This document shows, in pieces, positions 1 to 64,000 of a DNA stretch of 64,000 nt. Source of the stretch: a candidate division FCPU426 bacterium (lineage in GTDB: Bacteria; Oederibacteriota; Muellerivitia; Muellerivitales; Muellerivitaceae); contig CAWKAR010000003.1 of NCBI GenBank assembly GCA_963847625.1, forward strand, positions 64,001 to 128,000. The letters are read 5' to 3'. A program made the position numbers and the translations under genes. Every line of letters starts with the position of its first letter. Positions within the stretch are counted from its first letter, which is position 1. Below the pieces are notes generated by a model. The model saw nothing but the letters and a program-made list of their open reading frames with translations. It made no database searches and was not told the origin of the DNA.

Positions 1-117
1 AATGAAATCGAAAAGAGCGGGGCGGGCTCAAGCCGCGTCAAACAAATGTCGGATGAAATAAAAAAGCTGAAAGCGGAGTTCATGTCGATCCGGAAAAAAG
101 GAAAGCCCAAAGAATAA
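1..117 (+). CDS. 3' end of an unknown protein (partial, enters from left edge)
   Basis: Frame 1 is open from base 1 (NEIEKSGAG...KKGKPKE) to TAA at 115-117. Confidence 0.5.
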   Translation, partial: NEIEKSGAGSSRVKQMSDEIKKLKAEFMSIRKKGKPKE

Positions 118-193
118 CGCTTTAAAACCCGCGGTGGCTCGGTAAACACTCTTCTGAATTTACGATCAGTCCTGAAGCTCCCCAACCCCAGCC

Positions 194-639
194 TCAATCG
201 CCTATGAACCGGTCCTTGAATTCAGGGGCCGGGACCATACACCGGTCGCTTTTCCCGAAAAGACGGTATCGATTCCGGGCCATGCGATCATAAGCCAAGT
301 CCCGGATGGGCGCGGGAACCAGCCTCAAGGCGCGCGATAAGCCGAACCACCCCCCCAACCCTTCCAGGGCCCCCAGAATGGCATCGGACTTCAGGCGAGC
401 CCGGTTGTCCTGGATCAGGACGAAGAGCCCACCTCCTCTAGTTTCAAGCCGTATTCCAACAGCGTTTCTTTCGCCTTCCCGGATTGAAGCGGCGTGAACA
501 TGAATTTCCGGCCGGTGTCCCAACGCATAATGGCCCCGGCGATCCTGCCGCACATATTGCATACCCCGTCGAACATCAACAACGCTTGGCCGCTTTCCTT
601 CCCTGGCATCCCCATGAGAACCTCCATTTCAATATTCAA
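194..639 (-). pseudogene. DCC1-like thiol-disulfide oxidoreductase, split by a 1-bp frameshift near 425
   Basis: ORF 415-639 has FDGVCNMC; ORF 194-562 carries the C-terminal half (YDRMARNRYRLFGK). Together they align to the intact paralog at 52900-53328. Confidence 0.8.
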
Positions 640-896
640 CTTAAGGAAAGGACGCCTTAAATATCAAGCCGGCACGTGATTTATCCCTGTTATCGGCGGT
701 AAATTGGCAGTCATTCCTATTGGGCCCTATATTAAAAAACCTACCGTTACAACAACCCCACGTGAAAGCAATAAACGTCTAAACCATGTCGCACCAATTC
801 ATCCTCCTAGGGATTATGCGTGAAATTTCCTGGAAAGCCGGGGCTTGTAAACCTGATTGCCAACTTATCAGCCGTGACTTGGGCCGTTAGAGGCGA

Positions 897-1451
897 ATGG
901 TGAAAAATTACTTCTTATTATTGTTATTGTTCCTGGCACTGTTGGTATCCGTTATGGCCTGCGATGTTCCCCCTCCCGTCAAACCTGTGAACAACCCGCC
1001 CGCGGGGATGGGTGGAAGACCGAATCCCACTCCGACACCTATTTGCTCAATGATACCCGTTAACCTGCCAGTGGGTATTTATGGCCTGACCGACGCCGGT
1101 GTCAACGTTATACACAATTTGGCGGAATGGAATAACTTTATCAATAACACTTCGGGATATATCGCATATATGACCCCTACGCCCACGGCCACCATAGGCG
1201 TGGCTCCGGTTGATTTTAACTCTCAAATGTTAGTGATAGGGGCTGTAATACAGCCATGCAATACCCAGACCTTAATCATCAATAACGTTTGCGAGAGTCC
1301 CAATCTGGTGACCATTTCCGTGACATCTTCAACCTGCTTATCCTGCATCGAATGCGCATTGGCTCCTGAAAATTCACTTGTTACTTCCGCCGTGGCGGCG
1401 CCCCTTTCCAACCAGCCCGTGTCGATTGTTTGCACCTATAACAATTATTGA
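897..1451 (+). CDS. Lipoprotein with PrcB-C-like domain
   Basis: Hydrophobic signal with VMAC lipobox, Pro/Thr linker; VDFNSQMLV segment resembles PrcB C-terminal domains. Confidence 0.55.
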   Translation: MVKNYFLLLLLFLALLVSVMACDVPPPVKPVNNPPAGMGGRPNPTPTPICSMIPVNLPVGIYGLTDAGVNVIHNLAEWNNFINNTSGYIAYMTPTPTATIGVAPVDFNSQMLVIGAVIQPCNTQTLIINNVCESPNLVTISVTSSTCLSCIECALAPENSLVTSAVAAPLSNQPVSIVCTYNNY

Positions 1452-1603
1452 CGCGGCCAAGACCGGTACCACCCATCTGAAAACCAATTCACTGGCATTT
1501 GGCTTATGAGTGGCTTTTTCCGAGGGAATAGACGATGGTTACTGCGATTGGTTATTTAACCTTTTTCGGCCGGCTTCTAAAAAAGACGTTCCTGACATGT
1601 CTA

Positions 1604-2644
1604 TCAAGCCAAGCCGGGCTGGAGCCGCTCCCCCAAAACCGAGTAGGGGATATGGACCCCGGATTTGCCCTTAATGCGCACGGGAGCAAGTTCCTCCAGC
1701 CGGAAAGTGTCGCCGGCGATGAGGGCCAGGTCCTGGTTGATGAGGATCTGCCCATCCTCGGCGATGGAGCAAAGGCGCGAGGCGAAGTTGACGCTGTCCC
1801 CGATGACCGTGAATTCCATACGCCGGGCCGAGCCAAGGTTGCCGAGCACCACGTTTCCCCCGACCAGACCCATCCCCAGCCCCGTTTCGACCGTTTCGCT
1901 GTAGATATTCTTGAAGGTGGCCTCGATCCGGTGGAACTGGTCCTGCATCTGGAGAGCCGCCAATAGGACTTTTTTCACGTCGGGCAGGGGGGTCTCCTCC
2001 GGGAAAGGAAAAAAGGCCATGATGGAGTCCCCCATGAACTTGTTGATTTCACCGCCCGAAAAGCTGATGACTTCCTCGAACTCCGTGAACATGCGGTTCA
2101 GGTACCGGACCGTTTCCTGCGGTTTAAGTTTCTCGGACAAGGACGTGAAACCCCGCACATCGGAAAACATGACGATGGCCCGGGTGAGCTCCCCTTCCCA
2201 GACGGCTTTTCCCCCCTTCTCCGTGGCAAAGATGGAAGCCTTGGTCCCCACGAACTTGTCCAGGATGTGGCGGGTTTCATGGAGCTTTTTTTCGCTCTCG
2301 CTGAAGATCTGGTATCCCATATCCATCAATTCCCTTTTCTTGGCCTGAACCGACGAGGGAAGGATATGGCGCACGATCTTGTAGTCGCTGGGCAGAATAT
2401 GGCACCTCAGGAGGAAGTTTTGGAGTTCCATTAAAAGTCCCGACTGGGCCTTCCACCAGAGGAAGCGCCAGGAAATCGTAAGCAACAGCACCGCCGCGGC
2501 GCTGGCTGCCAGGACCGCCTCCCAAGGGGCGCCAAAATACCGGCAGACCCACCCGGTCGCCAAACCGGTCAGAACGGCCCAATAGAAGGCAAACGATTTT
2601 CCGATCTGGAAAAAAGATTTTTGGTTTTCAGTTTCGTTGGCCAT
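1604..2644 (-). CDS. Membrane-bound class III adenylate cyclase
   Basis: Two N-terminal TM helices; MFSDVRGFT, INKFMGD and FTVIGDSVNFASRL motifs (K and T adenine-specifying residues). Confidence 0.9.
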   Translation of the reverse strand: MANETENQKSFFQIGKSFAFYWAVLTGLATGWVCRYFGAPWEAVLAASAAAVLLLTISWRFLWWKAQSGLLMELQNFLLRCHILPSDYKIVRHILPSSVQAKKRELMDMGYQIFSESEKKLHETRHILDKFVGTKASIFATEKGGKAVWEGELTRAIVMFSDVRGFTSLSEKLKPQETVRYLNRMFTEFEEVISFSGGEINKFMGDSIMAFFPFPEETPLPDVKKVLLAALQMQDQFHRIEATFKNIYSETVETGLGMGLVGGNVVLGNLGSARRMEFTVIGDSVNFASRLCSIAEDGQILINQDLALIAGDTFRLEELAPVRIKGKSGVHIPYSVLGERLQPGLA

Positions 2645-2751
2645 GGGCTCGATGCCGTTTAAGAAGGGATAGTAAAACCCGGATAAGGAAAAATTCTCTT
2701 GGAAACATCATACCTTCGGGAAAATGGAGGCTCAATCATTTGGTGAGCCGG

Positions 2752-3441
2752 TTATCGAGGATGGCTCCGGATATATTGAAATAAGGCCTCGGCAGACTCC
2801 TCCACGCTCAGGTGGGAATGGTCCATCACGATGGATTCTGGCGTCTTGCGGAGCCCGCCCACGGGCCGGTGGTAATCCCGCTCGTCCCGGGCCTTTACAT
2901 TCTCCAGGACCTGTCCCAGGGTGGTTTGCACGCCCGCCCTCTGGAGGTCCCGGAAACGGCGTTGGGCCCGGGTCTCCACGGAAGCGTCGAGGAAAAACTT
3001 GTATTGCGCGTCCGGAAAAACATCGGTGGCGATATCCCGGCCCTCCAGGACGGCCCCTCCGAAGGGCGCGCTGTCAGAGCGGCCCATCTGCTGCTGCCGG
3101 GCCACCAGGATTTTCCTCACCGGCACCGAGTTGGCGATAAAACGGGAAGCCTCGGTCACTTCCGGGGTCCGAATTTCCCGGCTGACCTCCTCCCCGTTCA
3201 GGAAGACGTGGTTCTCGGGCTCACCCGGTTTCAGTTCGATGCGGCAACCCAGCGCGATTTTTTCCAGGACCCCATCGTTTTTCAAATCGGCTTTTTGCCG
3301 CAGCGCAGCCAGGGTGACACAGCGGTACATGGCGCCCGTGTCGATGTGGAGGAAACCCAATTTACGGGCCAGAGCCTTGGCGACGGTGCTTTTCCCCGCG
3401 CCCGCCGGCCCGTCGATGGCCACGATGACAACTTGACTCAA
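2752..3441 (-). CDS. cmk: Cytidylate kinase
   Basis: IDGPAGAGKST, DTGAMYR and EGRDIAT motifs; follows aroA. Confidence 0.95.
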   Translation of the reverse strand: MSQVVIVAIDGPAGAGKSTVAKALARKLGFLHIDTGAMYRCVTLAALRQKADLKNDGVLEKIALGCRIELKPGEPENHVFLNGEEVSREIRTPEVTEASRFIANSVPVRKILVARQQQMGRSDSAPFGGAVLEGRDIATDVFPDAQYKFFLDASVETRAQRRFRDLQRAGVQTTLGQVLENVKARDERDYHRPVGGLRKTPESIVMDHSHLSVEESAEALFQYIRSHPR

Positions 3442-3469
3442 GTTCGTTCCTTATCCTGTCGGCGAAAGC

Positions 3470-4764
3470 TCAAACAACCGAGAGTTTTTTGAGACACTGT
3501 TCGAAGCAAGGGAAGGAGGTGTCGATATTCTCCGTGTCCAGGATGGTGGTGGGCCCCCGGGCGATCAGGCCCGCCACCGCCAGGGCCATGGCCACCCGGT
3601 GGTCCCCGCCGGAGGAAAAGGAGGCTCCCCTCAGGGGCGTTGGACCCTGGATGATCCAGCCGTCGTCCTTGGGCTCGATGTTCGCGCCCATTTTCCTCAG
3701 GGTGATGGACATCATGAGGATTCGGTCCGACTCCTTGACCTTGAGATCCTCGGCGTTTCGCACCAGGGTCTTGCCCGGGCCTGGGTGGCGGCCACCGCCA
3801 ATACGGGAAACTCATCGATCATGCGGGGGACGACCGTTCCCTCCACTTGGACCGCCTTCAGCCCGGAAGGCCGGACGAACAGGTCCGCCACGGGTTCCAT
3901 CCCCTTTCTCACGGCTTTCCGACGCACCTGGATTTTAGCGCCCATCCTGGCTAAAACTTCAAGGTAACCCGTCCGGGTGGGGTTCACTCCGACGTTGCGC
4001 AACAGCACCCCCGGGCCCGGCGCCAACAACGCGGCCGTGATAAAAAAAGCCGCCGAGGAAATATCCCCCGGCACGCGGATTTCCCGTCCCGGGAAAGGCG
4101 CCGCGGGCCCCGTGACCGTGATGGATGTCCCCTTCCGGCGGAACGGGATGGAAAAAGCGCTGAACATTCTTTCGGTATGGTCCCGGGTCGCAACCGGCTC
4201 AATCACCGTGGTGGAACCTTCGGCGAAAAGGCCCGCCAGCAAAAGGGCGCTTTTCACTTGGGCGCTGGCCACCGGCAGGCGGTAGGTGATGCCATGAAGC
4301 CTCCGGGTCTTCAGTTCCAAGGGCAGGAAGTTGGCCTCCTCCGGCCCGGAAATGCGGGCTCCCATTTTCAAGAGGGGTTCCACCACGCGTTTCATGGGCC
4401 GCCGGCGGAGGGATTCGTCCCCGGTAATCCTGCTGGTGAAGGGCTGTCCAGCCAGAAGCCCCAGCAGGATGCGCGCCGTCGTCCCGGAATTACCCGCGTC
4501 GAGGATTTTCTGGGTTGGCCGGAGGGAATTCAGCCCCTTTCCCTGGATGGTAACCTGGTCCCCCGACCGCTTGATCCTCACGCCCATGCTTTGGAAAATC
4601 CTCAATGTGGCCAGGCAGTCCTCGGACGACAAGAAATGCCGGACATGGGTGGTGCCGGTCGCCAGGGAACCCAGGATGATCGAACGGTGGGATACGGATT
4701 TGTCGCCGGGAATTTCCAAGGCCCCCCGGAAGGCCTTCACGGGTTGGACGACGAGCTTTTTCAC
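3470..4764 (-). CDS. aroA: EPSP synthase; apparent 1-bp frameshift near 3777
   Basis: PGDKSVSHR, GNSGTT, ASAQVKS and PGDISSA in one frame; KESDRI and DHRVAM in another. GTG start at 4764 overlaps the tyrA stop. Confidence 0.9.
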
Positions 4765-5603
4765 AGGGCCTCCCGGCGGCTTCGGGTTTTCTCGAAATAC
4801 TTCCTCCATTGGCCCGGCTTGCGAGTCTTCAGGGCTTTCTCCAGTATTTTCAGCCGGGAACAGTATTGGCCCAAAAAGGCGCTGACGGCATCCTTGTTCA
4901 AAGCCAGGATGTCCGCCCACATGGCCGGGTGTCCCGCGGCGATGCGGGTTAAGTCCCTGAATCCGCTGCCCACGCCCTTTCGGTATCGCGGGTCCCGGAT
5001 GGCGTGGTCCTCGTAAAGGTTTATGAGCGCGGAGGCCAGGAGATGGGGGAGATGGCTGGTCAAGGCCACGTAACGGTCGTGTTGGGAAGCGTTCATGACC
5101 ACCGGAATCCCGCCGACCCCCTTCCAGAAGGAAACGGCTTTGCGAAGCAGTGCGGCCGGCGTGCCTTTCAGTGGCGTGATGAATACCACTTTCCCCTGGT
5201 AAAGCCCGGGTCCGGCCCATTGGAGGCCCGATTTTTCCTTTCCCGCCATTGGGTGGCAGGGGACGAATAGTTTGGCCGCGCCCTTCATCCGGCCGGCGCT
5301 CGCGGCGATTTGTCCCTTGACGCTGGAAACGTCCATCGCCAGGGAGGGCGGATGGGGATGCTTCAGGAGGGCCGGCAGGGCCTCCAGCACGGCCTTCGAG
5401 TGAGAGCACAATACCGCCACATCCGCGTTTTCGACCGCTTCCTCGAAACTTTTGGCGACCGGAAGCAGGCGCAGGGTTTTGCGCCGCGATACGGCCCGGT
5501 GGTTCCAACCCACCAGCCGCAGGCCCTTTTTTTTCCTCAGGTCGTAGGCCAGGGATCCACCCAGCAACCCCACTCCGATGATCGCGATTTTTCTTTTTTT
5601 CAT
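4761..5603 (-). CDS. tyrA: Prephenate/arogenate dehydrogenase
   Basis: Rossmann GVGLLGGS, DVSSVK, HPMAGKE, SHLPH, GFRDLTRIA. Confidence 0.92.
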   Translation of the reverse strand: MKKRKIAIIGVGLLGGSLAYDLRKKKGLRLVGWNHRAVSRRKTLRLLPVAKSFEEAVENADVAVLCSHSKAVLEALPALLKHPHPPSLAMDVSSVKGQIAASAGRMKGAAKLFVPCHPMAGKEKSGLQWAGPGLYQGKVVFITPLKGTPAALLRKAVSFWKGVGGIPVVMNASQHDRYVALTSHLPHLLASALINLYEDHAIRDPRYRKGVGSGFRDLTRIAAGHPAMWADILALNKDAVSAFLGQYCSRLKILEKALKTRKPGQWRKYFEKTRSRREAL

Positions 5604-5604
5604 C

Positions 5605-6687
5605 TCATTCCTCCACGAGGCTTGCAAAGGTTTTAAGGAAGTTTTCGGTTTCTTCCTCGGTTCCCGTGGTGACCCTTATGGCGCCCGGCCCCATGGGGCG
5701 CACGATGATGCCCTTGCGGAGCAGTTTCTCATAAATTTCCTCCGCGCGGGGAACCTCGAAATAAACGAAATTGGACTGGCTGGGGGCGGGGTGGTAACCC
5801 ATGTTATTCAAGCCTTCCGTCAGCTTGCGGCGCATGGACCGGTTCAAATCCACGACCTTCCTCATGTGGGGCAGGTCGGTCAGGGCCGCCTCGGCGGCCG
5901 CCATCGCCAGGTGGTTGATGTTGAAGGGTTGGCGGATCTTCTGGAAAACCTCCACCAGATCGGGATGGGCCACCCCATAGCCGATCCTCAACCCCGCCAA
6001 ACCGAAAACCTTGGAAAAAGTCCTCAACACCACCAGGTTGGGAAAAGCCTCCTGGAGCTTGAGCGAGCCGGATATATCGGCGCCTTCCTGGTACTCATGG
6101 TAGGCCTCGTCCAGGATCACCAGCACCCGCGGAGGGCATTTCCCCAGGAAGGACGTGATTTCCGCGGGGGAAACGGCGGTTCCGGTGGGGTTGTTGGGGT
6201 TGCAAATAAAAACAACGCAGGTCTTGGCGGTAAGGGCCCTCCCGAAAGCCGGCAGATCATGGGTCAGCGAGGTCAAGGGGATGACCCGATGGACCGCCCC
6301 CATCATCTGCGTCACCAGGGGATAAACAACGAAACTTTTATCCGCGTAAACCGCTTCGCCGCCCGGCTCTAGCGTTATCTGCCCGAGAAGCACGATCAAC
6401 TCGTTGGACCCGTTGCCCAGCATCAGACGGTTGGGATCCACCCCGAGGTAGGAAGAAAGCTTCCGGGTCAACTTGTGGGCCGAGCCATCCGGGTAGCGGT
6501 GGATGGCGGATTGGGCTTGTCCTAGGGCTTTGAATACAGCAGGCGATGGCCCCAGGGGGTTCTCGTTGGAGGCGATCTTAGAGGCGTTCCTCACCCCCAG
6601 TTCCCTTTCCAGCTCCTCAATGGGCTTCCCCGGGACGTAAGGCTTTATGCTGGAAAGATTGGGCCGGATCGGCACTTGGAAAAGCAT
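5605..6687 (-). CDS. hisC: Histidinol-phosphate/aromatic aminotransferase
   Basis: SNENPLGPS, GNGSNE, CNPNNPTG, DEAY and RTFSKVFGLAGLRIGY (PLP lysine). Confidence 0.93.
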   Translation of the reverse strand: MLFQVPIRPNLSSIKPYVPGKPIEELERELGVRNASKIASNENPLGPSPAVFKALGQAQSAIHRYPDGSAHKLTRKLSSYLGVDPNRLMLGNGSNELIVLLGQITLEPGGEAVYADKSFVVYPLVTQMMGAVHRVIPLTSLTHDLPAFGRALTAKTCVVFICNPNNPTGTAVSPAEITSFLGKCPPRVLVILDEAYHEYQEGADISGSLKLQEAFPNLVVLRTFSKVFGLAGLRIGYGVAHPDLVEVFQKIRQPFNINHLAMAAAEAALTDLPHMRKVVDLNRSMRRKLTEGLNNMGYHPAPSQSNFVYFEVPRAEEIYEKLLRKGIIVRPMGPGAIRVTTGTEEETENFLKTFASLVEE

Positions 6688-6691
6688 GGCC

Positions 6692-7774
6692 CTAGGACCC
6701 GCTGCGGGGATAGGAACCCAACACCTTCACGATCAAGGCGGATTTTTCCACATCCGAAACGGCCTTTTGTGCCTTGGGATCATCCATGTGGCCGAGGAAA
6801 TCGATGAAGAAATAATAGTCCCAGGCTTTCTTGCGGGAAGGCCTGGACTCGATGTTGGATAAGTTCAACCCCTGCTTCTCGAAGGGGTAAAGCAAAGCGA
6901 AGAGGGCCCCGACCTTGTCCTTGATGGAAACCATGAGGGAGGTCTTGTCGTCCCCGGTTTTTCCCGCGCTGGTCTTGCCGATGACCAGGAAACGCGTGTA
7001 ATTGTCCTGCATATCCTCGATCCTTTTGGCAATGGGTTTCAGCTTGTAGAGGCGGGCCGCCAGGCCCGGCGCGATGGCCGCAGCCGAGGGATCCTCCGAG
7101 GCGGTCTGGGCCGCCTTGGCGGTGGAGGCGCTCTCCACGACCGGGATATTGGAGAGGTTTGTCTCCAGCCAAAGCCGGCATTGTCCAAGGGACTGGGGAT
7201 GACTGTAGACTTTCTTGATTTTCCGAACATCCCCGGATTGCGACATCAAGGTATAGGTGATGGGCAGGTAAATCTCGGAGCAGATCTTCAGGTCCGATTC
7301 CATGAACAAGTCCAGGGTGTGGTTGATGGTCCCCTCGGTGGAGTTCTCGATGGGGACAACCCCGAAATGGGCGCGGTCCCTCTCGACTTCCAGAAAGACA
7401 TCCTTCAAGGTGGGCCCGGCGGTATAATCGCAGGAGTTTCCGAACTTTTGCAGTGCGGCGATGTGGGTGTTGGTGCCCACCTGCCCGAAATAGCTAACCT
7501 TGAGTTTCTGCTCCAGAGCGAGGGAGCCGGACATGACCTCCCGGAAAACAGCTTCTAGGGCTTCGGCCGGCAAGGGACCCTTGTTCCAGGAGGCGATATT
7601 GCGGTAAACCTCTTGTTCCCGGTGGGGCGCGTAATACTGCAGTTTGCCTTTGGCCTTGATCTCCCGGATTTTCAGCACGTTTTTAGCGCGTTCATTCAAA
7701 AGCCGGACTAGCTTGGTATCAATCCTGTCGATGGAATTCCGGAGATTTTTAAGGTTATGTTCACTTTTTTTCAT
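6692..7774 (-). CDS. pheA: Chorismate mutase/prephenate dehydratase with ACT domain
   Basis: N-terminal LRNSIDRID mutase; PIENSTEG, NYTRF, IESRP. Confidence 0.95.
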   Translation of the reverse strand: MKKSEHNLKNLRNSIDRIDTKLVRLLNERAKNVLKIREIKAKGKLQYYAPHREQEVYRNIASWNKGPLPAEALEAVFREVMSGSLALEQKLKVSYFGQVGTNTHIAALQKFGNSCDYTAGPTLKDVFLEVERDRAHFGVVPIENSTEGTINHTLDLFMESDLKICSEIYLPITYTLMSQSGDVRKIKKVYSHPQSLGQCRLWLETNLSNIPVVESASTAKAAQTASEDPSAAAIAPGLAARLYKLKPIAKRIEDMQDNYTRFLVIGKTSAGKTGDDKTSLMVSIKDKVGALFALLYPFEKQGLNLSNIESRPSRKKAWDYYFFIDFLGHMDDPKAQKAVSDVEKSALIVKVLGSYPRSGS

Positions 7775-7962
7775 GTTGGTACCTTTTTTAGCTTTTGAAC
7801 TCCCATGATTCCACGGGAAAAACCAAAGAATAAGGCATCCCGGATAATAACCATTTCTTCTATCGGCGGTTAAAAAGCTTAAATTCCGAATTTTCCAGAA
7901 ATTAAATCAACCCCAAAGGGTTTTAAAATTATATTATATTTTGAAACGGTCAAGGAAAGATT

Positions 7963-8802
7963 ATGAACCCACGCCTTTATTTAAAAAATCCAATGCCAGG
8001 AATCTTAGGCCTCTGCCTGATCTGCTTTTTATCCGGCTTTTGGCTGACTTGCCAGCAAGGCGCCCAGAGGGTGGATGAGGAGACCCGGTTGGCCCTCTCG
8101 CATTTGGCTTATGCCCTCCAGATGAAGGATGACCTGGCCGTCATTGATTTCTCTCATAATCTGGAAAAGATGGATAGTGTCATCGCTTTTCAGGCCCTCC
8201 AGGATTCGAAAACCGTTTGCGCGGGAGGAAACCGCGGTGCTCTTCTAAACCAAGCCGCCCCCGGAGTTCATTTTATTTTTCCGTCCCAATGGGTTTGCTC
8301 GCAAATTACGGGTGAAAGCCAAGCCCATCCATTGACATTGATCCTTGTCCTCCAGATGAATCCAGGGCCGTTTTTGGGTGGATTGGTGGGTTTGCTCGGC
8401 TGCCTCTTCACAGGCCTCCTGGTTTGGGTTGTCATTTCCAAGAAAACCCTCTCCCCGGAGGCCCCCCGGGAAACTCCCCCGATAAAAGGGAATCCCGGGA
8501 GCGTGGAAATCTCCCGGACGCCGGTGGATCTTTCCGCTTTCACCGGCAAGCCCTTCTTATTGCTGGATGAAAATTATGTGGTCATACAGGTATCGCCCCA
8601 AGCCCTTCCCTTACTTCGAAAAACTGAAGCCGAATTGGTGCAGACCCACCTGATTGACCTCGGGCCAAGCCCCTCATTAACGGAAGCCATTCAAAAAGGG
8701 GATACCCATGTGGTTTTAAGCGCCTTCTTATCACAAACCGACCTGAATGCGACTCCCTATCACATTCCGAAGGGAAGGGTTTTGGTTTTGGAAAAAACTT
8801 AG
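7963..8802 (+). CDS. Hypothetical two-TM membrane protein with C-terminal PAS-like segment
   Basis: 279-aa ORF with SD; two hydrophobic helices flank an external domain; PFLLLDENYVVIQVS resembles a PAS start. Confidence 0.55.
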   Translation: MNPRLYLKNPMPGILGLCLICFLSGFWLTCQQGAQRVDEETRLALSHLAYALQMKDDLAVIDFSHNLEKMDSVIAFQALQDSKTVCAGGNRGALLNQAAPGVHFIFPSQWVCSQITGESQAHPLTLILVLQMNPGPFLGGLVGLLGCLFTGLLVWVVISKKTLSPEAPRETPPIKGNPGSVEISRTPVDLSAFTGKPFLLLDENYVVIQVSPQALPLLRKTEAELVQTHLIDLGPSPSLTEAIQKGDTHVVLSAFLSQTDLNATPYHIPKGRVLVLEKT

Positions 8803-8831
8803 CCAACAAAACCCAAAAATCGTTGATTTTG

Positions 8832-8860
8832 TTGACTTTTATGGTTGAAAACCATAAACT
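8832..8860 (+). promoter_or_regulatory. Sigma70-like promoter with overlapping palindromic operator
   Basis: TTGACT(8832)-17 bp-TAAACT(8855); inverted repeat TTTATGGTT-gaa-AACCATAAA at 8838-8858. Confidence 0.55.
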
Positions 8861-8908
8861 GCCAATAAAATTGCAGCTTTTTAAACAATATCGACAAGGG
8901 ACGCCCGA

Positions 8909-10237
8909 TTGCCCGAAACCTTAAAAAGCCTATCCATTTTCTCCGCCATTCTGTTGTTGTTGTTGGTAATTTCATCCGGGTGTAATGTCAATATTCCCGG
9001 TTGTGGAAAGCGTTCTCTACCCTTCTTCAAGTCAATCTCGGCAAAATTGCCCCCTGTTCCGACAATTTCAGTTTTGAATCCTTCAGTACCCACTCCGATG
9101 GTTCCTATGGGTCAAACTCCCAACGCCGTTTCTGCAGTTCCGACAAAAACAGCCAAAAATGTATCCCAAGAAGTCCCCAAGGAATTCTCAACGGAAATGT
9201 CCGTTTCCCAACCCACCGCCACAGCCACCCCCACGGCCACCCCGACACCCATACCGGTGGATGTCGAGAAAATCGCTTACACCTACATGGAACAGGGAAA
9301 GCCTTCCCTTTGGACGATGAACCCTGACGGGACCAGCCGGACCCGGATCACCAAGGTCGGCGCCAGTTGCTATTTCCCCCTTTGGTCCCCCAATGGTAAA
9401 TCACTGGCGTTTCTTTCCGATATGGTGGACGGAAAATTAAACCTCTTTTTGATCAACAAGGGGAGCACCGAATTCAAACCGCTGACTTCTTTCCCCGATA
9501 TGACCTTGATCGGAAATCAATTGAAACCGCCCCTATCCTGGTCACCCCGAAGCGATGAGATCTCGTTTATTTACCGGAAACAGGTCTGGAAAATACAAAC
9601 CGATGGGGCCGGCTTGGTTAGTTTATTTACACCCGATCCCAATTTCAGCATTTCCGCCTTGGAATGGGCTCCCCACCGGGACACAAAATATGTGGCTTTC
9701 CTTCTCCAGCAAGGTGTCAATTATTTCAGTTTGATGCTTGTAAATCCAAGGCTCCTGGACAATCTGGATTTGGCGGATCTCCGGAATGCAGTCGAAGATA
9801 TCTCCTGGTCTCCCGACGCAAGGAATGTGGCTTACCTGGTCAAGAGGATCGCCAACGATTCGGTCTTTACCGCCTCCCCTGAATCATCCCAACCTAAGTC
9901 TGTAATCCAGTGGCCCAAAGACACCTTGGCTCCCTTGATTTCCTATTGTCCCATCGAGTCCGCCGCCCCGACCCTGATGACCCTGGCCAAGAAATCGGAG
10001 GATGATACGGGTTACCGGGTGGCGATTGTAGACAAGGCCGCCAAGGATGAGACGGACACGGGATCCCTGAAATTCTTGACCGACCCGGGGGTGGATAACG
10101 CAATTTGGTCCCCGGACGGCTCCAAAATCGCCTATGGGAAAGACGGGGAGCTTTGGATCATGGATGCTTTAACCGGCAACAACAAAACTCGGATCGCGGC
10201 CACCGGAATTATGAGCCCTTGTTGGTCCAAAAAGTGA
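8909..10237 (+). CDS. TolB-like (PD40) beta-propeller lipoprotein
   Basis: ISSGC lipobox, Thr/Pro linker, repeated WSPxG motifs. Confidence 0.8.
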   Translation: MPETLKSLSIFSAILLLLLVISSGCNVNIPGCGKRSLPFFKSISAKLPPVPTISVLNPSVPTPMVPMGQTPNAVSAVPTKTAKNVSQEVPKEFSTEMSVSQPTATATPTATPTPIPVDVEKIAYTYMEQGKPSLWTMNPDGTSRTRITKVGASCYFPLWSPNGKSLAFLSDMVDGKLNLFLINKGSTEFKPLTSFPDMTLIGNQLKPPLSWSPRSDEISFIYRKQVWKIQTDGAGLVSLFTPDPNFSISALEWAPHRDTKYVAFLLQQGVNYFSLMLVNPRLLDNLDLADLRNAVEDISWSPDARNVAYLVKRIANDSVFTASPESSQPKSVIQWPKDTLAPLISYCPIESAAPTLMTLAKKSEDDTGYRVAIVDKAAKDETDTGSLKFLTDPGVDNAIWSPDGSKIAYGKDGELWIMDALTGNNKTRIAATGIMSPCWSKK

Positions 10238-10244
10238 GCGTGAA

Positions 10245-11366
10245 ATGAAAAATAACCGGTCTGCTTTTTTGATGCGCGTGGTTCGTTTCGGCGCTTTTGC
10301 TTTCCTTCTATTGGGTTTCGGTTTAATGAGTTCGACCGGTTGCAAGCATAGGCAACCCCCTCCCCCTCCTCCTCCCCCAACTCCGACGCCGATTGTCGCG
10401 CCGGGCAGCCTGGTTTACGTCCAACGCGGCCACCTGGCGCGGTTGGATCTGGACAGTTCACAAATCACGCCGTTGACGAGCGGAAAAAGCTTCGAGTGGT
10501 TCCCGGCTTGTTCCCCCGACGGGAGCCAGGTCCTATATTGGTCTAACGCCGAAAGCGGGCGCTACAACATCTGGAAGATGAGGCAGGACGGCACCCAACG
10601 GACGCAATTGACCTTCGACGAGGAAAACACCCTGAGAATCGGGGACCAGAATCTCCAGGTCAACGCCTGCCCCGCCTGGTCCTTTGACGGGAAGAAGATT
10701 TTTTACGCCACCGGCGGGAATCTCTGGATGATGGATTCGGACGGTTACAATCCCGAAACGCTCCTGATCGACCACAATGCCCTTTGTCCCGCCCCCTCCC
10801 CCAACGGCAAATCGGTTCTTTTCGTCTCCAACAAGGAAGACATGGTCTACAACCTTTGGTCACTGAACCTTTCGGACAGAAGCCTGAAAAAAATCACCCA
10901 ATACACCGATTGGAACGTGGGCTCTCCCTCCTATTCCAAGGACGGAAATAAAATAATGTTCAACCTCTACCGTTCCAACACTTCCCAGATCTATACGATG
11001 AGCACCGACGGTACCAATCCCGTGAACATCACGACCAACATCCACAGCCTCTGCCCCAAATTTGCCGTGTACGACAATAAAATCGTGTATTGCGGCTGGG
11101 AAACCTCCGAGGATGAGGGACTGAATGTTTACATCATGAAAGCGAACGGTACCGACGGGAAAGTCCTGACGACGGAAGGAGGAGCCTCTCCGAGCTGGGC
11201 TTCGGCTAGCGTTATCACTGCCACGCTCCCTACGCCCGGAGCCCTTACTCCCACGGTTCCAACTCCCGTCGCCGCGGCTCCTATCGCCCCCAAGCCTACT
11301 GCCACAGTCGCCGCCGTGACTCCAGTTATATCACTTCCGTTGTTCCCCACTCCCACGAAAAAATAA
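10245..11366 (+). CDS. TolB-like (PD40) beta-propeller lipoprotein
   Basis: STGC lipobox, polyproline, repeats CSPDG/WSFDG/PSPNG/YSKDG, Pro/Thr tail. Confidence 0.8.
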   Translation: MKNNRSAFLMRVVRFGAFAFLLLGFGLMSSTGCKHRQPPPPPPPPTPTPIVAPGSLVYVQRGHLARLDLDSSQITPLTSGKSFEWFPACSPDGSQVLYWSNAESGRYNIWKMRQDGTQRTQLTFDEENTLRIGDQNLQVNACPAWSFDGKKIFYATGGNLWMMDSDGYNPETLLIDHNALCPAPSPNGKSVLFVSNKEDMVYNLWSLNLSDRSLKKITQYTDWNVGSPSYSKDGNKIMFNLYRSNTSQIYTMSTDGTNPVNITTNIHSLCPKFAVYDNKIVYCGWETSEDEGLNVYIMKANGTDGKVLTTEGGASPSWASASVITATLPTPGALTPTVPTPVAAAPIAPKPTATVAAVTPVISLPLFPTPTKK

Positions 11367-11479
11367 GCGCAATCCCACTTAACAATCCGTAAAACACGCG
11401 GGATGAAAATATTTAATAATAGGTTTGTTTTGGGTGGAAAGCCGATACTTGGCAGCCAGCTAGATTTTTGCCCAATTTT

Positions 11480-12784
11480 CTATTTCAAAAGCTCCGGATA
11501 AAGCGGGAACTTTTCCGAGACTTCAGCGATCTCGTCCTTCACCTTTCGGCGGACGCCCTCGTCCTCGGGGGCCGAAATCACCTCGTTGATCCACTTGGCG
11601 ATCAGCTTGAACTCCGCTTCCTTGAAGCCGCGGGTCGTCAGGGCGGGCGATCCCAGCCGCAACCCGCTGGTCAAGAGGGGCGACTCGGTATCCCAGGGAA
11701 CGGCGTTCTTGTTGGCGGTTATGTTGGCGTCATCCAGCACTAGTTGGGCCTGTTTGCCGTTGATTTTCTTGTTCCGCAGGTCGATCAACATTAAATGGTT
11801 GTCTGTCCCACCCGAGATGACCTGGAAGCCAAAACCCATCAGCTCCTCGCAGAGAACCTTGGCGTTGGCCTTGATCTGCATTGCGTAACCCTTAAAGGAA
11901 GGCTGAAGGGCTTCCCCGAAGGCTACGGCCTTGGCGCCAATCACGTGCATCAAGGGCCCGCCCTGGATGCCGGGGATAATTTGGCTGTCCAAAAGTTCGC
12001 CCATTTTCCGGGTGCGGCCGCTTTTGGCAGCGGTCACTCCAAAGGGATTCTCGAAGTCCTTCCCCATCAAGATTAAACCCCCGCGGGGCCCCCGGAGGGT
12101 TTTGTGGGTGGTGGAGGTCACCACGTGGCAATGGGGCATGGGGTTATTCAATTCCCCGGCCGCGATCAAGCCGGCGGTATGGGCGATGTCTGCCCAAAGG
12201 AAAGCCCCCACCTCGTCGGCGATTTTCCTGAACTCGGCATAATCAAAGTCCCTCGAATAAGCGGAGGCTCCGATGCTGATCATCTTGGGATGGTACTTGT
12301 GAGCCAGGTCCCTCACCTGGCCCAGGTCCACCCGGCCGTCCTCCTTCCGGGTCTGGTAGGCGAAGAAGTTGTACATTTTCCCTGAGAAGTTCACCTTGCT
12401 TCCGTGAGTCAGATGTCCGCCGTGGGTCAGGTCCAGGCCCAGGATGGTGTCACCTGGCTTGACGAAGGTGAAATACACGGCCATGTTGGCCTGGCTTCCC
12501 GAATGGGGCTGGACATTCACGTACTCGGCGTTGGAAAAAAGCCGGGCGGCCCTCTCGCGTGCCAGGTTCTCCACCACGTCCACGTACTCGCAGCCGCCGT
12601 AATAGCGGTTCCCGGGATAACCTTCCGCGTACTTGTTCGTCATCACCCCGCCCTGGGCCGCCATGACCGCCAGACTAGTGAAATTCTCGGAAGCAATGAG
12701 TTCCAGTTTCTTGTTCTGGCGCTTCACCTCGTTCAGGTTGGCCTTATAAACTTCGGGATCGGCTTTCAGGAAATCCATGAACAT
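11480..12784 (-). CDS. glyA: Serine hydroxymethyltransferase
   Basis: [34 protein letters not shown]. Confidence 0.97.
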
Positions 12785-12958
12785 GTTCGGTACCGCCTTT
12801 TTGAATAATTGATAATATTGTCACCGCTGGCCCGCAGCGGTTGGTATTTTACTGGTGTTCCTTAACTTCCTTTACCAAGATGATATGGACCCGCGGCAAA
12901 TAACTTTTTAGGGATTATACGTCCGGTTGAAGCCATCTTCCCACTTAAAGAAAATTTT

Positions 12959-13297
12959 TTAAACCGACCGCCAGACAATCTTTTTTTTCTTGCGCCATTT
13001 TGCTTTTCCAGCCCATCCGGAAGGCACTTCCAGGCAGGAACGGGATTCCCTGGGTCCGATAAAAAAACGACAAGGTTTGGCCGAAGGAAAGATTTTTAAA
13101 ACCCGGTCCTCTGCGTCAAGAAAAACCAGGTCCGGTTTGAGAAAGGTGAAAAAGGTATGGACCGCCCGGCACCTGGGAAACAGAATTCCCTGCCAACGAG
13201 AGGGCCATGTTCCCTTGCCCATCAAACCAAACAACCTCGGAAAATAAGAGCCGGCCCACTTCACCCGTAGTGCCCCGCTCCCCAGTCGGGGGCTCAT
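12959..13297 (-). CDS. DUF192 family protein
   Basis: RLFGLMG, GILFPRCRAVHTFF, DLVFLD, CLEVP; ATGA overlap with the tadC-like stop. Confidence 0.75.
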   Translation of the reverse strand: MSPRLGSGALRVKWAGSYFPRLFGLMGKGTWPSRWQGILFPRCRAVHTFFTFLKPDLVFLDAEDRVLKIFPSAKPCRFFIGPRESRSCLEVPSGWAGKAKWRKKKKIVWRSV

Positions 13298-14166
13298 TTG
13301 CCGAAGAATTGGAGAAGGATGGACCCGAAAATGATGATAAAGGTGACAGGCAGGATACAGAGAATCAGGGGGAGGAGCATCTTGACGGGCAATTCCTGGA
13401 CGGCTTTCTCGGCCCTCTGGGACTGCTTGTCCCTCATGGTCAAAGATAACTGCCCCAGGGTCTTGGCCACGCCTGTCCCGAACTTTTCTGCGTGGATTAG
13501 GCTGGTGGCGAAAAGGGAGAAATCCGTCAGCTTCAGGCGGTCCGCCACGGACGTCAGGGCGGCCTTGCGGCTGGAGCCGCTTTTGGTTTGCTCCAGGAGC
13601 AGCCCGAATTCCTGTGCTAAGGGCCCGGGTTGGGTATTCTCGTGGTAATGGGCGATACCCTGCTCCACCGATAGACCCGCCTCGCAGCAAAGGGCGAGGA
13701 CCTCCAGGGCGTTGGGAAGGTCCCGCAGGAGGATCTTTTCCCGCCGGGCGGCCTGATCTTGGAGCCAGATCAAGGGAAGAGCCGCTCCCATCGCGAAGGC
13801 CAGGACCGCGAACAAAAAACTGTCAGATAAGAGGAAGAAAAAAACGGCAGCGCCTAGGGAAGAAACGGTCTGGAGGTTCAGGAGGTTGGCCAGTTTGAGG
13901 TCCCCCCGGCCCGAGCGTTGCAGTTGCCGAGAAAGGTAATGGCGGTAACGAAGCAGGGGGGGCCATCCTGCTCCCAGATTTTCCAAACCATCCCCGGGAA
14001 AAAATGAAAGCCATTGAAGGAAAGGCTTCTTTTTCCCCTGTTCCATCAGGTTCATTAAACGCAGATTTTGACGGTAGCCCGATATTTTATGGATCCCGGT
14101 AAGGGCCAGTTCCCGCATGAACCACCCAAAACCCAAGGCTGAAAGCGCCAGGAACATATAGACCAT
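13294..14166 (-). CDS. tadC: TadC-like pilus platform protein (T2SS F family)
   Basis: LPNALEVLALCCEAGLS, AEKFGTGV, RAEKAVQELPVKMLLPL. Confidence 0.8.
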   Translation of the reverse strand: MVYMFLALSALGFGWFMRELALTGIHKISGYRQNLRLMNLMEQGKKKPFLQWLSFFPGDGLENLGAGWPPLLRYRHYLSRQLQRSGRGDLKLANLLNLQTVSSLGAAVFFFLLSDSFLFAVLAFAMGAALPLIWLQDQAARREKILLRDLPNALEVLALCCEAGLSVEQGIAHYHENTQPGPLAQEFGLLLEQTKSGSSRKAALTSVADRLKLTDFSLFATSLIHAEKFGTGVAKTLGQLSLTMRDKQSQRAEKAVQELPVKMLLPLILCILPVTFIIIFGSILLQFFGK

Positions 14167-14168
14167 CT

Positions 14169-15047
14169 TTACACCTCCAGCTGCAGGAGCCGGCGGATCC
14201 AAAGGAAACCGACTCCTTCTAGGACAAAAGCCACGGCCAGAAAACCCCACCCCAAAGGTTGTGTGAACAGAGGCGTCATGAGGGAGGGATCCATCAGGTA
14301 AAAAACGACTGCCAGCAAGAAGGGCAGGCATCCCATCATGAGACCGGAAAGGCGGGCTTGGGCCGTCATGGCCCCCATTTTCCGAAGGATGCGGTTCTTT
14401 TCCTCCATCCCATCTAATAGGACCTGAAGGAGGTGGCTGAGATTGGCCCCGGTTTGCCGGGATACCTTGTAGGACTCCAGGAATTGGCGGAATTCCAGGA
14501 AACTTGGGAACCGGTCCGACATCTTGGCCAAGGCCGTCTCGGTGGAGGAACCCAGGTCGATCTCAGTGCAAACTCCCGCGATTTCTTCCTTGAGGGGGGA
14601 AGGGCTTTCTCGGGACAGGTAACCTAAAACTTGGGAAACGGTCTGGCCCGTCTTCAGGGCCTGGATCATCATTCCGAGGGTTTGTGGGAACACTTCCCGC
14701 ATGGCCTTCAGTTTTTTCAACAGATCCCGATTCTTAATCCAAAGAGGGACCTTCTTCATGAGTAGCCAGGTACATGCGGAAACCAGAGCTAAAAGTAGGC
14801 CGTACTCCGGAAGGTCAATAGCGATGAGGCAAAAGCAGACAAGGAGGGCTAGAACAAAGAAGGCGCCTTTTACCGAGGCCTTCCTTTTTTGGGTGGGAAA
14901 CCATTTCGCAAGTTGGCTCCAACGCGGACTCAGGGAGATTTTCCCCTTTTCCAGGAAAATCATCACAAGTCCGAAGGCCGACAAACCCACGGAAAAGCTT
15001 CCCAGGAGGATTCCAGGTAGAAACGCCATGGAAAGGGCGCTGGTCAT
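14169..15047 (-). CDS. tadB: TadB-like pilus platform protein (T2SS F family)
   Basis: FPQTLGMMIQALKTG, QTGANLS, MTAQARLSG, C-terminal TM pair. Confidence 0.8.
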   Translation of the reverse strand: MTSALSMAFLPGILLGSFSVGLSAFGLVMIFLEKGKISLSPRWSQLAKWFPTQKRKASVKGAFFVLALLVCFCLIAIDLPEYGLLLALVSACTWLLMKKVPLWIKNRDLLKKLKAMREVFPQTLGMMIQALKTGQTVSQVLGYLSRESPSPLKEEIAGVCTEIDLGSSTETALAKMSDRFPSFLEFRQFLESYKVSRQTGANLSHLLQVLLDGMEEKNRILRKMGAMTAQARLSGLMMGCLPFLLAVVFYLMDPSLMTPLFTQPLGWGFLAVAFVLEGVGFLWIRRLLQLEV

Positions 15048-15760
15048 TCCGATACCCCCGCCCCTTTCTTGACTGATTCCCTTTGCTCGATGCGGCTCAG
15101 GGCATCCTCGGCGGCAAGCCGGTATGCCGGGTCCTTGGTTGAAGCCAGCAATTTCTGCATCTCGGATTTGGCCTGATTTAAGTTTTGGATTCTCAGGTAG
15201 GTATTGGCCACCATCAACTGAGCCGCATCAGCCAAGGGATCGTTCGGCGTCTTCTCCACTACCTCCCGGTAGGCAGTCAGGGTGTCCCCAATTTTCCGGG
15301 TCAATAACAGACAGTTGGCGATTTGATACTGGGCGTAACCGGCCATGCTCCTGCCTTGTTCCGAAAGGAGGAGCTTTTGGTACTCCCTCATGGCCCTTTC
15401 ATGCAATCCCTGCCAGTAATAACAATCCGCCAGGAGTTTTTGCCCGATGGCGGAACGGGGCCCGTTCGGGTAGAATTCCAGCATTTGCTTCAGTGGCAGG
15501 CGGGCGGCCGCGAACGCGGATTTCTCGTAAATGAGGACATAGGACTCCAGATAAAGGGCTTCCTCGCGGTCCGGGGATGGCGGCGTCTGGCTGGCGATGA
15601 CTCTGGTAATGCCCAAAGCCTCCTCGTATTTCCCGACCGCGACCAGGTCCCTCAGTTTTTTCACGGGACCGCTGACGGCTGCCGGAGCCGGGGACTTGTG
15701 TTGGCCGCATCCGAAAAGGGGGAATATCGCCACGAGAATGACGCAGGTTATTTTTTTCAA
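15044..15760 (-). CDS. TPR lipoprotein (BamD/CpoB-like)
   Basis: LFGC lipobox; TPR repeats with YPNGP and TPNDPLADAAQ. Confidence 0.7.
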   Translation of the reverse strand: MKKITCVILVAIFPLFGCGQHKSPAPAAVSGPVKKLRDLVAVGKYEEALGITRVIASQTPPSPDREEALYLESYVLIYEKSAFAAARLPLKQMLEFYPNGPRSAIGQKLLADCYYWQGLHERAMREYQKLLLSEQGRSMAGYAQYQIANCLLLTRKIGDTLTAYREVVEKTPNDPLADAAQLMVANTYLRIQNLNQAKSEMQKLLASTKDPAYRLAAEDALSRIEQRESVKKGAGVSE

Positions 15761-15771
15761 GGCATCCTCTC

Positions 15772-17406
15772 CTACATTTGTTCCGGGGCTGAAACTCCCA
15801 GGAGTTTCAGCCCGTTTCGGATGACGTTCTTGACGCCCAAAGCCAGGCTCAACCTCGCCGCCGCGGTTTCCGCTGGGGCGTCCAGGATGCGGTGCTTGGC
15901 GTAAAAGAAATGAAAGTCCGCGGAAAGGGATTGCAAGTAAGCCACGATCCGTTGGGGCTCGAAAGCACGGCCGCTCTCAAAAACCCATTGTGGATATTCC
16001 AGGATTTCTTTCAAGAGTAAAAATTCCTCCGGTTCCCGGAGGGAAGTCATCCGCTCCGGCTCCAGGGCGGGTTGGACCCCTCTTTCCAGGGCCTTCCTTA
16101 GGAGGCTGCAGATCCGGGCATGGGCGTATTGGACGTAAAATACGGGGTTTTCCTCGGTTTGTTTCCGGGCCACCTCAATGTCAAAATCCAGGTGGCTGTT
16201 GGATCCGCGCATGACGAAGAAAAACCTGGCCGCATCTTTCCCTACCTTCTCCAACAACTCGTCCATGGTCACGAATTTCCCCTCCCGCTTGGACATCTTC
16301 ACTTTCTCCCCCCCCTCCAGCAGGTTGACCTGCTGGGCGACCAGTACGATGAAGTTTTCGGTGGGAAGCTTCAAAGCCGCCAGGGCGGACTTCATGCGTT
16401 GGATGTGTCCGTGGTGGTCGGGTCCCCAGATATCCAGCAGCTTCGTGAAGCCTCTTTCGAACTTTTGGAGGTGGTAGGCGATGTCCGCGGCGAAGTAGGC
16501 CGGCTTGCCGTCGCTCTTGAGGAGGACCTCGTCTTTGGGCGCCCCGAACTCGGAAACCCTGATCCAAACGGCCCCGTCTTTCTCGTAGCAGATTCCGGAC
16601 TTCTTAATCTGGTCCAAAGTGGTTGACAGGTATCCGGAATCATGGAGTTCCTTTTTCTCGGAAAACCACCGGTCGAAGGAAACACCGTAAGCTAAAAGGG
16701 ATTTCCTGTGCCACTCAATGACCCGGGCCATCCCCCATTCCCCGGGTTCGGGCTGGTCGCCCGGCAATTGGAGGTATTCCCGGGCCAAGTCTTCCATATA
16801 AGCCCCTTGGTACCCCCCCTCCGGGGCGGGGCGGGTTTTGCCTTGAACCCTGTCGCAGGCGGCCAGGAGGGATTCGCCGAAAAGGCGGGCCTGGACCCCG
16901 GCGTCGTTGATGTAGTACTCCCGGACGACTTCGGCTCCCGAGGAGGTGAGCAGGTTGGCGATGGAATCCCCGAGGGCGGCGGCCCGGGCGTTCACCACGT
17001 TCAAGGGCCCGGTCGGGTTGGAACTGACGAATTCCAGGAGAACCTTCAGGCCCTTGCCTTGAGCGTTCGTCCCATAACTCTCATCCAGGGCCAAAGCGCC
17101 CGACAAGGCGGAATAAAACGCCGAGGGCAGGAGCTTCATGTTGATGAATCCCGGCGGTGCGGCCGCGGCCGTCTCTAGGAGAGGTTCCTCGGTTTTCAGG
17201 TTTACCGCGATCTCCCGGGCGATCTCCAGCGGGGGGCGTTTTATCTGTTTCCCAAGCATGAGGGCGAGGGGGGTCGAATAATCGCCATGGGCCTTGTCCT
17301 TGGGTGCTTCCAGGGAAACAGCGCAATCGGGGAGGCCGAGGGTGGAGGCCGATTTTCGCAAGGCCTGCCGGAGAGCTTCCTGGAGGGTGAAAATATCGTG
17401 TTTCAC
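15772..17406 (-). CDS. argS: Arginine--tRNA ligase
   Basis: HGDYST, EFVSSNPTGPL, YYINDAG, KMSKR, NPVFYVQYAHAR. Confidence 0.97.
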   Translation of the reverse strand: MKHDIFTLQEALRQALRKSASTLGLPDCAVSLEAPKDKAHGDYSTPLALMLGKQIKRPPLEIAREIAVNLKTEEPLLETAAAAPPGFINMKLLPSAFYSALSGALALDESYGTNAQGKGLKVLLEFVSSNPTGPLNVVNARAAALGDSIANLLTSSGAEVVREYYINDAGVQARLFGESLLAACDRVQGKTRPAPEGGYQGAYMEDLAREYLQLPGDQPEPGEWGMARVIEWHRKSLLAYGVSFDRWFSEKKELHDSGYLSTTLDQIKKSGICYEKDGAVWIRVSEFGAPKDEVLLKSDGKPAYFAADIAYHLQKFERGFTKLLDIWGPDHHGHIQRMKSALAALKLPTENFIVLVAQQVNLLEGGEKVKMSKREGKFVTMDELLEKVGKDAARFFFVMRGSNSHLDFDIEVARKQTEENPVFYVQYAHARICSLLRKALERGVQPALEPERMTSLREPEEFLLLKEILEYPQWVFESGRAFEPQRIVAYLQSLSADFHFFYAKHRILDAPAETAAARLSLALGVKNVIRNGLKLLGVSAPEQM

Positions 17407-17411
17407 TTATA

Positions 17412-17777
17412 TCACAAGTGGGAGGTAAGGATGGCTTTGTAAAGAAGCGAATGGACCTTCAATTCGATGGCGGCAAAGTCGGTTTTCCGGCCCTCGAAAA
17501 ACTCGAGGATCATTTTTTCCAGATCCGTGCCGGGTGAGCGCAAGAAATCAATATTCCTCTCCCCCTCTGCGTTGGTGGTGACATGCACCAACCCCATCCC
17601 CGCGAAGGTCTGCAGCTTGGTTTCCAACGCGTCCTCGGATAAGGAAAGGATTTCCATGATGAGTTTCAGCGGGAATTGGGAACCCTTCATCAGGATCCAA
17701 ATTCCCAACAGGATGCGGGAGGTGGTATTGGAAAAAAGTTTTTTGAACTTGTTTCTATCAGTGGCGTAATCTTCCAT
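17412..17777 (-). CDS. Hypothetical protein, possibly winged helix
   Basis: 121-aa ORF from MEDYATD, tightly packed between the LytR-C gene and argS. Confidence 0.6.
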   Translation of the reverse strand: MEDYATDRNKFKKLFSNTTSRILLGIWILMKGSQFPLKLIMEILSLSEDALETKLQTFAGMGLVHVTTNAEGERNIDFLRSPGTDLEKMILEFFEGRKTDFAAIELKVHSLLYKAILTSHL

Positions 17778-18618
17778 GTCGGCGCTCCCGGAGTTTCGGA
17801 TAATCCATACCCACGATAACAACCACATCGACCAGAGGATTGGGGGCCGTGGCATCCTCGAGGCGGTCCTTGGGGAGCCCCAATCGTCCCATGGCCTCTT
17901 CCAGCGCGACCGGAAGGCCCAGGCCGGTCCGGACGATGGTTTCAGGGTAGTGAAAACGGTCGGCGTTTCCTGTGTCCGTAATGACGATTCCCGGGCCTTT
18001 GAAACGGCGAGCGACCCAATCGGCGGCATTAGTTATACCACAACCATTCAGGATTTCCACACGCACGGGTCCCGCGCCCACGGGAGTCGGGGAAACGGAA
18101 GGAATCTCGGTGAGCCTGGGCGCCCCGAAAGAGGCGTGCCCCAAATCCTCGATTTGGATTTCGGAAGAGCGGTAGGGGGCAGGCGGAGGATTGGACGTCC
18201 AAAGCGCGAGGAATGCCCGGTCCGGCCAAGTCAGGTTATCCAGGACCGTTTCCGGGTTGTCGGAGAAAAACGACTTGATCCCCCCGCCCAGGTACCAGGG
18301 CCAACCCTCCTCCGAATGCGGCATGCCGGCGGCAAAAGCCCATTTACCAAACTGCTTGGAGAAGACCACCAGGTGCTTTTCGTCCATTTGGGCCAATATT
18401 TCGGAAGCCTGATCTCGTTGTTCAACGTTCAGAGGAATGGTATGGACCTTGTTTTCCGCGCGATTGAGGGGGATGTCCAATTGGTACGCCTCCACGGTCT
18501 TGCCGGTTCCCCTCAGGACAAAAGCTCTCAACGGATGATTACCCATTCCGTAATAGCTGGCCAGGGCGGCTGAGAATAAAACGGCGATGAACAAGAAGAA
18601 TTTAAAAAATGTTTTCAT
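17758..18618 (-). CDS. LytR C-terminal domain membrane protein
   Basis: N-terminal TM; VRVEILNGCG, GNAD and DVVVIVGMDY motifs of LytR_C. Confidence 0.8.
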   Translation of the reverse strand: MKTFFKFFLFIAVLFSAALASYYGMGNHPLRAFVLRGTGKTVEAYQLDIPLNRAENKVHTIPLNVEQRDQASEILAQMDEKHLVVFSKQFGKWAFAAGMPHSEEGWPWYLGGGIKSFFSDNPETVLDNLTWPDRAFLALWTSNPPPAPYRSSEIQIEDLGHASFGAPRLTEIPSVSPTPVGAGPVRVEILNGCGITNAADWVARRFKGPGIVITDTGNADRFHYPETIVRTGLGLPVALEEAMGRLGLPKDRLEDATAPNPLVDVVVIVGMDYPKLRERRHGRLRH

Positions 18619-19196
18619 CCTTTTCCCCGATTTAAGAACCCGTTCCAAGTTTCAACCAGTCTCGGATGGATCCTCGATTTCCTTTCGAGCAAAAACATCA
18701 AAGTCATGGAGGCTTTGGCCAAGACGCCCTCCCTCAAACTCCGTCCTGCGATCCGTGCCGCCCGTGAACGGCCCTTGAATTCCCGGCTCGGCTCGATGAA
18801 ATCGGCCAAAAACAGGACCTGGGCCAAGCGGCCCATGTTGGAGCTACCCGTCGTGTGGCATCGGATGGCCTCTAAAACCGCCGGGTCGCGGATCCCCCAT
18901 TTTCTATAGGCGATGGCCGCTCCCGCGTGCGAATGCCACAGGCCCTGCATTTCTTTTTCCAGGGGATCCAGCCGGAACGGGCTTCGGTCAAGCCAATATT
19001 TCATTTCCTCCCTAGTCAGTTCCTTCGCACAGTCATGCAGCCAAGCCGCCAACCGCGCTTTCCCTGCTGAAAGCCCATGGCGAAGCGCCAAGCGGCTGGC
19101 GCATTCAACGACCCCTTGGATATGCCGGTAGCGCCGGGGGCCGGCGTGGGTCCTCACCCAATCCCTTATTTCATCCAACTTAACCTTCGGGGCCAT
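18615..19196 (-). CDS. yqeK: HD-domain Ap4A hydrolase
   Basis: RYRHIQGV, LHDCAKE, WHSHAGA, IRCHTTG, LFLADFIEP. Confidence 0.88.
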   Translation of the reverse strand: MAPKVKLDEIRDWVRTHAGPRRYRHIQGVVECASRLALRHGLSAGKARLAAWLHDCAKELTREEMKYWLDRSPFRLDPLEKEMQGLWHSHAGAAIAYRKWGIRDPAVLEAIRCHTTGSSNMGRLAQVLFLADFIEPSREFKGRSRAARIAGRSLREGVLAKASMTLMFLLERKSRIHPRLVETWNGFLNRGKG

Positions 19197-20125
19197 CAAC
19201 CGTATATCCCGGTGTAAGCGATCCCTCGGATGATGGTGCGCTGGAAAAGAGCGAGTAATATGATGGGCGGCACGGCGCTGATAGCCAGCGCCGCGAGCGT
19301 CACGTTCCAAGGCTCGCCGGTCTCCACCAGCCGTTGCACGCCCAAGACCAGGGGATAGTAATCGGGGTTGTTAAGTACGATCAGGGGCCAAAAAAAACTG
19401 TTCCAAGCGGTGACAAAGGAAAAAACCGCCAAAAAAGAAAGGATGGGCTTGGTCATGGGGAGGATGAAGCGGAAAAAAACCCGGGTCTCCCCGCATCCGT
19501 CGATCCTCGCGGCGTAGAGGATTTCGTCCGGGATGGAATCGTAAAATTGCTTGAGGACCATGATGGTGAAGGCGCTGAAGATCCCCGGCAGGATGACCGC
19601 CCAATAAGTGTTCACCAGGTTCCAACTGCCGAAACCTGGGCCGAGGGGGAAGAATTTCACGATGAGGTAGAGGGGAATGACCAGGACCTCGAAGGGCACC
19701 ATCAGGCTGGTCATGAACAACAGCAGGATGCCCCCCGCAAAACGCACCCTGAGCTTGGAGAGGGAGTAGGCGGCCATCGAACAAACCAGGAGCTGGCCCA
19801 GGACGGTCCCGGAACAAATGATCATGCTGTTCAGGAGGTAACCGGCGAAATTCACCAGCCTCCAGGCTTCCTGGTAATTATCCGGGCTAAACCGGCTCGG
19901 GAGATAGGCCTGAGGAAGGGAGTAAATTTCCTCCGGGGTTTTAAAGGAACCCAAAAGCATCCAAATCATCGGGGCGACCATGGCCAAGGCCCCCAGCAGA
20001 AGAAGAAGGGCTCCCAAGGTCAGGGCCACGCGGACCCCTAGTTTACGCCGGTCCTGGCGCGAGAGTACCCCGCGGGTGGACCCCGGCAAGTGTTGAAAAG
20101 ACACGCTTTTCCCTAAATTTTCCAT
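19196..20125 (-). CDS. Carbohydrate ABC transporter permease (MalG-like)
   Basis: EAA-like loop IPDEILYAARIDG; WNSFFWPL. Confidence 0.92.
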   Translation of the reverse strand: MENLGKSVSFQHLPGSTRGVLSRQDRRKLGVRVALTLGALLLLLGALAMVAPMIWMLLGSFKTPEEIYSLPQAYLPSRFSPDNYQEAWRLVNFAGYLLNSMIICSGTVLGQLLVCSMAAYSLSKLRVRFAGGILLLFMTSLMVPFEVLVIPLYLIVKFFPLGPGFGSWNLVNTYWAVILPGIFSAFTIMVLKQFYDSIPDEILYAARIDGCGETRVFFRFILPMTKPILSFLAVFSFVTAWNSFFWPLIVLNNPDYYPLVLGVQRLVETGEPWNVTLAALAISAVPPIILLALFQRTIIRGIAYTGIYG

Positions 20126-20129
20126 GGAA

Positions 20130-21419
20130 TCACCTCGCCTCCCGCTTGAGCTGCCATAAACGGACCATGGAGAAAATAAAAAGCGCGGCGAACATGAGCA
20201 TGGCCATGGCGGAAGCATATCCCAAATCCATGGCCCCAAAGGCCGTCTTATAGATATAGGTTCCGATAACCTCCGTGGTATGCATGGGGCCGCCGTTGGT
20301 CATCACATACACCTCCGTGAACACCTGGAACGTCGTCAGGACTTGGATGATCAAGAGAATTCCCATCACCGGCCGCAGGTGGGGAATGGTAATGTTGAAC
20401 ACCTTATGGAAAACACCGGCTCCGTCCAGTTCCGCCGCCTCATAGAGCTCCTCGGGCAGGCTTTGGAGATACGCGAAATAAATGAGCATGTACCATCCCA
20501 GGTTCTTCCAGACGAACATGACAACGATGGAAATCAGGGCCCACCGTGGATTGGTCAGCCAACCCACCTGGAGGTCCGGGGAATGGAGGAGATTCCCCAG
20601 GATGGAGTTCAGGACGCCGAAACCCTCGTCGCACATCCACTTCCAGAGGTTCGCCGCGGGGATGGAAGGAATGATGAAGGGAATGAGATAGAGAAACTTC
20701 AGGAGGCCCTTTCCCGCCGGAATCTCGTTTAAAAAGACGGCTAGGAGGATGGGAGGCCAGAAGCCCAGCACCAGGGAGATGAGGGTAAAGGAAACCGCGT
20801 TCATGACCGTCTGCTGGAAAAGGGGGTCCTGGAAGGCCCGGTTATAATTGTCCCAGCCAACCGGGAAGCTTTTTCCGAGGGGGCTGTAATGGTTCAGGCT
20901 GACCAGGAACCCTTGGACGAGTGGATACAGGAAAAAAAGCCCGAAAAAAACAAGGGCCGGAAACAGGAACCAAAAGGCCTGGGCCCGGTAGCCAAGCGGG
21001 TGCCAGGCGGCTTTACCCTGCCGGATGGGTTTGTCGCGTTCGACGGGTTTGTCGAAGATGGAGGCGGTGACGCGCCTGTCCCGGATTTTTCCCGTTTCTT
21101 TCCTTTTTCGGATCAAATCCTTGGCCCTGTCTTCCATCGATTTTTCGGCCTGTCCCTTTAGGAAGGGGGTTTTTTTCAGGGCGTCGGACTCCCGCGGGCT
21201 GGCCTCACCGGTTCCTTTCGTGCCGGAGGAAGGCGCCCGGGCGCCCAGCTCCAGCTGTTTCATCATGTCCCGGCGGGTTTCCTTGTCCTCCTGGGACGGC
21301 CCATCCTCGATTTCCAGGTTCAGTTCCTCATCCTGCGCCTGGGGGTCCGGCGGAAGAATCGGTCCTTTTTTCTCCTCATCGTCGTCGTAAATGGAGAAAG
21401 GCTTGAAGGGTTCAGTCAT
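20130..21419 (-). CDS. Carbohydrate ABC transporter permease (MalF-like) with charged N-terminal extension
   Basis: LYEAAELDGA, VYVMTNGGP; about 140 hydrophilic residues precede the first TM. Confidence 0.9.
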   Translation of the reverse strand: MTEPFKPFSIYDDDEEKKGPILPPDPQAQDEELNLEIEDGPSQEDKETRRDMMKQLELGARAPSSGTKGTGEASPRESDALKKTPFLKGQAEKSMEDRAKDLIRKRKETGKIRDRRVTASIFDKPVERDKPIRQGKAAWHPLGYRAQAFWFLFPALVFFGLFFLYPLVQGFLVSLNHYSPLGKSFPVGWDNYNRAFQDPLFQQTVMNAVSFTLISLVLGFWPPILLAVFLNEIPAGKGLLKFLYLIPFIIPSIPAANLWKWMCDEGFGVLNSILGNLLHSPDLQVGWLTNPRWALISIVVMFVWKNLGWYMLIYFAYLQSLPEELYEAAELDGAGVFHKVFNITIPHLRPVMGILLIIQVLTTFQVFTEVYVMTNGGPMHTTEVIGTYIYKTAFGAMDLGYASAMAMLMFAALFIFSMVRLWQLKREAR

Positions 21420-21479
21420 GGCGGCCCCCCTTCCTTCCCCGCGTTTGAAAACCGGGGGATGATATTTGATTTTTAGTGT

Positions 21480-22796
21480 TCATGGGGTTACGGTTCCTCC
21501 CCATTTCGAGAGGATATCCCGGTCCGCCGCCTTGGCATTCGCCGTCAACAACCGTTGCGGATCGGCGTCCGGGTCCAGGAAAATTTCTTGGAGCGGATCC
21601 TGGTCCAACATTTCGCGGACCTGGGGCCAGCCCCTCACATGGGGTTCGAAGTGGGCCGTTTCCAGGACGTCCTTCACCATCTTAAAGTCGGGAAGGTCCG
21701 CCACTTCCGTAGCCGAGCTGAAGGCTCCGGGGAAAATGGGCATTTTCAACTCGTGCATGCGGGTCCATTTCCAAAGCTGGTTAACCGGGGAAAGCTCGAA
21801 TTCGATCCATTTCCAGGCCGCTAGTTTTGTTTCCTCGGTTGCGGACGCGTTGATGACGTAGACTTCCCCGCCCAAGTGGGCCGCCCGGCCGGCGGGTCCG
21901 GCAGGCAGGGGCGCGATTCCGAAGGTTTGAGGCGAAATCTTATACCGGGCGATCAGGGCCGGCAGTTGGTTGGCGACCCCGAAGGTCATGGCGACCTTGC
22001 CCAAGGCAAAGAGGTGGAGCAATTCCGTCTCGGGGATCAGCACGTCCGGTTCCAAAACATTGTACTTCCACCTCAAATCCTTCCAAAACTTCAAGGCCTG
22101 GACCGCCGGCGGCTCCCCGAAGGCCGCGTGGACCTTTCCGTTCTCGCCGCGGATCATTTCCCCGCCCGCCTGCCAAACGAAATCCTGGAAATACCAGGTT
22201 TTCGGGGCCAAGCCAAGGCCGAATTGCCCTTCCTGCCTTCGGGTCAGGAGCTTGGCGTCCTTGGCCAGTTCCCCCCAGGTGGCGGGGGGTGTTTCCGGGA
22301 AGAGGCCCGCTTTCGCGAAAAGATCCTTTCGGTAAAAGAGAAACAGGAAATAAGTATCCGCAGGAACCCCGTAATAGTGGTTAACCACCTTGACGCTTTC
22401 CCAGAGCACGGGCTTGATGAAATCCCTTTGGCTCCAGTTCTGGATGTAGGCGTCCACGGGCTGGAGAAAATCCATATTGGCGAGGGTTTGGATGGCTCCG
22501 ACCCAGACCTTGACCAGGTCCGGCCCCTTGCCCCCGGCCATCACGGTGATGAATTCCTCCGGTTGGTATTCCCTTTCCTCGCCCTCCACCAGGATGCCCG
22601 GATTGGCCTTTTCAAACCGTTCCACCGTCTCATCCCACAACTGGCGGTCCAAGGGGAGGGATTTCGGTGGAACGTTCCAAAGATGGAGATGGACGATGGT
22701 TTTGTCCAGGAGCGTTTGGTGGTTTTGATCGGCCAGGTACTGGCTGAAACCGAAAGCCAGGCCGGCCAAGGCGACGAGTGTCAGGAACCATCTCAT
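21480..22796 (-). CDS. Sugar ABC transporter substrate-binding protein
   Basis: Signal anchor; FEKANPGI, LFYRKDLFAKAG, PPATW. Confidence 0.9.
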   Translation of the reverse strand: MRWFLTLVALAGLAFGFSQYLADQNHQTLLDKTIVHLHLWNVPPKSLPLDRQLWDETVERFEKANPGILVEGEEREYQPEEFITVMAGGKGPDLVKVWVGAIQTLANMDFLQPVDAYIQNWSQRDFIKPVLWESVKVVNHYYGVPADTYFLFLFYRKDLFAKAGLFPETPPATWGELAKDAKLLTRRQEGQFGLGLAPKTWYFQDFVWQAGGEMIRGENGKVHAAFGEPPAVQALKFWKDLRWKYNVLEPDVLIPETELLHLFALGKVAMTFGVANQLPALIARYKISPQTFGIAPLPAGPAGRAAHLGGEVYVINASATEETKLAAWKWIEFELSPVNQLWKWTRMHELKMPIFPGAFSSATEVADLPDFKMVKDVLETAHFEPHVRGWPQVREMLDQDPLQEIFLDPDADPQRLLTANAKAADRDILSKWGGTVTP

Positions 22797-22945
22797 GGAA
22801 TGGGTCAACCTTTGTGAATGATTTTGTTTATTCGCATGAACCGATGCGATGAACCGCTATGAAATTTCCTGTTCTTAAAGCACCGGGAATATCTTAACAA
22901 ATCGGCATGGGTTTGGAAAAAGGAAACGGCCCCTCAGAAGCCCGG

Positions 22946-25351
22946 TTATTCCGGCTTCGTCAGGAGCGTGATGACCGCCCGTCTTTGTTTTTCATCCGGC
23001 GCCGGGCCCGATTCGGTCTTCAAGGGGTCCCGTTCGGCATAGCCGACCGCATAAAGGGTATTCGGGGGAAAAGAAAGAATTTTCCTGAGGTGTTTTTCGA
23101 CCGCGGCCGCCCTTTGGTGGGACAAGGACAGCCGATCCCCCTCCTCTCCCGGGGCCGTGTAGCCTTTGACGACCAGCAGGCATTTGTTGAGGTAGGGCCG
23201 GATGGCTTCCACGGTTTTCTCGATTTCTTTCTGGCCTTTATCCGTCAGGTCGGCCGTCGAATCGGCGAAATAAACCGAAGCCAGGCTTATGGCCATGTAC
23301 TCCCCCGCGGTGCCGGGCCCGGCCTCCAACTGGAGGAAATAGGGGTCGGAGGTGGAGGTGTTTCCCGCCCGGTCCGTGGCCGAGAAGGCGATTCTCAACA
23401 GGGAACCCGGGTCGGCTGGCTGTCCTTCGGAAGTATTCCCATCCCAAAGAACTTCCGTGGGGGGCTGCCCGCTTCCTTGGAAAGTTCTCACCACTTCCAG
23501 GTTTTCCCCGCTGAGTTCGACCTTCCAATCCTGGAACCCCGCCAAATCCGCCGAAGCGAGGGCCATCCGGTACTGTTTTTTCGACTTGAAGTCGAACCAG
23601 TTGTCCTGCCCCTTCAAGGAAAGCTCCGGAGGGGTGTTGCACACGTAAACGTGAAGCGCGTCCGTTTTCAGGGGGTTACCCGCCTTGTCCTCGGCCAGGA
23701 GCAGGCAAAGATAGGTCCCATCCCCAACGCGGATATGGTCCATCCCCTTGCCGTCCCAAAGGAGGGTCTTGGGGAGCCGGTTCTTGCCTTTTTTCGCGAG
23801 GACCACCTTGTTCGAGGAAGCCTCACTGATTTCGAAATCCCAATGGTCCACTTCCCGGCTTCCGCCCGGCTCAACCGTGAAAAGAAGTTCGCGCTTCTTT
23901 TTATGGCCCCGGAGCGAGAAATAGGGGTTCTCGACCTGGATCCCGAAACGGGACCGGGGCGATATGATTTCCACCTTCTCAAAATCTTCTGAAAGGGTCT
24001 CGTTTTTGTCGTTGAAGGTTTTTAACACCACGCGGTAGGTCCCCTCGGGCGCCGGTTTCCCCTTGTCGTCCATGCCGTCCCAAGCCAGGTAGGGCAGGAG
24101 GGATCCCGTGCCCCCGATCCGCCGGATGTCCCTTTGCTGGGAATCCTGGAATATCAGGACCCATCGGGCGGTATCCGCGGCCCAGTCTTCCGGGAATGAA
24201 ATGACGGTTGTTTTTTGCCTGCCGGAGGGGGAGAAAGCCGGCGGCTCGATGCGGATGTTCAATTTCCTCAGGGGAACCGGCGAAACAGGCTTTCCCTCGG
24301 TGGAAGTCAATTCCGTCGTTTCGGAGGGGCTCCCGATGTTGATCTCGGCCGGAGCGGACGCCGTTTCAGTAGGTCCTTTGGCTTGGAAAACATGGTCGAA
24401 CCTGTAAATGAAATCAAGGAAATGGCCGAACTGCCCGCTGTCCCTGGAAACCCTGAACGCGTAATCCACTTCGAGCGGCTGGGAAGGGTGGTATCCAGCG
24501 CCGAAGGAGAAAGACCCGTCGGTGTTGAAAAGGCCCTCGTAGCCCAAACGCAGGCTGTAGGTTTTCTGGTCCAGGAAATGTTCCGCACCGATCCTCAAGC
24601 GGTTTTGAAGGGAGGAAGACTCCAAGACCTGGTCGGCGATTTGATAGTCCATTTCCAGCCGGGTGTCGGTCAGGGCCTCGTAGGCCGCTCCCAGGACGAA
24701 GGCGCGGGGCAGGGTCTGCTCGTTGGAATTGTTAAACCTTATATCCGTGTCCAGGTCTTTGACCGCCAAAGCAAAGGATGCCAGGGTTCCCTGGGCGTTG
24801 CGCAGGTCGTACAGAATCCCCAAATCCAGGCCGATCCCCCTTCCCGGGACCTGGTCCGCGCCCATGGGCGTGGATAGGGCAAGGTACTTGATATTGAAAC
24901 CCATCAGAAAATCCCTCGAGGAATTCAAGGGAATCCCGACGGAACCGATATAGCTGGTGACGGAATTAGGGGATTTGGGAAAGTCCGAATATTGGGAAAG
25001 GCCGAAGACCGTCCCATCCTGGAGGGGCACCAAAACACCGGTATTGAGATGGAAGTCGGAATTAGCCGGGAGGTACCCCAACCCCAATTGCACCAAAGGA
25101 TCGGTCGCCCGCGTCACGCCTGCCGGGTTCCAGAGGATCGAATGGGTCCCCCCGGAAATAGCCGCGACCGCCTCGCCCATCCCGATTCCGTATGCGTCCT
25201 GGTCTAGGTTCAAATAAAGGGCTTGGGCGGGCTTCAATATAAGAAAGGATATTGTCAGGAAAATTCCGGCGATCCACTGGGCTTTTCTGAGGGGTTTTTG
25301 GGGGAGAATCATTCTTTTAGGAATATGGTGGAGTCGGTTATTCGTGAACAT
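22946..25351 (-). CDS. PorV/FadL-like barrel + FlgD-type Ig repeats + OmpA domain fusion
   Basis: GIGMGEA...WNPAG barrel signature; three WDG...G.Y Ig repeats; C-terminal VYF...GYT...LSHQRA...RRAVI. Confidence 0.75.
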   Translation of the reverse strand: MFTNNRLHHIPKRMILPQKPLRKAQWIAGIFLTISFLILKPAQALYLNLDQDAYGIGMGEAVAAISGGTHSILWNPAGVTRATDPLVQLGLGYLPANSDFHLNTGVLVPLQDGTVFGLSQYSDFPKSPNSVTSYIGSVGIPLNSSRDFLMGFNIKYLALSTPMGADQVPGRGIGLDLGILYDLRNAQGTLASFALAVKDLDTDIRFNNSNEQTLPRAFVLGAAYEALTDTRLEMDYQIADQVLESSSLQNRLRIGAEHFLDQKTYSLRLGYEGLFNTDGSFSFGAGYHPSQPLEVDYAFRVSRDSGQFGHFLDFIYRFDHVFQAKGPTETASAPAEINIGSPSETTELTSTEGKPVSPVPLRKLNIRIEPPAFSPSGRQKTTVISFPEDWAADTARWVLIFQDSQQRDIRRIGGTGSLLPYLAWDGMDDKGKPAPEGTYRVVLKTFNDKNETLSEDFEKVEIISPRSRFGIQVENPYFSLRGHKKKRELLFTVEPGGSREVDHWDFEISEASSNKVVLAKKGKNRLPKTLLWDGKGMDHIRVGDGTYLCLLLAEDKAGNPLKTDALHVYVCNTPPELSLKGQDNWFDFKSKKQYRMALASADLAGFQDWKVELSGENLEVVRTFQGSGQPPTEVLWDGNTSEGQPADPGSLLRIAFSATDRAGNTSTSDPYFLQLEAGPGTAGEYMAISLASVYFADSTADLTDKGQKEIEKTVEAIRPYLNKCLLVVKGYTAPGEEGDRLSLSHQRAAAVEKHLRKILSFPPNTLYAVGYAERDPLKTESGPAPDEKQRRAVITLLTKPE

Positions 25352-25482
25352 GGGCTAATTAATATAAATCAACAGGCCACGTGGAAAAAGCCCTATTTGG
25401 GAAGGTTTTGTGGGGAAATTAGTGACTCATCCTTGGAATTTTCAAACAATTCAGCCTGGTTGATGGTTCCCTACCCGATTTT

Positions 25483-26808
25483 TTAATACCCACTGGTAGG
25501 CGTGGCGGTGGAGGATACCTTTCCGTTTCCGGCGGGGCCATAGGTACAGCCGGCATTTTCCCCGGGGCTACCAGCCTTTACTAATTCCGTGCCGGAAAAT
25601 AAATTTGAATTATCTATTAAGGAAATGATACCGCCACCGCCCCCCCCACCGTTATATTCACCGTTGGAACCGTTCGCAATTAATGATCCGGTACCGGTAA
25701 TGGTGTTGGCCTCGATCAAAATGGACCCACCGCCCCCCCCTCCGCTGTCAGTGTCTTGTGTATTTATCTTTCCACTCATATCAATGGTTCCATTGATGGT
25801 TGCGGGCCCGGTTAATTTATTACCGACAGGATCATAGACAATAATCCATAGCAATGAGCCGCCGTAATTCGTCCCAAGGGCCCCGCTGGCTAATCCCCCG
25901 TCTAAAGACGGGTGAACCGGATCGTCATTTGCCGGTCCACCGTAAACCGTTACGCTCACAGAGGAATTACAATATTCAACGTAAGTTACGCCCCCACCGG
26001 CCCCGCCATGGCCGCCACCGCCGAAAGCGCCTAATCCACCGCAATCATTGCTTTCCCAAAAGCCTCCCAATCCCGCTGAAGATCCTTCGCCCAGGCCAAC
26101 TCCATTGAGAGTGGCGCCGGCATCCAATGTGAAACATGTCGCGAAGATGGTCACTCCGTCCGAAATGTAAATCGTCGCGCCCGCTAGGATGTGCACGCAT
26201 CCCAAATCATAAGTGCCGTTGGTTAAAGTCGTCACGCCGGAGAAATTGCTCCAATCCACCGCTGGAGTGGAGGTGGAAGTCGATGTCGCCGTTGAAGTAA
26301 ACGTAGGGGTGTTAATAGCCGTTAGCGTATTCGTGTTGGTCGGGGTGGTGGTCATCGTGGGCGTGTCAATAATGATGGGTGTGGACGTATTGGTGGGAGT
26401 GCCTGCTGCGGTGTCCGTGGAGGTGGGGGTCGAAGCCGGGAACGAAGTGTCCGTTGGGGTATTCGTTGGAATCTGGGTGAGCGTATTCGAGGGTGTATCG
26501 GTGGATGCCGGAATAGGCGAATTTGTTGGGGTATTCATTGCCGTTGGAATGGAGGTTGGGGTTGAGGTAGAAGACGGAATGGGGGTATTCGTAGCGTTGT
26601 TCGTCGCCGTTGAAGTGAGAGACGTAGTAGAAGTGTCAACGGGTGTCGAATTGGGCGTATCCGTCACTTGCGGGGTCGGTGTATAGGTTGGGTTCAACGC
26701 GGGCGATAAGGGATTGGTGGAATAGGATTTACTGCAACCGACAATTAGTGATCCAATCGAAACACCAGCCAAAAGGAACCAACTGATCCAAGCCCTTTTA
26801 TTTCTCAT
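25483..26808 (-). CDS. Thr/Pro-stalk lipoprotein with Gly-rich C-terminal domain (copy 1)
   Basis: IVGC lipobox, T/P stalk, GGGGHGG and GGGGGGSILIEA motifs. Confidence 0.8.
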   Translation of the reverse strand: MRNKRAWISWFLLAGVSIGSLIVGCSKSYSTNPLSPALNPTYTPTPQVTDTPNSTPVDTSTTSLTSTATNNATNTPIPSSTSTPTSIPTAMNTPTNSPIPASTDTPSNTLTQIPTNTPTDTSFPASTPTSTDTAAGTPTNTSTPIIIDTPTMTTTPTNTNTLTAINTPTFTSTATSTSTSTPAVDWSNFSGVTTLTNGTYDLGCVHILAGATIYISDGVTIFATCFTLDAGATLNGVGLGEGSSAGLGGFWESNDCGGLGAFGGGGHGGAGGGVTYVEYCNSSVSVTVYGGPANDDPVHPSLDGGLASGALGTNYGGSLLWIIVYDPVGNKLTGPATINGTIDMSGKINTQDTDSGGGGGGSILIEANTITGTGSLIANGSNGEYNGGGGGGGIISLIDNSNLFSGTELVKAGSPGENAGCTYGPAGNGKVSSTATPTSGY

Positions 26809-26844
26809 CTTTATCCTTTTCTGGAGTAATTGTTCATCGATTTT

Positions 26845-28227
26845 TTAATATCCGGAGGCGGGTGCCGCGGAATAAGACACGATCCCGTTCCCTCCCGCGC
26901 CTTCGGTGCAACCGGCGCAACTCCCCGCGCCTCCGCCCGCTGCGGAAATGTTGCCGGAAAAACCGTTGTTTCCGATCAAGGAAATAATCCCCCCGCCGCT
27001 GGCCCCGCCCCTCATGTAACCGTTTTGGCCATTCGCCTTCAATGTCCCGGAACCCCTAACCGTGTTGGCTTCTATCAGGATGCCGCCTCCCGCGCCCGCG
27101 GCCTGGGTTGGCATCATTGTTCCTTGGCCGCTTACGTCGATGGTTCCATTGATCGTGGCCGGGCCTGTTACCTGATTTTGGACCGGGTCGTAAACAACGA
27201 TCCATATCAAGGCCCCGCCGTAACCGACGCTTTGAGCACCGCCTCCACAACCACCTCCCCAGGCGGGATGGACCGGGTCGTCAAAGGCCGCGCCGCCGGA
27301 AGCTGAGACTGTGACCGGTGGATTACAAGGGTAATTGACCGTGACACCTGCTCCTGCGCCGCCGTGTCCCCCGCCTCCATAAGCGCCTACTTCGCAGGAA
27401 TAGTTAATGTTTGAATACCCGGAACCAGGGCCACCCATTGAGTAACCGCTTATAGTTGAATTCGCGTCCATCGTGAAGCAAGTGGCGAAGATGGTCACCC
27501 CGCCCCAGATATTGATGGACGAGCCCGACAACATATGCACACAGCCCAAATTATAAGTACCTGATAATGTTGTCACGCCGGCGAAATGGCTCCAATCCAC
27601 CGTTGGAGTGGAGGTGGAGGTAGAGGTCACCGTCGAAGTGGACGTCGGTGTTGGGGTACCGGTGGATGCCGTAAAAGGTGGGTTCGTCGCTGTGGGGGTG
27701 GGTGTGGGGGTTGGTGTGTCCGCAGGCGGCCACGTAGGCGTGGAAGTGGGGGTTGAAATCGGAAGGGGAGTATCCGTTGAAGTATTGGATGGAATCTGGG
27801 TGGGCGTATTCGAGGGTGTATCGGTGGATGCTGGAATAGGCGAATTCGTTGGGGTATTCGTTGCCGTTGGAATGGAGGTTGGGGTTGATGTGTCTATGGG
27901 TATCGAAGTTGGGGTGGAGGTTGATGTCAGAATGGACGTACTCGTGGAACTGTTCATTGCCGTGGGTATGGAGGTTGGGGTTGAGGTGGAAGACGGAACA
28001 GGGATATCCGTAGAACTGTTCGTTGCCATTAATGTGGGTGTCGGCGTTGAAGTGTCTGTGGGAGTCGAAATGGGGGTGTCCGTCACTTGCGGGGTCGGTG
28101 TATAGGTTGGATTCAACGTGGGCGATAAGGGATTGGTTGAAAAGGATTTACTACATCCGCTTATCAGGGAACCGGCTGATACGCCGGCCAAAAGGAACCA
28201 ACTGATCCAGGGCCTGGTTTTTCCCAT
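26845..28227 (-). CDS. Thr/Pro-stalk lipoprotein with Gly-rich C-terminal domain (copy 2)
   Basis: ISGC lipobox; same architecture and near-identical DNA blocks as the neighbour. Confidence 0.8.
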   Translation of the reverse strand: MGKTRPWISWFLLAGVSAGSLISGCSKSFSTNPLSPTLNPTYTPTPQVTDTPISTPTDTSTPTPTLMATNSSTDIPVPSSTSTPTSIPTAMNSSTSTSILTSTSTPTSIPIDTSTPTSIPTATNTPTNSPIPASTDTPSNTPTQIPSNTSTDTPLPISTPTSTPTWPPADTPTPTPTPTATNPPFTASTGTPTPTSTSTVTSTSTSTPTVDWSHFAGVTTLSGTYNLGCVHMLSGSSINIWGGVTIFATCFTMDANSTISGYSMGGPGSGYSNINYSCEVGAYGGGGHGGAGAGVTVNYPCNPPVTVSASGGAAFDDPVHPAWGGGCGGGAQSVGYGGALIWIVVYDPVQNQVTGPATINGTIDVSGQGTMMPTQAAGAGGGILIEANTVRGSGTLKANGQNGYMRGGASGGGIISLIGNNGFSGNISAAGGGAGSCAGCTEGAGGNGIVSYSAAPASGY

Positions 28228-28423
28228 CTTTTCCCTCCCTTTTGGGTTTCCGCTGATTGTATTGATCGTTCTAATATCTAGACTCCCTTCCCTATAAAAA
28301 AATCCAAAAAAATGAAAAAATTTTGAAAAAGGCCGAAAAACTGAGCTTTTCCCATGCTTTTTTTGCCAATACCAACCTGGCCAATTGAAAACGACAGGTA
28401 GGTAAGGATGAATGGAAAAGCAG

Positions 28424-28726
28424 TTATTTAAGTTTTTCGGCGAGTTGGTAAAGGGTGGGGGTCAGGAATATCCGGATGAAATGGAGGGCTAAGATGGCGA
28501 AAAGCGGCGATAAATCCAAACCCCCGATCCGCCAGGGCGGCACCAGCCGGCGGAAGGGCCTTAAAAGGGGCTCAGTGATGGTCGGGACACCGCGCACGAT
28601 GGTGTTGTAGGGATCGGCGTGGACCCAGAATAAAATCACCCGGGCAATGACGAGGATTTCCAGGAATGCCAGGGCCCAATCGACGATCCAAGCCATGGCC
28701 GATATTAAATTCCCCAGGATGAACAT
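28424..28726 (-). CDS. YggT family membrane protein
   Basis: ILFWVHADPYN, TEPLLRPFRR, LDLSPL. Confidence 0.88.
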   Translation of the reverse strand: MFILGNLISAMAWIVDWALAFLEILVIARVILFWVHADPYNTIVRGVPTITEPLLRPFRRLVPPWRIGGLDLSPLFAILALHFIRIFLTPTLYQLAEKLK

Positions 28727-28727
28727 T

Positions 28728-31322
28728 TTATTTCCCTTCGGTTTTGGGGCCCACCTGGACCCAGGTCATTTGTTCCGATAACAGGTATTTCTTGGCCGTT
28801 TCTCCCAGCTGTTTCGCGGTGATGGCCTCGATTATTTTAGTAAATTTTTCCAGTGTTTCCGCCCCCATCCCCGAAAGGTGGTACTGGCCCAAGGCATAAA
28901 GCTGGGAACGGTTGGATTGGAGCCCGACCTGGAACAAACCCACCATGTAGGTTTTGGCCCTTTTCAAGTCCGTCCCCGAAATCCGGCCCAAGGCGAAGTT
29001 CTTCAGGACGTCCAAAAGTCCCTGCCGGGCGGATTCGGTCTTTTCCGGCGAACATCCCAGGTAAATCTGGTAAGCCCCCGCCAGGGCCGCCGCGTCGTGG
29101 GAGGCGTAAACGCTGTAGGCCAGGCTTCTTTTTTCCCTCAATTCCGCGAAAAGCTTTCCGCCCATGCCGTTCAACATGGTGTTGAGGAGGCGGAAGTTGA
29201 AGTAGTCTTTGGACTTTAAGTCCGGGGCGCGCAAGCCCAGGACCAGATTGGCCTGCTGGCTGTCGAGGGTCTCGGTGAGGAAACCGGATTCCGGGCCCGG
29301 GACTGCGGCGGGCGCCGGGGCGGGTTTATTTTGGTTCGGGATATCCGTCATGCTTTGGTTTAAAAGTTTTATCAGGTTCCCCGGTTCGAAATCGCCTACC
29401 ACCACCCAGGTCATTTGGGAGGCGTCCAGGTACTTTCCGTGCCAGTCCTTCACGTCCTTCGTCGTCGTACCGGAAACGCTTTTTTCCGTCCCGACGGGCA
29501 TGTGGGCGTAGGGCGTGTTCCTGAAAGTCAGGACATCCGATTGCAGCATGGCGTACTCGGAAGGGTCGTCCTTCAGGCGCCGGATGTTGGCAAGCTGGAT
29601 TTTCTTTTCCTTCTCCACTTCCGCCTCGGCAAAGGCGGGTTCCAATAAACCCTCGGCTAGGAGGCTGTACGCCTCCTCGAACCGGGAAGAAAGCACTTCC
29701 AGGCTGACCCCCCAAAAATCCTTCTCCATGAAGGGATCCAACTGGGCGGCCAGGCCCTCTACTTTTTTGGAGAATTCCTCGTGGTTCTTCCGGCGGGTGC
29801 CTTTCAGGAGGCATTTGGTCATCAGGTGGGTGATTCCAAAGTTGGTTTCGGTTTCATCCACGAACCCGCCCCTCAGAAAAACGCCCAGTGAAACGATCGG
29901 CAGGTTTGTGCGGGGCCGCAGGAGCAAAGTGGAGCCGTTGGCCAGGGTGATCGTCTGGGTCGGAGAATCGCCTGAAAAGCCCGGCTTGGCCGTCTTCGCG
30001 GGGGCGGAATAAGACCGGGACAGGAGGGTTTGCAATCGCGAGGGGCTGGACTTTCCCTTTTGCCCGCGGGGATGGTAAACCACCAGGGTCGCCCGGGCGG
30101 GATGGAGGTATTTCCCGGCGACCCTTTGCAGGTCGCCGCTGGTGACCGCTTCCAGGGCTTTCAAGTATTCCTCTTCCTTGCGGTAATCCCCCAGTAGTTC
30201 CCAGTAACCCAGGGACTTGGCTTGGCCGTCCACGCTTTGCTTCTCGAATATCTTGGAGGCCCTCAGTTTGTTTTTAACCTTGGCTAATTCCTCCTCAGAA
30301 ACCCCCCGCCGGTTAAGCTCGCGGACTTCCGCCATGATGTCGCAAAGAAACGGTTCCAGCCGCTTCTGGTCCGTCAGCCCTTGGACCACGAAAGCTCCCC
30401 CGTACTTCCCCAGGAAATGGTCGGTCCCGACTTCGTCGGCGGATTGTTTCGCCTCCCGGACCGAAATGTTCAGACGGCTGGAATTGCCGTCCCCCAACAC
30501 TGAATCCAGCACTTCCATGGCCGGCGCGTCCGACTCGAAGAGGGAAACGGAGGGAAATCCCAATGAAACGTAGGTCTGTTGGACGTCCCCTTCCTCCCAC
30601 CGCATCCGTAGCCCGGAGGGTTTGGGTTCCCGGAGAAAGTGTCTTTTGGGGGCCGTCCGCGACGATCCCATCTTGAACATTTCTTTGGTCCACCTAATCA
30701 CGTCCCGGGTCTGGACGTCCCCCACGACCGCTACCACGGTGTTCCGGGGCACGTAATGGGTTTGGTAATACCTCATCAGGCTTTCCCGGGGGACTTTGCG
30801 CAGGATACCGGGATCGCCGATCACAGGCCACCGGTAGGGGTTTTTCCGGAACAAGGTCCTGAACATCAGCTCCCAGGACCAGCTCCAGGGGTCGTCCCGC
30901 CGCATGCGCATTTCCTCGAAAACGACCTCTTTTTCCTTTTCCAGCTCGGAGGCGTCGAAGGTGGAATTGAAATAAGCGTCGAACTCGACGTCCATGGCCT
31001 TGCGGATTTGCTGCTTGGGAAGAACGACGAAAAAACAGGTGTGTTCGAAGCTCGTGAAAGCATTCAGGTAGCCGCCCGCGCCCTCCACCTCCCGGGAAAT
31101 CGCCCCCACGCCCCGGCGCTTGGTTCCCTTGAAAATCATGTGCTCGATGAGGTGGGCCATGCCCCTTTCGTCGGGCCTTTCGTCGACGGAACCGGCCTCG
31201 ACCCAGATATTGAGGGACACCACGGGGTTGGAACGGGTTTCCTTCACGAGGAGCGTGGCGCCGTTGGGCAGGCGCACCCTTGTCACTTCATCCCCGGATA
31301 AAAGGTTGTTGTTTTTGCCCAT
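28728..31322 (-). CDS. M16 (pitrilysin-like) zinc peptidase
   Basis: HxxEH (HLIEHMIFKGT), NAFTS; second half degenerate (HLMTK). Confidence 0.92.
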   Translation of the reverse strand: MGKNNNLLSGDEVTRVRLPNGATLLVKETRSNPVVSLNIWVEAGSVDERPDERGMAHLIEHMIFKGTKRRGVGAISREVEGAGGYLNAFTSFEHTCFFVVLPKQQIRKAMDVEFDAYFNSTFDASELEKEKEVVFEEMRMRRDDPWSWSWELMFRTLFRKNPYRWPVIGDPGILRKVPRESLMRYYQTHYVPRNTVVAVVGDVQTRDVIRWTKEMFKMGSSRTAPKRHFLREPKPSGLRMRWEEGDVQQTYVSLGFPSVSLFESDAPAMEVLDSVLGDGNSSRLNISVREAKQSADEVGTDHFLGKYGGAFVVQGLTDQKRLEPFLCDIMAEVRELNRRGVSEEELAKVKNKLRASKIFEKQSVDGQAKSLGYWELLGDYRKEEEYLKALEAVTSGDLQRVAGKYLHPARATLVVYHPRGQKGKSSPSRLQTLLSRSYSAPAKTAKPGFSGDSPTQTITLANGSTLLLRPRTNLPIVSLGVFLRGGFVDETETNFGITHLMTKCLLKGTRRKNHEEFSKKVEGLAAQLDPFMEKDFWGVSLEVLSSRFEEAYSLLAEGLLEPAFAEAEVEKEKKIQLANIRRLKDDPSEYAMLQSDVLTFRNTPYAHMPVGTEKSVSGTTTKDVKDWHGKYLDASQMTWVVVGDFEPGNLIKLLNQSMTDIPNQNKPAPAPAAVPGPESGFLTETLDSQQANLVLGLRAPDLKSKDYFNFRLLNTMLNGMGGKLFAELREKRSLAYSVYASHDAAALAGAYQIYLGCSPEKTESARQGLLDVLKNFALGRISGTDLKRAKTYMVGLFQVGLQSNRSQLYALGQYHLSGMGAETLEKFTKIIEAITAKQLGETAKKYLLSEQMTWVQVGPKTEGK

Positions 31323-31390
31323 GGATCCTCGTCCCTATTCCAGTTTAGATAATATTAGTGCATGCCAATCTCACTGCCTAAAACACTTAG

Positions 31391-31494
31391 GACATTGGTA
31401 CTGTGCCATTTTCGTTAATTATTTATTCAAATGGATAAATGGTGCGTGCCGATAATCCTTATTAAAAGCAAATAAAGACATCGGTACTGCGCCA
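31391..31494. repeat. Imperfect 18-bp direct repeat 3' of tRNA-Leu
   Basis: GACATTGGTACTGTGCCA (31391) and GACATCGGTACTGCGCCA (31477), 16/18 identical. Confidence 0.65.
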
Positions 31495-31529
31495 ACCCTT
31501 TTATTACAATTTTATTTAATAATGAAAGT

Positions 31530-31616
31530 TGGTGCGGAAGGGGGGAGTTGAACCCCCATGAGGTTGCCCCCGCTAGAACCTGAATCTAGTGCGTCTGCCA
31601 ATTTCGCCACTTCCGC
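31530..31616 (-). tRNA. tRNA-Leu (CAG)
   Basis: GCGGAAG/CTTCCGC acceptor stem, CTAGA-TTCAGGT-TCTAG anticodon arm, long variable arm, GGTTCAACTCC, encoded CCA. Confidence 0.97.
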
Positions 31617-31729
31617 GTTAGGAAAAAACTTTTTGAAAATCTCGTAAAAGCCTTATGCTACAACAATTTCCGAACATCGTCCAAAAATACTTTTTTTCGT
31701 TCCATAAAAGTGAACCTCAAAAATACCCC

Positions 31730-31868
31730 TCCGTGTCTTATACGTGTCTTTCGTTTCCCGGAAAGCGAAATTTGTCGGTGTCTTATTCGGTCACTTTTCG
31801 GAAAAATTTTATCCGGCCCCCTCTCCGTGAAGTTTCAAAACACCCGTCCGTGTCTTATACGTGTCTTT
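31730..31868. repeat. 22-bp direct repeats (likely integrase arm-type sites)
   Basis: TCCGTGTCTTATACGTGTCTTT at 31730 and 31847, partial copy near 31775; GTGTCTT units 11 bp apart. Confidence 0.8.
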
Positions 31869-32960
31869 GGGATATTTGGAAGAGGGTTCAAAGCGAGTAT
31901 TATTCGCATCCACGAAGCCCCGGACCCTTTCCAAGGCTTCCAGCCGGTCCACCCGGTCCACTTGGTCATACCTCCTAAACATCGCGTGGGTCTTGTGGCC
32001 TGTAATGCTCATAATGACGCCTTCCGGAACGCCCGCCTTCCGCATATTCGTCACCGCGCAGTGGCGAAGATCGTGAAAATGAAAATCCTTCAATCCTGCC
32101 TTCCTGCAAGCGGTCTTAAATGCGGACCTCATATCCGTCAGCTTTTGACGCCTATAAGTGAAAACATACGGGCAACCCAAAACCCTCGGGATCTTCTTGA
32201 GAATTGTTCTTAGGTTTTCATCAAGGGGTATTTCCCTTTTCGCCTGGGTTTTCGTGTCTTCCGCCTCAAGCGTGATGATCCCTTGTTGAATATCCACTTG
32301 CTTAAACTCCAGCCCCATGATTTCACCCTTCCGCATTCCGGTAAAGTAAGCCAGCTCCACAATGGGTTTAAGGTGCATGGGACAATTCTCAATAAGGCTT
32401 TGGTATTGCTCAGGGGTAAGGGTCTTATCCCTTGGAGTTTCCTTAAAGAGCCTCAGGCCTTCAAGGGGATTCCTGTCGATTTGCCTGTTTAACAACGCCC
32501 TTCGGGCGATGGTCTTCAAGCAAGACAGGTCCCGATTAAGGGTCGTGCCCGTTAATTCCTTCCAGTGTTTATTGCCCTCTTTCCTCCTCCAGTTCAAGTA
32601 TTTTTCCACCAGGTCCAGGTTGATGCTCTCAAAAGCCCTGTTGCCGAAAAAAGCCTTGAGATTCCTAACGTAAAACCTGTCCTGCTGGAAACTTTTCTTC
32701 CTGGATTCGGAATAGGCCAAAAACGCGTCAGCAGCCTCGTTGAACGTTATTTTCGGCATTTCGACAGCCAAAAACTTGCCTTCAACGATGGTTTGCATGT
32801 GCTGGGCCAGCACCTTCTTGGCTTTTTCCAAGGGCACTTGTCCCAACCGGACCCTTTTCCTCTTTCTTAATCCCTCCTCCTGGACCACATAATCCAGATA
32901 GTATCCCCCTTCATCCTTTCGAAGATGTTGGGGTAAACCACGAACATTAGGTCTGCTCAT
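31809..32960 (-). CDS. Tyrosine recombinase/integrase
   Basis: Complete catalytic set: TGMRKGE, DTKT, HDLRH, GHKT, FRRY. Confidence 0.95.
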   Translation of the reverse strand: MSRPNVRGLPQHLRKDEGGYYLDYVVQEEGLRKRKRVRLGQVPLEKAKKVLAQHMQTIVEGKFLAVEMPKITFNEAADAFLAYSESRKKSFQQDRFYVRNLKAFFGNRAFESINLDLVEKYLNWRRKEGNKHWKELTGTTLNRDLSCLKTIARRALLNRQIDRNPLEGLRLFKETPRDKTLTPEQYQSLIENCPMHLKPIVELAYFTGMRKGEIMGLEFKQVDIQQGIITLEAEDTKTQAKREIPLDENLRTILKKIPRVLGCPYVFTYRRQKLTDMRSAFKTACRKAGLKDFHFHDLRHCAVTNMRKAGVPEGVIMSITGHKTHAMFRRYDQVDRVDRLEALERVRGFVDANNTRFEPSSKYPKDTYKTRTGVLKLHGEGAG

Positions 32961-33235
32961 TGTCCTCTCCTAATGTTCCTAGCAGAATTTATTTTAACAG
33001 GATTAGGCTCAATTTCCAAAGCCCCATTACCTGGGGGTTTATGGAACGTCCTTTGGAAATCCGAAAGCCATATCCTGGGATGTCGTCCGACTTTCACACA
33101 AGGCAAAGTGCCGGAATTTCGCCAGAATCGGACGGTACGCACCGGCACCTTTGCCATGAGGGCCACCTCTTCGTCCGTCATAAGGTCATCCTCCTCCCTT
33201 TTCCTTCTCTCGCTTCTTCTTCTATCCATCATCAT
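32957..33235 (-). CDS. Excisionase-like HTH protein
   Basis: LMTDEEVA...VPVRTVRFWRNSGTLPCVKVGR; ATGA overlap with the integrase. Confidence 0.8.
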   Translation of the reverse strand: MMMDRRRSERRKREEDDLMTDEEVALMAKVPVRTVRFWRNSGTLPCVKVGRHPRIWLSDFQRTFHKPPGNGALEIEPNPVKINSARNIRRGQ

Positions 33236-33286
33236 TGTTTTCCTGAAATGACTTGATAAGACTCAAAATCATCTGTTTTTTAAAAC

Positions 33287-33589
33287 TCAAGGGTTGCCTG
33301 GGGCCGATTCCTTCTTTTCGGCTTTCTTCTTGAATTCGGCTACAGCTGCCTTCTCTATTTCCGCCTTTGCCTTTTTGTTGGCGTTGCAAAAGTGGAAATA
33401 CTCCCCTTCCTTTTTGCCCGGCCTGGACGGGAAACCCACGAATAACCCATCCCCATCCTTCTTCTTCACCAATGTCAGGTCATTGAAGTAGAACTCATAA
33501 CTGGCAATGGCGACCTTCACGTCGAAAAACGCCTGCGTGTTCTCCCCTTCATAGGGGTACATCCTCGTAACCTTGACCTTTAAAGCCAT
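33287..33589 (-). CDS. SpoVG-like nucleic-acid-binding protein
   Basis: AFFDV, GLFVGFPSR, GEY and EIEKAAVAEF match the SpoVG pattern. Confidence 0.75.
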   Translation of the reverse strand: MALKVKVTRMYPYEGENTQAFFDVKVAIASYEFYFNDLTLVKKKDGDGLFVGFPSRPGKKEGEYFHFCNANKKAKAEIEKAAVAEFKKKAEKKESAPGNP

Positions 33590-33624
33590 GTGCTTCCTCC
33601 TTGAATTTTTTACTAACAGCCCAG

Positions 33625-35097
33625 CTACTTCTTCTTCGGCACCTCCTTGTCGGCAAGGGTGTTCCTGGCAAATTCCAAAGCATCGTTCCTCCCCTTCTCA
33701 TTGGCTGTTTCCAAATAGACCCACCAATTAGGGGAGCCTTTCTTGGTGGAATACTCGTGGAGGATTTCGAGAAGTTCAGGTGTGTATTTGATTGGTTTAG
33801 CCCCATTGCTCCTGGGCGTTCCCCTGAAGACCACCGTGTTCCGGCCTGAATCTTTAGCGGTATAAAGTCCGTGATCCGCCGCCGTAATAATTCCTTCCAG
33901 GTTGGTGCCGTCTTCCCCCCACTCAACTAGGGCTTGGCTAATGGTCACCGGGTAGTGGATGAGAAATAGATCGTCCTTCTTGTGATCGAAACCGTCCGTA
34001 AAGTGCCGGATGTCTTCCTTCTGGATGATTTCATTAGTCTCCGTCACCACCTTTCCCTCACAGTGCTTCCTGAATTCCTCCGCTTTTTCCATCGCTTCTT
34101 CTTCTGTCCCATCCAGCACCCAGACAATTTCCTCGCCGCCATACCTCCATATCCTGTTTTTGGTGAAGATTTGCTGGCCCGCCTTGGCCAAGGCTTTCAA
34201 GACGGCGTTTCCGACCTGGTGGTTGTAGTGGACGTCGTTGAAGGATTTGAAGAAGTCAATATCAGCCATCGCCAGAAAAAATTGGTTCTTCCTCCTAGCG
34301 GCCAAGGCGGGTATTTGCTGGACTGCCGCCCGGTCATTCAAAAGTCCCGTTCGATGATCCACCAAGGTTTCCTGCACTAAATCCTCCTGGGTGGTCTGGG
34401 TTTCCGATTCGGCCCTCATCTCCTTTTCCAGAAAGGGATCGAAAATTTGTGCGAAAAGCCATTTGAGGGGTTTGACCTTTTTCAGCTTCCCCAAGGCCTC
34501 ATTTCTTCTTTTCTTTTTAGCCATTTCATATAGGCGGGTAATTTTGGGGTCGCTAACGCCTGCCTGCATGAGGGTCGTGCAAAGGGTGATGGTGCGATGG
34601 AATTGGCCGCAGGCGTAATGGGAAACAGCCAAAAGGGTCAAATAGTTGTAGTTCTTGGGATACCTCAGGCTCAAAGTCTCGAACTTCTCCACGGCGGTTT
34701 CATATTTCCCGGTGCGAATGCACAATTCCGCCTCCAAAGCCACGGCATCGGGGAAATCCCTCTTCATGGCGAAAATCTCCCCTAAGCTTTCCCGGCAATC
34801 CGAATTGAGGCCCATTTGGAATTGGGCACGCGCAAGCAATACGAGGCTTTCAGGTGTCTTGGGGGAAAAGTTGTGGAGCCGATTGATCACCTTGAGGATG
34901 GAATGGGGTTGTTTGTACCTGGCGTAAATTTTGGCCGCTTCCAGGTGGGCTTCCACGTTCTGGGGCTGATGATTGGAGATAACCTCGTCAAAAAGCTTCA
35001 AGGCTTCCTTGAAACGGTTCGTCTCCATGCATAAATGCGCCGATTGAAGGCACCGCCTGGCCAATTCCGGGTTTATCTGCAATACGTTTTCTTCCAT
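33625..35097 (-). CDS. TPR-GGDEF dinucleotide cyclase
   Basis: N-terminal TPRs; DHRTGLLN, DIDFFKSFND, RYGGEEI, ADHGLYTAKDSGRN. Confidence 0.9.
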   Translation of the reverse strand: MEENVLQINPELARRCLQSAHLCMETNRFKEALKLFDEVISNHQPQNVEAHLEAAKIYARYKQPHSILKVINRLHNFSPKTPESLVLLARAQFQMGLNSDCRESLGEIFAMKRDFPDAVALEAELCIRTGKYETAVEKFETLSLRYPKNYNYLTLLAVSHYACGQFHRTITLCTTLMQAGVSDPKITRLYEMAKKKRRNEALGKLKKVKPLKWLFAQIFDPFLEKEMRAESETQTTQEDLVQETLVDHRTGLLNDRAAVQQIPALAARRKNQFFLAMADIDFFKSFNDVHYNHQVGNAVLKALAKAGQQIFTKNRIWRYGGEEIVWVLDGTEEEAMEKAEEFRKHCEGKVVTETNEIIQKEDIRHFTDGFDHKKDDLFLIHYPVTISQALVEWGEDGTNLEGIITAADHGLYTAKDSGRNTVVFRGTPRSNGAKPIKYTPELLEILHEYSTKKGSPNWWVYLETANEKGRNDALEFARNTLADKEVPKKK

Positions 35098-35101
35098 ATG
35101 G

Positions 35102-35698
35102 CTAAAACCTCTGGAAATCCGTCACGATCAGCTTTCCGTTCTCCCGTTTGACCACCACCACCAGGTGGAATGGCAACTCGATCTGGGAACCAGGCCCCCT
35201 GGCGTCCGAGTTGTAAAGGTTCTTCCCTATGACCTTCACCCAATAGTGAGTCCCGTCCGTGTTCTCCACACTTGAGCGGTCGATCTGCTGGTAGGAGACG
35301 TAGGCCTTGGTATCAGTAAGGAAAGCGACCCACTTGGGGTCTAGGAACGCCTCCTGGTAATAGGACATCATGTTGTCGCTCATGAGGTTCGCCACCTTGT
35401 CCACTTGGCGGTTGATGTCGGTGTAGCTGATGTTGAAAGCCATGATGGAAAACTTCTCGGCAAAGTCCGTTATGTCCCTGTATTGGGGGTCCTTATCCCC
35501 CGCCTGGGATTTCTCCCCGGTAACCTCTTTCTTGGAATCAGCCACATGTCCTGACCTTCCCCAAAACAGGGTGGAACCAAAACCGACCAGGGCAATAACG
35601 ATTCCAAAGATGATTTTTCCGGCATAACCCTTTTTCTCGGGTTCTTTATCGAGGAGATCAAGAATGTCATGTCCGTCTTCCTTTTTAGGTTCTGTCAT
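35102..35698 (-). CDS. VirB8-like bitopic membrane protein
   Basis: Single TM then an alpha+beta NTF2-like pattern ending KLIVTDF; directly after virB4. Confidence 0.55.
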   Translation of the reverse strand: MTEPKKEDGHDILDLLDKEPEKKGYAGKIIFGIVIALVGFGSTLFWGRSGHVADSKKEVTGEKSQAGDKDPQYRDITDFAEKFSIMAFNISYTDINRQVDKVANLMSDNMMSYYQEAFLDPKWVAFLTDTKAYVSYQQIDRSSVENTDGTHYWVKVIGKNLYNSDARGPGSQIELPFHLVVVVKRENGKLIVTDFQRF

Positions 35699-38268
35699 TT
35701 CATTACGACCCTATCCGGTTTATGGACAACCGGCTGCCCGTTTTTTTCCTTTGGGGCGGGTTTCAAGACGGTTTTGTTTTCCTTGTCCTCAATCCACTTG
35801 GCGATGGCCCCCAAAGTCGTAACCGGGTCCTCATCAGGGGCGTAAGTTTCCAGGTATTGATCGCGGATGGCGGCTTCTGGGCCATAGGTGGTTGCGATGT
35901 GGTAGGCCAGTTCGTCGGGATAGATGTTCACGATTCCCTGTCGGAGAGTCTGGTGGATCAGGGCTTGGGAATAGACACCTTTCACCAAATGCAGATTCAT
36001 GACCTTTTCCACTTGGTTTGGGTTTAGTTGTAAGAGTCCTTTGGCGTGGTCGATGTCATCCCCGACCAGCTTCAAGAGGATTTTTGTGGAGGTGTTCTTG
36101 AGGATGGCCTCAACACCCTTCACCCCGAAAAACTCCCCGATTTCCTGGGTGGCGAAAATGGGCTGGAGCCTCAAATGCCTGGCGGTTTTGGCAATCCTGA
36201 GAAGGAAGGCTAATCCAGCCGGGTATTGGGCCAGGTACCAGCACTCATCCATAGCAAGTTGGGATAACCGGTTCAGTTCCTTGTTCTGTTTGGCCTTCGA
36301 TAGGCAGTAATTGGAAATGACGAATACCGCCAAACCCACGGCTTTTTTGTCGTTGTCGCTGATGCCCGACGTGTCAAAAACAATGAAGGAATTGTCAGCT
36401 TTTACGGTGGATTCCCTATCCGTCAGGTTGGCGTACATCCCTTTGCCGGTGAAAAGCTTTAAAACCTCGGCTTGCTTGCGGCAGATATATTGAAACTCGG
36501 CGGGAACTTTCTTGTCGTCTGCGGTCTTCAATAAGGTTTCTTTTAGGTCGGTTAATAGGGGCACCCGCCCCTCGCCAATAGTGTTCCGGTAGGTTTGCTT
36601 GACGGCCTCCTGAAGAAGGGCCTTGTCCAATTCCTCTGATTCCTCAATGCGGTTGTCCTTGATGTTGGCCAGCACCACTCCCAGGTACATGATGATGCTT
36701 GAAATATGCTCCGAGTCGATTTCACCCTCCTTTTCCTTTATCTCGTCCAGGGGATAATCAAAGATATTCAGGTGGTGTTTGCTGTCCAGGTCGTAATTGA
36801 GGTATCTGCCCCCAGCCAACCGGCAAAGGGTTTTATACGATTGGGATTTGTCGATGATCATGATGTAGGGATTCATGGGAAGGTTCTTGATGAGAAGCTG
36901 GTTGATCGAAAAGGATTTCCCCGTGCCGGATGAACCCACGACAAGCACGTTCCAGTTCTCGGTTTCCCTGCCCCAAAGGTTCAAATGAACCATTTCGCCC
37001 GATAGGGTTTTTCCCAAGGGAACCCCGTCGGTATCGGCCAGGGATTCATATAAACAAGGAACTGCGTTGGCCATGACCGCCGTGGCCTGGAGATGCTCGT
37101 GGCCTGCAACATCCGTGGCTTGTGGAATAGTTGAAAGAAACAATCGTTTTTGTTCCGCGTAGCCTGAAAGGGGATGGACGTTCTTGAACATCCGGGAAAG
37201 GCTCTCATAACTTGAGGAAAGTTCCTTTTGGCTTTTGGAAAACAGGGTGATATAGAGGGAGAATTTGGCGAGTGATGTTTTCCTCTCGGAAACCAGTGAA
37301 AGGACGCTTTGGCGGTAATCCAGAGCCGCCTGGGCCTCGAAGTTCATGACGTTCTGGCGTTTCCACAAGGCCCCTTGGTCGCTTTGGATCTGTTTTTCAA
37401 CGATGGATTGTGCGCGGAACAGATCCACCCCTTTGATATAGAAGGAAACCTTGAAATCGTCGGTTCGTTCATAAAGTTCCTGGAAAAACAGGTTCTGCTC
37501 GTTGAAGGATGGGAATTCAGTCACATAAAGGGTTTTCCCATAGGTTTCACCCACTTTAAAAAACTTGGGGTCACTGAAATCCCAAGGAGTGGTGGAAAGG
37601 ATTTCACGCAAGGTTTGAATCCCGTATTCACCCCCTGAATAACCCGATGTTTTCTTGAACCTGTCGGGATTCCCCTGGAATCTTTCGAGGGACAGTTCTT
37701 CATATAAAAGGGTGAAGATTTCCTCTTCAGTTGCTTCCTGGGGCTCCAGACCTACGATGTTGAGTTGCGATACCCAGGATTTCCCCCGTCTGAGGACTTC
37801 CTCAATTGGGGAAACGTTCGTTTCCTTCTTCTTTTTTGCATCCATGCGTGTTTGAACTGTGAAGAGAACGTATGACCTGAAATGGCAAATCCTTTCATCC
37901 GCATAGAACCGCCTGAGCCAATTACCCAGGAATTCCGGGTACTGGTTCCTGAAAATTTCTGGTGCATTCTCGTGAATTCTTTCGTTATATCGTTGAATAA
38001 CATCCTCAACGTCGGCCAAAACCCTTTTTGTCAGGAATTGGACTTCCTCTCCGCTCCTCAAATCAGCCAGTACCGAGTCCAACTTCCTGACCTTTTCCCC
38101 CAACACTTCCGGGTCTTCCATCCAAGGGTTCAACCCACCGGCTAACTTGAATAGGCAGGCGTATTGGTCCGGGCTCCTCAAGACGAGGTATCCCGGCCCC
38201 ACCGACCGGATTCTCAACAACCCGGCGACAGGGTTGTTTCTGGTTTTTGATCCGAATAATCCCCTCAT
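35695..38268 (-). CDS. virB4: VirB4-family T4SS ATPase
   Basis: 857 aa; Walker A GSSGTGKS, IIDK, Walker B AMDECW, ARHLRLQPIFATQ. Confidence 0.85.
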   Translation of the reverse strand: MRGLFGSKTRNNPVAGLLRIRSVGPGYLVLRSPDQYACLFKLAGGLNPWMEDPEVLGEKVRKLDSVLADLRSGEEVQFLTKRVLADVEDVIQRYNERIHENAPEIFRNQYPEFLGNWLRRFYADERICHFRSYVLFTVQTRMDAKKKKETNVSPIEEVLRRGKSWVSQLNIVGLEPQEATEEEIFTLLYEELSLERFQGNPDRFKKTSGYSGGEYGIQTLREILSTTPWDFSDPKFFKVGETYGKTLYVTEFPSFNEQNLFFQELYERTDDFKVSFYIKGVDLFRAQSIVEKQIQSDQGALWKRQNVMNFEAQAALDYRQSVLSLVSERKTSLAKFSLYITLFSKSQKELSSSYESLSRMFKNVHPLSGYAEQKRLFLSTIPQATDVAGHEHLQATAVMANAVPCLYESLADTDGVPLGKTLSGEMVHLNLWGRETENWNVLVVGSSGTGKSFSINQLLIKNLPMNPYIMIIDKSQSYKTLCRLAGGRYLNYDLDSKHHLNIFDYPLDEIKEKEGEIDSEHISSIIMYLGVVLANIKDNRIEESEELDKALLQEAVKQTYRNTIGEGRVPLLTDLKETLLKTADDKKVPAEFQYICRKQAEVLKLFTGKGMYANLTDRESTVKADNSFIVFDTSGISDNDKKAVGLAVFVISNYCLSKAKQNKELNRLSQLAMDECWYLAQYPAGLAFLLRIAKTARHLRLQPIFATQEIGEFFGVKGVEAILKNTSTKILLKLVGDDIDHAKGLLQLNPNQVEKVMNLHLVKGVYSQALIHQTLRQGIVNIYPDELAYHIATTYGPEAAIRDQYLETYAPDEDPVTTLGAIAKWIEDKENKTVLKPAPKEKNGQPVVHKPDRVVMK

Positions 38269-38555
38269 ATTTCCAACTCGCTTGGTTCCCGCCCCGGGAA
38301 ATAACGCTTGGGTTCATTGTTGTACCGAATGATGTTTTCCAGGTGTCTTTCAGGCCAAAAACTTTTCATCACGAAGTAAAGGGTAGCCAGGATCAGGATT
38401 CCGAAAAAAATGACAAGGGAACCTTCCAGGCCCCAAAAGATCATGAAACCCACGAACGCGATGGCGTCCCCGATAAAAACAAACATCAATTTGTGGAAGT
38501 CCGAGGAATAGAAGAGCCCCCACATTTTGGATTCCTTCTCGAGGGGTATCGCCAT
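38265..38555 (-). CDS. VirB3/PrgI-like small membrane protein
   Basis: 96 aa, two TMs, overlaps the virB4 start. Confidence 0.6.
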   Translation of the reverse strand: MAIPLEKESKMWGLFYSSDFHKLMFVFIGDAIAFVGFMIFWGLEGSLVIFFGILILATLYFVMKSFWPERHLENIIRYNNEPKRYFPGREPSELEI

Positions 38556-40442
38556 TTAAACCGTCCTTTTCCCCTGGGGTCCTTGGGGTCCCTTCCATGG
38601 CCTTTTGTATTCCTTCCCCTGCTGGAGCTTTTTGGCGTAATCGCCAACAAGTTTTCTTTTCTCGTTTTCATTGGTTGAAAACGTCCCCGTACCTTGGGCA
38701 TCCCTCTTGAGGCTTCCCGCGATGACGTTCCCTGAGAATTTCTTGAGAAAACCGGAAACCGGGTTGTCCGAGTCTTCTCGCTTGGGTTTGCCGCCTAAAC
38801 CTCCCAATTTCGCGATTGTGTTTAATCCCTGCATGGACTTTTGCCCGGCCAAAGCTCCCCCGGCTGTCCCAATCCCTGGAATGATGGAACCCACCGCCGC
38901 GCCTGTTGCGGCTGCCATAGCCTGGCTTGTTTCACCCGTCATCGTCTTCATGGCCCCAAATGTCCCAAGTCTTGCCTTATTAGCCCCTAAAACAGCCCCT
39001 TTGGTGTCACGGGCGAATTCATTGATCCCTTCCCCTTTCAAATTCCCTCCCTTGAAGGATGTGAAAAGCGCCGCGAATTCCTGGGCGTTGGAGATCAATT
39101 GAAGGCCTGCCAGTACCGCCACCGCCGTCAACAAACTGTTTACCCCGATGGTTTCCACCCCCCAATTGATGTTGGGGATCAGGTAAAGGCCGACCAAGGT
39201 GATGGCCCAAATGACTGAATAGAGAAGGAGTTTCACGAAGTAGCGGGTCGCCGCCCCAAAGACGGGAGCAGTCGCGGGATGTCCCAGGCAGCCTATAAAA
39301 ATGGGGCCAAGGATGAACAAAACCCACAAGTTCAATACCTGGAAGAACTTCGCGAAAATGACCGCGAAACAAGTGATGAGCCCCCAAATGGCGACCCCGC
39401 ACTTGAGCAACCCGGCTGAAAATTCAGCCAACCTGCTCGTCGGCGCTGCCGCCGTCGTGTTACCCGCTGTCCCGATATTGGTGGAAGCCTGCCCTGATTG
39501 CTGAGGATATTGGGTCCCGTTGTCCTGAACTAATCCTTGGAGTGAAAATATGCCGGGAGTTTGATTACTGATGGTGTCGGCACCCTTTGAGATCAGTACA
39601 TGGACTAATGTGGGCATTCCAAGGATCAGGATGATCCCGCCCATGGCCTGGAAAAACCTGGAATTCCCTTTTTGGGAGTCCCCCGCCGAAATCGCCGAAT
39701 AGCAGTTGTAAAAACCGATCACCACCAGGCCCAAGGCAACCAGGTAAATCAGGTTCCAAATGACCCCCTGGACAGTAATGAAATTTCCCCGGAAGTCGTA
39801 TTGGGATAACTGGAAAGTGCTGGCCCCCCCATCCGCGTTCAAGTCGATATTCTGAAAACCTTCCAAAACTCCCGAAGTCCTCAAGGTGTTCTGGTTGTAG
39901 ATGTAGTAACCCATGGCCGTCACGCCGGTCGTCAGGTAGGAAAAAATTGTCGGCCAGGCGAATAAACACAGAAACGCCGCCACGAATCCGATGACAAGGC
40001 TTGGGTCCACGAACCGGTTCCAAAGGCCGGATGACCTTTGCCCCGTGTCGATCACGAACCCCACAATGAGGATGAAAAGGCCCGTTCCGCTAGAAATCTT
40101 CAGGAGATTCAGAACCACCTGGACGGCGTTTGCGCCCATATTGTTGGTCAATGCGTTGTAGGTATTGGGCGAGGCCAAATTCGGGATATAGATGAGGAAA
40201 GTGCCGATGTACTTGTCGTAAATCTTGAAAAGGGTTTGTAATGCCCAATCCCCAATCTTATCCATCCCCTGGGCGACCCAATCCCCCGCGTGTTTGGCCA
40301 TGGCGTCGAAAATCCCACCCGAGACCCCCTGCTCGATGGTCTGTGAGGATGGGCCGCTGTCGGTGGATAAAAGCGATACGGCATTAGCCCTTGGGGCTCC
40401 CAAAAGGCATATGAAGATGAGGGGTAGGAGCCGCTTGACCAT
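38556..40442 (-). CDS. VirB6/TrbL-like polytopic membrane protein
   Basis: Signal peptide, many TMs, WVLFILGPIFIGC motif, Gly/Ala-rich basic tail. Confidence 0.7.
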   Translation of the reverse strand: MVKRLLPLIFICLLGAPRANAVSLLSTDSGPSSQTIEQGVSGGIFDAMAKHAGDWVAQGMDKIGDWALQTLFKIYDKYIGTFLIYIPNLASPNTYNALTNNMGANAVQVVLNLLKISSGTGLFILIVGFVIDTGQRSSGLWNRFVDPSLVIGFVAAFLCLFAWPTIFSYLTTGVTAMGYYIYNQNTLRTSGVLEGFQNIDLNADGGASTFQLSQYDFRGNFITVQGVIWNLIYLVALGLVVIGFYNCYSAISAGDSQKGNSRFFQAMGGIILILGMPTLVHVLISKGADTISNQTPGIFSLQGLVQDNGTQYPQQSGQASTNIGTAGNTTAAAPTSRLAEFSAGLLKCGVAIWGLITCFAVIFAKFFQVLNLWVLFILGPIFIGCLGHPATAPVFGAATRYFVKLLLYSVIWAITLVGLYLIPNINWGVETIGVNSLLTAVAVLAGLQLISNAQEFAALFTSFKGGNLKGEGINEFARDTKGAVLGANKARLGTFGAMKTMTGETSQAMAAATGAAVGSIIPGIGTAGGALAGQKSMQGLNTIAKLGGLGGKPKREDSDNPVSGFLKKFSGNVIAGSLKRDAQGTGTFSTNENEKRKLVGDYAKKLQQGKEYKRPWKGPQGPQGKRTV

Positions 40443-40805
40443 TCAACTCCCCGACAGGACGGAACTGACGGGTTTCGCCCCGAATTCGCCCGCCTTGAGG
40501 ATAACGACGTTCAAAACAACTCCCGCCATGAGGATTCCCACGATGGCCAGGACGCTTCCCCAAACCCTGTCCTTGGCAGTCGTATCCCCCTTGCTGGATT
40601 CGGCCAGGTGGTCCAGGACGTTCTTGACGCACATCAAAATCTTCCAAAGACCGTAGGCGTCCAGGAGAAACAGGATAATCATCTTGAGCGGAGACAATTC
40701 CGGCATACTGGTCAAGGCCTGGGATCGGGCATCACTCGTGTACATATATATCCAAGCCGTAATCCAGACCGTCTTTATCCAAACCAACCTGTTTCTTATC
40801 CTCAT
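40443..40805 (-). CDS. VirB2/TrbC-like pilin
   Basis: 120 aa; leader, then two hydrophobic helices around a charged GD loop; abuts the virB6-like gene. Confidence 0.55.
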   Translation of the reverse strand: MRIRNRLVWIKTVWITAWIYMYTSDARSQALTSMPELSPLKMIILFLLDAYGLWKILMCVKNVLDHLAESSKGDTTAKDRVWGSVLAIVGILMAGVVLNVVILKAGEFGAKPVSSVLSGS

Positions 40806-40822
40806 GTTTTAACTCCTTCAAT

Positions 40823-41683
40823 TTATTGGGCTGACGGTGCCCCGCCAGCGTTAGCCGACCCCTGGGATTGCAGTTGCTTGACGTTGACGCCCCCCAATTG
40901 TTGGAGGGCGGCGCTTCCCCCGGTTTGAATCGTGTTGGTCCCGGCGGTAGTTAGCGCCGTTCCCGAATTCTGCCCGGACCCAAGGGATGTCCCCAATTGC
41001 TGTCCCGTCCCCAAGAGAGAACTTAAATTCGGTATCCCTAGTGCCTGTAAAAGCTGGGAAACCACCAGGGTTCCCAGGATTCCACCCAAACTGGCTATGA
41101 CCGCCCCGACAACCTGGTTGAAGGCCAGGGCCAATTGGCTTTCACTTTGGGAGGGCTGGTATCCGGGGGCAACATAAGGTTGGGGCAGGGCCGCAACCTG
41201 GTTGGCCGCTTGGTCGGCTCCCTGGATGTTCCCCGACTGCAAGGCCTGGGCTTCCTGGGTGTAAAGAGCCCCCGCCTGCTGGAACTGGGGGTCATCGCTT
41301 TGTTGCAACTGGACAGCGTATTGCTGGAGTTGGCTGGCACTCTGGGGCGCGAAAGCTGTCCCGGCGGTATTGGCCAGTTGCTGGCTCAAGAGGGAAAGAC
41401 CCTGCATGACCTGGCATTTCACCCAATTGGAATGGCTGGCTTCGTTATATTGGTTAGCCGTAAAGATGTGGAGTTTCCGGGGGACGGGGGCATAACTTCT
41501 CACGACCGCCCTCGCGGGATCGGCCTTGGGAAACTGGGAAAGCTGTTTCATGAGCCAGTCCCTAAAATCCACAACGTTCGCCTTCAAGGCCTCCTCTATT
41601 TTTGGGTCATCGGGAACAGGACTGGCGAAAACAGGCATGTGGGCCAGTGATAAAAGGAGTAAGGGGATTAAAACCTTCTTCAT
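40823..41683 (-). CDS. Secreted Gln/Ala-rich helical protein (possible VirB5-like)
   Basis: Signal peptide ending VFA; Q-rich helices; late hydrophobic segment. Confidence 0.5.
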   Translation of the reverse strand: MKKVLIPLLLLSLAHMPVFASPVPDDPKIEEALKANVVDFRDWLMKQLSQFPKADPARAVVRSYAPVPRKLHIFTANQYNEASHSNWVKCQVMQGLSLLSQQLANTAGTAFAPQSASQLQQYAVQLQQSDDPQFQQAGALYTQEAQALQSGNIQGADQAANQVAALPQPYVAPGYQPSQSESQLALAFNQVVGAVIASLGGILGTLVVSQLLQALGIPNLSSLLGTGQQLGTSLGSGQNSGTALTTAGTNTIQTGGSAALQQLGGVNVKQLQSQGSANAGGAPSAQ

Positions 41684-42123
41684 ACCGCCCCCTTTTTCTT
41701 CAAGGCGAAAAACAATTCCGCTAGTTCCTCGTGCCTTTCAACACCTGATAGGGCAACTCCAAACGGCTCCACACCCGGGACTTCGATAAACAAGTCACCA
41801 ATATTGAAAAGCTTTTGGACAAGGTTTTGTTTACAGGTGATATTGATGATCTTGTCGTAAGGAATGGATCTCGTTCGCTTGACCAGGATTCCAGAACGGA
41901 TTTCAAACCAATCCGGCTTAATAATGAACTTGGTAGTAGCTAGGAATAACCAAACGCAAAGGAATAGGAAGACTTCAAGAATCCAGAATCCCCTGAGGAC
42001 ATAGACAAGCCTCACGCCTTGGGGGACCAAAAGGAACAAGGCCAAGGGAACGATGAAGACAGAAAGATATTGGAAAAAGGATGGATGCAGTACCCTGAAA
42101 TTTTCCGAAATGTTCTGTTCCAA
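41680..42123 (-). CDS. Membrane protein with bacterial PH domain (bPH_2-like)
   Basis: Two TMs, then SGIL...IPYDKIINI...QNLVQKLFNIGDL. Confidence 0.8.
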   Translation of the reverse strand: MEQNISENFRVLHPSFFQYLSVFIVPLALFLLVPQGVRLVYVLRGFWILEVFLFLCVWLFLATTKFIIKPDWFEIRSGILVKRTRSIPYDKIINITCKQNLVQKLFNIGDLFIEVPGVEPFGVALSGVERHEELAELFFALKKKGAV

Positions 42124-42136
42124 AACTCACCTTTGA

Positions 42137-42658
42137 TTAATAGAGTTGAACGAATGCCGGATCGCTGTCCTGGGTGACATAAACGGTCAATCCAAAATCC
42201 TTGATATAGGGCCGGTCTACCCTGATCCGACACTTGTAGGGGTTGTCCGTGGGCGTACCCCCTTTAAGGAAAACTTCCCTGGTGGATTGGCGCTTCAAAA
42301 GCCATCCCTGGATGGTTTGGTCACTTGAAATATCGATGATGAAATTGGGGCCTAAATTCGTTACCAAGGCGCTGACCTTGGCCACATCGGTTTCGGTTTG
42401 GAAGTTGACGGCTTGGATCTGGAAAGGGGTTGGGGTGGGAAGGGCCTGTGGTCTGCTTCTTTTTACCCGATGGGTGCCTGAAGTTTCCCCGCTTGGATTT
42501 CCAGCCCAGGATTCATCCGGGGCCTTATGTTCCATGACCTGCTCAATGGCCCATTGGTCCCTTTCCCGGACTGCCATAAAGGGGTTCTCATCCACAAAGA
42601 CCGGTGTTAGGGTCAAAAGAATCAGGGGTACGAAGTACCCTCGAAAGAGGGTCCTCAA
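42137..42658 (-). CDS. Hypothetical exported protein
   Basis: N-terminal hydrophobic segment, PTPTP linker, beta-rich C-terminus; overlaps the upstream stop. Confidence 0.6.
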   Translation of the reverse strand: MRTLFRGYFVPLILLTLTPVFVDENPFMAVRERDQWAIEQVMEHKAPDESWAGNPSGETSGTHRVKRSRPQALPTPTPFQIQAVNFQTETDVAKVSALVTNLGPNFIIDISSDQTIQGWLLKRQSTREVFLKGGTPTDNPYKCRIRVDRPYIKDFGLTVYVTQDSDPAFVQLY

Positions 42659-43872
42659 AACTGAACCCCCGTATCAATGCTGAAGGCGTAAGTGTTGTAA
42701 CCAGGTGAAAGAAGAGGAATTTCAAGCCCGTTTGTCTCGTTCCCGCCCCCGACCGGCATGGTTAAGGGCGTATTGATGTTGGAGTGATTCAAACGGGCAA
42801 AAGTGAAATCACCCATGGAATCAGTGACGTTGAAATCGATGAAAATGGAACGGATTCTTATCCGCGCCTGTCCATACAAAGCCCTTTGGGGAAGCTGCGC
42901 GGAAGGCGGGTCAATTCCGTTCCCCCCGGTAAAGGGATTATTGGGGTTGTCAGCAATCGGAATCTGAGCCTCCAGGATGATCCGGTCCAGGGACAGGAAG
43001 TGCCAAGTGAAAAGATGTTCTCCCCTAGCCCCAAAGGTGAAAGCGTTTGTGTCGCCTGAATGGGCGGAGTCCTGCACGCCGTACTCGAAGTAAAGGGTGT
43101 AGTCCTTGGCGAAATTAGCCTCGCCGCAAATGGAATAAGCCGGGTTACCACTCATGGAGGAATACTGGAAATCATCCGCCGCGCTGGCCCCAAGGTTGAA
43201 AAGAAGAACCGTCCGAAGATCCCCAAAATTGAGTTTCATCCGGAGCTGCCCCATGAAATACCCTTGTGAGCCGTCAATGACCGCGTCCTGGGCTGAAAGG
43301 AGCGTCGGGAAATAAAAGAAACTCAACGACGTCGGAGGGCTGGAGACGCTCTTATAATCCTCCACCCCAAAAAAGAACTTGAAGGGGATATATAGCTTGA
43401 TCCCGTCCAGACGCCTCAAGCCCATTAAGGTGTAACGCCCGAAAAAGTGGGTGGTGCTGGCGATATCCGATAAATCCATCCGTCCAATCCGAGCCTCCAT
43501 CCAAGGTTCAGACAGGGAGAAATTCGCCTCCCTTAACTGAAGGCCTACCCCGTCATCGGACGAGGAAAAGGATTTGGTGACCCTAATCGTTCCTTGCGCC
43601 GAAACGTCGTTCTCGTCGAGTTTTCGGACAGCGGAAAGGTCGAGCAAGGAAAACCCAAGGTTCCCTGACGCGTCACTCCCGTAGTGGGCCGCGACGGTCG
43701 CGTTGAGGACCTTGGAATCGTTGTCCACGTGGGGCGGCGGAACCCAGTTTGGTTTAGGTGTCGCAGTGGGACTAGGGGTGGGGGTTGGTGTTTTCTTCCC
43801 TTTGGGTTTTGCATATACGGAAGTAACGTTTATCAAAACCAGCAGACAGAAAAAGTAAAATATCTTTTTCAT
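42655..43872 (-). CDS. Putative outer-membrane beta-barrel
   Basis: Signal peptide; alternating beta strands (LREANF, ARIGRM, LYFEYG); terminal Phe (DTGVQF). Confidence 0.65.
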   Translation of the reverse strand: MKKIFYFFCLLVLINVTSVYAKPKGKKTPTPTPSPTATPKPNWVPPPHVDNDSKVLNATVAAHYGSDASGNLGFSLLDLSAVRKLDENDVSAQGTIRVTKSFSSSDDGVGLQLREANFSLSEPWMEARIGRMDLSDIASTTHFFGRYTLMGLRRLDGIKLYIPFKFFFGVEDYKSVSSPPTSLSFFYFPTLLSAQDAVIDGSQGYFMGQLRMKLNFGDLRTVLLFNLGASAADDFQYSSMSGNPAYSICGEANFAKDYTLYFEYGVQDSAHSGDTNAFTFGARGEHLFTWHFLSLDRIILEAQIPIADNPNNPFTGGNGIDPPSAQLPQRALYGQARIRIRSIFIDFNVTDSMGDFTFARLNHSNINTPLTMPVGGGNETNGLEIPLLSPGYNTYAFSIDTGVQF

Positions 43873-43887
43873 TTAAATAAACCCTTT

Positions 43888-44649
43888 TCAAGGGATGGTG
43901 TAGGAGACCAGCATTTTCGGCTTTTGCTGGCCGTTCCCCGTGTTATCCCAAAACGAGATGAAGCCTGAAAGCGACCCGCTTGTTTCCGGTTCCGGCGAAA
44001 TCAAAACCCCGTAATTGTTGTTGGACTTGTTCACCCAAACCTGGGCAAGAGACGGCTTAATGTTCCAGGCAAGGAGAACTTGGGTGGCGTTCACCTGAGA
44101 GGCGGTAACAGTCACCGCGTCCATATACGCCTGGTTGTAATCCACTCCCGCCGTAATGGGAGAACTGGTTCCCCCATTCCAGCCATATGGGGATACAAGG
44201 ACATTCCAGGTGCTTGAGTCGTTCCAAGGCACTTGGCCGGCTGGAGGTGGTATGACTTGGTGGATGCCGAAAACGTAAGTACCATCGGAAAGATTCGTGG
44301 TGGTTTCCGTGGCCATTTGGAGGCTCACGGCGGTTATGGTGGCGTTGGAGGGTATGCCGTAAGAAAGGTCGAACCTTACTAGTCCCAATGCTGCGTTCGC
44401 CGTTGTTGATCCCGTGGCGACCTTAATCTGGCCTGTCCCCTGTGCGGAATTGGGGTTGCTTCCATCCAGCCAATGGGTATCCGCCCCCCCATACCCCGAA
44501 TCGGGGTAAACCCCGTTTTCAAATACCATTGAATACGTTGGGATGGTCGGTCCCGCTGGTCCCTGGGGCCCGGCCGGGCCTGCTGGACCCTTTTCGCAAC
44601 CCGCTAGGGTCAGCGCCAAAATCAAGCCAACCGCTGTATTTATCTTCAT
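43888..44649 (-). CDS. Lipoprotein with collagen-like repeats and DNRLRE-like domain
   Basis: LAGC lipobox, (GPx)5, ADT...LVRFDLS...IPSNATITAVSL...NYGVLI...PKMLVSY. Confidence 0.7.
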   Translation of the reverse strand: MKINTAVGLILALTLAGCEKGPAGPAGPQGPAGPTIPTYSMVFENGVYPDSGYGGADTHWLDGSNPNSAQGTGQIKVATGSTTANAALGLVRFDLSYGIPSNATITAVSLQMATETTTNLSDGTYVFGIHQVIPPPAGQVPWNDSSTWNVLVSPYGWNGGTSSPITAGVDYNQAYMDAVTVTASQVNATQVLLAWNIKPSLAQVWVNKSNNNYGVLISPEPETSGSLSGFISFWDNTGNGQQKPKMLVSYTIP

Positions 44650-44707
44650 ATGGCCTTCCTTTAAAAGGTTTTTCCTACAAGCGGGCACTAAAAGGTTAAT
44701 TTTTGTA

Positions 44708-45802
44708 TTAGTAGTGCGCTTGCAATAACTGTGTCGTGCCGCTTGATGGGATATTGGTTGTTTGCGATTGCCCATCGAAAGAAACGTTGAGCGCTCCCGT
44801 GGACCCGCCGCTTGTGATTGTGCAGGCATAGGAACCCGGTGCGAATTGCAGCGTTGCCCCACCACAGTTTGAGGCTCCAATGGTGCCGTTTGGCGTTTGG
44901 AGTTGGTTCTGGCAGCAGTCCCCGGCGTTCCAGGAAACCGTCACCACGGCACTGGAAGTGCAGCCATTGGCGAGGGAAACATTTAAGTTTCCCCAAATCA
45001 GATACATTTGCGCGGCGCTCATGATGGCGCATAAGCTTTGATACACGTAAGTGGTCGTCCAAGAGACCGTTACGGTCGAGTTAAAGCCTTTGGTAATGGT
45101 CTGGGGTGAACTGTAGGCCCGGGGATAAGGTGTGGGTTCCAAGTCGAGGGCAGTTACCGAGAAACTAGGTGGGGTGTCCACGCAATTGACCCCGGTGACG
45201 GTAACCGAGGCCGTATCGGCGCTTCCATATCCAATCGTCGCGGGTCCGTAGGTTCCGTTCCAATTCGTCGGGAATGCCGAAAAAGCGATCTTCCCTGGGA
45301 TCAACAGGTTTCCCGGTTGGCTATAGATGAGGTGGTAGGTGAAAGGATTTCCTGGATTCGTGGAAGTGAAAGATTCCGGCACGGTCGGGGTCAAATAAAT
45401 CGTCGCACCCGCCGAATTGAAATTGGCTGTCTGATTTGCGACGGAGACTGGCATGGTGATGGTGCTGGGGGCGAATGGAAACGGCGTTTGAGCTGGAACC
45501 ACAAAAGTCCAATTTCCAATATCCAACCATGCCGGGTTAAAGGTTGCGATCCCGCTGGCCGTGGTCGATTGGCTGTAGACCGTCACCCCAGAAGGCGGTA
45601 TCGCCTTCACCAACACATTGGGAACCCCAATCCCTTTATCCTCCACGAATGCGCTCACAGAGCCATGGATTTGTTCAGGAGTTGGCGTAAAGGCGACATC
45701 GTAAGGGACTGATGGGCCGCGATTAGATTGGCAGCCTATAAAACAGATTCCTAGAATTTCCGACAGAAAAAGCGTTGTAACAATAAGCCAAGTTTTATTC
45801 AT
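44708..45802 (-). CDS. Beta-rich (Ig-like) surface lipoprotein, first gene of the operon
   Basis: FIGC lipobox, Ser/Thr-rich strands, Cys-containing C-terminal part; SD GGAGG. Confidence 0.65.
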   Translation of the reverse strand: MNKTWLIVTTLFLSEILGICFIGCQSNRGPSVPYDVAFTPTPEQIHGSVSAFVEDKGIGVPNVLVKAIPPSGVTVYSQSTTASGIATFNPAWLDIGNWTFVVPAQTPFPFAPSTITMPVSVANQTANFNSAGATIYLTPTVPESFTSTNPGNPFTYHLIYSQPGNLLIPGKIAFSAFPTNWNGTYGPATIGYGSADTASVTVTGVNCVDTPPSFSVTALDLEPTPYPRAYSSPQTITKGFNSTVTVSWTTTYVYQSLCAIMSAAQMYLIWGNLNVSLANGCTSSAVVTVSWNAGDCCQNQLQTPNGTIGASNCGGATLQFAPGSYACTITSGGSTGALNVSFDGQSQTTNIPSSGTTQLLQAHY

Positions 45803-45903
45803 ATAGCACCCTCCATATGAGCCGACGGGCCCTCATTGTTTAACCGAATTGCTTTTGCCCATGTGCCGAGGATGAGATTTTTAAACATTTTTGAAACATT
45901 GAC

Positions 45904-45938
45904 CAGGACTTCAAAGTCCACCGGACTTTGAAGTCCTG
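45904..45938. promoter_or_regulatory. Double-palindrome operator between the operon and the XRE gene
   Basis: CAGGACTTCAAAGTCC-acc-GGACTTTGAAGTCCTG is a perfect 16-bp inverted repeat; each arm contains GGACTT-N2-AAGTCC. Confidence 0.8.
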
Positions 45939-45971
45939 TTGTCACTTTTCGTTTTGAACTACCAATTCCAA

Positions 45972-46316
45972 ATGCCTTATTCAGACCCTTCCGAAATATC
46001 GTTCCTAATGGAAATCCAACAAATCATCTCCAATAAAAGGGCCGGAAAAGGTTTCGGCCAGGAGTATCTTGCCGAGAAAGTGGATGCGTGCGACCGCCAA
46101 GTCCGGCGATGGGAACATAAAACGGAAGCGATTCAAATCAATATTTTGTATTTGTACAGGCTCGCGAAAATTTTCGACTGTTCAATCCATGATCTTTTGC
46201 CGTATGACCCTGTTTATGGCGGCAACGGGAATAAAGCAGTTAGCAGCCTTGAAAAAGCCGGAAATAAACAAGACCGGCTGGACATTACGGGGCCGTCCCA
46301 GGAGAAAAAAGAATGA
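45972..46316 (+). CDS. XRE-family HTH regulator
   Basis: KRAGKGFGQEYLAEKV...VRRWE...LYRLAKIFDCSIHDLL; divergent from the operon; start uncertain. Confidence 0.8.
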   Translation: MPYSDPSEISFLMEIQQIISNKRAGKGFGQEYLAEKVDACDRQVRRWEHKTEAIQINILYLYRLAKIFDCSIHDLLPYDPVYGGNGNKAVSSLEKAGNKQDRLDITGPSQEKKE

Positions 46317-46509
46317 GGTTTGATCGGTACCGCCGAGCGGGCCTTTTGGCCGGCTTTGCCGTATCTGGCTGAACATCAGAGGGGTTTCGCGGGATAAAAC
46401 GGTAAGGGAAATATTGGGAAAATGGTGAGTAAGCATGTTGTGCGCCTGGTCGAACCATAATGTGCATCGGCCACTAATCACTTTTCCTTCAACTCTCTTG
46501 AGTTTGTTT

Positions 46510-47310
46510 TTAAATTAAATCAAGGAATGCATTTATCTTTTCAAAAGAGTCCCTGCGTAATCTTTCTTTTTCTGCGTCATCCACCTCATAAGAATTGGCT
46601 ACATCCATAGGTCCAACATGTTTTTCCGTTAAAAAAGCATTACGGATTTTTTCCAAACCTTCTTTGACCAATAGGTTATCGGCATGACCTTTAAACTCGG
46701 CGGCAAGACCCTTGAACCCGCCCGGATAATAAAGCACGCAAAAATAGATGTCATAGGCATCCTTGGGTTTGAAACGACCGGCCAAAGCCATGCCTTTCAT
46801 AACGATAAAACTCACAATGGAAGCCACTCGGATCATAACCCTATCCTGGCTTCCCGAAGGAAGGGTGCCATCCATTGTAATTTCAACTGGGCTTTCAAAC
46901 GCCAAATCGCAACCGCGCGCCTTACGGGCTTTCAATCCTTGTATTTTTTGATGCCGATGCCTTTTGCCCGTGCCTGAATATTCACCGGCAAGAAGATCAA
47001 CGAAAACTGGTATTCCCCTCACTTTTTTCTGGTATTGAAACGGCTTCTCGGTCCTTTCATATCCGGCGCCCAAAAGAAGTTTCTCGATTTTTTGATACCC
47101 CGCATCCCGGAGTTTCCGGTGATCCAAGGCCAAATCAACGTCGGTACTGCCAATATGATTTTCCATGGCGTCCGGCAGGATGAGCGTCGGCACCCAGCCG
47201 CCCACTAAAACGATATTTTCACGGTACTCACCCAATAGATGGGCGCACTCGATGAGTACCGATTTGGCCGCCTCAACCACCTCTTGTGAATAACCGCTTA
47301 AATTTGCCAT
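46510..47310 (-). CDS. AbiEii-like nucleotidyltransferase toxin
   Basis: VLVGGW, STDVD and KPKDAYDIYF motifs. Confidence 0.8.
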   Translation of the reverse strand: MANLSGYSQEVVEAAKSVLIECAHLLGEYRENIVLVGGWVPTLILPDAMENHIGSTDVDLALDHRKLRDAGYQKIEKLLLGAGYERTEKPFQYQKKVRGIPVFVDLLAGEYSGTGKRHRHQKIQGLKARKARGCDLAFESPVEITMDGTLPSGSQDRVMIRVASIVSFIVMKGMALAGRFKPKDAYDIYFCVLYYPGGFKGLAAEFKGHADNLLVKEGLEKIRNAFLTEKHVGPMDVANSYEVDDAEKERLRRDSFEKINAFLDLI

Positions 47311-48395
47311 TGTTTTTCGATAACTTCCTTCAATAAATTTTCCGCCGCGTCCTCACCGCGCCCGCCTGAGGTTTTCAAATCCAAGTATAACTGGATGGGG
47401 GAAACCACAGGCACCCCCTTTTCGTTTTTCGACCCGTAGTAAACCCCTTCGTCATAGGGCCTCACTAGGAACACATTCTCCCCGCTCTCAACCCTTTTTA
47501 GTTCCATTCGTGCTATCCAAAAATCAATATCATCGACATAAAAGCTTATGGTTTTACTGCGAATATAAGGGGATAACAAATTCGATCCCGAGAAACTTGT
47601 CAGCGCGAACCTATTCGTGTAACCGATTATTTGCGAGCCCAAATCATTCCGGGATAAAACCTCCATCAGCTCCTCGTAAGATTTAAGGGTGTAAAAACGC
47701 TCGAAATGGTTGTCTTCGTTATACCGGTACCTGCCCGCCCATTCCATCAACAGTTCTTTTGGACGCGTCAATTGCAGGCCTTCTTTGGAAACGGATATCC
47801 ACTCGCGGGAATCCAGGAGATTTTTAACGTTTGATACCTGCCCCAAACTCACGTTTGCCTCTTGGGCAAGATCCTGCATCTTCCAGGTTTTTTGGGGGTC
47901 GTTTAAAAGAACCCTGATGACACGGGCGGCTTTTGGATAATAAAGCGTCACTAAATCACGCCGCTTCACGAAGGGGTTGGCGGCACCTTTGAATTCAATA
48001 TAAACATCATCAAAAGCAAGCCGGCAATTCCCCGCGAAATCCAGGGTTCCAACACCCGCCTCATGGCATATCTCAGCCGTCTGTTCGGAGATGTAAGGCG
48101 CCACCATGACACCGTAAGAATTGGAATAACCTTTCCTGGTATATTCCTGGATTTGGTGTATGACTTGTCTCGCTTCCCGTGGCTGGCCATTCGCCTTCAC
48201 TTCAAACAGAATATTTTTCGTAGTGTTATCTAATCTTTTTAAACAAAGGATCAAATCCGGGCCCAATGTGTTGGGATCGGTTTTTTTAAGGCTAATAGAC
48301 AATTTGGATATGCTTCGAAAACGCTCATTTATTACTATTTCAGCGTTTTTAAGCATATCATCAAAGTTTTTCATTGGATTAATTAGTTTCATCAT
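47298..48395 (-). CDS. AbiEi-like type IV TA antitoxin
   Basis: FEVK/APYIS domain, HTH (LAQEANVSLGQVS), VSPIQLYLDL...GRGEDAAE; overlaps the toxin gene. Confidence 0.8.
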   Translation of the reverse strand: MMKLINPMKNFDDMLKNAEIVINERFRSISKLSISLKKTDPNTLGPDLILCLKRLDNTTKNILFEVKANGQPREARQVIHQIQEYTRKGYSNSYGVMVAPYISEQTAEICHEAGVGTLDFAGNCRLAFDDVYIEFKGAANPFVKRRDLVTLYYPKAARVIRVLLNDPQKTWKMQDLAQEANVSLGQVSNVKNLLDSREWISVSKEGLQLTRPKELLMEWAGRYRYNEDNHFERFYTLKSYEELMEVLSRNDLGSQIIGYTNRFALTSFSGSNLLSPYIRSKTISFYVDDIDFWIARMELKRVESGENVFLVRPYDEGVYYGSKNEKGVPVVSPIQLYLDLKTSGGRGEDAAENLLKEVIEKQWQI

Positions 48396-48770
48396 TTGTT
48401 GAAATAGTACTATTTAATGAAAATTATGTCAATATTCACTATTTATTATAAGTTTATGTCTCTACAGACCACCCTGTTTATACTGGTTTTGTGACTTTCT
48501 AAGGAAAAATGGATTTTTGCAGTGTTATTGAAAAGGGCTGGAATTTTCCCATCGCCGGCTAACACGAAAAGAATGAAGTGGATCTGCGGGAAGTTCAAGG
48601 CGGGGAAAGGGTGAGAAATGCCCCACACAATCATTAGACGAAACAATGGCCGTAAAGGTTCCGCCATAACCGAGGTTAAAATTGGCCTTTTTCCCTTGTC
48701 CAATACACCTCCCCCAAGTGGACAAGCTAGACCTTGAAACAGAAACCGCACCTGTTATTAACAACAACTT

Positions 48771-49091
48771 TTATGATTTAACCATAATCAACATCATCTT
48801 AAACCGCTCCGTTGCCTTCAGGGCATGCGGCTTGTTAGCCGGCATTAATATCATCTCACCCGCTTTAACATGAGAGGGTTTTCCCTCTATCGTAACTTCC
48901 GCCTTCCCGTCAAAAATATAAACCAATGCGTCAAAAGGGGCCGTATGCTCGCTTAATCCCTGCCCCTTGTCAAAAGCGAAGACGGTCACGGTTCCTTTGT
49001 CCTTGCGTATAATTTCTTTGCTGACAACAGAACCATCTTGATAGTTCACCGATTCAACTAATACTTGGACCTGCCCAATGAAGCTTTCCAT
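48771..49091 (-). CDS. Cupin domain protein
   Basis: FAFDKGQGLSEHTAPFDA, MPANKPHAL. Confidence 0.88.
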   Translation of the reverse strand: MESFIGQVQVLVESVNYQDGSVVSKEIIRKDKGTVTVFAFDKGQGLSEHTAPFDALVYIFDGKAEVTIEGKPSHVKAGEMILMPANKPHALKATERFKMMLIMVKS

Positions 49092-49119
49092 TATTCCACC
49101 TTAACAAGCCTATATATCG

Positions 49120-49536
49120 CTAACGCCGCCCCCGCTTTGAATTGTCAACAGACCACTTCCCCCCGCCCTTAGCGGCGATAAAGAGAAATACAAAGCAGTA
49201 AATCACCGCCAGCTCGCCGTGGTTGACGATCGGGAAAAAGTTGCTGTCGAACGCGAACTTCCAATGGAATTGAAAATAGGCCACCGCCATCTGACCGCTG
49301 GCCAGAAACGCGGCGAAGGTCGTTCTCAACCCCGCCAAAATCAACAACCCACACACCAATTCAATGATGCCGCCAACCCACAATTGGGACCCCACCGGAG
49401 GTCTCATACTGGGATCGGTCAACAACCCCAAAATCTTTTGGGCTCCATGAAACGAGAACAGAAAACCAGACACGATCCGCAATAAACCGTAGGTTTCCTC
49501 GGAATACTTCAAAAGATGCTGCTCAAATTTACTCAT
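49120..49536 (-). CDS. DoxX family membrane protein
   Basis: LLRIVSG, HGAQK, ASGQMAVAYF, NHGELA. Confidence 0.9.
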   Translation of the reverse strand: MSKFEQHLLKYSEETYGLLRIVSGFLFSFHGAQKILGLLTDPSMRPPVGSQLWVGGIIELVCGLLILAGLRTTFAAFLASGQMAVAYFQFHWKFAFDSNFFPIVNHGELAVIYCFVFLFIAAKGGGKWSVDNSKRGRR

Positions 49537-49565
49537 ATATCCGTGCCTCCCTTCATTTTATGCAA

Positions 49566-50039
49566 TTATTCCTCGTCGATTTGTTCTACGAGGTAGTTCT
49601 TCAAATCCATTTGTTTGATTTGGTCCTGCTGAGCTTCAAGCCAGTCGATATGGGCCTCTTCGTCCTTAAGAATCGCTTCGAGGAGATCCCTGGTGCCGTT
49701 GTCCCCTAGTTCGGAAGCCAGTTTTATTGCGGCGTTATATGCCTTAATGGCGCTTTCCTCGGCGGTCCAGTCGTTCTTGATTTGCTCGGGTACGTCGGCG
49801 CCGATATGGATGGCTAGGAGCTTCGAGACGATGGGCACTCCCTCTAGGAATAGGATCCTGCCGATGAGCTTCTCGGCATGTTTCATCTCATCCTTGGCGC
49901 GTTTTTCAGTCATCTTGTGGAGCCGCCCGTAACCCCAGTTGGCGCACATTTCCGAATGAACCATATATTGGTTGACGGCGGTAAGCTCGTCAGATAATTG
50001 TGTGTTCAACGTCTCAATGATCTTTGGATTGCCTTTCAT
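49566..50039 (-). CDS. bfr: Bacterioferritin
   Basis: MKGNPK, ELTAVNQY, DEMKHA (heme Met), DEEAHID. Confidence 0.95.
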   Translation of the reverse strand: MKGNPKIIETLNTQLSDELTAVNQYMVHSEMCANWGYGRLHKMTEKRAKDEMKHAEKLIGRILFLEGVPIVSKLLAIHIGADVPEQIKNDWTAEESAIKAYNAAIKLASELGDNGTRDLLEAILKDEEAHIDWLEAQQDQIKQMDLKNYLVEQIDEE

Positions 50040-50118
50040 TTCATTTTCTCCTATTAAAAGTTGATTAATAAAGATTCTAACATTTTGATAGACCGAGTTT
50101 AAAATTAAGAAACTTGGT

Positions 50119-50691
50119 TTAGGCCCCGAATCTGGTTCCGGCTTCGGCCCAGTCGATGGCTTTCAGGAAGGCCTGCACGTAATCGGGCTTGGCCAGACCA
50201 TAATCCACCATATAGGCATGCTCGAACACGTCCCCCAAGAGGACCGGCACGGAGCCAGCCGGATATCCCGCATCGTGCTCGTTGATCCAAACGTTGAACA
50301 GTTTTTTCCCGACCGGGTCGTAAGTCAAAGCCGCCCAGCCTATGCCCCGCATGCCGCACACGGCCGCGAAGGCCTTTTTCCAATTATCCACCGAGCCGAA
50401 ATCAGCCTTGATCTGACCAGCTAGTTTTCCCGAGGGCTCGGCTTGCTTCGGGACCTTGGTCATGTTCCCAAAGTAAAGTTCATGCAGTCTCATGCCATTG
50501 AACTCCCATCCAAATCTTCTCTTCAGTTCCGCGAAACCCGGGGTGCCGGCTTCGGCCTTCTCCAAAAGCTCCACGACCTTGTTCACGTTGGTCACATAAC
50601 CTTCATAAAGCTTAAAATGGTTCTTCAACAGAGTTTCGCTGAAGCCGGGTGTCCCGATCAGGCTTGAAAAATCTTTTGGCTGGTAAGGCAT
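50119..50691 (-). CDS. sod: Fe/Mn superoxide dismutase (ChrC-like variant)
   Basis: NHFKLYEGYV, LHELYF, DVFEHAY. Confidence 0.9.
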   Translation of the reverse strand: MPYQPKDFSSLIGTPGFSETLLKNHFKLYEGYVTNVNKVVELLEKAEAGTPGFAELKRRFGWEFNGMRLHELYFGNMTKVPKQAEPSGKLAGQIKADFGSVDNWKKAFAAVCGMRGIGWAALTYDPVGKKLFNVWINEHDAGYPAGSVPVLLGDVFEHAYMVDYGLAKPDYVQAFLKAIDWAEAGTRFGA

Positions 50692-50955
50692 GTTCCCCTC
50701 CTTGGTTTGTATTTGATACAAGCAAATCATTTCACGTCTCAAACGCGGCGCTTCTCCTTTTTCAAATGAATTTTTATCTAATTATCGTCTTAATCATCCG
50801 ATTCAGTTTCCGCCACCACCGCTTTTAAAACTCCCAAAAAGAGCTCAATGAACCAATCCCCGTCATAACGGAAGCCGGTCAACTTTAACGTCGAGGGCCT
50901 CAGCGATTTTCATTGAGTAAGTCTTTTGGGGGAATAAAAAAGCATGTTCGGTCCC

Positions 50956-51468
50956 TCAGGCATTGGCTTTGGCGGCCTTCAAAGCCTTTTCATAGTCTGG
51001 TTCTTCGGTGACTTCCTTGACGATTTCCACGTGTTTCACCTTGCCATCCTTGCCTATGACGAAAAGGGACCTGGCTTCCAGCCGGAGTTCCTTGATATGG
51101 GTTCCATAAGCATTCCCAAAGCCCATTTCCCGGTGGTCCGACAGGGTCTGGATTTTTATATTCTCGACACCGCAAAAACGGGCCTGTGCGAAGGGCAGGT
51201 CGGCGGTGATGGTTAAAACCTCGATGGTTTTAGGCAGACGCCCGATTTCCAGGTTGAACTTCCGGGTCTGGATGGCACAAACCGGGGTATCTAGGGAAGG
51301 CGCCACCGATAAAATCAGGGTCTTCCCCTTAAATTGGTCCAGGGTCACTTCCTGTAGGCTGTTATTCAGAAGTTTGAAATTGGGGGCCGGGTCCCCCACC
51401 TTGATTTCAGGCCCGATCAAAGTCAACGGCTTTCCCTTAAAAGTGATGACTCCCAAACGTTCTTGCAT
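50956..51468 (-). CDS. tpx: Thiol peroxidase
   Basis: PSLDTPVC, ADLPFAQARFC, EPDYE. Confidence 0.95.
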   Translation of the reverse strand: MQERLGVITFKGKPLTLIGPEIKVGDPAPNFKLLNNSLQEVTLDQFKGKTLILSVAPSLDTPVCAIQTRKFNLEIGRLPKTIEVLTITADLPFAQARFCGVENIKIQTLSDHREMGFGNAYGTHIKELRLEARSLFVIGKDGKVKHVEIVKEVTEEPDYEKALKAAKANA

Positions 51469-51778
51469 AACATCCTCCCTTTTTATTTCATTCAGATATC
51501 GGCAATGGGCGGTTGCTCCCAGTTTAAAACTAAGCGCATCCGATAACAGCTATCAACCGGAATATCCCAAATTAACTTGCCCGACTACGATGCCAGGTAA
51601 TTTGTTGCTTCATTTTATTGCCCTCAACGGTTGCTTACCCAGATTTTTTTGAGGGAGAGGGCCAAATTCGCTTTATGGATCACATCGCGCTAAAAAAGGA
51701 AGTCTTTCACTCCCCTGATCCTATTTTCCCAAACTAGGATTTTTTTGGAAAAAAAGCAATGTACATCGGCCATACACC

Positions 51779-52441
51779 TTACGCTTTGTCCGGAACGGAT
51801 GGCTTTGACGGCAACTTTATTTCATAAAAATGATCGCAGGCCGGGCATCGAATGACCTTCATGTCGGACGGCAGGTGAACATCGTAAGCCGCCGCGCAAT
51901 GGGAACAGGCGGTTTTTAACCCAGTCGGTCGAGAGGTGGAATAATCAAATAGGGCCATGCCCGTCGCGTCGTTGAAATAGGAACCGACCGCCGCCGAAGA
52001 CAGGAGTTCCATCTGGGCCTCAGGCAAGGCAGCCGACGCCGCCTTGTCGCTCTCATACCCCTCGGCGATCTTCACAACATAATCCATCCAGGCGTTGGTG
52101 ATGTAAAAAGTCACATAGTGTTTTAAACCGGGTATTCGGAGTGAAATCCGCTTTAAGTCCTCGCAATGTTCGAAAACCCAAACATCCTTGTCCTTTACAA
52201 TACCGGGTTCCTCCCAAAACCGGGCCCGAGGATCGGATGGCGGTGGAAGGTCCCGGCATAAAATCAAAAATAAGGCGTCGGAAACCCGAAGTTGCTTCTG
52301 AAAGTCCTCAAAAGCAGCCCTGCCGTCGATTTGCTCGTAGTACTTCCAAACCGTCCCGACCCTGACCGTAAAGAACACCTTCTCAAAAAACGGCTTGAAC
52401 CGTTGGTCCGAGAGGCTGTCAACAATAAGGATTTGACGCAT
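51779..52441 (-). CDS. Hypothetical protein: TIR-like N-terminus, C-terminal Zn ribbon
   Basis: Flavodoxin-like beta/alpha pattern; CSHC...CPAC. Confidence 0.55.
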   Translation of the reverse strand: MRQILIVDSLSDQRFKPFFEKVFFTVRVGTVWKYYEQIDGRAAFEDFQKQLRVSDALFLILCRDLPPPSDPRARFWEEPGIVKDKDVWVFEHCEDLKRISLRIPGLKHYVTFYITNAWMDYVVKIAEGYESDKAASAALPEAQMELLSSAAVGSYFNDATGMALFDYSTSRPTGLKTACSHCAAAYDVHLPSDMKVIRCPACDHFYEIKLPSKPSVPDKA

Positions 52442-52507
52442 GGTAAACCATTCCTTTTTCCAGTTACTGACTTATTTTTTGAAACCTATAAAACGGTCCC
52501 AGTTCCC

Positions 52508-52729
52508 TTAATCTTCGGCGATCAGGACAAACTCGGTCCTTGGTGCATGGCAGGAAGGGCAAGAATCTGAAAACTTTCCACCCCTCGGCATGAGTTCGCC
52601 GCATTGCAAACATTTCCAAAGGATTTCGGTTTGACCGGTCAGGGCGTCGTAATGGTATTCCCCTGCCGGAGCAGGGGGGGTATGCGATGGGGTGCTGGCA
52701 TGTGGAATTTTCCTTTTTTGGGGTGACAT
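52508..52729 (-). CDS. Small rubredoxin-like protein
   Basis: WKCLQCG...CPSCHAP..EF..IAED. Confidence 0.75.
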   Translation of the reverse strand: MSPQKRKIPHASTPSHTPPAPAGEYHYDALTGQTEILWKCLQCGELMPRGGKFSDSCPSCHAPRTEFVLIAED

Positions 52730-52899
52730 TGTAACAGACTCCTGGGCCCTAACCGGTCGTATTTTTCCCATCCCTATTCAAAATGGAAGCTTTATCCCCG
52801 CTTTTCCCTGTCCCTTCACTTTAACTCCATTTTTTTTAATCCCCGTCGCAGTCTTGTAATAAAGCTAGGTTGTCCCTAAATGAATAGAAAGGGGATGCC

Positions 52900-53328
52900 A
52901 TGGAAACAGAAGTTCATGTCAATCAAAGGTCCGTCACGGCATTGCTGATGTTCGACGGGTTTTGCAACATGTGCGGCAGGATCGCCCGGTTCATTATGCG
53001 CCGGGACAAGCACCAGAAATTCATTTTTATCACCCTTCAATCCGGGAGGGCGAAGGAAATTTTACGGATGAATGGCCTGAACGCCTTGGACATGGGTTCC
53101 TTCGTGCTGGTCCAGGACGGCCGGGCCCGCCTTAAGTCGGACGCGATCCTGGGCGTTTTGGAGGAAATGGGAGGCTGGCTGGACTGGATGCGTGTTTTCA
53201 GGCTGGTCCCCGGCCCGTTCCGGGACTGGGTTTACGACCTCATGGCACGCAACCGTTACCGTCTCTTCGGAAAAAGCAACCAATGCATGAGGCCCAATCC
53301 GGAATTCAAAGACCGGTTTCCGGAATAA
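52900..53328 (+). CDS. DCC1-like thiol-disulfide oxidoreductase
   Basis: FDGFCNMC, LQS, YDLMARNRYRLFGK. Confidence 0.9.
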   Translation: METEVHVNQRSVTALLMFDGFCNMCGRIARFIMRRDKHQKFIFITLQSGRAKEILRMNGLNALDMGSFVLVQDGRARLKSDAILGVLEEMGGWLDWMRVFRLVPGPFRDWVYDLMARNRYRLFGKSNQCMRPNPEFKDRFPE

Positions 53329-53389
53329 GGTTCGGAGGTTTGTCGCTTCAAAGGGGCTTTTGGAAAATCCCAGGACCGTGTTCTTCCCT

Positions 53390-54004
53390 TTATGGATTCA
53401 TGCAACCTTGGGCCTTTGACACGACCAAGCGCAGGGACCGCAAGACCGGCCTGCCGCCGGGTAGTTCGCTGGCCATCTCGTAGCGCGGTACGGTGGGTTC
53501 CACCGCGATCGACCATGCGTCGATGCCTCCGGTCATGGACTTGACGTTCGTGAAACCGTGGCCCGCAAAATAAGCGGCGGCATCCAGGCTTCTCTCCCCC
53601 CGGTGGCAGTAAAAGACAATGGGTGTCTTCTTGGGCCAACCGATGATTTCCCTCGCCAAATCCTCGGTGATGAGTACCGCGCCGGGAATTCTGGCCATTT
53701 CCCACTCCTCGGGGGTCCTCACATCGATCAGACGCGGTGGGTGGAGGCTCATCAGGGCCTTCGCCACGTTTATGGGGCTTTCCTGGATGCGTCCTTCATT
53801 TTTTTCGGCTTCCTTGATGAAGCGGATGACCTCGTCGAGGTCGGACAGACCGCGCTTACTCACCACGTCTTCCAGGATGTCCTGCGGCTCGTAACCGCAG
53901 CTGTGGCATCCGCCGATGTGGTAGCGCCGGAAGAGCGCGCGCTGGACGCTCGGATAGGCCTCCAGGACCTCCTGCATGGTACTTCGTTTCGAAATGGTAG
54001 CCAT
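53390..54004 (-). CDS. Rhodanese domain protein with Cys-containing N-terminal domain
   Basis: GGCHSCG; IDVRTPEEW, YCHRGERS, GGIDAW. Confidence 0.88.
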   Translation of the reverse strand: MATISKRSTMQEVLEAYPSVQRALFRRYHIGGCHSCGYEPQDILEDVVSKRGLSDLDEVIRFIKEAEKNEGRIQESPINVAKALMSLHPPRLIDVRTPEEWEMARIPGAVLITEDLAREIIGWPKKTPIVFYCHRGERSLDAAAYFAGHGFTNVKSMTGGIDAWSIAVEPTVPRYEMASELPGGRPVLRSLRLVVSKAQGCMNP

Positions 54005-54100
54005 TGGTTTCTCCCCTTTTTTACCGCTGAATTCCGTACTAAATCGTTATAAAAAATCTACGCCGGCCCTCCCTCGGAAATCAAGAGGTCATCCACGCGT

Positions 54101-55036
54101 TTATCCCTTCGCCTCCTCGAAAAGCCAGGTGGAAAGGTATCGTTCGCCCGTATCCGGTACGATGACGACAATCGTCTTACCCTTGTTTTCGGGCCGCTTG
54201 GCAACTTGAATCGCCGCCCAAACGGCCGCGCCGCAGGAAATGCCGGCCAGGATTCCTTCCTTACGGGCCAGTTGCCGCGCGATCTCCCCGGCGTTCTCGT
54301 GGCTGACCCGGATGACCTCATCGATGATTTCTCGGTTCAGGATAGCCGGGACAAAACCCGCCCCGAGGCCCTGGATTTTGTGGGGTGCCGGCGCCCCGCC
54401 CGACAAAACAGGTGAGGCGTCGGGTTCCACCGCGATAGCCTTGAAGGAAGGTTTGCGCTTCTTGATAACTTCCGCCACTCCCGTGATAGTGCCGCCGGTT
54501 CCCACCCCGGAGATGAGGATGTCCACCTTGCCGTCGGTGTCCGCCCAAATTTCCTCCGCCGTGGTTTTGCGGTGGATTTCGGGGTTCGCGGGATTGTTGA
54601 ATTGCTGGGGGATGAAGCTGTTGGGGGTTTCTTTGGCCAGTTCCTCGGCCTTCGCGATCGCCCCTTTCATTCCCTTCGGCCCCTCGGTCAAGATCAGTTC
54701 GGCGCCAAAAATCTTAAGGAGCTGGCGTCTCTCCAAACTCATGGTTTCCGGCATGGTGAGGATGAGCTTGTACCCCTTGGCGGCGGCCACGAACGCCAGG
54801 GCTATCCCGGTGTTGCCGCTGGTGGGTTCAATGATGACGGTGTCTTTCTTGAGAACCCCGCGCTTCTCGGCATCCTCGATCATTGCCAGGCCAATCCGGT
54901 CCTTCACGCTGGACAAGGGATTGAAGGATTCCAGCTTGGCCAGTACGGTCGCCACCACCCCTTCGGTAACCCGGTTCAACTGCACCAGGGGAGTGCGGCC
55001 GATTGTCTTGGTTATATCGTCGTATATTTTAGCCAT
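54101..55036 (-). CDS. cysK: Cysteine synthase A
   Basis: [37 protein letters not shown]. Confidence 0.97.
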
Positions 55037-55329
55037 GTTTCACCTCATGCTTTCCCGAGCGCTTGCTCGATGTCGGCGGGGGAACCGGCTAAAGGGATGG
55101 TCCCCGCGAAGTGTCGGTCTCCCGGATTAACTCCCGGGGCCGCTCCCGGGTTTTCCAGTGGACTGGGATACCGGTTATGGTGGGTGGTTAATGGGTCCGG
55201 TTTGTCCGGTCCCGATTAAAGGAACAACCATTGAAACACATAAATAATCTGGTCATAACGCCCCAAATATCAAGGGCCCCCGGAAACGCTTGCTCCGGGC
55301 CGTCCGGAGGGGGTATGGATTTAATTTCC

Positions 55330-56001
55330 TTAACGCTGGACCTTAATGTTAATCATGCCATTCTGAAGGGACCCATATAAACGAACCCACAAAGCCAGGT
55401 ACATTTCGGGACCCCTGGCGGCGGAAATATCCCCTAAATCCAAAATATCCGTCCAACCGAGGGACTTGAGAAGACCGGCGACCTTAGCCTTGGCATCCTT
55501 GTCATTACCTGCCATAAAAATGGTGTGATCCCCATTCTTAACTGATTTCGGATTAACCATAACAGGCGCCGCGATGGTATTGAGAGTCTTGACCACTTTG
55601 AGATTGGGAAAGGCATTTTGAATGTTCTCGGCGACTGAGCGGATTTGACCAGCAAGAACCGCCGGCGGCATGCCCTTGCTGAAATCCAACTCATTCGCCG
55701 TATCAATCAGGACTTTCGCACCGACTTGACTTGCTCCGGCCATTTGAAGAGCTTGTACCGATGCCTGTCCGTGGGTGGCATTGATGAGAATTTCCCCATG
55801 GTTTGCGGCCTCTTGAAAAGTGACTACTTTTGCCTTGTTTTGAATTTTCTCCAGCCACTCTTTTAGGCTTCCGGCCATGTTCTTTTTTTCGTCCAGTTTT
55901 TGAGGGTTTCTCGTTCCCAAAACCACGTCATTTCCCAATTCTACCAACCTGATCCCCAAGGTTTGACCCACTACACCTGATCCAATAATGCCAATTTTCA
56001 T
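55330..56001 (-). CDS. NADP oxidoreductase, F420-dependent family
   Basis: GIIGSGVVG, IDTAN, VVKTLNT, LDLG. Confidence 0.88.
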   Translation of the reverse strand: MKIGIIGSGVVGQTLGIRLVELGNDVVLGTRNPQKLDEKKNMAGSLKEWLEKIQNKAKVVTFQEAANHGEILINATHGQASVQALQMAGASQVGAKVLIDTANELDFSKGMPPAVLAGQIRSVAENIQNAFPNLKVVKTLNTIAAPVMVNPKSVKNGDHTIFMAGNDKDAKAKVAGLLKSLGWTDILDLGDISAARGPEMYLALWVRLYGSLQNGMINIKVQR

Positions 56002-56209
56002 ATCATTCCCCTTAACCTTCTTAAACTTTTAATTCAGGGTAATACTATTGATAGGTTTTTATGGAAAGCAAGGCAAGATCTGGGATTTATTTTTTTGGTT
56101 GGAGGATCATCCAATGCGGGTCCCCGTTGTGGACGACGAAATATTTTTGATAAGAATTGCCGGACTTGCCTTTCTGATTGTTCATGGAATTTTGGCGAAA
56201 ACGCGGAGG

Positions 56210-56743
56210 TTAACTTTCTTCATTGGAAAGGTTGGGGGTGTCTTTGATGGAGAAGGTCAAAAGTCGGCAAAGCTGGGTTTTTTCCTTTTCTTCCACCAGC
56301 CGGTCTACCACAGGATAAAGTGTCCGGTTTTCCCTTGCTGAATGCTGTTCCATGTATTTTTTGAATTGGGCTTCATCGTCGAATAAGGCGATGATTTCCT
56401 TCCAATTGGAGTCGCTACGGCTCAAGCGGGAGGCCCGCAGGGTGATCCGGTTGAACCATTCCGTGATTTTTTTGTGTTCCGAAGAAATAACCTCGGTTTC
56501 GTCACCCTGGGATTGATCAACCTTTTGGCGGTAGATGGGCAGCAGAATCTCATCTTCTTCCCTCATGTGATTGAAAAGGGCTTTGCCTAAAGTCTTCAAC
56601 ATTGCCTTGGCTTGGATTAAATCGCTCTTGAGGATAGCCACTTGGTGGTTTTCGAACAATTCATGCATTTCACGGTGGATATTGTTCAAGTCTAAGAGAG
56701 TGCGCGATTGGAATTCCATCATTTTAGGTTTTCCTGAATTCAA
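56210..56743 (-). CDS. Hemerythrin-like domain protein
   Basis: H...HMREEDEILLP...SEH...HSARENRTLYP. Confidence 0.8.
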   Translation of the reverse strand: MNSGKPKMMEFQSRTLLDLNNIHREMHELFENHQVAILKSDLIQAKAMLKTLGKALFNHMREEDEILLPIYRQKVDQSQGDETEVISSEHKKITEWFNRITLRASRLSRSDSNWKEIIALFDDEAQFKKYMEQHSARENRTLYPVVDRLVEEKEKTQLCRLLTFSIKDTPNLSNEES

Positions 56744-56829
56744 TATTTCTTATCGTAGTACCCCACCATGTAAATGATCCGATTGACCGGTTTATCCTAA
56801 ATCGCAGACTAACGGACATGGTGCAATAG

Positions 56830-57969
56830 TCAAAAAGGTTGGCCATCGACCGAACCACAGTATTCGTAGACGCGCACATTCACATTTTTCCCTTTCAACT
56901 GCAGCTCGCCGATATCCCTGAAGTCCCGAGGATTCTTGAGCCGCGAATACGTCGATTCGGTGACCAAGATCGAGCCTGGTTTTGCCATGGTTTGCACGCG
57001 CGCCGCCGTATTCACGGGGTCTCCGATGACCATCACTTCTTTTCGCGTTAAGGAACCCACTTCACCCCGGATTACCATCCCGCTGTTGATGCCGATTCGG
57101 ACAGGGAGGGACTGTTTCCCTTCCTGCAGGCGGTCCTCGTCTATCCGGTGGATGATTTTCTGGATGCGGATGCCCGCTTGGACGGCATCGTTGGCGTCAT
57201 TGAAAACGGCCAGCGCGGCATCCCCCATGAACTTATCGATATCCCCACGGCATTCCCGGATCGGCACCTCGCAAAGACTGAATATTGTGTTTAGCGCCCA
57301 GACCACTTCCGAAGGGGTTTCAGTCTCGACGAACGCCGTGAACCCCACGATGTCCAGGAACAAAATCGTCAGATCAAGAACTTCAGCTTTCGCCTCCCGG
57401 GAGGTCGATGCCTGGGTAAAAGCCTCGCTATAGCTGGCGAAGGAGACGTATCTCTTGATGATCTTGTTGAATTTCTGCAGGAGCAGCCGAAGATCCTCTG
57501 CCTTGGTGATATCCCGAAAGTATTCAATGGCCCCTATTATGCGGCCTTCGTTGTCCTTTAGGGGAGTGACGTGGGTGAGGACCGGGAAACGATGTCCCTT
57601 CTTGTGCAACGGAAAAATCTTTGCTTGAATAGGCTTCTCTTCGTCCATAGAACGCTGGAGGGGACAGGATCCCGTACAAAGAAGATTTCCGTTCACGTCA
57701 ATATGGTTGAGGATATTGTCAGAACAAGGACGACCCAGGACCTCCGCGGCGCTGTATCCCGTGATATTCTCGGCACCCTTATTCCAGAAGATGATCCGCC
57801 TCTGCCGATCCGTGACGTAGATACCGTCGAAAGGGACATCCAGCAGCATCTCGACATTTGGAAGTATCCGGATCATTTCAGCAAAGGAATTCGAGTTTAT
57901 TCCTTCACCGGCTCCCCTAATATTTTCTTCCGCCACTGGACCTCCGTTTGTTTCTAAAATCTTTTGCAA
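56830..57969 (-). CDS. PAS-domain class III nucleotide cyclase
   Basis: PAS (IIFWNKGAENITGYS); FLDIVGFT, DKFMGD, IGDPVNTAAR; start uncertain. Confidence 0.9.
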   Translation of the reverse strand: MQKILETNGGPVAEENIRGAGEGINSNSFAEMIRILPNVEMLLDVPFDGIYVTDRQRRIIFWNKGAENITGYSAAEVLGRPCSDNILNHIDVNGNLLCTGSCPLQRSMDEEKPIQAKIFPLHKKGHRFPVLTHVTPLKDNEGRIIGAIEYFRDITKAEDLRLLLQKFNKIIKRYVSFASYSEAFTQASTSREAKAEVLDLTILFLDIVGFTAFVETETPSEVVWALNTIFSLCEVPIRECRGDIDKFMGDAALAVFNDANDAVQAGIRIQKIIHRIDEDRLQEGKQSLPVRIGINSGMVIRGEVGSLTRKEVMVIGDPVNTAARVQTMAKPGSILVTESTYSRLKNPRDFRDIGELQLKGKNVNVRVYEYCGSVDGQPF

Positions 57970-58267
57970 CCAACTGCATTACACTACAAAGCTATTAACC
58001 GAAATTTCCCAGATAATCTACTCCATTATAGAAGTAAGTTATGAAAGTAAATCCATCAGCTGTCAAATCCGGGTCCCTGCCGTGGACAAACAAAAACATA
58101 AAACTCTTGTATTTTAGCTCTTTGGTAAAACCGGCGGAAAATCTTCGAAAACCAGGGAAAATTGAAGGGTGATTCTGGGTACATCAAGGGAAGAAAAATA
58201 TATCGCGGCGGGCAAGGCCTGGGAATATACATTTCTTGGTGCGGCTGATTTTAAAATATGGCCTAAT

Positions 58268-60706
58268 TTAATTCTGTGTAATTTTCCGGATTAAATAGTT
58301 CCATGTATCCGCAACATAAACGTTTCCAGCGGAATCCACCGCGACTCCATAAGGATGATTAAACGTTGCGCAGGCACCCATTCCGTTCGTGGAGCCCGTA
58401 ATCCCCGCTGATCCCGCCAGGGTCGTTACCACACCTCCAGTGCCGATCACCTTGATCAAATAGTTGTAAGAATCCGCTACATAAACATTCCCCGATGAAT
58501 CGACCGCGATTCCAAAAGGCCAATTGAAACCCCCCGCCAGGAACGTCACCACCCCCGCCGGGCTGATTTCCAGGACATCGTTGTTATACGTATCGGCGAC
58601 GTATACGTTCCCCGATAAATCGACCGCAACTCCCATGGGACTATTAAAGCCTGCGGCGGACCCCGCCAGAGTTGTCACTACCCCCCCGGAGGTAATTTCC
58701 CGGATCATATTGTTGCCGGTATCCGCGACATAAACGTTCCCCGACGAATCCACCGCGACTCCAGAGGGGCTATTGAATGACGCGGCGGTCCCGGTACCGT
58801 TGGCGGAACCCGCAGACCCTGACCCCGCCAGGGTTGTCACCACACCTCCCGGGCTGATTTCCCGGATCATGTTATTTTGGTTATCGGCGACGTAAACATT
58901 TCCGGAAGAATCGACAGCGACACCACGGGGATGTTTAAAAGACGCGGCGGTCCCTGTTCCGTTGGCGGATCCGAAAGGCAATGACCCCGCCAGGGTTGAT
59001 ACCGCGCCCCCGGGGCTGATTTCCAGGATCAGATAATCCCCGACGTAAATATTCCCGGAGGAATCGACCGCGATTCCCCAGGGTTCACTGAACGATGCCG
59101 GGCCCGCCAGGGTCGTTACCACTCGGCCGGAACATGGGGTGTTGGTGGGGGTATTCGTCGGCGTAAAGGTGATTGTCGGGGTTGGCGAAATCGTAATGGT
59201 AAAAGTCATGGTGGGGCTAAAAGTGGCCGTCACATAGGGCCCGCCGATCGGGCAGCTGTTCAACCAGATACTGGCCTGGGCCACCGCGTAATGGGTGGTG
59301 CATTGGTTCGTAAGGACCGTTGGGCAACTGGTATAAGCGGTGCCTCCGTCGATGGCCCCTAATTTGTAACTTGCGCCTGAGGTGTTGAAATGGGGGTTGC
59401 AGGTTGGGTTACAGCTTGTGGCAAGATATGCAAGCCAATAGCTTTTTCCCCCGCCGGGCAGGTAAGTGGGACTTTGCACGTTGAAAAGATTCACGCCGCT
59501 GGTGGTGGTTTGGATGTTTGTTTGGGCTACCAGGGTACCCGGCTGTGCCGAAGCGTCGTTATAGATGGCCATTTGGACGCTGAATCCGGTGTCCAACATG
59601 TTGATTTCCATGGAGTAAACGGAAAGATCGGGCCCGGTGACAGTAATAGGGACAGCTAGGATGTATTGGGCGGGGAAATTCGAGGAACCATCCGCCGTTG
59701 GAAAACCAAAAACCGAATAATAGGGGCAAAGCGGTGTCAAGGGTGTGGTTGGGGTATTGGTGGGGGTGGAAGTGGCGGTGGAGGTTGCGGTGTTGGTGGG
59801 GGTCCCGGTAAAGGTATTGGTCGGGGTAACTGTAGAAGTGTTTGTGAAGGTGTCCGTCATTGTATTAGTCGGAGAATCCGTAGGGGTGTTCGTGTCCGTC
59901 GCTGTCGGTGTCGCCGTGTCGGTTGGAGTTGGTGAGGGTGTATTCGTAGGAGTGGAAGACGGGGTTTCCGTCGGGGTGTTCGTGTCCGTCGCTGTCGGTG
60001 TCGCCGTGTCGGTTGAAGTTGGTGAGGGTGTATCCGTAGGAGTGGAAGACGGGGTTTCCGTCGGGGTGTTCGTGTCCGTCGCTGTCGGTGTCGCCGTGTC
60101 GATTGGAGTTGGTGAGGGTGTATCCGTAGGAGTGGAAGACGGGGTTTCCGTCGGGGTGTTCGTGTCCGTCGCTGTCGGTGTCGCCGTGTCGATTGGAGTT
60201 GGTGAGGGTGTATCCGTAGGAGTGGTCGTCGCGGTATCCGTCAGGGTGTCGGTAGCGGTATTGGTCCCAGTTTCAGTCGAAGTATTCGTTTCCGTATAAG
60301 AGGGTGTTGAAGTCGTTGAACTAGTGGCTGTCGATGTCACCATATTGGTAAAGGTATCAGTCGTCGTGCCGGTAGTCGTAAGGGTATCCGTCATGGTGGG
60401 GGTGTTGGTATAAGTCACCGTGGAGGTGGAAGAAACTGTGGGAGTAGGAGTTTCCGTGATGGTTGAAATTCGAGTCCATGTATTCGTGGCCATGGGGGTG
60501 CTGGTCGGCGTCACGGTAAAGGGAATGGTGAAAATAGCCGTCAAGGTTGGTGTAGGGGTTGATGTTTGTGCCGGTGTATTGGTCGCGGTGGCTTTATTAA
60601 CCGGTGGGGTAGTTGGGCTGTTTGAATTACTGCACGCGATGGGGAAAATCAATAAAAACGATATAAGCAACAAAGCGAACCTGGGAAAATAAAAATAACG
60701 ACGCAT
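58268..60706 (-). CDS. Thr/Pro-stalk lipoprotein with NHL beta-propeller
   Basis: PIAC lipobox, long T/P stalk, six [13 protein letters not shown] repeats. Confidence 0.9.
59878..60224. repeat. Intragenic 90-bp tandem repeat, about 3.8 copies
   Basis: Units in register at 59881/59971/60061/60151 encode [30 protein letters not shown]. Confidence 0.9.
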
Positions 60707-61127
60707 AGCGGCCTCCCCTTATGCCATTTGTGGATTCTATCCTCGACCCAAATAACTCTCAAGTAGGTTAAGGTAAATTAATCAATGCCGGTTACTTTCT
60801 GTAAGGGGTAAATTGGATAGGAATTTGGGTGTTCGCGGTTAAGTTCGTCTTATCAAAGCCTGGAAAACGAGGGGTTATTTCAAAATTAACGCGGAAAGAA
60901 AAATAATATCCAACAATTCGGCTTCTTGAAATTTTCTATTTTCAAACTGGACCCTTTTACCTCACAGGTGTTTTCTAATGACACTTCCAACAAAATCAAT
61001 ATTTATTCCCTGATCACTTTTAGGTTGTCCACAATGGCTCCCCGTCGTGAACAGCATATTTAGGGACAATTATTGAAATGGCATCTTTCCGATATTCTCG
61101 TTTTAAGGTCTATTCAGGGTAAAAAAT

Positions 61128-61649
61128 TTAATATTTACCCCGGTGGACGAGGTCCGACAGCGTTCGCCGTGAAGTCGGTGCCGGTTCTTCATCGGAATAC
61201 CCCAATGGGAGTATGGTCACAGGCCTTATATGGGCTGGAACATCAATGGCCTCACGGACTTTCTCCTCGTTGAAAGCTCCCACCCATACAGTGACTAGAC
61301 CCAATCCCGTCGCGGCAAGCTGGGTGTAGGCCGCGGCAATGGTTGCGTCCTGGACGCTGTACAAATCTTTTCCACGCGCCCCGTACTTGGATCCGCTTCG
61401 TTCCTCGTTTGCGCAAAAAACCAGCGCCAACGGCGCGGGCTTCGCGAACGTCTGGCCCAAAAGGGCTGTCCACAACTGGTTCAGGAGATACGAATCGTCT
61501 ACAACGACTATCTCGTATCCCTGGCTGTCCCCTGCTGAAGGGGCCTGGTTGGCAGCTTCGAGAATTTTATCCAAAATTTCGTTCTCGACTTGTTTTGCCA
61601 GGTAACCCCGAACGGACCGCCTTTTCCAAATGGCTTCAAAAAGTTCCAT
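61128..61649 (-). CDS. Nitroreductase family protein
   Basis: RRSVR, APSAGDSQ, LGLVTVWVGAF, LPLGY. Confidence 0.92.
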   Translation of the reverse strand: MELFEAIWKRRSVRGYLAKQVENEILDKILEAANQAPSAGDSQGYEIVVVDDSYLLNQLWTALLGQTFAKPAPLALVFCANEERSGSKYGARGKDLYSVQDATIAAAYTQLAATGLGLVTVWVGAFNEEKVREAIDVPAHIRPVTILPLGYSDEEPAPTSRRTLSDLVHRGKY

Positions 61650-61736
61650 GATCCACCCCTTTCCGATCTTCTCCCAATATTCGATTTAATCTTTTATTAA
61701 CTCTACAAAAGTATTCGCCTCTATGGAAAGCCTTAT

Positions 61737-63008
61737 TCATTTTTCGGGATTTTCGGTCAGTGAAAATATTTCATTCAGCATTCGCGCATACTCAAGGCGG
61801 TCCCGATCGGTTTTCACCTTTTTCAGGTTGACCGAGGGCTCGTGTAGCAAGCGCGCCGTCAGATCGTGGACGAGACGTTCCACCGCTTTTCTTTCATTCT
61901 CCGACAGGTTGGGATGTTTTTTCAGGAATTCCTCCCATTCCGCGCGCCTAACTTCCTCAAAGCTGTCTCTCAGCCTCACCACGGTTGGCACCAATTCCAG
62001 CGAGTTGTACCAGGTGCAAAGCTTTTCCACCTCCTCGCGCAGGATAGCCTCGGCCGATTTCACGGCTTTCAACCGCCCGGCGCGGTTGGCTTCCGCGAGG
62101 CCCGCTAAATTGTCGATATTGTAAAGATAGACCGATTCGATTTTCCCCGCCCCGGGGTCCACGTTCCGGGGCACGGCGATATCGATGATTAAGAGGGGTT
62201 TACCATTCCGGTTTTTCATGGCCGTTTCAACTTGTTCCCGGGCCAATTGGAATTTTCCGCCGCCCACCGAAGTCACCACGATGTCCATCCAATCCATCCG
62301 GTTCACCCCCCCCTCCAGGGTCAGGGCTTCACCGCCCAGCTTCGCGGCGAGGATTTTCGCCTTCTCCAGGGTCCTGTTGGCGATGAAAAGACCCTGCACG
62401 CCGGCGTCAGCGAGGTATTTGGCCGTCAGTTCCCCCATCTCACCCGCGCCCAAAAGCAGAACCCGTTGGCTGGACAAGTCGCTGAAAATCTTGCCGGCCA
62501 GGTCCACCGCCACGCTGGAAACGTTGGTGGGCATCCGGGAGATTTCTGTCTGAGCGCGCACCCTCTTGGCGGCGGAAAAGGCCCTGTGGAAAACGCCGTG
62601 TAAAACGGCTCCGACCATGGAGCCGCAATAGGCTTGCCGGAAGGCATCCTTGACCTGTCCGAGGATTTGGGCTTCCCCCACTACCATGGAATCCAGGGAG
62701 CTCGCCACCCGGAAAAGATGGAGAAATGCGTCCGGGCCTTCGTAAATGTAAAAATACTTTTGGATTTCAGGGGGTTTCAACCGGTGGATTCGTCCCAAAA
62801 CCTTCCGGATCCTAGCCAGGCACTGCCTTTCGGCGTCCGTAGCAACATAAAATTCCACCCGGTTGCAAGTGGAAAGGAATACCGCCTCGGCCGCCGCGGG
62901 CTTTAATTCCTCGAGAACTTTCAAAACCTTTTCGGGCGGCAAGGCGTACTTTTCCCGGGTTGGAAGCGGGGCGGTCCTATGATTCATTCCGTAGGCAATG
63001 AACTTCAT
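61737..63008 (-). CDS. hemA: Glutamyl-tRNA reductase
   Basis: LSTCNRVE, SLDSMVVGEAQILGQ, GAGEMG, DIAVPRN. Confidence 0.97.
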   Translation of the reverse strand: MKFIAYGMNHRTAPLPTREKYALPPEKVLKVLEELKPAAAEAVFLSTCNRVEFYVATDAERQCLARIRKVLGRIHRLKPPEIQKYFYIYEGPDAFLHLFRVASSLDSMVVGEAQILGQVKDAFRQAYCGSMVGAVLHGVFHRAFSAAKRVRAQTEISRMPTNVSSVAVDLAGKIFSDLSSQRVLLLGAGEMGELTAKYLADAGVQGLFIANRTLEKAKILAAKLGGEALTLEGGVNRMDWMDIVVTSVGGGKFQLAREQVETAMKNRNGKPLLIIDIAVPRNVDPGAGKIESVYLYNIDNLAGLAEANRAGRLKAVKSAEAILREEVEKLCTWYNSLELVPTVVRLRDSFEEVRRAEWEEFLKKHPNLSENERKAVERLVHDLTARLLHEPSVNLKKVKTDRDRLEYARMLNEIFSLTENPEK

Positions 63009-63512
63009 CCGGTTTCCTTAGTCGTTGGTTCTCTAAAACATGTGAAAAGTTGATAAAAACCCTCATTCTGCCTCCCCAGCGTGGACAATGGTTCTTGGGA
63101 TTATTCGGAGTGTTTTTCCAACCAAGACTTTGATTCTTTCAGGATTTCCTTATCCAACTTCGCATTTCCCTTTTGGATCTTTTCTTATCAGGGGTTATTT
63201 CTCCCTCATACATATCGTCAAATTCCCAATAAAGTCCAACCAATATTTCAATCCCATGGGAATCCCCGGAATATATTTTGGTTTAGTTGCTTAAACCCGC
63301 AGGGTTAAAGACGTACCTCATTAGTTTCCAAAGGCCCCCCCACCGGTTTCACCGAACCATCGGTTATAGATTCAAGGTGGTATCGAATCATTATACCGAT
63401 ACACTTGGCACAGGGGGTGTGCCAGTCTATTCTTCCAATTTTTCCATAAACCTCCGGGTGAGATGATTACTAATTGGTAACCGTATTTAAAAGGGCTGGT
63501 AAAGTAGATACT

Positions 63513-63540
63513 TTGGCACTTTTTTTCGTAGTGGTATAAT
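63513..63540 (+). promoter_or_regulatory. Sigma70-like promoter of the cytochrome c gene
   Basis: TTGGCA-16 bp-TATAAT with extended -10 TG. Confidence 0.55.
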
Positions 63541-63584
63541 CTGAAATTGATAATCTTGATTAAATCTGATTAAAGGGAGTTTTT

Positions 63585-64000
63585 ATGCCATACGCCTCAA
63601 AATCCTCCAAAACACTTTGGCTGTTGCTTTCATCTCTGGTGGCAATTTTCACCCTGGCAATCACGATAGCGATGGCAGACGAGGCCGCGACCGCTTGGGT
63701 GGCACCCGCTAAAGCCGCGAAAGTGAAAAATCCAGTCACAGCCGACAGCAGTTCGACCGCTTTGGGCAAAAAAGTTTACACGGGAAAGTGCCTCTCCTGC
63801 CACGGAATCCAGGGCAAGGGCGACGGCCCCATGTTCAAGGTTTTGAAAAAGAAACCCGGCGATTTGACCTCGGCCGAGGTCAAGGCTGAAACCGACGGTG
63901 CCCTCTTCTGGAAAGTCACCAAGGGGAAAAACCCCATGCCCACCTTCGCCAAGAACCTGACCGACAAGGAACGTTGGAACGTTGTCAATTACCTCCGCAC
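63585..64000 (+). CDS. Monoheme cytochrome c (partial, runs off right edge)
   Basis: Not in the ORF track. SD AAGGGAG; MPYASK signal peptide, CLSCHG heme motif, MPTF axial Met. Confidence 0.9.
   Translation, partial: MPYASKSSKTLWLLLSSLVAIFTLAITIAMADEAATAWVAPAKAAKVKNPVTADSSSTALGKKVYTGKCLSCHGIQGKGDGPMFKVLKKKPGDLTSAEVKAETDGALFWKVTKGKNPMPTFAKNLTDKERWNVVNYLR

Follow-up and report, generated by a model that had tools for sequence, protein, structure and literature searches.

A conjugation operon in a candidate division FCPU426 bacterium as the likely right-hand module of an ICE of an undescribed family

The described systems closest to the locus presented here are ICEs which combine a tyrosine integrase with VirD4 and a MOBC relaxase, the latter group including TraX of pAD1 and MobC of CloDF13 (PMC12857230, in the part available), with PF13814 representing MobC (PMC5357655, likewise in part). 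As far as the accessible portions of this literature describe them, such ICEs share with the element family reported here a tRNA-targeting integrase with Xis, VirD4, a VirB4 operon, a PD-(D/E)xK-type relaxase (a candidate in the present case) adjoining VirD4, and the accessory genes ArdC, UmuDC and RadC. The present family differs in that VirD4-relaxase and the pore lie at opposite ends, its relaxase falls under the PF13814 cut-off and several of its members restore the tRNA from the 5′ side, an arrangement given for 159 of 3,919 islands (Islander; PMC4383910, in the part available).

A small inner set of VirB2, VirB3 (PrgI-like), VirB4, VirB6 and VirB8 without recognizable VirB9 or VirB10 is shared with the MPF_FATA and Patescibacteria T4SSs (PMC12102498 and PMC4027160, in the portions available), whereas the present family resides in a host with an outer membrane (BamA, LpxC), is mobile and relaxase-bearing, and has a barrel, lipoproteins and a cyclase in addition, with no wall hydrolase found in Pfam scans of the window and of ORFs drawn mainly from elements of genome G002. 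The diderm MPF classes T, F, G, I, B and C have in common with it a two-membrane host, a pilin and VirB3/4/6/8, but VirB10 was not found in the present family, and its VirB4 is at most approximately 25% identical to plasmid VirB4s. Streptococcal class-8 IMEs (VirD4, MobC and an integrase; PMC5357655, in part) display the same compact VirD4-relaxase-Xis-Int layout as small elements on contigs C56, C16, C4 and C30 of the genome under study, which possess a tyrosine rather than a serine integrase; this likeness concerns partner elements and not the window. No description of the gene set was found in the literature searched, which comprised main texts and few subscription papers.

Gene content of the transfer operon

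The window, i.e., the whole 64,000-nucleotide stretch analyzed, harbors 15 minus-strand ORFs (45802 to 31809) and a divergent XRE gene, located where the first-pass annotation had placed them:

31530..31616, minus strand: tRNA-Leu(CAG), right junction (attR); the duplicated core is its first 41 bases, 31576-31616
31617..31868, minus strand: element arm, integrase to tRNA, with direct and AAGACAC repeats
31809..32960, minus strand: tyrosine integrase (PF00589, 101.5 bits)
32957..33235, minus strand: excisionase-like HTH protein, Xis (PF12728, HTH_17, 34.5 bits; TIGR01764 under cut-off)
33287..33589, minus strand: SpoVG-like protein (PF04026, 27.8 bits, below the cut-off of 29.6)
33625..35097, minus strand: TPR-GGDEF nucleotide cyclase (GGDEF, 66.4 bits, plus TPR), core gene after VirB8
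35102..35698, minus strand: VirB8-like bitopic protein (weak IcmL-like, DotI/IcmL and TcpC matches of its family)
35695..38268, minus strand: VirB4 ATPase of an unclassified lineage (P-loop_TraG, 93.1 bits)
38265..38555, minus strand: VirB3/PrgI-like membrane protein (position; weak PrgI matches of homologues)
38556..40442, minus strand: VirB6-like polytopic protein (PF04610, TrbL/VirB6, 26.8 bits, cut-off 25.9)
40443..40805, minus strand: VirB2-like pilin (alignment; same-position genes in relatives match T4SS_pilin/TrbC below cut-off)
40823..41683, minus strand: secreted Gln-rich protein (alignment)
41680..42123, minus strand: membrane PH-domain protein, bPH_2, accessory (PF03703, 52.2 bits)
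42137..42658, minus strand: exported protein 3′ of the barrel gene (alignment)
42655..43872, minus strand: porin-like outer-membrane beta-barrel (predicted fold)
43888..44646, minus strand: collagen-repeat/DNRLRE lipoprotein (NF033679, 50.1 bits)
44708..45802, minus strand: variable lipoprotein at the operon head, doubled in some elements
45939..46316, plus strand: divergent XRE regulator, in the same place in the C14, C52, G002 and G001 copies
46510..48395, minus strand: AbiEii/AbiEi toxin-antitoxin cargo (profile matches)
48400..64000, no strand assigned: accessory DNA, collinear with none of five relatives and with no VirD4, relaxase, ArdC, UmuCD or RadC match

The genes overlap or are separated by short gaps, as originally described, over a range of -4 to 61 bp with the start choices of this analysis rather than the 58 bp or less first noted. 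Their order is kept in all 21 metagenome loci, as far as each extends, the PH or DNRLRE gene being absent from a few, and synonymous exceed non-synonymous codon differences in 8 of 8 genes compared between the window copy and the C14 copy (227 versus 38 for VirB4). Recurrence of the order together with this synonymous excess indicates that the operon is not a product of chance. In the genome (G000), the element family is represented by four copies that are nearly full and by two more that are divergent or partial.

The VirB8, VirB3 and pilin products of the window have no Pfam or NCBIfam match of their own. Among VirB8-like homologues, 2 of 17 match DotI/IcmL below cut-off (best E 0.0017), while the family profile matches IcmL-like 5cnl at E 0.028 and TcpC weakly; VirB3-like homologues match PrgI, again below cut-off (E 5.8e-4). 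VirB4 of the element family lies under every NCBIfam cut-off and, in a tree with eight references, none of them of class T, G, C, FA or I, forms its own clade (100/98), sister to three monoderm references with weak support (86/94). The transfer apparatus possibly represents an unclassified MPF class. It is a guess, from position and make-up, that the 40823..41683 product is a VirB5-like tip subunit; its profile gave no match below E 0.49 against PDB sequences.

The cyclase carries a GGEEI motif and retains the metal Asp, the Asn and GGEE, the DIDFFK..N..H..G and GG[D/E]E motifs being shared with diguanylate cyclases (PleD/WspR) and Hypr GGDEF cGAMP synthases (PMC6456294, in the part available). 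It differs from both in being a core gene of a transfer operon, and in the clade of the window its guanine-reading Asp, kept in distant clades, is an Asn, which is outside the variants treated in the available part of PMC6456294. The SpoVG-like protein is probably the single-strand DNA-binding protein of the element; an SSB takes its place in two distant families, and a canonical SSB follows the cyclase in G033 (121.8 bits) and TopB in G055 (86.8 bits).

VirD4 and relaxase-like genes in complete relatives

Within the window, no relaxase, VirD4, VirB9 or VirB10 was matched using Pfam and NCBIfam profiles, in agreement with the first-pass annotation, which had deemed the system relaxase-less. 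That description does not hold for the family, as homologous elements carry both a relaxase and VirD4. On contig C4 of G002, tRNA-Thr repeats at 131762, 197213 and 245911 delimit two elements in tandem (65 and 49 kb), both of which begin with VirD4-relaxase and end with MPF-Xis-Int, and in G033, of another family, a 43-kb element flanked by a 5′ fragment of tRNA-Lys on one side and by tRNA-Lys on the other encodes VirD4 (45 bits) and the relaxase (hhalign 98.1%); the coupling protein VirD4 is thus found inside all three att-bounded elements. VirB4 is present in 12 of 41 genomes, and all 12 also encode VirD4 and a relaxase-like gene. VirD4 matches TraG-D_C (45.1 bits), and in G000 it exceeds the cut-off in eight places. 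The full order in relatives is att, VirD4, MOBC-like relaxase, cargo (often TA, UmuDC, ArdC, RadC and defence genes), XRE, MPF operon, cyclase, SpoVG/SSB, Xis, Int, att. The close packing of the operon, originally taken to show no deletion scar, is uninformative on loss, since in close relatives VirD4 and the relaxase are encoded elsewhere than in the operon.

The relaxase candidate is modeled (pLDDT 91.3) as a winged helix plus a restriction-nuclease (PD-(D/E)xK) fold, with an invariant acidic triad (D170/E187/E189) and fold matches to SdaI (Z 8.6, rmsd 4.0, 128 aligned) and the nickase N.BspD6I (Z 8.4), values near 8.5 being middling. No solved MOBC relaxase was among the matches listed, an absence which excludes nothing, and the profile returned nothing significant from PDB sequences. 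Atlas matches fell in clusters with Replic_Relax in 23 of 30 cases, and 28 of 65 profile homologues scanned (87 found) matched PF13814, 16 of these 65 above cut-off and one such homologue at E 1.6e-55 to the family profile. None of 16 relaxases from the elements themselves passes the PF13814 cut-off (best E 0.034); a PF13814 family search of G000 gave no match, but its positive controls were silent too. The modeled protein is, on this basis, a candidate MOBC-like relaxase. No oriT motif common to the ICE and the small elements was found upstream of VirD4.

A stretch of 9,491 bases is 99.99% identical between G000 and G001, the flanking thrS region being only 82-87% identical, and this near-identical 9.5-kb block in two species points to recent transfer.

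Integration site and status of the window copy

The integrase gene ends 190 bp short of the 5′ end of tRNA-Leu(CAG), a proximity overlooked by the first-pass annotation. The window copy restores this tRNA from the 5′ side, an identical 41-base att core is present at G000:C29:59193, beside rnr, and the empty site (smpB-rnr, tRNA-Leu, M16 peptidase) was observed in 6 of 6 relatives fetched; a 96% identical integrase gene occupies the same site in G001. Family members use tRNA-Leu, -Gly, -Thr, -Phe and -Lys sites. The arm contains a 32-base direct repeat (31720-31751 and 31837-31868), and AAGACAC occurs three times within 214 bases, compared with 0.12 per kb for four 7-mers counted; these repeats are probable integrase arm sites. 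It shares 76 bases at about 80% with the left junction on C29, whose own arm is 81% like the VirD4 leader in G019:C81. The C14 copy has one att and no terminal overlap; its ends lie 118 bases from each other in G001:C16, a picture that collapsed tandem copies would also give. No excision junction was detected in contigs of public data (four DNA runs of one study), in which many relatives were seen.

The window operon likely forms the right-hand module of an ICE belonging to a family not previously described, and a chromosomal rearrangement is likely to have separated this copy from its left end. The left junction is on another contig and host backbone intervenes between it and the window copy (C3:151-169 kb is collinear with G001 backbone), which argues for an orphaned right half. 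Positions 46639-47840 are duplicated at 100% identity, inverted, at G000:C3:145920-147121, likely a rearrangement scar. No VirD4 or relaxase was found on C3 or in the 32 kb of C29 beyond the junction, and contig ends gave no join of C29 to C3. The assembly comprises 63 contigs, C29 ends in an IS and the left part of the window copy is not traceable; misassembly among near-identical copies is a possible caveat on the orphaning. Counting against this overall reading, MPF blocks with no VirD4 close by occur on G001:C1 and on G025:C30, the latter being also devoid of an integrase, a barrel and lipoproteins. Most likely, the window copy is an intact orphan, usable in trans by small VirD4-relaxase-integrase elements. 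G000 harbors at least six small VirD4b-relaxase elements or fragments (C56, C16, C4, C30, C17 and C18), four of which continue into Xis-Int of the integrase family of the window. The initial suggestion of help in trans fits this copy, with the roles likely reversed, the copy being able to supply the pore but lacking DNA-processing genes.

An unlikely alternative is that the break is an assembly artefact and that the window copy is a full, functional ICE with its VirD4-relaxase end on C20 or C15. In its favor, all 15 genes are undisrupted and show purifying selection, the VirD4-relaxase pairs of C15 and C20 have no assigned place, and such a pair reads inward 50 kb inside the same left junction in G001; however, host backbone is present on the same contig 40 kb past the operon, the 32 kb of C29 noted above stand against it, and the 50 kb in G001 are only putative element cargo. 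A decidedly unlikely reading, in which pore-only units (MPF-Xis-Int) are stable partners of VirD4-relaxase-only elements in a two-part conjugation in trans, draws on the abundance of small elements, on relaxase genes being found in 20 of 41 genomes against the 12 with VirB4, and on an MPF block on G001:C1, whose two operons have no VirD4 in the interval separating them or within the preceding 30 kb. Both halves are nonetheless united in all three att-bounded elements, no pore-only unit with two att sites was found, and the small elements correspond to ordinary IMEs (PMC5357655, in part); as the leading reading it was dropped given the complete G002 elements.

It is scarcely plausible that the system now serves to take up DNA, to signal on contact or to deliver proteins instead of conjugating, or that the integrase acts as relaxase, even though relaxase-poor T4SSs exist in Patescibacteria (PMC12102498, in part), a cyclase lies within the operon and the operon on G025:C30 lacks an adjoining integrase. 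VirD4, a relaxase-like gene, ArdC, UmuDC, and SSB or TopB travel with the operon, the tRNA sites are many and different, and near-identical copies occur in two species. Integrase-as-relaxase, uptake and pure signalling, proposed at first together with an effector channel, were rejected on these grounds and are not needed, since homologous elements carry their own relaxase and VirD4.

Passage across the outer membrane

The main oddity of the element family is that no VirB9 or VirB10 was found in a two-membrane host, which encodes Omp85 (BamA, 183 bits) and LpxC (302 bits). VirB10 homologues are stated for all diderm MPF classes (PMC4027160, in the part available), yet PF03743 (VirB10) gave no match in one genome or in a set of five genomes (completeness 89-99%), with positive controls matched and a very divergent form conceivable, nor in 84 ORFs, most of them belonging to the two complete elements of G002; VirB9 (PF03524) was matched in 0 of 1 genome. 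The original observation that neither is recognizable thus stands, including in complete elements. The unknown ORFs gave no hhalign match to one TraB, one TraK and one TraV, a comparison of low power in which TraK positive controls were weak too.

The barrel model has a porin-like fold (Z 19.3, rmsd 3.7, 268 aligned; pLDDT 62), and the lack of VirB10 among the matches listed excludes nothing. The barrel family is present in 31 of 99 genomes of the phylum, and the barrel, lipoproteins and TPR-GGDEF cyclase are core genes in several of its families; the PH-domain gene is absent from L043, L158, L159, L163 and a divergent clade. A TPR-fused paralogue of the exported protein adjoins a non-T4SS barrel paralogue; the exported-protein profile found nothing significant among PDB sequences, and a complex prediction with the barrel, run without controls, gave no answer (score 0.00). 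Both the collagen-repeat/DNRLRE lipoprotein and the variable lipoprotein (44708..45802) are probable adhesins. It is conceivable, if rather doubtful, that the family constitutes a ninth class of conjugative machine, spread over one two-membrane phylum, in which a monoderm-type inner channel traverses the outer membrane by way of a recruited porin-like barrel with lipoproteins in place of VirB7/9/10, is activated together with its own cyclic-dinucleotide signal (of changed nucleotide specificity in the clade of the window) and has its VirD4-relaxase expressed only once excision puts it behind the operon.

In the mechanism we propose, the XRE-controlled operon would switch on pore, Xis and Int together, and excision would connect Int across attP with a VirD4-relaxase pair that reads the same way. 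The relaxase would nick oriT and VirD4 would feed the strand to the VirB2/3/4/6/8 channel, a pilus crossing the outer membrane without VirB9/VirB10 while lipoproteins hold the partner cell and the cyclase tunes adhesion or motility; Int would then integrate the circle at a tRNA gene. The copy in the window is probably unable to move by itself but may provide a pore for sister ICEs and for the small VirD4-relaxase-Xis-Int elements of the same genome.

These results are a warning that a T4SS cannot safely be termed relaxase-less on the evidence of a single window. With a relaxase below the Pfam cut-off and a VirB4 below every NCBIfam cut-off, such elements may be missed or mislabeled by profile scans. 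They carry defence and CRISPR cargo between uncultured species. Because VirB10 is described for all diderm conjugation classes yet was not found here, this mobile family raises the question of what takes DNA over the outer membrane.

The operon and its distribution

All 15 genes on the minus strand, as well as the divergent XRE gene listed in the first-pass annotation, were found as placed. None of the operon genes is disrupted, and their protein sequences are conserved; intergenic distances are -4 to 61 bases.

45802 to 31809, minus strand: operon of 15 genes, lipoprotein to integrase
45939..46316, plus strand: divergent XRE gene
46291-46398: non-coding repeat of ~100 bases, with further copies on contigs C52, C46, C21, C13 and C34
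25483-28227: tandem pair of lipoprotein paralogues that have long Thr/Pro linkers and Gly-rich ends, without a Pfam match

Direct profile matches were obtained for the integrase, Xis, GGDEF, VirB4, VirB6, PH and DNRLRE, while VirB8, VirB3 and the pilin are tentatively assigned from position and weak profile matches of homologues. The cyclase comes after VirB8 in every lineage seen, and its base-reading site, which in GacA determines product specificity (PMC6456294), is Asp in distant clades and Asn in the window clade; the enzyme may tune adhesion or motility. In two relatives' genomes (G033 and G055) an SSB occupies the place of SpoVG, which suggests that the SpoVG-like protein binds single strands. 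Some elements carry an extra short TPR-only gene before the TPR-GGDEF gene, or two SpoVG genes (loci L055:2246-2590 and L187:5028-5717).

The host genome, G000, holds operon copies on C3 (the window), C14, C19 and C52, with most proteins 84-98% identical; the C52 copy is frameshifted, a partial copy lies on C36, and a divergent, 30%-identical form is present on C61. VirB4 relatives were detected in 12 of 41 genomes searched; of 99 genomes of the phylum, 31 encode a member of the barrel family. Gene order is kept in all 21 metagenome loci, as far as each extends, and the order barrel, exported protein, helical protein, pilin, VirB6, VirB3, VirB4, VirB8, TPR-GGDEF recurs at ~25-30% identity in families f3, f7 and f23.

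VirD4 and a candidate relaxase

Neither VirD4 nor a relaxase was found within the window; the earlier description of a relaxase-less system without VirD4 thus holds for the window itself and fails for the family, as relatives' elements carry VirD4 and a relaxase-like gene. On G000:C14, the integrase is followed by VirD4 (TraG-D_C, 45.1 bits) and by a gene encoding 269 residues, of a type that comes next at most of the eight places in G000 where VirD4 exceeds the cut-off. The model of this relaxase candidate (pLDDT 91.3) combines a winged helix with a restriction-nuclease-like domain, and H104, D129, E131, D170, E187 and E189 are invariant in the alignment. In the Atlas search, 23 of 30 matches were clusters with Replic_Relax members (17-29% in the top three). 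A profile search returned 87 matches, of which the 65 longer ones were scanned against PF13814 (Replic_Relax); 28 matched, 16 of them over the cut-off, a level reached by none of 16 candidates from these elements themselves. PF13814 is recognised as MobC (PMC5357655), and MOBC is listed among PD-(D/E)xK nucleases (PMC12857230). The 269-residue product is very probably a divergent MOBC relaxase, which would nick DNA. VirD4 and the relaxase-like gene are both present in all 12 VirB4-positive genomes. Small IME-like VirD4-relaxase(-Xis-Int) elements are also present at tRNA genes in G000 (C56, C16, C4, C30, C17 and C18), some with restriction or toxin-antitoxin cargo; the Xis-Int-bearing forms need a pore.

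Whole elements, integration sites and the probably severed window copy

Two tandem elements on G002:C4, bounded by three tRNA-Thr repeats, both have VirD4-relaxase at the start and MPF-Xis-Int at the end, with UmuDC, ArdC, SRAP, CBASS-like and restriction genes as cargo between. The first holds a CBASS-like patatin and DncV-type cyclase (L051:3677-6677) near a WYL pair and FtsZ-like and GmrSD genes. Because VirD4-relaxase and MPF-Xis-Int occupy opposite ends, excision would bring VirD4-relaxase downstream of the integrase in the same direction, which would link expression to excision. A 43-kb element on G033:C31 with VirD4 and relaxase is delimited by a tRNA-Lys 5' fragment, and a divergent clade has VirD4-relaxase after the operon on one contig (G019:C47, G019:C87, G016:C66 and G001:C14). 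In that clade (L096:611-3795, G001:C14), VirD4 is preceded by a 383-residue gene without a known family, a ParA-like gene and ParB, which suggests that the excised form replicates and is partitioned. The G055 operon is closed, after TopB and SSB, by a gene weakly similar to the relaxase (hhalign 34%, E 4e-4). VirD4 is absent beside two operons on G001:C1, and the G025:C30 operon lacks barrel, lipoproteins and integrase.

tRNA targets include Leu, Gly, Thr, Phe and Lys. The C19 operon of G000 is 99.99% identical to that of G001 over 9,491 bases, against 82-87% in the flanking thrS region, and each copy extends to the same tRNA-Gly in its own chromosome. On G000:C11, tRNA-Thr is followed by VirD4, and the C52 operon terminates in a tRNA-Thr fragment; C52 cargo (L003:2022-5301) comprises a Thoeris-type macrodomain, a HYD1 ADP-ribosyltransferase domain and a PLD gene, probably phage defence. 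For a second integrase type, the gene runs into the first bases of tRNA-Gly(GCC) (G000:C14:38959-39000; L047:17863), which puts its end inside the att site. C14, C15 and C29 of G000 carry several 5' fragments of tRNA-Gly.

G000:C14 contains one att only, and its two ends adjoin in relatives, a layout matching that of an excised circle, the alternative being collapsed tandem copies. G000:C14:1-60567 (L001, L002) resembles a circularly permuted whole ICE with HipAB among its cargo. Its cargo also includes a type I-E-like CRISPR-Cas locus with an array, the cas names having been assigned by eye from the sequence.

In the window, the tRNA-Leu(CAG) 5' end stands 190 bases beyond the integrase end; islands on the 5' side are uncommon, making up 159 of the 3,919 in Islander (PMC4383910). 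The order rnr, tRNA-Leu(CAG), M16 peptidase is found in all six relatives fetched. In G000, C3 has tRNA-Leu(CAG) and M16; C29 has rnr together with an identical 41-base tRNA 5' half. The arm beyond this fragment resembles the VirD4 leader of G019:C81 (81%); VirD4 does not come next, a tRNA-Gly junction and IS-rich DNA following instead. Past the XRE gene, none of five relatives is collinear with 46-64 kb; at C3:151-169 kb there is backbone that runs collinear with G001, and an inverted 1.2-kb AbiE duplicate lies close to the change. The simplest reading is that the window copy is a right half severed by rearrangement.

Outer passage and class

The host encodes BamA and LpxC, and VirB10 is reported from all diderm classes (PMC4027160). 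The earlier observation that VirB9 and VirB10 are not recognisable was borne out: neither was found in the window, neither PF03524 (VirB9) nor PF03743 (VirB10) among 84 ORFs scanned, PF03743 in none of six genomes and PF03524 not in the one searched. By the VirB10 test, the family fits no diderm MPF class. Since other systems move DNA by VirB4 and VirD4 plus unknown parts (PMC12857230), this case has loose precedents.

The barrel, for which a fold search with the model (pLDDT 62) found trimeric porins at Z 17-19, is the obvious candidate for an outer-membrane route. It may also resemble lipoprotein-export barrels. In 9 of 20 barrel loci fetched, VirB4 is missing and a paralogous barrel stands with a TPR-fused partner and lipoproteins, so the operon barrel may export adhesins rather than form a DNA passage. 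One such locus (L015, G000:C48:4327-8634) encodes the barrel, the TPR-fused exported protein and two lipoproteins, possibly an export system for surface lipoproteins that belongs to no named family.

VirB4 shares at most about 25% identity with plasmid VirB4s. In a small tree from which five MPF classes are absent, it groups in a separate clade (100/98), with three monoderm references as sister group at only 86/94. Monoderm systems fall into two clades (PMC3548315); the family is at most a possible member of FATA. The relaxase-poor T4SS described for Patescibacteria (PMC12102498) is alike in gene set and unlike in mobility. Gene content, layout, att sites, co-occurrence and near-identity between species were directly demonstrated, and in the tests that could be run the family works like an ICE. 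The window family is a new form of ICE, itself a known kind of element.
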